This document shows, piece after piece, positions 1-20,000 of a stretch of 20,000 nucleotides of DNA. The number at the start of each line of letters is the position of its first letter. Within the stretch, counting starts at the first letter, position 1. Source of the DNA: an uncultured virus (IMG/VR IMGVR_UViG_3300005405_000309). Taxonomy: Duplodnaviria; Heunggongvirae; Uroviricota; Caudoviricetes. The position numbers were made by a program, and so were the translations under genes. Under the pieces are notes generated by a model that saw only the letters and a list, made by a program, of their open reading frames with translations, was not told where the DNA came from and did not search any database. The stretch is taken from the IMG/VR virus record IMGVR_UViG_3300005405_000309, one strand, 5' to 3'.

Positions 1-821
1 ATCCATTTTATCGCAACAATAGCTCTTTCCTCGTTCCAATAATTTCTCGAAACTACATTTAGTTCCCAAGGTTTATATTTATCGGGATAAGCATCATCTA
101 GTGCGCTAAAAGGGCTGGATTCATACACTACATCTAACATTCCCTCAAGCCCGTTGTCGATAAAGACTTGCTTTGTAAGTTTATTAATAATATCCTTGTT
201 ATTCCACTGTAATCTCTCATTAAGTAGCCATTTTGTTGCACTTATGGCTGTATTTTTATTCCAAAATTCCCTTGTTACGCTGCTCAGCTCCCAGGGTAAA
301 TATTCTTTAGGATATGCCAAGTCCAACGCCTCAAATACCCCGTTTACTTTAAATAAAACGGTCCTTAATCCATTATCGCCAAATACTTGTGCTTTCAGAT
401 TCTTTTTTATATCATCTCTATTCCATTTTAGTTTTTCTTCGATCAGCCATTTTGTAGCCTGTATCATCGTATCGTTGTTCCAGAAGCCCATTGGCGTACT
501 TGCCAATTCCCATTCCTTAAATCTCCCAGGATAGGCAGCATCGAGCGCCTTGAATGGAGTGTTTTCATAAACGATAGTCAGCATTCCGTAGAGTTTATTA
601 TCAATGTATATTTTTCCGGAATGCTTTTTTATGAAATCATCATCATTCCAACTTAGAATATTTTCAAACATATAACGAGTAACCGTGATAGCGTTTTCAG
701 GTGCTTCTGGGAGTTGCCAAAACCCTTTAGGGAATTTTTTTATATCTCTCTTTAGTACTAGCTTATAGATTTCTACAGCTGTTAGTCCAAACACCTTAGT
801 TGCAACACTTAGTTTGGCCAT
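1..821 (-). CDS. DUF4046-family Trp-rich repeat protein (3'-partial, runs off the window)
   Basis: Translated by hand: ATG at 821 with RBS AAAAGGGGGG, open to base 1. MAKLSVATKVFGLTAVEIYKLVLKRDIKKFPKGFW... has at least 3 repeats of ~73-79 aa (FW...TKWL..E.L.WN..DI...VF.DNGL.GML..VYE.SPF.ALD.AYP..YKPWEL). Not in the ORF track. Confidence 0.8.
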   Translation of the reverse strand, partial: MAKLSVATKVFGLTAVEIYKLVLKRDIKKFPKGFWQLPEAPENAITVTRYMFENILSWNDDDFIKKHSGKIYIDNKLYGMLTIVYENTPFKALDAAYPGRFKEWELASTPMGFWNNDTMIQATKWLIEEKLKWNRDDIKKNLKAQVFGDNGLRTVLFKVNGVFEALDLAYPKEYLPWELSSVTREFWNKNTAISATKWLLNERLQWNNKDIINKLTKQVFIDNGLEGMLDVVYESSPFSALDDAYPDKYKPWELNVVSRNYWNEERAIVAIKW

Positions 822-844
822 GAATAGCCCCCCTTTTATTCGCC

Positions 845-893
845 TATTCCTCCGAAAGTACACCTAAACATTAGATGCACTTTCGGGAGAATA
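845..893 (-). other. Intergenic 23-bp RNA hairpin with no U-tract
   Basis: Minus strand UAUUCUCCCGAAAGUGCAUCUAA-UGU-UUAGGUGUACUUUCGGAGGAAUA. Three G-U pairs and one mismatch; the wobble pairs form only on the minus (mRNA) strand. Confidence 0.7.
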
Positions 894-906
894 ATCTCTT
901 TGGTGA

Positions 907-1083
907 TCAGTACGCTTTTTCCAGTTCAAGCATTTCCTCAAAACTGATTACCTTGTCAAGTTCGGCGAATGCGCTAAAATCTGAACGAACACTTGATTCT
1001 CCTGAGTCGATGTATTTTCCATCTTGTTCTAATTCGGCTTGAAGCTCGCGCCATTCTTTGTAAAGGTTAGTTAGCTTCATCAT
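907..1083 (-). CDS. Small acidic hypothetical protein (58 aa, MMKLTNLYKEW...LEKAY)
   Basis: Part of the ORF-track 907..1143 ORF. Start moved to ATG 1083 because AAGGAG (1093-1098) lies 9 nt upstream. Confidence 0.7.
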   Translation of the reverse strand: MMKLTNLYKEWRELQAELEQDGKYIDSGESSVRSDFSAFAELDKVISFEEMLELEKAY

Positions 1084-1156
1084 ATCGTAAAACTCCTTCT
1101 TGCCCCGCCTCATATAGGCTGCCGGGTTGTTCTGCCGTATCAATTGCTGTTAAGAT

Positions 1157-1204
1157 AATTATAAGCGAATTCGCTCATAATATCAAGCGAATTCGCTTAT
1201 AATT
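1157..1204. promoter_or_regulatory. Tandem palindromic operators AGCGAATTCGCT (1164-1175 and 1186-1197) within a perfect 19-bp inverted repeat
   Basis: AATTATAAGCGAATTCGCT-N10-AGCGAATTCGCTTATAATT. The palindromes are 22 bp apart; one fills the promoter spacer, the other abuts the -35. Confidence 0.75.
1158..1186 (-). promoter_or_regulatory. SigA/sigma70-type promoter TTGATA-N17-TATAAT
   Basis: -35 TTGATA at 1186-1181, 17-nt spacer, -10 TATAAT at 1163-1158. Points at the 58-aa and DUF4046 genes. Confidence 0.8.
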
Positions 1205-1733
1205 CAAAATTTAAACTGGAAATTAAAATTGCATTTTCCACCATAAAATCCGGATAGCCAAAAAAACTACCATATATAAAAGTAAACAGTGAAAACAAAA
1301 AGACGACTAACGTTTTCATAGGCGGTATTACAGATGCTACGGTAACGTTCAACTTGTTGAAATATAGCCACCCTATTACGACTAAACTACTTAACGTAAG
1401 TATCTTCACGAATGCTCTGAAATTGATAGCTTGTGGGATTGGCTTAAAAAACACATACGCCAATAGATATATAATGCGATTCCCAGTGGTTATCGGTACA
1501 TAAGTTAATTCTAAAATATCCTTTTGATTAAGCCGAACTAGACCGTTAGGTTTAGTTATTAGATAGTCTGAAATAGACAACTCGGAAGAGGTAAACCATT
1601 TTTGGAAATCAGGAAAATCGGACATCGCAACAAAAAAACTCATTTTCGTATCATTTCTAAGTGTTACATTAACAACGTATTTAAGTTGTTGGTTCATAGA
1701 ATTAAGGAGATTTTTAAACGATATGGTTTTCAT
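1197..1733 (-). CDS. Hypothetical membrane protein (2-3 C-terminal hydrophobic segments), possibly C-terminally truncated
   Basis: ORF with RBS GGGGAGGT. Hydrophobic stretches ILTLSSLVVIGWLYF and TLVVFLFSLFTFIYGSFF. The stop codon falls inside the downstream operator. Confidence 0.65.
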   Translation of the reverse strand: MKTISFKNLLNSMNQQLKYVVNVTLRNDTKMSFFVAMSDFPDFQKWFTSSELSISDYLITKPNGLVRLNQKDILELTYVPITTGNRIIYLLAYVFFKPIPQAINFRAFVKILTLSSLVVIGWLYFNKLNVTVASVIPPMKTLVVFLFSLFTFIYGSFFGYPDFMVENAILISSLNFEL

Positions 1734-1755
1734 TTTGTATACCTCCCCGAAATTT

Positions 1756-1783
1756 ATTCTACATTTTTACATAACTGGTACAA
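1756..1783 (-). promoter_or_regulatory. Possible SigA promoter TTGTAC-N16-TAGAAT for the 1197..1733 gene
   Basis: Near-consensus hexamers just upstream of the RBS. Confidence 0.35.
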
Positions 1784-1794
1784 CTACTCCTAAA

Positions 1795-3879
1795 TTAGAG
1801 CAGATAATCACTGGGTTTTCCGCAAGAACTCACAATAACAGACGTTTTAGCACGGGTTAAGGCAACGTAAAACAGAGATCGCTCTTGCAAATCTTGTTCA
1901 TCTGTCAAAGCTGCACCCATGGGAACGATCCCTTTATTTACTCCGGCAATGAAGATGTGCTCAAACTCCAGCCCTTTTACACGATGCATCGTGGCGATTC
2001 TAAGCCCCTGTTTTGTACGATCATCAGTGTTTTGGCGTGGTAACCGATATGTTAACACTCCCAAGTTATTAAGTTGTTGTTCATACTCATGTAATTGTTT
2101 TGAGGTACGTGCGACTAAGCAAGAATCTTTCAAGGCCTCTTTAGGCAGCATCATTATACGTTCTGCAATGCCCTCGACCTCTGCATTTGAATTAATATAA
2201 TTAAGGATTTCCGGCTTAGTCCCTTTTCTAAGTGCTATCGTTTCACTTGAAGTATCGAAACCATCATCTAGATCATCAACTGGCAACCCTTCTAACAGAC
2301 GAATTGCAAACTTCCGTATTTCCTCTGGTGTTCGGTAACTTAATTTAAGCTTGCGACTTCGCCCACGAATGTTTATTCCACAAATTGACAATGATGTTTT
2401 GCGTGGATAAATACGTTGGTGAGAATCTCCTGCGATCATAAGATTATTCTCATGGTCCAAACCCGCCAAAACCGAAAGGAGCTTTAACGCCTGAATTCCC
2501 ATATCTTGTGCCTCATCAACGACAACGGATCGATAAGGAGAACTCCATTCTCCCTTTTCGATGAGCTCACGCACTAATCTCATGGCATCAGCCGGTTCGA
2601 TGTATCTCTCAGTTCGCAGAATTTCTCTATAAGCTTGAAAAACACTCCACGCCTCTTGTCTAGCTTTCTCATTTAGAGACTTTCCACGTCCAGCCCTTGA
2701 AGCACGAAGATAGTCCTCCAACGTTAAAATCCCTTGGGCAAGTATAATACGGTCCCATTCTTCACTTAAAAATGAATATGTCAACGACTGATGTACGTTA
2801 AGAATTGCTTGTTTCCAAAGTTCTTGTTTCTTATCATTGTCATATAGCAGCTGCAACGTCGGTTCTAATTTATGCAAAACCCCATTCAGCCATTGATCCA
2901 GGTTAACAACATCTAGACGTACAAATGCTTCTGGCTCAGTAATTTCAGACAGTCGCTCTCTAATATCGGACGCTAAGTTACGACTAAATGTCGTAACTAA
3001 AACCCGATCGCTTGATTGTGTATATATTCGTTCCACAAGCACCTTGGCTCTATGCAATATGACCACGGTTTTCCCCGTTCCCGCTTCCCCTAAAACACGC
3101 ACTGCCCCGCTCCAATTCTTTTCAACTAATACTCGCTGACTTGGATGCAAAAAAACCCTCCACGCTTCAAGGGGAGACCTTAAAGCCTCACGAAAGCTAT
3201 GATCTCCCCCCGAAACAAACGATTGAAGCGACAAGGGATTCGTCGCCGCTGCACTATAGTCCTCCGTATCAACGAGAACTGGCAAACTGTCGTATGAGTG
3301 TTCGTTCAATAGTGTTTCCATGGGGGTTCCTGCGGCCAATCGAAGTAAGGACTCGTAAACAGTTTCAGATAAACTGTAATAAACAGAACTTAACTCGTCG
3401 GCTGTCGCGACATTTTTGATCCATAGCAACAAATCTTCGGGAACCCCAAGTTTAAGAAGAAGTCGGTCATCTTGATTCGCAAAGATCCCTTGTTTAAACG
3501 GATCGGGCATCGATTCTGTCTTCTGCGCCTCAGACAACTTTCCAGAAACCTGAATCGCACCGGTATAGGAATTAACGAGGCAACGGTGATCTCGTGCCCA
3601 CTCATAGGCAGATTGTTGTAATGATACACATAACATAAGATATAGGTTTCCTCTGTCCGGCTTTTTGACCACACCATAGATACTCGATGTTATGCAAACC
3701 GCTCGATAATTGTTATCTAGACTCTCCGGAATCTTTTCATAGATAATCCCTGAAGCAGTTGGTATTTCCCCAAATTTATAAAGAAATTTCTCAACCACCT
3801 TTCGCTCTTTTAATGGCATCGTTTGTACTTGTTGAATAACGGATCTATGAATTAACGTTTGTGGCACAATAGGATTCAT
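1795..3879 (-). CDS. UvrD/REP (SF1) helicase with N-terminal RelE/ParE-like domain (694 aa)
   Basis: Q-motif FLHPSQ, Walker A GEAGTGKT, motif Ia TTFSRNLA, motif II VVVDEAQD, III GDSHQRIY, IV LSYRT, V TMHRVKGLEF, VI YVALTRAK. Start moved to ATG 3879 (RBS GGGGAGGTG). Confidence 0.88.
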   Translation of the reverse strand: MNPIVPQTLIHRSVIQQVQTMPLKERKVVEKFLYKFGEIPTASGIIYEKIPESLDNNYRAVCITSSIYGVVKKPDRGNLYLMLCVSLQQSAYEWARDHRCLVNSYTGAIQVSGKLSEAQKTESMPDPFKQGIFANQDDRLLLKLGVPEDLLLWIKNVATADELSSVYYSLSETVYESLLRLAAGTPMETLLNEHSYDSLPVLVDTEDYSAAATNPLSLQSFVSGGDHSFREALRSPLEAWRVFLHPSQRVLVEKNWSGAVRVLGEAGTGKTVVILHRAKVLVERIYTQSSDRVLVTTFSRNLASDIRERLSEITEPEAFVRLDVVNLDQWLNGVLHKLEPTLQLLYDNDKKQELWKQAILNVHQSLTYSFLSEEWDRIILAQGILTLEDYLRASRAGRGKSLNEKARQEAWSVFQAYREILRTERYIEPADAMRLVRELIEKGEWSSPYRSVVVDEAQDMGIQALKLLSVLAGLDHENNLMIAGDSHQRIYPRKTSLSICGINIRGRSRKLKLSYRTPEEIRKFAIRLLEGLPVDDLDDGFDTSSETIALRKGTKPEILNYINSNAEVEGIAERIMMLPKEALKDSCLVARTSKQLHEYEQQLNNLGVLTYRLPRQNTDDRTKQGLRIATMHRVKGLEFEHIFIAGVNKGIVPMGAALTDEQDLQERSLFYVALTRAKTSVIVSSCGKPSDYLL

Positions 3880-4003
3880 AGATTCACCTCCCCAATAATA
3901 CGACCATGTTAAAACTAGAAACTTGAGGATTTTATAGAATAATGGACTACTTGAAAATAACATTTTACGCGGACCGCTTGAATAGCAGTTGGCCAAAAAA
4001 CAC

Positions 4004-4705
4004 TTAATTTGGCACCGAGGCCATTCCTTTGATAACGCCTAACATTAAAGGCCCCCACCAGATCACGAGGTACGAAAGAAACACCGTCCCAATCATACCC
4101 CATCCTACCCTTCGCTTCATGGGCCCGCCACCCGGGAAAAGTAACACCATGGCTCCCAAAATGAGCATGATATACATATAGGGAGATGAAACATTCCTGA
4201 AAAAGGTAACGATGGATACCGCTTTCGCTAATACAAGCGCCTCAAACTCTTCCATTGAAACAGATCTAATTTTTATGAGTTCTGGGATATCGTCCGATGA
4301 GATGCTTGGGAATGAAGGAAGGTCTAGAGCATTATTCGGTACCTTAGGAGTAACCAGAGGAGCGGGATTTACGATAGGTGCCGATACAGCGGGAGTTGGT
4401 GTAATTATAGGTGTAGATATCGAATCAGTGGTTGTATCTGGCGTCACGGTGTTATTTGTCTCCGTTGCATTGGTGCTACCTGCAGGTTCCTTTGTTGTTG
4501 GAGTAACTTGGGTATCCGCCGTTGAAGATGTCGTTTCATTGGATGTTGAGCTGGGTGTTTCATTTGTCGTTGAAGTAGTAACCGTTTCTTGCTTTACCGT
4601 TGTAAATTCCACAGTCGTGTTAGGTGTTTTTGTGTCTGCCAAAACAGTACCCGTCCAACATAAGAACATGATAAGAATGGGCAAAAAAACTAACTTTAAC
4701 CTCAC
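4004..4705 (-). CDS. Pilin (VirB2/TrbC-like) paralogue with signal peptide and long Thr/Ser/Pro-rich stalk
   Basis: GTG start with RBS AAAGGGGGG. Signal peptide ending VLA, ~100-aa T/S/P-rich region, C-terminal two-TM unit that aligns without gaps to the 12751..13155 pilin. Confidence 0.6.
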   Translation of the reverse strand: MRLKLVFLPILIMFLCWTGTVLADTKTPNTTVEFTTVKQETVTTSTTNETPSSTSNETTSSTADTQVTPTTKEPAGSTNATETNNTVTPDTTTDSISTPIITPTPAVSAPIVNPAPLVTPKVPNNALDLPSFPSISSDDIPELIKIRSVSMEEFEALVLAKAVSIVTFFRNVSSPYMYIMLILGAMVLLFPGGGPMKRRVGWGMIGTVFLSYLVIWWGPLMLGVIKGMASVPN

Positions 4706-4751
4706 AAGTGAGCCCCCCTTTCAAAATTAATGGCACAATGTTCAATTATTA

Positions 4752-6395
4752 TTAAATTCTTGGGGGTGGAACGATCGTAACAGGATTCGTTGCGATACCA
4801 TTAAGCCGTAGTTCAAAATGTAGATGCGGTCCTGTGCTACGCCCCTCCGATCCGACAGGAGCGATGGATTGCCCAACAGACACATGTTGTCCTACACGTA
4901 CATAAGATTGAGACATGTGTCCATAAAACGATGTTTGTCCATTGCCATGGTCAATCGTAATGCTTGTCCCATAAATCGAGTCGCTAGAGACTATACTCGT
5001 TATCGTCCCGTCCTTTGTGGCAACGATATCTGCACCTAATGGAGCGGCTATGTCGATACCCGTATGGTAAGAATTCGTTTGCCCAGTAACAGGATGTGTC
5101 CTAGTCCCAAATGGATCTGTTATTTGGAAATATCCTGGCACAGGCCATGTGAAACCCTGTGGATTTGTTTCCATCCATCCGGAATATTTACCATAAAAAT
5201 ACATACGCCCTACCACTAAATTCACATATTCCGAGCTATGGTTATATCCGAAGACAGCCTGTTGTATCCCACTTATTGATCCCATTGCAGCCCCTTGTTG
5301 GGACAGCATATTGGCTGCACCCATGATCGATTTTTTAACATCCCAAATATCTGTACTCGAGTAGCCTAATTCTCCTCCATAAGCCAACCAGCTGGATGGT
5401 AAAAATTGCATAGGTCCTTGCGCCCCGGCAGAGGACGTATTGCCCATAGGATAAGTAGCAAATGAGGATTCTGTATAACATATCGCCATTAGAAGCGCTT
5501 CAAATTGATCAACATCGGTAGCCCCATGAAATCGTTGCGCCGCCTGTTCAAAATAGGGAATATATTCAGAAGGTGGTGGCGATCCTACGGAATACGTCAT
5601 GCCACCTCCATTCATAAGTACATCCGAAAGATCGGAAGGTGTATTTAAATCAGTCGTGCCGCCATTATTATAATTGCCTGCTAACAGCAACACTATCTTA
5701 CGGTCATATTCCGTTGTAATCTGATATCGAGCTAATAAGCTAAATAGCCGTATATAATTAGCCGGTGTCGGTGGAATGATCTGCTCGAGAACTGGTTGAG
5801 TGATCGTTGTCCTTTCGGTGGATGTCGTAACCATTTTGTATTTATGAGTATAGGTACCACTATAGGTATTAGCTGTATCTATCAGTTTAACTTGTGTAAC
5901 ATTGATGGAGCATCCTTCATCTCCGCAAACTATGACCGTTTTGGGTAATTCGATAAATGTGAAGTTAGGCATAAGATCATCGATATAATCCTCGGGGGCA
6001 GGGGCCTCGCAATTATTTGATACCTTATCGACAGCTGCAAAGTATCCCCAAGGTACAAGATAGGTACTTGTCATAGGCACTTGATTTTGTGTACTTCTAT
6101 CAACTGTGGCTGCCGAGGCATCCTGGTACTTTTGTAATAACGCTTGATTCACAGCTATATCATTTTCCGTCTCAGGCTTATTTGTAAAATTGAAGAGTCC
6201 ACTCTGCCCATCCATCGGTGTGAAAAAAGCGCCAAGAACTAAGGATATGCCCATAAAAAACATCATCATAGCCAAGGATATTGCCAACATCGGAATACCA
6301 AGTTTCGTAATGATTGCTTTCGCCGCGGTAGATAAAGCCTTTCTGACCAACATCCTCGCCGCTTGGTTAGCGACTCGATTTGTCTTATCACCCAT
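4752..6395 (-). CDS. Conjugation cell-wall hydrolase (VirB1-like): N-terminal TM + SLT lytic transglycosylase + M23 peptidase
   Basis: SLT motifs CYTESSF, SSAGAQGPMQF, GYNH. M23 motifs HTGID, YGHM, STGPHLHFE. Lies in the T4SS cluster. Confidence 0.88.
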   Translation of the reverse strand: MGDKTNRVANQAARMLVRKALSTAAKAIITKLGIPMLAISLAMMMFFMGISLVLGAFFTPMDGQSGLFNFTNKPETENDIAVNQALLQKYQDASAATVDRSTQNQVPMTSTYLVPWGYFAAVDKVSNNCEAPAPEDYIDDLMPNFTFIELPKTVIVCGDEGCSINVTQVKLIDTANTYSGTYTHKYKMVTTSTERTTITQPVLEQIIPPTPANYIRLFSLLARYQITTEYDRKIVLLLAGNYNNGGTTDLNTPSDLSDVLMNGGGMTYSVGSPPPSEYIPYFEQAAQRFHGATDVDQFEALLMAICYTESSFATYPMGNTSSAGAQGPMQFLPSSWLAYGGELGYSSTDIWDVKKSIMGAANMLSQQGAAMGSISGIQQAVFGYNHSSEYVNLVVGRMYFYGKYSGWMETNPQGFTWPVPGYFQITDPFGTRTHPVTGQTNSYHTGIDIAAPLGADIVATKDGTITSIVSSDSIYGTSITIDHGNGQTSFYGHMSQSYVRVGQHVSVGQSIAPVGSEGRSTGPHLHFELRLNGIATNPVTIVPPPRI

Positions 6396-6413
6396 AAATT
6401 GCCCCTTACCCCT

Positions 6414-8630
6414 CTATCGTCTACGAGCCAAATCGTTCAAAATTGCAGATCCTCGTGGTCCTCTGGGGTCATTTCTTCCCACATTCGTATATACATCATT
6501 TGGTTTATACGTTCTCGTATTATCTCCGTTATAAAGAGTCTGTTCCACCATAGGGATGGAATCACTTCCGGCTGGATGGCCCTGTTGTCCAAAGTCCATT
6601 AATTTGCGTTCACCATAGTTAGGTTGTCCATCAGCACCAGATCCCTCAAATTTCCGCTGATAGATTGCCGATCCAGCACCCGTTGAGACTTTCTCCATCA
6701 TGTCACCAGATTCCCATGGGCTGTTCGTATTACTGCTGATTTCACCCATGACAGACGATGCTGCTTGGGCCGATGCATTGTTGGCTCTATTCTCCATTGC
6801 TTGTCCAACAAATGGGGTTCCTCTCAATCCTTGAGATACTAGGCTTGCTGTATTCACCTTACCAAGGGCAATCTTTGTATCGTTCGAAAGCCCCTCAGCA
6901 AGCGGGCTACTTCCACCAAGTGCTTCATTGAAGATATTACTCCGTTCTGAATTACCCGCACTGCGCATCGCAATAGGCGCAACTGCGGCCGCACCACCGA
7001 ACGAACTGCCCATGCCACCCCCTACTTTATTGCCTGCCATCGCGCCCATCATCATCGTCATATTTCCACCACCGGTAGCCGCTCCAAAGACAGCCCCTCC
7101 GATGGACCCATAAACCTGTCCCAACGCATTCCCTGCTCGTCGCATAGTAGAAACACGACTAGCCATTTGTCCCATGTATCCGCCACCCGCGATTTGCCCT
7201 AACGAAGAACTTGACTGATTTTCAAGTGCCCCAATCCTATTACCACCGCCACCGCCCATCATGGCTCCGGCCGTTGCTGCTTCACCTACATCTGCTCCTC
7301 CGCCAAAAAGAGCCGCTCCCAAGTTTCCAAAGCTTCTCATCATTCCCATTGTGGCACCCAATCCAACACCCATCATAAGGTTTTCCCCGAGACCCTTTCC
7401 TGTTCCCGCTAGCCCCAAAATGCCTCGCATCATGTTGCTTACTGGGATCATCATAATGAGAAACATAAGTTGTGGAATCACTCCAACTTGAGTATGATCT
7501 GCAATTCGCGAATAAATTAAAAGGAAAAACGCATGGAACAATGGCATAAAAATGTTCCCTATTAATTCTTTGCAATAGTAAACAAAGGCCGTTCGAGCTT
7601 TTTCATTAAAATACAAAGCACAAAAAATTGGTGTAGAACTGATAAGGACAATTAAGACAAAGTATCGTTGTAAATAAATAAAATTGAGTGCTATCTCAAT
7701 TCCAGCAAGAGCTAAGACATAGAATGGTGCGACTATCATCTTGGTAGCAAAATCTCCTGTACTGACGATCGGAGATTTACTAATATTAGCAGAGCCTAAA
7801 AAATCTATATGTTTACTCGGTGCCAACGCACTTAAACCAATATTCAGCACAGTAAACAAGGTAGAGATCAAAATCATACCGCCCCCTACCAGGATCGTTC
7901 CAATAATCCAATCTTCAAGCATAGTATATGCACTGGCACGACGTTGAGAATTTGCATTAGAGCGGGCCATTTTTATACAGGTAAGATAGAGTATGGCTAG
8001 GGCAATTGTCCACGCCACATTTTTCAAGCCCGTGTTGAAAGGCATAATGATGTAATTGAAGTCCGCAGTAGAAAATACCCTCCAAACCATTGTGGGCGTA
8101 GGAACAGGATGTTCATCTGTCCCCTTCTCTGAAAAACCACTAAATCCATAAATTAATTCATAAAGATCTTTAAGCCCAAAAAAATTCAAAACAGCACCAG
8201 GGATCGAACTGATAAACGTCCCAAATAACCGTTCTACTATATTCGGCTCTTGTTTGGGGACTATTCCTTGGATGGCCTGCCTATTTATTTCTTGTTGCTC
8301 TTGAACATTTGTTAATACATTATTATAGTTTTCCTCCATAGTTGGACCAGACGGATTATATAAATCGTGCATCCACTGACTTGTGTCAATGCCTTGCCAG
8401 ATCATCCCATATAAATCTAGCGGAACTTCAGGGATTTGTATTGGTGCTATCGGTGCATCTGGATCCCCACCGTAAAGCTGACCCATTAAACCTGAAGTAT
8501 CTATTCCCGCGTTTATTTCCTCTGCAACAACACTAGACACTGGTAATAGGATCATTCCCCATAAGAGAACGATTACAATACTAAACTTTAATTTTCTATA
8601 ATGCTTATTGTGGCTAAAAGACTCATACAT
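6414..8630 (-). CDS. VirB6/TrbL-like polytopic T4SS membrane protein with Gly-rich cytoplasmic tail
   Basis: Signal/TM N-terminus, several TM helices (e.g. YLQRYFVLIVLISSTPIF, ELIGNIFMPLFHAFFLLI), G/A/M-rich C-terminus, position between VirB4 and the hydrolase. Confidence 0.75.
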   Translation of the reverse strand: MYESFSHNKHYRKLKFSIVIVLLWGMILLPVSSVVAEEINAGIDTSGLMGQLYGGDPDAPIAPIQIPEVPLDLYGMIWQGIDTSQWMHDLYNPSGPTMEENYNNVLTNVQEQQEINRQAIQGIVPKQEPNIVERLFGTFISSIPGAVLNFFGLKDLYELIYGFSGFSEKGTDEHPVPTPTMVWRVFSTADFNYIIMPFNTGLKNVAWTIALAILYLTCIKMARSNANSQRRASAYTMLEDWIIGTILVGGGMILISTLFTVLNIGLSALAPSKHIDFLGSANISKSPIVSTGDFATKMIVAPFYVLALAGIEIALNFIYLQRYFVLIVLISSTPIFCALYFNEKARTAFVYYCKELIGNIFMPLFHAFFLLIYSRIADHTQVGVIPQLMFLIMMIPVSNMMRGILGLAGTGKGLGENLMMGVGLGATMGMMRSFGNLGAALFGGGADVGEAATAGAMMGGGGGNRIGALENQSSSSLGQIAGGGYMGQMASRVSTMRRAGNALGQVYGSIGGAVFGAATGGGNMTMMMGAMAGNKVGGGMGSSFGGAAAVAPIAMRSAGNSERSNIFNEALGGSSPLAEGLSNDTKIALGKVNTASLVSQGLRGTPFVGQAMENRANNASAQAASSVMGEISSNTNSPWESGDMMEKVSTGAGSAIYQRKFEGSGADGQPNYGERKLMDFGQQGHPAGSDSIPMVEQTLYNGDNTRTYKPNDVYTNVGRNDPRGPRGSAILNDLARRR

Positions 8631-8642
8631 GAGACATCCCCC

Positions 8643-9455
8643 TTAATTCTCTTGAGCAAAAAAGTCATTCAGCGCAGCCTGGGTTGAGCGGTCTTCTACT
8701 TTAAAAAGACGCAATGCTTGTATCGATACTGGATGAATCTTAAAAGTCGGTAAACCGGTCGATTTATTAACACTGTTTTGTATGCTAATTACAAAGTAGC
8801 TTACGCTTCCTTCTTTACTCGTCGTTTTAAATAATGCAGAAGTTACAGTAAGTGTATAGGGGGTACCAGTTTTCGAGGTTTCTGAGCGGGTAGTCGTCGG
8901 CCATAATAAACCAATACGTTCGATTTTACTAAAAGAATCAAGTTCCCTTATAATGTTAACGATAGATTGATGTAGTCCACCTAAATTCGTGTAGTTACCG
9001 CCTCCAACCCAATTCGATTGAACCTCGTTATTAGCTGAGAGATCAACGCCACTACGTATTGGATTATTTAATACGGTATGCCCTGCACTTGTAATAAGAT
9101 CTAAGGAGCTGGCAACAGCCACACCTTCCGGTGAATTTGTATAATATGTCATAAACTCCCTTGAATGATCAAGCACTTTCCCACTTGGATCAATCGCAAT
9201 CTCCTTAGGTGTATGATCAATATTAGCAACCGTTGGGGCAACATCAACCCACTCAGCCTCCAAAGTCTCAGCAGTACCAGCCTGGTTCTCCTCACTGACT
9301 GTCTGACTAGGCGAAGTCTCTGGAGGCAATTCAGATTTGTTTTTTCCTGTAAGAAGTACAACTGCGCTTCCAATTCCCACTAAAATGATCACGCCCAATA
9401 ACGAGACCATAATATTTTTCCAGCGTAGTCTTTTAATTATATTTAGCAAAGTCAC
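8643..9455 (-). CDS. Bitopic membrane protein of the conjugation cluster (possible VirB8-like role)
   Basis: Basic N-terminus, one TM (IMVSLLGVIILVGIGSAVVLL), E/S/T-rich linker and globular domain. Overlaps the end of virB4. Function inferred from position only. Confidence 0.55.
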   Translation of the reverse strand: MTLLNIIKRLRWKNIMVSLLGVIILVGIGSAVVLLTGKNKSELPPETSPSQTVSEENQAGTAETLEAEWVDVAPTVANIDHTPKEIAIDPSGKVLDHSREFMTYYTNSPEGVAVASSLDLITSAGHTVLNNPIRSGVDLSANNEVQSNWVGGGNYTNLGGLHQSIVNIIRELDSFSKIERIGLLWPTTTRSETSKTGTPYTLTVTSALFKTTSKEGSVSYFVISIQNSVNKSTGLPTFKIHPVSIQALRLFKVEDRSTQAALNDFFAQEN

Positions 9456-11451
9456 CCACCTCTTCTACCGCTTCTTCATCTAAATGTTGTTTGCTTGAAT
9501 AGACCCAATTTTCCTCCAACTGAGTCGGTTCTACTTTAAAACCAAAGTACTTGTCTTTGACTTTCATAATACCTTCACCACGCGCCGATTCTCTGATCTG
9601 CTTTAAGACACTTTCCGAAAACGAGAACGCTGCCTGTAACGCCTCACACTCTGCATCAGAGTTCGCCAGGAAAAACATGGTATCACTGTTCTGAAAGATG
9701 GACATACCTTGCTCATGACGAGTAAAAATCTGGAAGTCTTGAGATAGGATAAATATACCCTTATTGAAATGTCGTGAAGTTCGATAAAGTAATTCTAAAA
9801 AGCTCATAGTGATTGGTGCCGCTTTTGACCTAGTGAAGAGCCATGCCTCATCTATCACCACAAGTCCGGGTTCGTCAGGATCCTTCTTTACAAAGTTTTC
9901 TTCGATCCAAGCTAATGCTAAAAACATCCCCGGCACTCTGGCAGCTGCATCTAATCGCTTTGTTACAAAATTATAGTGCGTGCGACTATCTAGTTCTACA
10001 TTCGTCCATTGGTCGAAAAAACCCATCGATGGATTCGTATGGAGAAAGCGCTTCATGATCGTCGTTAAACGTCCCATTTTTTCTCCCATTTGAGAAATCT
10101 CAGCATGGAAATCCCTGAGTCTTGGCATTTTCTTTTTGACTTTCCCGTACGTGGCATTCCCTATATTGTCAACCGTTCTCATCTCTTCATAAAGCGATTC
10201 TGGATCTTCTGTGAAATTAAAGGGATCTCCCATATATACGTTTTTCCACGCCTCATCACAAAGAGATTCTTCCTCAGCTGTAAGTTCTCCACACATAATC
10301 GACGTAAGTATGGTCATCGAAGAAATCTTATTCCCGATATTAACGACCCATTCACCGGTCTCGCGTACATACTCTGGTGCTATATCGCAGGGATTCAAGG
10401 AACTCTCAGCCCCCGGACCCAAGTCAACATTTACCCCACCAAGGGCATCAACCATAGTAACAAACTCACCCATTGGATCCACTGTCGCCATACGCACCCC
10501 GTTATACCGTTTCCCAACCCCTGCAAACTGAATACGACCGCCCAACGTTTTAATAAGTGTACTTTTTCCTTTACCCGAGCCTGCAAAAATCGCACCATTG
10601 TGGTTATCTAATGACGGATCAAAAGGAGTATAATTTAGAAATTTACCCGTATGTACATTAATCGCAAAGGGAACACCAAAGCGATGTTTGAGATCCGCTA
10701 CTTGAAAGAGGAAGATCGTTGAAAGTGCGAACGAATCAAAGCCGTGCGAAACGTCTCCACATAAATTAATTCCCATTGGTGTAGTGCTTAAGAACCCCTC
10801 ATCCATTCGCCCCTCAGCCATCTTAGTGTAAATACTCCGATTGGACATCTTTTGTTCCAACAGAGCGCAATCTGTCTCTAACTCTTTTAGATCCGGATTG
10901 TAGAGATTTGCTAACGTCGTAACGTTGTAAAAGCGGCTCCGATTAGTGGCCACCAAATTTCGGATGCCCCAGGCATCCGTTAGTGCGGTGTTAATTTCCT
11001 GAACTAGAGAGAGATCCCCTGATTTCCGACTAAAATCTGCTTCTGTTTCCAATCGAGTTGCAATCTCTGTAAGTTCGTCGAGTGAAGCTCTGTCCTGATA
11101 GGGTTTTACATGGATTGCGAAATCAATATCCCCAGGATGTTCTAAGAAAGCATTAAGCCACCCTATTTCTACACCTTTAGGGTAACCCGTGACGAGCATC
11201 GTTTTGACATAATTATTACCTATCCTAAAGTACTCGGAGTTGGAGCGATCAACACTGTTGGCAATATAATCAACAAGCCTTAATACTCCATGAGTAATTT
11301 TGTTTTTTGAAGTATCATTTACTTTTTTGGGTTTAAAGAACTTCGAAAAAATGTTGGGTTTCTTCGTCTTTATCAGTGCCCCCGTCTCTTCTTGGGTATT
11401 GATAACATCCGCTATATTGGGAGGAGGCGGAACTCTTCTCTTTTCCTTCAC
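9433..11451 (-). CDS. virB4: VirB4/TrsE-like conjugation ATPase
   Basis: Walker A AGSGKGKST, motif VDPMGEF, LNPCDI, Walker B VVIDEAW, SRHFNKGIFILSQ. GTGA coupling to the upstream gene. Confidence 0.92.
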   Translation of the reverse strand: MKEKRRVPPPPNIADVINTQEETGALIKTKKPNIFSKFFKPKKVNDTSKNKITHGVLRLVDYIANSVDRSNSEYFRIGNNYVKTMLVTGYPKGVEIGWLNAFLEHPGDIDFAIHVKPYQDRASLDELTEIATRLETEADFSRKSGDLSLVQEINTALTDAWGIRNLVATNRSRFYNVTTLANLYNPDLKELETDCALLEQKMSNRSIYTKMAEGRMDEGFLSTTPMGINLCGDVSHGFDSFALSTIFLFQVADLKHRFGVPFAINVHTGKFLNYTPFDPSLDNHNGAIFAGSGKGKSTLIKTLGGRIQFAGVGKRYNGVRMATVDPMGEFVTMVDALGGVNVDLGPGAESSLNPCDIAPEYVRETGEWVVNIGNKISSMTILTSIMCGELTAEEESLCDEAWKNVYMGDPFNFTEDPESLYEEMRTVDNIGNATYGKVKKKMPRLRDFHAEISQMGEKMGRLTTIMKRFLHTNPSMGFFDQWTNVELDSRTHYNFVTKRLDAAARVPGMFLALAWIEENFVKKDPDEPGLVVIDEAWLFTRSKAAPITMSFLELLYRTSRHFNKGIFILSQDFQIFTRHEQGMSIFQNSDTMFFLANSDAECEALQAAFSFSESVLKQIRESARGEGIMKVKDKYFGFKVEPTQLEENWVYSSKQHLDEEAVEEVGDFAKYN

Positions 11452-12257
11452 GCACCTGCCAACTCCTCTGCATAATTTAATGATTGTGGGTCAATGTTTT
11501 CCGATCCCTTTTCAGTCGTATATAACCCAAACAAACCAGCCTTTGTAGCTTGTTTAATACTGACAGAATTACTGTCTCGATTGAACGCAAAGTGCATAAG
11601 ATCAGTCAATTCATCTGTATTAAGTCGATATGCCTTTAGCTCAGCACGTCCGAAGGCTTCAATCATTGAGAGAGCACGAGTATTTAATTCCGTTAATGCT
11701 TGTTGGTAAATAATTTCTTCGCTATAACCTTTCACATTGTCGATCTCATCGTAATTAATCACGAAATAATATCCAGGTTCGATAGGTGCCCTACGGATTG
11801 TTTCAATCGTAACGTATCTTGCCAAATCCGCACCATAATATGCCATACGCGAAAGACCGTCTTTTTCATGGCGCTCCGCCATCCTTTGGATGCGCTCAGC
11901 CATTAGAGAAGGGTCATTTCTTAAACTGGCAACATAAAACATAAATCCATAACGCACCCCAAAAAGAGCTCGCCTAAATCGTTCTTTAATACTTTTCTTT
12001 TCATTAAAGGAATACATTGGCCAATTAAGCGGATCAACCCAAAGCACAGCGCGGAAACGTTGCGAATCCACCTTGATAACATTATCTAAAATGTCTTCAA
12101 AGATGGTAAAGTCTTGACCGGTTTCTGCTTTTAGTACTTTATCACGCGGACTTTGTGACCTATTCTCTTTAGGCCCCCCTTGTCCTAATGACCGTTTGTA
12201 AAAGAAAAAACCCATGACAACAGCAAAAAGGAGAAATAATAAATCACCCATACTCAC
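11448..12257 (-). CDS. Conjugation accessory protein (N-terminal TM; TrsD/TraD-like) immediately upstream of VirB4
   Basis: N-terminal TM. Motifs AVLWVDPLN...EKKSI..RF and AYRLNTDEL..LMHFAFN resemble proteins encoded just before VirB4 in Gram-positive T4SS. Confidence 0.6.
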   Translation of the reverse strand: MSMGDLLFLLFAVVMGFFFYKRSLGQGGPKENRSQSPRDKVLKAETGQDFTIFEDILDNVIKVDSQRFRAVLWVDPLNWPMYSFNEKKSIKERFRRALFGVRYGFMFYVASLRNDPSLMAERIQRMAERHEKDGLSRMAYYGADLARYVTIETIRRAPIEPGYYFVINYDEIDNVKGYSEEIIYQQALTELNTRALSMIEAFGRAELKAYRLNTDELTDLMHFAFNRDSNSVSIKQATKAGLFGLYTTEKGSENIDPQSLNYAEELAGA

Positions 12258-12261
12258 TCAC

Positions 12262-12660
12262 CTACTTTATAATCCTATACGGCAATATTGGCTTTTTGCC
12301 GCTATTGACAAATTTGAACCATAGGTACCCATCAATCGTCATATTCACATCATAAGGATCAAGATTCGCTTTTGGTTTTGGATTATCGAAAAAAGTAACC
12401 TTATAAGCCGGAACGAAGGCAAAGATTGCACCGATGATAACCCATATTAAACCAATCACAGCGCAAATTCCCACCCCTACTAAATGAGCATTAGGAATTT
12501 TTACGAGCTTCAAGATAGAAGCGACGGGAATTTGAAAGGAAAGCCAGACCAAGATGACGACAATGAGTAAAATAATTCCCTGTCGCTTCGTGGCCTTCCC
12601 GCCGATGATTTTTTCATCATGTTTAAGCTCTAATTGAAGAGGATGCATCCAATCGTCCAT
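12262..12660 (-). CDS. prgI: PrgI-family (VirB3-like) protein
   Basis: EKIIGGKATKRQ motif followed by two TM helices and an aromatic/basic tail. RBS AAGGAAGGA. Confidence 0.75.
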   Translation of the reverse strand: MDDWMHPLQLELKHDEKIIGGKATKRQGIILLIVVILVWLSFQIPVASILKLVKIPNAHLVGVGICAVIGLIWVIIGAIFAFVPAYKVTFFDNPKPKANLDPYDVNMTIDGYLWFKFVNSGKKPILPYRIIK

Positions 12661-12750
12661 ATGTGTTCCTTCCTTGTATTAAAGACTTATAAAATAGTCG
12701 CTGTTCACAATGAAGCTTATTGGTCCTAAAACTTTAAATATTTTTTATAA

Positions 12751-13155
12751 TTAGGGAGTACCAGAGATCGTGCCTCCGACACCTTTAAGAACGCCCATGA
12801 GATAAGGAGCCATAAAAAAGAGAAGTACTGAAATACCAACCCAGAGAAGCCCTTCCACCGCGAGCGCACGTTTGGTAGCATTTTTAGCATGAGCACTTAC
12901 GGAAAAAGTGTGATAGTACCCAAAACCCAATAGGATCGTTCCACCAATATAACGGAAGAAGTTGACGAAAATGGCAACGCCCCCACCCAAGCTTGTCAAA
13001 GATGCGGTTGTGGGATCTGCAAGGACCGCTGTACTATCTGACCCTACCGCTAATACGAGACCATTTTGCATCAGCACAAATAATATAGTTATGGCAAATA
13101 TCATGGAGTTTCGTTTTGTCCCGTTAGGTAAAGCATTGAAGATTTGGTTAATCAA
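12751..13155 (-). CDS. VirB2/TrbC-like pilin
   Basis: TTG start with RBS AAAGGA. Signal-like N-terminus (..LVLA), two hydrophobic helices separated by a KR loop. First structural gene of the T4SS cluster. Confidence 0.7.
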   Translation of the reverse strand: MINQIFNALPNGTKRNSMIFAITILFVLMQNGLVLAVGSDSTAVLADPTTASLTSLGGGVAIFVNFFRYIGGTILLGFGYYHTFSVSAHAKNATKRALAVEGLLWVGISVLLFFMAPYLMGVLKGVGGTISGTP

Positions 13156-13237
13156 GATAGACCATTCCTTTCTTATAAGCCGAATAAAACTTCCTTCGTT
13201 TAAGAATTATATGCTTTCTAATTCCCCCTTTCTGGAA

Positions 13238-13288
13238 GCACAAAAGCCGATAAACCTTCTCCATCAGAATGAAAAGGTTTATCGGCTT
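13238..13288 (-). terminator. Intrinsic terminator between the leader gene and the pilin gene
   Basis: Perfect 15-bp stem AAGCCGATAAACCTT/AAGGTTTATCGGCTT (13244-13258 / 13274-13288), followed on the minus strand by TTGTGCTT. Confidence 0.72.
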
Positions 13289-13341
13289 CCGTCTACCGCG
13301 GTATCGCCGCAAATTTTTAACTTTTAATTAGTTTACAATCT

Positions 13342-13812
13342 TTATATGTTAACGTCAATATCAAGCCAAGCTTGTGATAAAGCTGGTTTACACTCATAAC
13401 AATTCTCACCATTATGTGCACACAGTGAACAATACATTTTATCCATACCGGTCGTTCGACTATATTCCAACCCGAGCAATTCCCTCCCGACGAATTTAAT
13501 GGTTATCTTTCCCCAAAAGCCAATGTGATCAAGGGCATTTTGAATAATTACAATTAACTCTTGCAATTGGATTTTCATGCCTTTTTTTTCTTCTTCATTA
13601 GAATTTACGAACGTATTACAAGCATTCGTTGAAATAATCCCATCTTGTATGGCTAATCGAAAAACTGTAATTATTACGGATTCTGACTGAGGCAGTTCTG
13701 TTAATATTGAATACGCCAAAAGCCTAGCATCTGGTTTAGCAATGGGTTTTCTTTGATTATGGTTTTGTTTTGAAGCGGGTTTTGAGTCTCTCACTCTTTC
13801 TTGTTGTCGCAT
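13342..13812 (-). CDS. Leader protein of the transfer operon; YezD/DUF2292-like C-terminal motif plus CxxC-x6-CxxC; candidate antiterminator/regulator
   Basis: Start moved to ATG 13812 (RBS GAGGGGT). Contains QNALDHIGFWGKITIKFVGRELLGLEYSRT and CSLCAHNGENCYEC. Confidence 0.55.
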   Translation of the reverse strand: MRQQERVRDSKPASKQNHNQRKPIAKPDARLLAYSILTELPQSESVIITVFRLAIQDGIISTNACNTFVNSNEEEKKGMKIQLQELIVIIQNALDHIGFWGKITIKFVGRELLGLEYSRTTGMDKMYCSLCAHNGENCYECKPALSQAWLDIDVNI

Positions 13813-14117
13813 CTGTACACCCCTCATTGTCATTTTATATACCAGAATCTAATATCTACATGGTTGCCGGTGAATAACGGGAAGAAAATAATCGAAAAAT
13901 AATATTTAAAGGATATTCAATGTATATATAAATGTTATAGCTTATATCTTCATGTTTAACAGCGGAAATTAAATTAACTTGTAAAATTATATTCATATTG
14001 TATTTGTTTGCATGAAAAAATTCAAGACTAAGCCAAAAAAATCAAATTCTTTAAATAAACTCTATAAAGTTACATATTTTTTATCTATTCGACAATGATT
14101 GACAACCAACATTATAA

Positions 14118-14167
14118 TTGATAATTAAAATTTAAATTACATATTATATTTAAATTTTAATTATCAA
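14118..14167. repeat. Perfect 20-bp inverted repeat with 10-nt spacer
   Basis: TTGATAATTAAAATTTAAAT-TACATATTAT-ATTTAAATTTTAATTATCAA. Confidence 0.85.
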
Positions 14168-14324
14168 GGAAAATAATAATGTTTTATTTAATTAAATGTT
14201 TATTTTGTCTCATAATGTCTTAATTTTGTTCTATTAAACATAAATTAAACTTCTACTATAAGAAAAAAAGCAATACTGCGAAAATGTATAATGCTATATA
14301 TAAATTGTTTTGTTAATTTGTAAT

Positions 14325-14352
14325 ATTCATTAGGACTAATGGCCTAATGAAT
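14325..14352. repeat. 10-bp inverted repeat with 8-nt spacer
   Basis: ATTCATTAGG-ACTAATGG-CCTAATGAAT. Confidence 0.6.
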
Positions 14353-14509
14353 TGTGCTTCTTTAGCTTGAATTGTCCCATTTAATCACACATTTCAATAG
14401 GACCAACGTCTTATAAGCCTATCTCTTATTAAGAATTCCATTCACGTGTTTTGTCTTTGCTATAAAACTTAATCTTTATCAAATAATCTATGACCGCTAA
14501 TTTTGAACG

Positions 14510-14560
14510 GAGGAGGGGAGAGGGCCTATTAAATTAGATGCCCTAACCCCCCTTCTTTTC
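14510..14560. terminator. GC-rich hairpin after the DUF4258 gene; the U-rich tail is on the + strand
   Basis: GGGGAGAGGGCCTA...TAGATGCCCTAACCCCC followed by TTCTTTTC. Confidence 0.45.
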
Positions 14561-14565
14561 AAGAT

Positions 14566-14976
14566 TTAACTCTGCCCTTTCCGTTTAGTTGGGGTTATCC
14601 ATCGCGATGGTTCCGGTTCATAAGCTGTAACTACATCCAGCCAGTAGCTACTCGTTTCGTTGTCAATAGAAAATGGCCAAACAGAAAAAACAATATGAAT
14701 CGGTCGTCTCTTGAACGTATAACCATTTACCAATAATCGGATCGGGTTGTGCTTTTTTAGTATTTCAATGATCTCACATGATTGAAGTGCCTCATCGATT
14801 TCTCGAATATCTATATTGCGTTTTTTTAACCTGTTCCAAAAATAAGGATTAGACAGCCTTATAGAGGGTGTATAAACATTTTTTCGAATCCATTGGGCTG
14901 AGGGAGTTTTTATCTCACGACTGCTCTGTAGCACGTTTTGTCTTTTCCTCGATTGTTCACCCCTTGATGTCTTCAA
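14566..14976 (-). CDS. DUF4258-family protein (RelE/BrnT-like toxin fold)
   Basis: RLKKRNI...IDEAL...EIIE...LLVNG...RPIHIV...VVTAYEPEPSRW...KRK matches the DUF4258 pattern. TTGA overlap with the upstream stop. Confidence 0.72.
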   Translation of the reverse strand: MKTSRGEQSRKRQNVLQSSREIKTPSAQWIRKNVYTPSIRLSNPYFWNRLKKRNIDIREIDEALQSCEIIEILKKHNPIRLLVNGYTFKRRPIHIVFSVWPFSIDNETSSYWLDVVTAYEPEPSRWITPTKRKGQS

Positions 14977-15566
14977 ATCGCCTCACACTCCTCTATGCAT
15001 TTTTTAGGTCTAATCCGCTTCTTGCCTAAAATATCTAAATTATTAACAATTAGTTTGCTGCCATTAATTTTTCCAACAACATAAATAATGTCGCCCAATT
15101 TTACTGGATAGACAGCATATTTATCAGCAAATAGAATGAACTCCGCCGTCCCTGAGGGATCATTAAGATATCCCGATAGCATTGCTCCCGAACGAGTTTC
15201 GGTGACATTTGCGTTTACAACCACTCCAGCAACTCGACAAAATGAGTCCGAAGCGTATACAACATTTTTTAGAGCATGACTTACGTGACCACTTAATTGT
15301 GTCGCATATTTATCAAGCACATGAGTCCGACGACTCTCTCTGCAATCCTCGTAAGGTAGACTTATGTTTGTTTCAACCAATTCCTTCGGAAACTCCGGAT
15401 TATCAAATGTTAACGCCAATTTTTCAGTTCCATCACTTATTTTGTATTCCAACGCCGGATTTCGAACGGGCGGTTTTGGCATTCGTGGAGAAATTGTCAT
15501 TAATGAGATACCTGGTAATAGGAGAAAACTAATAAAAGCTAGCCCTCCCGCAATAATTAATGCCAT
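14973..15566 (-). CDS. Membrane-anchored OB-fold nucleic-acid-binding protein (DnaE C-terminal OB-like)
   Basis: Hydrophobic N-terminus MALIIAGGLAFISFLLLPGI. HVLDKY...RVAGVV...TRSGAM...LNDPSGTAEFILFADKY...IIYVVGKI...LIVNNL resembles the DnaE OB domain. Alternative GTG start at 15587. Confidence 0.65.
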   Translation of the reverse strand: MALIIAGGLAFISFLLLPGISLMTISPRMPKPPVRNPALEYKISDGTEKLALTFDNPEFPKELVETNISLPYEDCRESRRTHVLDKYATQLSGHVSHALKNVVYASDSFCRVAGVVVNANVTETRSGAMLSGYLNDPSGTAEFILFADKYAVYPVKLGDIIYVVGKINGSKLIVNNLDILGKKRIRPKKCIEECEAI

Positions 15567-15576
15567 AGTCTTTTCC

Positions 15577-18396
15577 CTACCCTTCACTCACAAGACCAAA
15601 ATCCCAGCCCATTTGCAGTGTTCCCGGTCCGCTCTTTTTCTTGCCACCGCGTTTGGACATTTCGATAACTTTATAACTCGAACGTTCTACCATAACTTCA
15701 TGGTTTTCAGACTGAACTAGTTCAACGACGGAAATTGGCTCTGTTTCGGCAAAGATGTTCCCGTCTGCCAAACAAGCTATATCACTCACTGGTTCTACGG
15801 TAAGTTCCTCAGAACTAGTTTCGCTAATGGCTAATGGCTTGTAGCCCATTCGTTTCCATATTTCGTCGGCACTATCAACGTTTTCGAGACCCTCGACCAA
15901 TGCCTTGGCTAATTCCATTTCCATACTTCCACCAACGCCAGAACCCATCTTGCGCAGCGCATCGTCACTGAAGTGTCCTTCAATCGCGAGAGAAGCCTCA
16001 ATTTTGGCTCCGATTAATCGAATCGCACTCTCCTGTAAACTTCTCTCATAAACCATGAAGAAAACAAAAACTTCTTTCGTCTGACCCAGCCTCCAACTGC
16101 GTTTGGCGGCTTGCCTCAAAGTCATCACATTATAACCAGTCTCATAATAGATGATCGACGGAAAACTTAATAAATCGAGTCCAGTCTTAACTTTTTCAGG
16201 GTTTACGATTACAGCATCGTATCCCTTCCAAACTTTATCGGCGATCCAAGATGCCCTTTTTTTGCTTGACACCCCATCGCCAAGATAGGCAGCTTTTATC
16301 CCATTCCTTTCAAAGACACCAAGTAACCGTTTTGGCACTGTCGGCTTTTTAGTAAAATTCACATAAACTAAGCACTTTCTGCCTAACCGCTTTTGCGTCC
16401 ATACTATTTCCATGAGTCGTTCTTCTTTTGGATATTCAATACTATCCGAAAGATTCTTTGGTTCATAGACAACCACCGAACGATCTCTTGGTTCAGTAAT
16501 GGGCGCTACATCAAAGGGATGGTCTGCGTACGATAAAAGTCCATTGATATAGGCTCCTAAAAATCGGCTTCTCCTATTTGAGTATTGTGCTGATTTAATA
16601 AGATCAACCATCGTCATCTCCATCTCACGATACGCTGCCCTTTGTTCATTTAACATTGGAATTAGTTCTACATATTCGGTGTATTCAGGGAGATTGTCCG
16701 TAACATCTGTTAACTCTAGAAAGGCGGCTATTTCAAGGAGATAGTCTCCAAATACTTGGGGAGAAATCCCCGGTAGAGTCTTTTCGGATACTAACTTACG
16801 ACCGCTCCTAGACGATCTCTTTCGATCATCTTGCTCCTTATAGGTTCTTTCAACGACCCCGTATGTTTTTGAAAACGCTAACGAACTTCCAAATTCAAAA
16901 CCACGTTTTTTGAATTCCCTAGGATTCGCGAAAAACAAGGCCCTATACACATCTGATGGAACTCCACCGAAAAGTGTACCGGTTAAACCCAAGGTTCGTT
17001 TAGCCATTCCAACCAACGTGCCAAAAGCAGCACTTTGGGATGAATCAATGCCTTTCATTTCATGGATTTCATCAGTTATTAATAAGTCGATAAGCCCTTT
17101 CCACTTTCGTTTAATGACATCGATCGGTGCTACTTTACGATGTGTCGTATTATCTGCACTCCAAAGTGATGCACCACACTCTTTACCGTCAACAATAGCT
17201 GTACATTTCTGATTATCAGACGTTGGTTTGATAAAGGCTTCTAGGTCAAAAACATAATCATTTTTGCCTATGAGAATATTTCCACAGTCAGGACATGTCC
17301 ACGCTCTCTTTCGCTCATTCCAGCGGACAGCCGGATACCGAAGGTATCCCAGTTTTAGCATATCCTTTGACATTATAATGAAACGCGGTTTGTCACAAGA
17401 CTCCTTCAACATGGGAGTTAGTTTAAAAATATCGATATAACTTTCTGCGATGATCGCCTCGGCATCGATTGTCTTCTCTATTTCTTCTTTCCATTTATCT
17501 ACGAGATGCCCCGGCGACATTACGAAGATGTTTTTAACCTTCATTAAATGCGCAATTCCAATGGCCATGAGAGTCTTGCCAGTTCCCATTTCAGCACTAC
17601 AAAACGCTAATCGCTTGGTCTCTAAGGCGAGTGTTAGTCCTTGTATTGTATCCGCCTGCGCTTGATAGGGTTTCCTCTTTAACTCAAATAAACGAGGATC
17701 AAGAGGATCTCCCGGATTATGCAGGGGAACAAATTGTTGATTCAGATTTTTTGCCAAGGCCCCTCCAAACCCTAGTAGATAATCAGAAACTTTCGTGCAG
17801 GAATCAAGAGACCGATTGCCAGGGTTTCCTTCTGGAATTTCGATAGAACCTGTTCTTAATCCGCGTTTGACAATCTCCTCAATATCATCCTCACTGCCCA
17901 TAATATGGAATGCTCTAAGGGGTATCTGCTCTACGCTGTATACTAGGCAATATTCAGCAGTTCCGCACTTAATAAGTTCCTCCATAATATAAGGCGTCCA
18001 CTCTTTCATTAGGGGGTTTGGGTGTTTTGCTTTCAACCACGCTGAAACGGCTTTGACAATATCACCATCCCACGCCAGAACAGCTCCACCATTCACTTTT
18101 TCCTGTCCATAGCATTTTGCATGGGCAAAGATTCCGTGTGTAAGGTCGTTCATTTTCCCGCTGTAAGACCGATAAGAACCAACCGTGCTTACTTGAATTT
18201 TATTTCCCTCTCCACTCTTATCTTCAATGAGGTAGTATGCCTCCTCGCGATTGGTATGTGCCTTCGCAATAACGGCCTTTACCGTGGAATCATATCCTCC
18301 TACACTCGCATAAACGACTTCCTTCATAGGAGTAAGAACCATTAGATCACAAAACACCCTAAAGCGGGTGAGCTCTCCGTAAACCTCTAATAGCAC
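15577..18396 (-). CDS. SNF2-like/DEAD-box SF2 helicase with a Zn-ribbon insertion (partner of the DUF6094 MTase)
   Basis: PYQAQ, Walker A AEMGTGKT, DEIH, LTGT, TGLDL, QAAKRSWRLGQ; CPDC...C...C insertion. GTG start with RBS AGGAGG. Confidence 0.88.
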   Translation of the reverse strand: MLLEVYGELTRFRVFCDLMVLTPMKEVVYASVGGYDSTVKAVIAKAHTNREEAYYLIEDKSGEGNKIQVSTVGSYRSYSGKMNDLTHGIFAHAKCYGQEKVNGGAVLAWDGDIVKAVSAWLKAKHPNPLMKEWTPYIMEELIKCGTAEYCLVYSVEQIPLRAFHIMGSEDDIEEIVKRGLRTGSIEIPEGNPGNRSLDSCTKVSDYLLGFGGALAKNLNQQFVPLHNPGDPLDPRLFELKRKPYQAQADTIQGLTLALETKRLAFCSAEMGTGKTLMAIGIAHLMKVKNIFVMSPGHLVDKWKEEIEKTIDAEAIIAESYIDIFKLTPMLKESCDKPRFIIMSKDMLKLGYLRYPAVRWNERKRAWTCPDCGNILIGKNDYVFDLEAFIKPTSDNQKCTAIVDGKECGASLWSADNTTHRKVAPIDVIKRKWKGLIDLLITDEIHEMKGIDSSQSAAFGTLVGMAKRTLGLTGTLFGGVPSDVYRALFFANPREFKKRGFEFGSSLAFSKTYGVVERTYKEQDDRKRSSRSGRKLVSEKTLPGISPQVFGDYLLEIAAFLELTDVTDNLPEYTEYVELIPMLNEQRAAYREMEMTMVDLIKSAQYSNRRSRFLGAYINGLLSYADHPFDVAPITEPRDRSVVVYEPKNLSDSIEYPKEERLMEIVWTQKRLGRKCLVYVNFTKKPTVPKRLLGVFERNGIKAAYLGDGVSSKKRASWIADKVWKGYDAVIVNPEKVKTGLDLLSFPSIIYYETGYNVMTLRQAAKRSWRLGQTKEVFVFFMVYERSLQESAIRLIGAKIEASLAIEGHFSDDALRKMGSGVGGSMEMELAKALVEGLENVDSADEIWKRMGYKPLAISETSSEELTVEPVSDIACLADGNIFAETEPISVVELVQSENHEVMVERSSYKVIEMSKRGGKKKSGPGTLQMGWDFGLVSEG

Positions 18397-18420
18397 GATA
18401 TCATCCTCCTATTTCTCAAT

Positions 18421-18458
18421 AAAAAAAGGAGAAACCTTTCCACAAAGGCTCTCTCCTT
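18421..18458 (-). terminator. Intrinsic terminator directly upstream of the helicase RBS
   Basis: Minus strand AAGGAGAGAGCCTTT-GTGG-AAAGGTTTCTCCTT followed by TTTTT. Confidence 0.72.
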
Positions 18459-18549
18459 AATCACGACTCCTATTATCTGTACTTAAATATATCACCCATC
18501 CGCCAAAGAGGCCGATTCCCCCTAGTATCAACGAATACACAAACCTCAT
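18457..18549 (-). CDS. 30-aa single-TM peptide MRFVYSLILGGIGLFGGWVIYLSTDNRSRD
   Basis: Translated by hand. RBS AAAAGGGGG about 5 nt before the ATG; stop TAA runs into the terminator stem. Below the ORF-track size cutoff. Confidence 0.62.
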   Translation of the reverse strand: MRFVYSLILGGIGLFGGWVIYLSTDNRSRD

Positions 18550-18603
18550 ATTAGCCCCCTTTTCAAAACTATTTACATAATAATTTCATCATTTCACAGT
18601 GAT

Positions 18604-19635
18604 TTACATCAATACTCGTAAATCTCCAATATGATCCCTCAGGACAATATTGACTGTATGAGACTCCACGACTTTTGTAATGTCCACTATACTACCATCT
18701 TTCTCAACTGCTTCATCATAGCTTTCTTGGACATTTTTAACGACTCGACCTCGTACCAGGTGACGATCATAGCCGCTTCCAAGAACACCATTCGCATAGC
18801 CGCTCGCTAAAAGTAATGCATCATGACCAGCATGGGTTCTTGTTACCGGTCTCATTACTCGATCATTGTCATGAAGTTCTGATGCTTGTTTGAACTTCAT
18901 CGATAAGCGCGATGCTGCCATATCTTTTAATACCTCGTCATGGTCTAATATTCCACCTCGGAATAAAGCTATCGATTGCGTTGGTAAGATTGTATATTCC
19001 GGTATCATAGCCTCTGTAATCACTGGCCAGCTCTCTCCTGCTGCCGCACATTCCAGGATTCGATTCGCAGCGTCTTCATCTGGACAAGGCATCTCTTTTA
19101 ATATTCCGAAAAGAATAATTTGTCCAAATGATGCATACTCAGTATCCGGAAATCTAAAAACCTGAATTTTCCGGAATCGATAGGAGAGTACACGCGCAAC
19201 ATCTTGAGTCAGCTGGTGCTGTTGGATAATATAGATCAACAAACCGCCTTTAGCTAAATAGTGATACGTGTCCTTTAGAAAACGCAATTCCTTACGCTCT
19301 GATTTCTCCTCATCCGATCCCGCTTGATAATCAAAGGGAGGGTTTAAATAAAGGATCGAAAACCCACTATTTGTAATCCGCGCCGTTTCATATCCGCCTC
19401 TGGCTACTTTATGCAGCCTTGATTTCGCTTCTGGAACAAAATTTTCATTAATTTCAACACCATAGCCGAGACCGTTGGTATCTTGAACGAGATCATGCAG
19501 GGCTTGTCCTTTGCCACAACACGGATCAAGCGCATTAAACGAAGTGTTTCCAAATTCGAGATACGTCCTCGCTAATTGCACAATGGAGTCAGGTGTCGGA
19601 TAAAATCCTAATTTTTTTTGACCTTCAATCCTCAT
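18604..19635 (-). CDS. DUF6094-type SAM-dependent N6-adenine DNA methyltransferase
   Basis: GFYPTP, motif I LDPCCGKG, catalytic LYLNPPF, and C-terminal RP...GH.ALLLASGYANG typical of ICE/plasmid MTases paired with helicases. RBS AAGGAG. Confidence 0.85.
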   Translation of the reverse strand: MRIEGQKKLGFYPTPDSIVQLARTYLEFGNTSFNALDPCCGKGQALHDLVQDTNGLGYGVEINENFVPEAKSRLHKVARGGYETARITNSGFSILYLNPPFDYQAGSDEEKSERKELRFLKDTYHYLAKGGLLIYIIQQHQLTQDVARVLSYRFRKIQVFRFPDTEYASFGQIILFGILKEMPCPDEDAANRILECAAAGESWPVITEAMIPEYTILPTQSIALFRGGILDHDEVLKDMAASRLSMKFKQASELHDNDRVMRPVTRTHAGHDALLLASGYANGVLGSGYDRHLVRGRVVKNVQESYDEAVEKDGSIVDITKVVESHTVNIVLRDHIGDLRVLM

Positions 19636-19641
19636 TGTTTG

Positions 19642-19717
19642 ACAACTCCTTTTTGCACCCCCTTTCGCAGGAAGAGATGCATTAAAACACCCTCCTGCAG
19701 GGCAAAAAAGAACTTGT
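19642..19717 (-). promoter_or_regulatory. Long leader hairpin that sequesters the methyltransferase RBS
   Basis: ACAAGUUCUUUUUUGC pairs with GCAAAAAGGAGUUGU; inner stems GCAGGA/UCCUGC and GGGUGU/GCAUCU. Confidence 0.55.
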
Positions 19718-19766
19718 TATGCTATTGATGCATACACATAATTACTGTATGGAGTTTCTCCACCAA

Positions 19767-20000
19767 TCAAGAGCAGGTGGGAGCCCCCAGATTCATCTGT
19801 GGGGAGGAAACCTGCACCCCCAAAGCAAACTCATAAGCGTAGCCATCAGCTCTGTGAATAATCCTTAGATACCTCGTATGCACATCAAATCCATTCAGTT
19901 TAAAGCTCGGTCTGAACCGGATCGCTACACGCCCTGTGTGCATTCCCTTATATTTGCCTTTAGGAATTACAGCATTAACTATGTCACCTGTCTGAAACCC
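19767..20000 (-). CDS. iscB: C-terminus of an IscB RNA-guided endonuclease (5'-partial)
   Basis: Translated by hand: GFQTGDIVNAVIPKGKYKGMHTGRVAIRFRPSFKLNGFDVHTRYLRIIHRADGYAY..., matching the IscB C-terminal pattern GFQTGDIV.A.VP.GK..G...GRVAVR...SF......I.RADGY.Y. Not in the ORF track. Confidence 0.85.
   Translation of the reverse strand, partial: GFQTGDIVNAVIPKGKYKGMHTGRVAIRFRPSFKLNGFDVHTRYLRIIHRADGYAYEFALGVQVSSPQMNLGAPTCS
19773..19815 (-). mobile_element. Right-end subterminal hairpin of an IS200/IS605-superfamily (ISC/IscB) element
   Basis: Minus strand GCAGGTTTCCTCCCCACAGATGAATCTGGGGGCTCCCACCTGC: a TTCCTCCCCAC..GAA..GGGGG hairpin with a bulged A, typical of these element ends, overlapping the last iscB codons. 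Confidence 0.72.

Follow-up and report, generated by a model that had tools for sequence, protein, structure and literature searches.

A small protein gene and a noncoding cassette that follows it lie at the head of a conjugation (type IV secretion, T4SS) operon in the window, that is, the whole 20,000-nucleotide stretch of DNA that was analyzed. The features considered here are as follows.

13834..14565, strand not given: AT-rich noncoding region upstream of the Cys4 protein gene (GC 0.165-0.275)
14111-14137 / 14148-14174: inverted repeat I1, with 27-nt arms that are 89% complementary
13825-13820, minus strand: Shine-Dalgarno sequence GAGGGG of the 156-aa gene
13342..13812, minus strand: Cys4 protein gene, 156 aa (ORF list and translation)
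13330..13358, minus strand: promoter-like TTGACG-17-TAAACT (consensus scan, 9/12)
13285..13307, minus strand: motif GCGATACCGC-GGT-AGACGGAAGC (invariant columns of a 5-copy alignment)
13236..13292, minus strand: predicted long-stem intrinsic terminator with T-tract TTTTGTGCTT (folding)
13221..13233, minus strand: RBS-like AGAAAGGGGGAAT not followed by a start codon (alignment)
13206..13211, minus strand: TATAAT hexamer between the terminator and the pilin-like gene
12751..13155, minus strand: gene for a pilin-like membrane protein, 134 aa, TTG start; the first T4SS gene downstream

The original prediction placed the 156-aa gene beside an AT-rich region, and base composition bears this out, with GC values of 0.165-0.275 across 13800-14400 versus approximately 0.40 in the flanking genes. 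The open reading frame (13342..13833, minus strand) would encode 163 aa if counted from its first ATG. The 156-aa form starts at the ATG at 13812, 7 nt past the GAGGGG, and is the form carried by the protein databases (P0001). Downstream, the pilin-like protein matches PF18895 (T4SS_pilin, E 2e-05, below the curated cut-off) and NF045849 (pilin-like conjugal transfer protein, E 8e-05), and the genes that follow encode VirB4-like (AAA_10/DUF87) and VirB6-like proteins and an SLT+M23 hydrolase. Relatives of the VirB4-like protein were found in only 3 of 103 genomes of the Desulfosporosinus order, at 24-25% identity, and a blastn search of 12700-14600 against the plasmid collection gave no match. 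Of the sequencing runs listed, none of RNA contains the sequence, and the single DNA run that does is from a groundwater metagenome, which may be its source.

The spacer between the Cys4 gene and the pilin-like gene (13156-13341) is 186 nt long with 37% GC. As originally predicted, it contains a GC-rich segment (13310-13284; 27 nt, 70% GC) fused to a stem-loop with a 15-bp stem and a T-tract, ahead of the T4SS genes. The arms are perfect over 15 nt (13288-13274 and 13258-13244), and the predicted hairpin reaches 22 pairs when G-U pairs are included (-32.1 kcal/mol). It is followed by TTTTGTGCTT at 13245-13236, so that the coding strand carries the U-tract UUUUGUGCUU, as in an intrinsic terminator. 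When a 196-nt stretch was folded, its z-score was -5.3 and none of 200 shuffled sequences was as stable. This terminator was also the top candidate in a crude scan for minus-strand hairpins with T-tracts (-33.3 kcal/mol). The scan returned no candidate below -20 kcal/mol in 4750-13155, and the candidates at 4049 (-23.3 kcal/mol) and 3154 (-32.3 kcal/mol) both fall within ORFs. Termination is predicted in one direction only because the plus-strand arm runs into CCGTCTACC. The 3' end of the motif forms the base of the terminator stem, and folding indicates that GACGGAA can pair back with the terminator U-tract. The best Rfam matches reached 26.8 bits, against gathering thresholds of 55.8 and 60 (Plastid-psbA-2 and CopA-like; E 0.026-0.05).

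The cassette seems to have its own promoter upstream of the terminator, judging from hexamer sequence and spacing. The -35 element of this putative promoter lies inside the last codons of the Cys4 gene, and its -10 element ends 22 nt before the motif. A strong independent promoter between 13156 and 13240 had been named as a finding that would speak against the original prediction. That interval does hold the TATAAT hexamer at 13206-13211, which has a weak -35 sequence (CAGAAA at 17 nt, by eye), lacks a TG extension, and is absent from the promoter-scan output; we regard it as a possible weak independent promoter. The RBS-like AGAAAGGGGGAAT is homologous to the true RBS of the 829/837-aa genes that lie behind Desulfosporosinus cassettes.

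Two other interpretations of the spacer were set aside. A leader peptide could be imagined from a 54-aa frame (13148-13312), which begins at the motif without a Shine-Dalgarno sequence, and the equivalent frame in locus L001 is closed by a TAG codon (by eye). An origin of transfer (hairpin plus nick site, plus strand) was rejected for two reasons: it fits the MOBP nick consensus poorly, and one element has four copies, in both orientations.

An orphan family of small Cys4 proteins

The 156-aa protein has a basic N-terminal tail and ends in C128-x2-C131-x6-C138-x2-C141, the CxxC-x6-CxxC pattern noted in the original prediction, and all four cysteines are invariant in the five full-length family members. 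An AF2 model (mean pLDDT 68.6, core blocks 82-93) suggests that the core consists of two helix plus beta-hairpin repeats at residues 29-69 and 83-119. The core is acidic to neutral, with a pI of 5.0-5.7 in three Desulfosporosinus-type members and 7.6-7.7 in two members that carry the basic tail.

The family is very small. Among 1.84 billion proteins, it is represented by five further representative clusters, all of its members come from environmental assemblies, and it is present in 2 of the 103 genomes of the Desulfosporosinus order. Two relatives, from Desulfosporosinus MAGs (G001 and G002), share 35-37% protein identity with the window protein. No fused or longer forms were found among 7,998 candidates, protein-pattern scans of viral contigs revealed no relative, and a metagenome scan yielded a single 17-residue match (L003) that was left out of the analysis.

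This Cys4 protein is an orphan that lies outside any known family. None of the five members has a Pfam match at E ≤ 10, and NCBIfam assigns no family to the 156-aa protein. Foldseek against the PDB gave nothing at E ≤ 1e-3 (top match EsaG, E 0.04, TM 0.28), the best Z in the VIA wide fold search was 4.3, and the best E in a PDB sequence-profile search was 0.89. A feature search of the ESM Atlas gave no match, and its structure search gave TM values of at most 0.44 when normalized by the query and at most 0.62 when normalized by the match row. No nucleic-acid-binding domain or fold was recognizable by Pfam, Foldseek, or VIA.

The comparisons proposed originally, against ConAn1 and DUF2292, were run with hhalign and Pfam and place the protein in neither family; no solved structure matched its fold. 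The string ALDHIGFWGKITIKFVGRELLGLE that had suggested a YezD/DUF2292-like motif does exist, but the relationship was not confirmed. The DUF2292/YezD model (PF10055, 37 positions) has no match in the Cys4 family at E ≤ 10, and in G001 and G002 its matches lie on other contigs and are not Cys4 homologs. Comparison by hhalign with two DUF2292 proteins gave a probability of 0.4% over 12 columns, and these columns fall on the first repeat (FRLAIQDGIIST) rather than on ALDHIGFWGKITIKFVGRELLGLE.

Recurrence and covariation of the motif-terminator cassette

The order of gene, motif, hairpin, and T-tract is the same in all three loci compared (the window, G001, and G002). In the two Desulfosporosinus MAGs, the motif lies within approximately 40 nt 3' of the Cys4 gene, and the shared form is GCGATACCGC-N3/4-AGACGGA(A/G)GC abutting a long hairpin and T-tract. 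Genes on both sides of the gene-cassette unit differ between loci. The hairpin sequence differs as well, with compensation, while the motif is unchanged. The check originally proposed, for a conserved and covarying RNA downstream of homologs, returned motif and hairpin in three of three loci together with compensatory changes. In a 17-pair helix, 11 pairs are changed on both sides and 92% of cells are paired, which none of 500 shuffles matched. A 10-copy alignment, whose fitting to the model favors the structure, has 16 of 24 pairs changed on both sides and 91% of cells paired versus 79% when shuffled; again 0 of 500 shuffles reached the observed values, and slid controls gave 33-62%.

The conserved part of the cassette spans approximately 85 nt. 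No RNA-only alternative pairing is conserved across the 10 copies, and the GCG/CGC mini-helix is disrupted in three of them, which points to a factor acting in trans. When ORFs of at least 60 aa were compared by tblastn (E ≤ 0.01), the Cys4 protein was the only one common to the window, the G001 region, and the G002 contig (20, 38, and 16.9 kb, respectively).

Several operon heads carry the cassette. One G001 contig has four copies, each preceding a gene or gene group: a serine recombinase gene (diverged, 28 bits), the 309-aa and Cys4 genes, an 829-aa gene, and T4SS genes. The copy at locus L006 precedes homologs of the 270-aa and 738-aa T4SS genes of the window (45% and 61% identity). In three of the six strong copies (L001_dn, L002_dn, and L006), the RBS of the next gene begins no more than approximately 15 nt from the T-tract, which leaves no room for a promoter, and those genes therefore appear to need read-through. 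Six of eight copies have a -10-like hexamer whose end is 21-23 nt upstream of the motif; two copies carry TGnTATAAT and two carry TTGACG-17-TAAACT (the window and genome G017, with the same hexamers and spacing). L001 additionally has a strong promoter-like site, TTGTTG-17-TATAAT with a TG (by eye), located past the upstream cassette and ahead of the 309-aa gene.

The exact motif pattern occurs in 1 of 401 sampled genomes of the phylum, with three copies on one contig there. When covariance model R1 of the cassette was run over 103 genomes, weaker hairpin relatives were seen in five further genomes of the order. G017 has a 57-bit cassette without a Cys4 homolog (best E 0.3), and its 19-kb surroundings have no protein in common with the other cassette loci. 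A bidirectional terminator in G001 (C32:21905-21990) has the AGACGGAAGCCGATA stem without GCGATACCGC. The cassette's apparent own promoter, its presence at several operon heads, and the genome that lacks the protein were all unforeseen in the original prediction.

Other collections contributed no further copies. Fifteen matches to the motif pattern in viral contigs are not followed by a hairpin and T-tract, and they were rejected because tens would be expected by chance (a rough estimate from 17 fixed bases). Against the plasmid collection at E ≤ 10, the cassette matched 66 records, 58 of them Bacillus, at approximately 84% identity over 38 nt. We treated these matches as chance because the one in pBc10987 lacks the 3' arm and T-tract. 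Matches to the L006 cassette in the same collection were all short and scattered.

Comparison with known transcriptional switches

In RAT/CAT systems (BglG, SacY, and LicT) and in ANTAR systems, a short conserved RNA site reaches into the 5' base of a leader terminator, a dedicated protein stabilizes the non-terminating form, and one regulator can serve several leaders. The cassette likewise has a conserved short site over the 5' stem base, a candidate dedicated protein, and several leaders. It differs in that the Cys4 protein has no CAT, PRD, or ANTAR domain according to Pfam, no alternative hairpin covaries, and the stem is far longer than usual. Lambda Q has a zinc finger. By analogy of layout, the locus is nearer to lambda Q/PR'/tR' or to RAT-type switches than to conAn.

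The nearest systems by layout are the lambdoid Q/PR'/tR' modules and AlpA of Pseudomonas aeruginosa. As described in the available excerpts (PMC9388147, PMC6606751, PMC7969949, and PMC9371919), the regulator gene lies directly upstream of a promoter that has a specific element at it or immediately past it, and an intrinsic terminator tens of nucleotides downstream yields a short RNA unless the factor passes polymerase into a long structural operon. The window has a predicted promoter (13358-13330), a motif (13307-13285), and a terminator (13292-13236) arranged in this way. The Cys4 protein matches no Q or AlpA family in Pfam, and such chains are absent from the listed fold matches, which leaves room for a relationship. 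We identified no sigma-dependent pause element, and the setting is a Firmicutes conjugative element rather than a phage.

The original prediction took the locus to be a switch analogous to, or diverged from, conAn of plasmid pLS20. The analogy survives in that a conserved protein and cis module stand at the operon head: the conjugation operon opens with a small protein gene and a noncoding cis element behind it, and the presumed purpose is gating of transfer-gene transcription. There is also a short GC-rich segment with a stem-loop, although the stem-loop here is a predicted terminator. Kinship with conAn was not upheld. The Cys4 protein has no sequence or profile similarity to ConAn1, for which hhalign of family profile A2 against a single sequence (pLS20, L042:2564-3082) gave a probability of 0.08% over 5 columns. 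The pXO2-34 family (PF17362), which some members of the PSI-BLAST ConAn1 family carry according to the available part of PMC8191782, was not matched at E ≤ 10 by any of the five Cys4 members; pLS20 ConAn1 itself has no Pfam match. A large conAn2-like RNA is also not apparent, as the conserved part is approximately 85 nt compared with the 260-600 bp given for conAn2 in the same excerpt. The cassette is itself a terminator with a promoter-like site and stands at several operon heads. Its model has no match in the conAn2 spacer of pLS20 (gene 28-29) among the matches at E ≤ 10.

Two other devices of conjugative elements offer partial parallels. The pLS20 leader contains cATT, a zipper-type attenuator described in the available part of PMC13401043 as having a weak upstream stem-loop, a long stem, and a terminator function. 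The cassette shares this arrangement at the front of a conjugation operon, and bases upstream of its long stem likewise pair downstream of it, here GACGGAA with the U-tract. In contrast to cATT as described there, the long stem of the cassette is the terminator itself, there is no conserved third hairpin, the extended pairing competes with no terminator, and the cassette lies downstream of the protein gene, whereas cATT lies upstream of conAn1. In canT of Tn916, terminators of a conjugative element serve as insulators together with an element-encoded bypass device, according to the excerpt of PMC11658703. The likeness to canT is one of description, and the conserved partner here is a protein.

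A possible read-through switch and its alternatives

The motif-terminator cassette probably gates transcription of the transfer genes. Our best explanation, offered tentatively from sequence evidence, is that the Cys4 protein and the cassette act together as an element-specific switch that permits read-through into the transfer operon. The parts of the cassette would be the promoter, the ~20-nt GCGATACCGC-N3/4-AGACGGAAGC element, the long-stem intrinsic terminator, and an RBS. Without the protein, transcripts from the cassette promoter (predicted start near 13323) or from upstream would stop at 13292-13236. We infer that the protein binds the motif, either on the nascent RNA, in which case sequestering AGACGGAAGC would take away the lowest stem pairs beside the U-tract, or on DNA just past the promoter, from which it would load onto RNA polymerase like Q or AlpA. 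With the protein, polymerase would proceed into the pilin-like, VirB4, and VirB6-like genes. Because the same cassette precedes several operons in related elements, the protein would control a small regulon. In favor of this switch are the linkage of gene and cassette in three of three loci despite low protein identity, the invariant motif beside a compensated stem, the Cys4 protein as the sole ORF in common, the RBSs that lie close behind the T-tract, the four G001 copies, the rarity of motif and protein, and the lack of a conserved RNA-only pairing.

It is possible, if rather doubtful, that this switch represents a new class of operon-specific antiterminators in Gram-positive conjugative elements, independent of Q, N, conAn, and canT. 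An acidic protein with tandem helix/beta-hairpin repeats and a Cys4 tail would then load at a ~20-nt promoter-proximal element and drive polymerase through long-stem terminators that head T4SS, surface-protein, recombinase, and own-gene operons, with a Q-like logic. Processivity is not clearly needed because the crude scan gave no candidate below -20 kcal/mol in 4750-13155.

Some observations speak against a read-through switch. The G017 cassette exists without a Cys4 homolog, and the protein combines an acidic-to-neutral core with no recognized nucleic-acid-binding domain or fold. The stem is very long, so that approximately 11-13 pairs would stay if its base alone were blocked; in pLS20, a 15-bp stem renders a terminator resistant to conAn antitermination (PMC10325885, available in part). 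Read-through is not needed everywhere, given the TATAAT at 13211-13206 in the window and the strong promoter-like site in L001. The independent gene-cassette junctions number only three.

We consider it unlikely that the cassette is instead a small-RNA gene, in which a promoter, an RNA of ~85-95 nt with the motif as a single-stranded seed, and a strong terminator are present in several copies per element, with the Cys4 protein unrelated to the RNA or its partner. The promoter-like hexamers before the motif in most copies, the short predicted transcript with a very stable end hairpin and a U-tract that can pair with GACGGAA, the unrelated and protein-less context in G017, and the separate promoter-like site after the upstream L001 cassette all agree with this view. 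However, the RBSs that abut the T-tract in three strong copies imply that the same transcript must sometimes continue, and no convincing target was found in the window, where one 10-mer complement lies at 6332, 63 nt inside an ORF (~0.3 expected by estimate). There is a similarly small chance that the motif serves as a DNA operator just past the promoter, with the Cys4 protein as a conventional DNA-binding repressor or activator of the cassette promoters and the hairpin as no more than an insulating terminator. The fixed 21-23 nt between the -10-like hexamer and the motif, the near-palindromic GCGATACCGC, and the Cys4 zinc module, of a kind common in DNA-binding proteins, would suit an operator. 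Against this, the motif keeps an equally constant position relative to the terminator stem, whose base it overlaps in all copies, the 1-nt change in length within it (N3 versus N4) would be accommodated more readily by a flexible RNA linker or loop than by a dimeric operator, and the protein has an acidic core with no HTH or other DNA-binding family.

Quite unlikely, in our view, is an ordinary terminator of a monocistronic gene, with the T4SS promoter downstream and the motif kept through copying of a terminator module. The hairpin and T-tract are already complete, the TATAAT lies downstream of them, weaker hairpin relatives occur in five further genomes of the order, and the shared AGACGGAAGCCGATA stem at C32:21905-21990 indicates that terminator modules do spread within an element. 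This account leaves unexplained an invariant GCGATACCGC outside a drifting stem, a promoter-like site directly before the terminator, and genes with an RBS directly after the T-tract. We give little weight to the idea that a host factor or another element protein, rather than the Cys4 protein, reads the cassette as a leader attenuator. G017 and the missing nucleic-acid-binding signature of the Cys4 protein would fit, but the three loci share no other ORF, the gene has the cassette next to it in each of them, and the hosts appear to differ, since identity of the window VirB4 to its relatives in the Desulfosporosinus order is only 24-25%. Membership in conAn, with the protein as ConAn1 and the spacer as conAn2 RNA, is highly improbable. 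The locus does stand where conAn would, at the front of a Gram-positive conjugation operon, and validated ConAn1 proteins share only 13-33% identity among themselves, such that weak similarity could be missed; the GC-rich segment and stem-loop superficially resemble those that conAn2 function requires (both points from the available part of PMC8191782). The profile, Pfam, and cassette-model comparisons above stand against it, as do the short conserved RNA that is itself a terminator and the lack of strong terminator candidates between 4750 and 13155.

When mobile elements spread depends on how their transfer genes are controlled, and to our knowledge few of the switches that do this in Gram-positive elements are understood, namely conAn, canT, the attenuator of pLS20, and pheromone systems. 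What is new here is a tiny Cys4 family with invariant cysteines and a motif-terminator cassette that recurs in distant mobile elements. The reach of the finding is limited because the family is very small and comes from environmental assemblies only. If the read-through switch is correct, it would give a function to an unannotated protein family and would be a compact part, comprising a 156-aa protein and a ~130-bp cassette. It would also be a third, unrelated device that pairs a protein with a cis element, which would mean that gating of operons by a terminator at their head has arisen repeatedly.

Gene layout of the window

All long ORFs of the window are carried by the minus strand.

Genes and spacer of the window (minus strand throughout)
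14566–19635 (upstream operon): DUF6094 methyltransferase, family match
14566–19635 (upstream operon): 939-aa SNF2-type helicase, family match
14566–19635 (upstream operon): OB-fold protein, family match
14566–19635 (upstream operon): DUF4258 protein, family match
13342–13812: Cys4 protein gene, ORF of 156 aa
Between the Cys4 and pilin-like genes: spacer, 186 nt
First gene of the T4SS set after the spacer: pilin-like protein (PF18895, NF045849)
After the pilin-like gene: 132-aa and 269-aa proteins, ORFs
After these two genes: VirB4-like ATPase, family match
After the VirB4-like gene: 270-aa protein, ORF
After the 270-aa gene: 738-aa polytopic protein, ORF
After the 738-aa gene: SLT+M23 cell-wall hydrolase, family match
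Further down the T4SS set: UvrD-type helicase, family match

The upstream operon, which ends at 14566, resembles the leading-region or anti-restriction-type sets typical of Firmicute conjugative elements. It is separated from the Cys4 gene by a 730-bp region with a GC content of 0.165–0.275, compared to ~0.40 in genes. The most AT-rich part of this region (GC ~0.17) holds an inverted repeat at 14111–14174 (27-nt arms, 89% complementary, 10 nt between arms), which could serve the control region as an operator or origin-type element. The 156-aa reading frame of Cys4 opens with the ATG at 13812, which has the Shine-Dalgarno sequence GAGGGG 7 nt upstream, and an identical 156-aa sequence is present in protein collections.

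Hairpin and T-tract candidates are also present on the minus strand inside the UvrD-like helicase gene (~3130–3220, -32.3 kcal/mol) and inside a 233-aa gene (~4049–4115, -23.3 kcal/mol). If functional, they would terminate transcription inside the transfer operon. A perfect 18-bp hairpin (~1159–1204, minus strand, -24.9 kcal/mol) overlaps the stop of a 178-aa gene and is followed by TTATCTTA. Inside it lies the best promoter-like site of the minus strand (TTGATA-17-TATAAT, 1186–1158, 11/12), suggesting that one transcription unit ends here and the next begins.

A conserved terminator cassette

DNA was recovered for two loci encoding Cys4 relatives, both from Desulfosporosinus metagenome-assembled genomes (G001 and G002). 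The G002 homologue is placed in a mobilization and transfer cluster, after genes for NikA/MobC, a MobA/VirD2 relaxase, a coupling protein, an AAA ATPase, three small ORFs, and a 296-aa ORF, and is followed by a gene for an 837-aa protein whose N terminus contains a hydrophobic segment. In G001, the homologue has a 309-aa ORF before it and a serine recombinase gene nearby. Therefore, neither the upstream nor the downstream neighbor of the window gene is conserved. Conservation is found instead just 3′ of the stop codon, as GCGATACCGC, 3–4 variable bases, and AGACGGA(A/G)GC. A long hairpin, of different sequence in each locus, adjoins the motif directly; a T-tract comes next, and then AGAAAGGGG(G)AAT, which serves the following gene as its ribosome-binding site (RBS) in the Desulfosporosinus loci. 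A conserved element downstream of homologues, as anticipated, is present in both, as motif, hairpin, and T-tract. In the window, no start codon comes after this RBS-like string and 65 nt separate it from the pilin-like gene, an arrangement suggesting that recombination joined the cassette to a T4SS operon.

The GC-rich segment and 15-bp arms described for the spacer in the original prediction are present at the stated positions, and the stem extends to 22 pairs (-32.1 kcal/mol) because G-U pairing lets the U-tract match an upstream GACGGAA. The spacer folds with a z score of -5.3 (0 of 200 shuffles as stable), and its hairpin was the strongest minus-strand candidate (-33.3 kcal/mol) in our own crude hairpin and T-tract scan; read on the plus strand, the hairpin lacks a T-tract. 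In the window, a second, weak hairpin (13186–13240, minus strand; GCUUCC ... GGAAGU with large internal loops, then UUUUAUU) follows the main terminator, ahead of the pilin-like gene; no other copy has it.

The covariation check proposed for the downstream RNA supported the long stem, with both-side changes in 11 of 17 pairs. In a 10-copy alignment, whose fitting to the model favors structure, 91% of cells were paired compared to 79% in shuffles, 16 of 24 pairs carried both-side changes, and none of 500 shuffles reached the observed values on any measure; controls slid along the alignment gave 33–62% paired. A three-pair mini-helix within the motif (GCG/CGC) showed no covariation gain, its pairing is disrupted in 3 of 10 copies, and no conserved RNA-only alternative fold was found in this alignment. 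These comparisons indicate that the motif is conserved as sequence and that the hairpin is selected as a sense-strand structure, because the opposite strand would carry C-A mismatches where the sense strand has G-U pairs.

A promoter-like site precedes the terminator. The window has TTGACG-17-TAAACT at 13358–13330, and two G001 copies have TGnTATAAT. The best -10-like hexamer ends 21–23 nt upstream of the motif in six of eight copies. Four of the eight score at least 9 on our own 13-point scale, a value reached by 12% of shuffled sequences. This is suggestive of a promoter in front of the terminator and is not proof of one. No strong promoter, which would have refuted the original prediction, was found at 13156–13240, where a perfect TATAAT (13211–13206) has a poor -35 and lacks a TG extension.

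Among 401 sampled genomes of the phylum, the exact motif occurs only in G001, in three copies on one contig; a reversed control pattern matched once, in one other genome. A covariance model was built from five copies, which score 70–93 bits, and it also detected a diverged G001 copy (28 bits) directed toward the recombinase gene. The G001 copies precede four gene groups: the recombinase, the 309-aa and Cys4 genes, an 829-aa gene, and a T4SS-like pair whose products are 45% and 61% identical to the 270-aa and 738-aa T4SS proteins of the window. Eight of 103 genomes of the order gave matches at E<=1e-4, and a recognizable motif is present only in G001, G002, and G017. Two others (G048 and G049) have degenerate versions, and three share the hairpin alone.

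Cassettes at other loci
G001 locus L001, 4566–4487, minus strand: outward-facing cassette flanking a long palindrome (~4680–4732)
G001 locus L001, 4881–4964, plus strand: outward-facing cassette flanking the same palindrome
G017:C1:247310–247394: orphan cassette (L046/L053) with promoter hexamers and spacing identical to those of the window

The two L001 cassettes belong to a divergent control region (4138–5049), in which the 309-aa gene is immediately preceded by a further promoter-like site, TTGTTG-17-TATAAT, with the inverted repeat AGCAATATG/CATATTGCT on either side. The orphan cassette is followed by a strong Shine-Dalgarno sequence and a 5-codon ORF; ~450 nt downstream are small XRE-type HTH genes. 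A bidirectional terminator between convergent G001 genes (G001:C32:21905–21990, L030) has a AGACGGAAGCCGATA stem and lacks GCGATACCGC. Its stem, AAAAGACGGAAGCCGATAGGCC..., is related to the cassette hairpin. Terminator modules therefore seem to have been copied within the element.

The Cys4 protein and its linkage to the cassette

The protein strings and the CxxC-x6-CxxC named in the original prediction were found in place. Cys4 matches no Pfam or NCBIfam family, even at E<=10. An exhaustive phmmer search of 1.84 billion representatives returned six proteins including the query: P0002 (45% identity), P0003–P0005 (35–38%), and P0006, an 88-aa N-terminal piece. A word-indexed profile search added no relatives, all names are “hypothetical protein,” and no fused or longer forms were seen. 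The five full-length sequences all keep the four cysteines, GF.G, and a handful of Gly, Leu, and Trp positions. The three short Desulfosporosinus-type members have acidic pI values (5.0–5.7); a basic tail in the window protein and P0002 raises the pI to 7.6–7.7.

An AlphaFold2 model from a shallow alignment (mean pLDDT 68.6) has a confident core (10-residue blocks 82–93) of two helix and beta-hairpin repeats (residues 29–69 and 83–119), with low confidence in the N-terminal and Cys-rich tails. Foldseek found no solved structure at E<=1e-3, a VIA fold search gave an unconvincing best Z of 4.3, a PDB profile search reached a best E of 0.89, and an Atlas search gave no feature match. The proposed YezD/DUF2292 likeness was not borne out: PF10055 (37 positions) matches no family member, and in both Desulfosporosinus genomes it matches other genes rather than the homologues. 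Alignment by hhalign to two true DUF2292 proteins gave a probability of 0.4% over 12 columns, which fall in the first repeat and not in the string originally quoted. The helix and hairpin likeness is visible by eye and has no statistical support.

By tblastn, Cys4 is the only ORF common to the window, a 38-kb G001 region, and the 16.9-kb G002 contig, and its gene is directly upstream of the cassette in all three loci. G017 has a good cassette and no homologue (best E 0.3, a match with stop codons), and its 19-kb neighborhood shares no protein with the other loci. This counts against strict dependence of the cassette on Cys4.

Proposed function and related systems

The cassette might be a small-RNA gene, a plain terminator module, or a host-factor attenuator, or its motif might be a DNA operator. 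We favor a protein-dependent read-through switch because the RBS of the next gene abuts the T-tract in three copies, no conserved RNA-only alternative fold is evident, and the invariant motif overlaps the stem base. With the RBS so placed, read-through is the sole route to the genes behind those copies. The function is deduced from three gene-cassette junctions. The acidic core of Cys4 and the long stem both weigh against such a switch; a 15-bp stem makes the pLS20 terminator TerR resistant to conAn, and Bacillus subtilis terminator stems average 9 +/- 2 bp (PMC10325885). In the read-through switch, Cys4 would be the specificity factor, and it could either read RNA, as in a RAT-like route, or read promoter-proximal DNA and then ride on polymerase, as in a Q- or AlpA-like route.

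The suggested kinship with ConAn1 is not supported: hhalign against gene 28 of pLS20 (NC_015148; 172 aa, followed by a 383-bp spacer, an arrangement that agrees with the description in PMC8191782) gave a probability of 0.08%. The conAn2 spacer between genes 28 and 29 contains GTAGACGGCAAG (L042 3225–3245), similar to GGTAGACGGAAGC of the window. We estimate a chance expectation of ~0.1 for such an 8-mer match, the cassette model gives this region no score, and the stretch lies outside the mutations made in PMC8191782. Cys4 and its cassette are not a conAn member, as neither of two defining features tested was found.

The cassette belongs to no Rfam family and Cys4 to no Pfam family. We infer that their functional company is the terminator-gating devices that head mobile-element operons, such as conAn (PMC8191782), cATT (PMC13401043), and canT (PMC11658703), with Q and AlpA grouped alongside. 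Within this company, both partners are new, Cys4 as a protein family and the cassette as a cis element.
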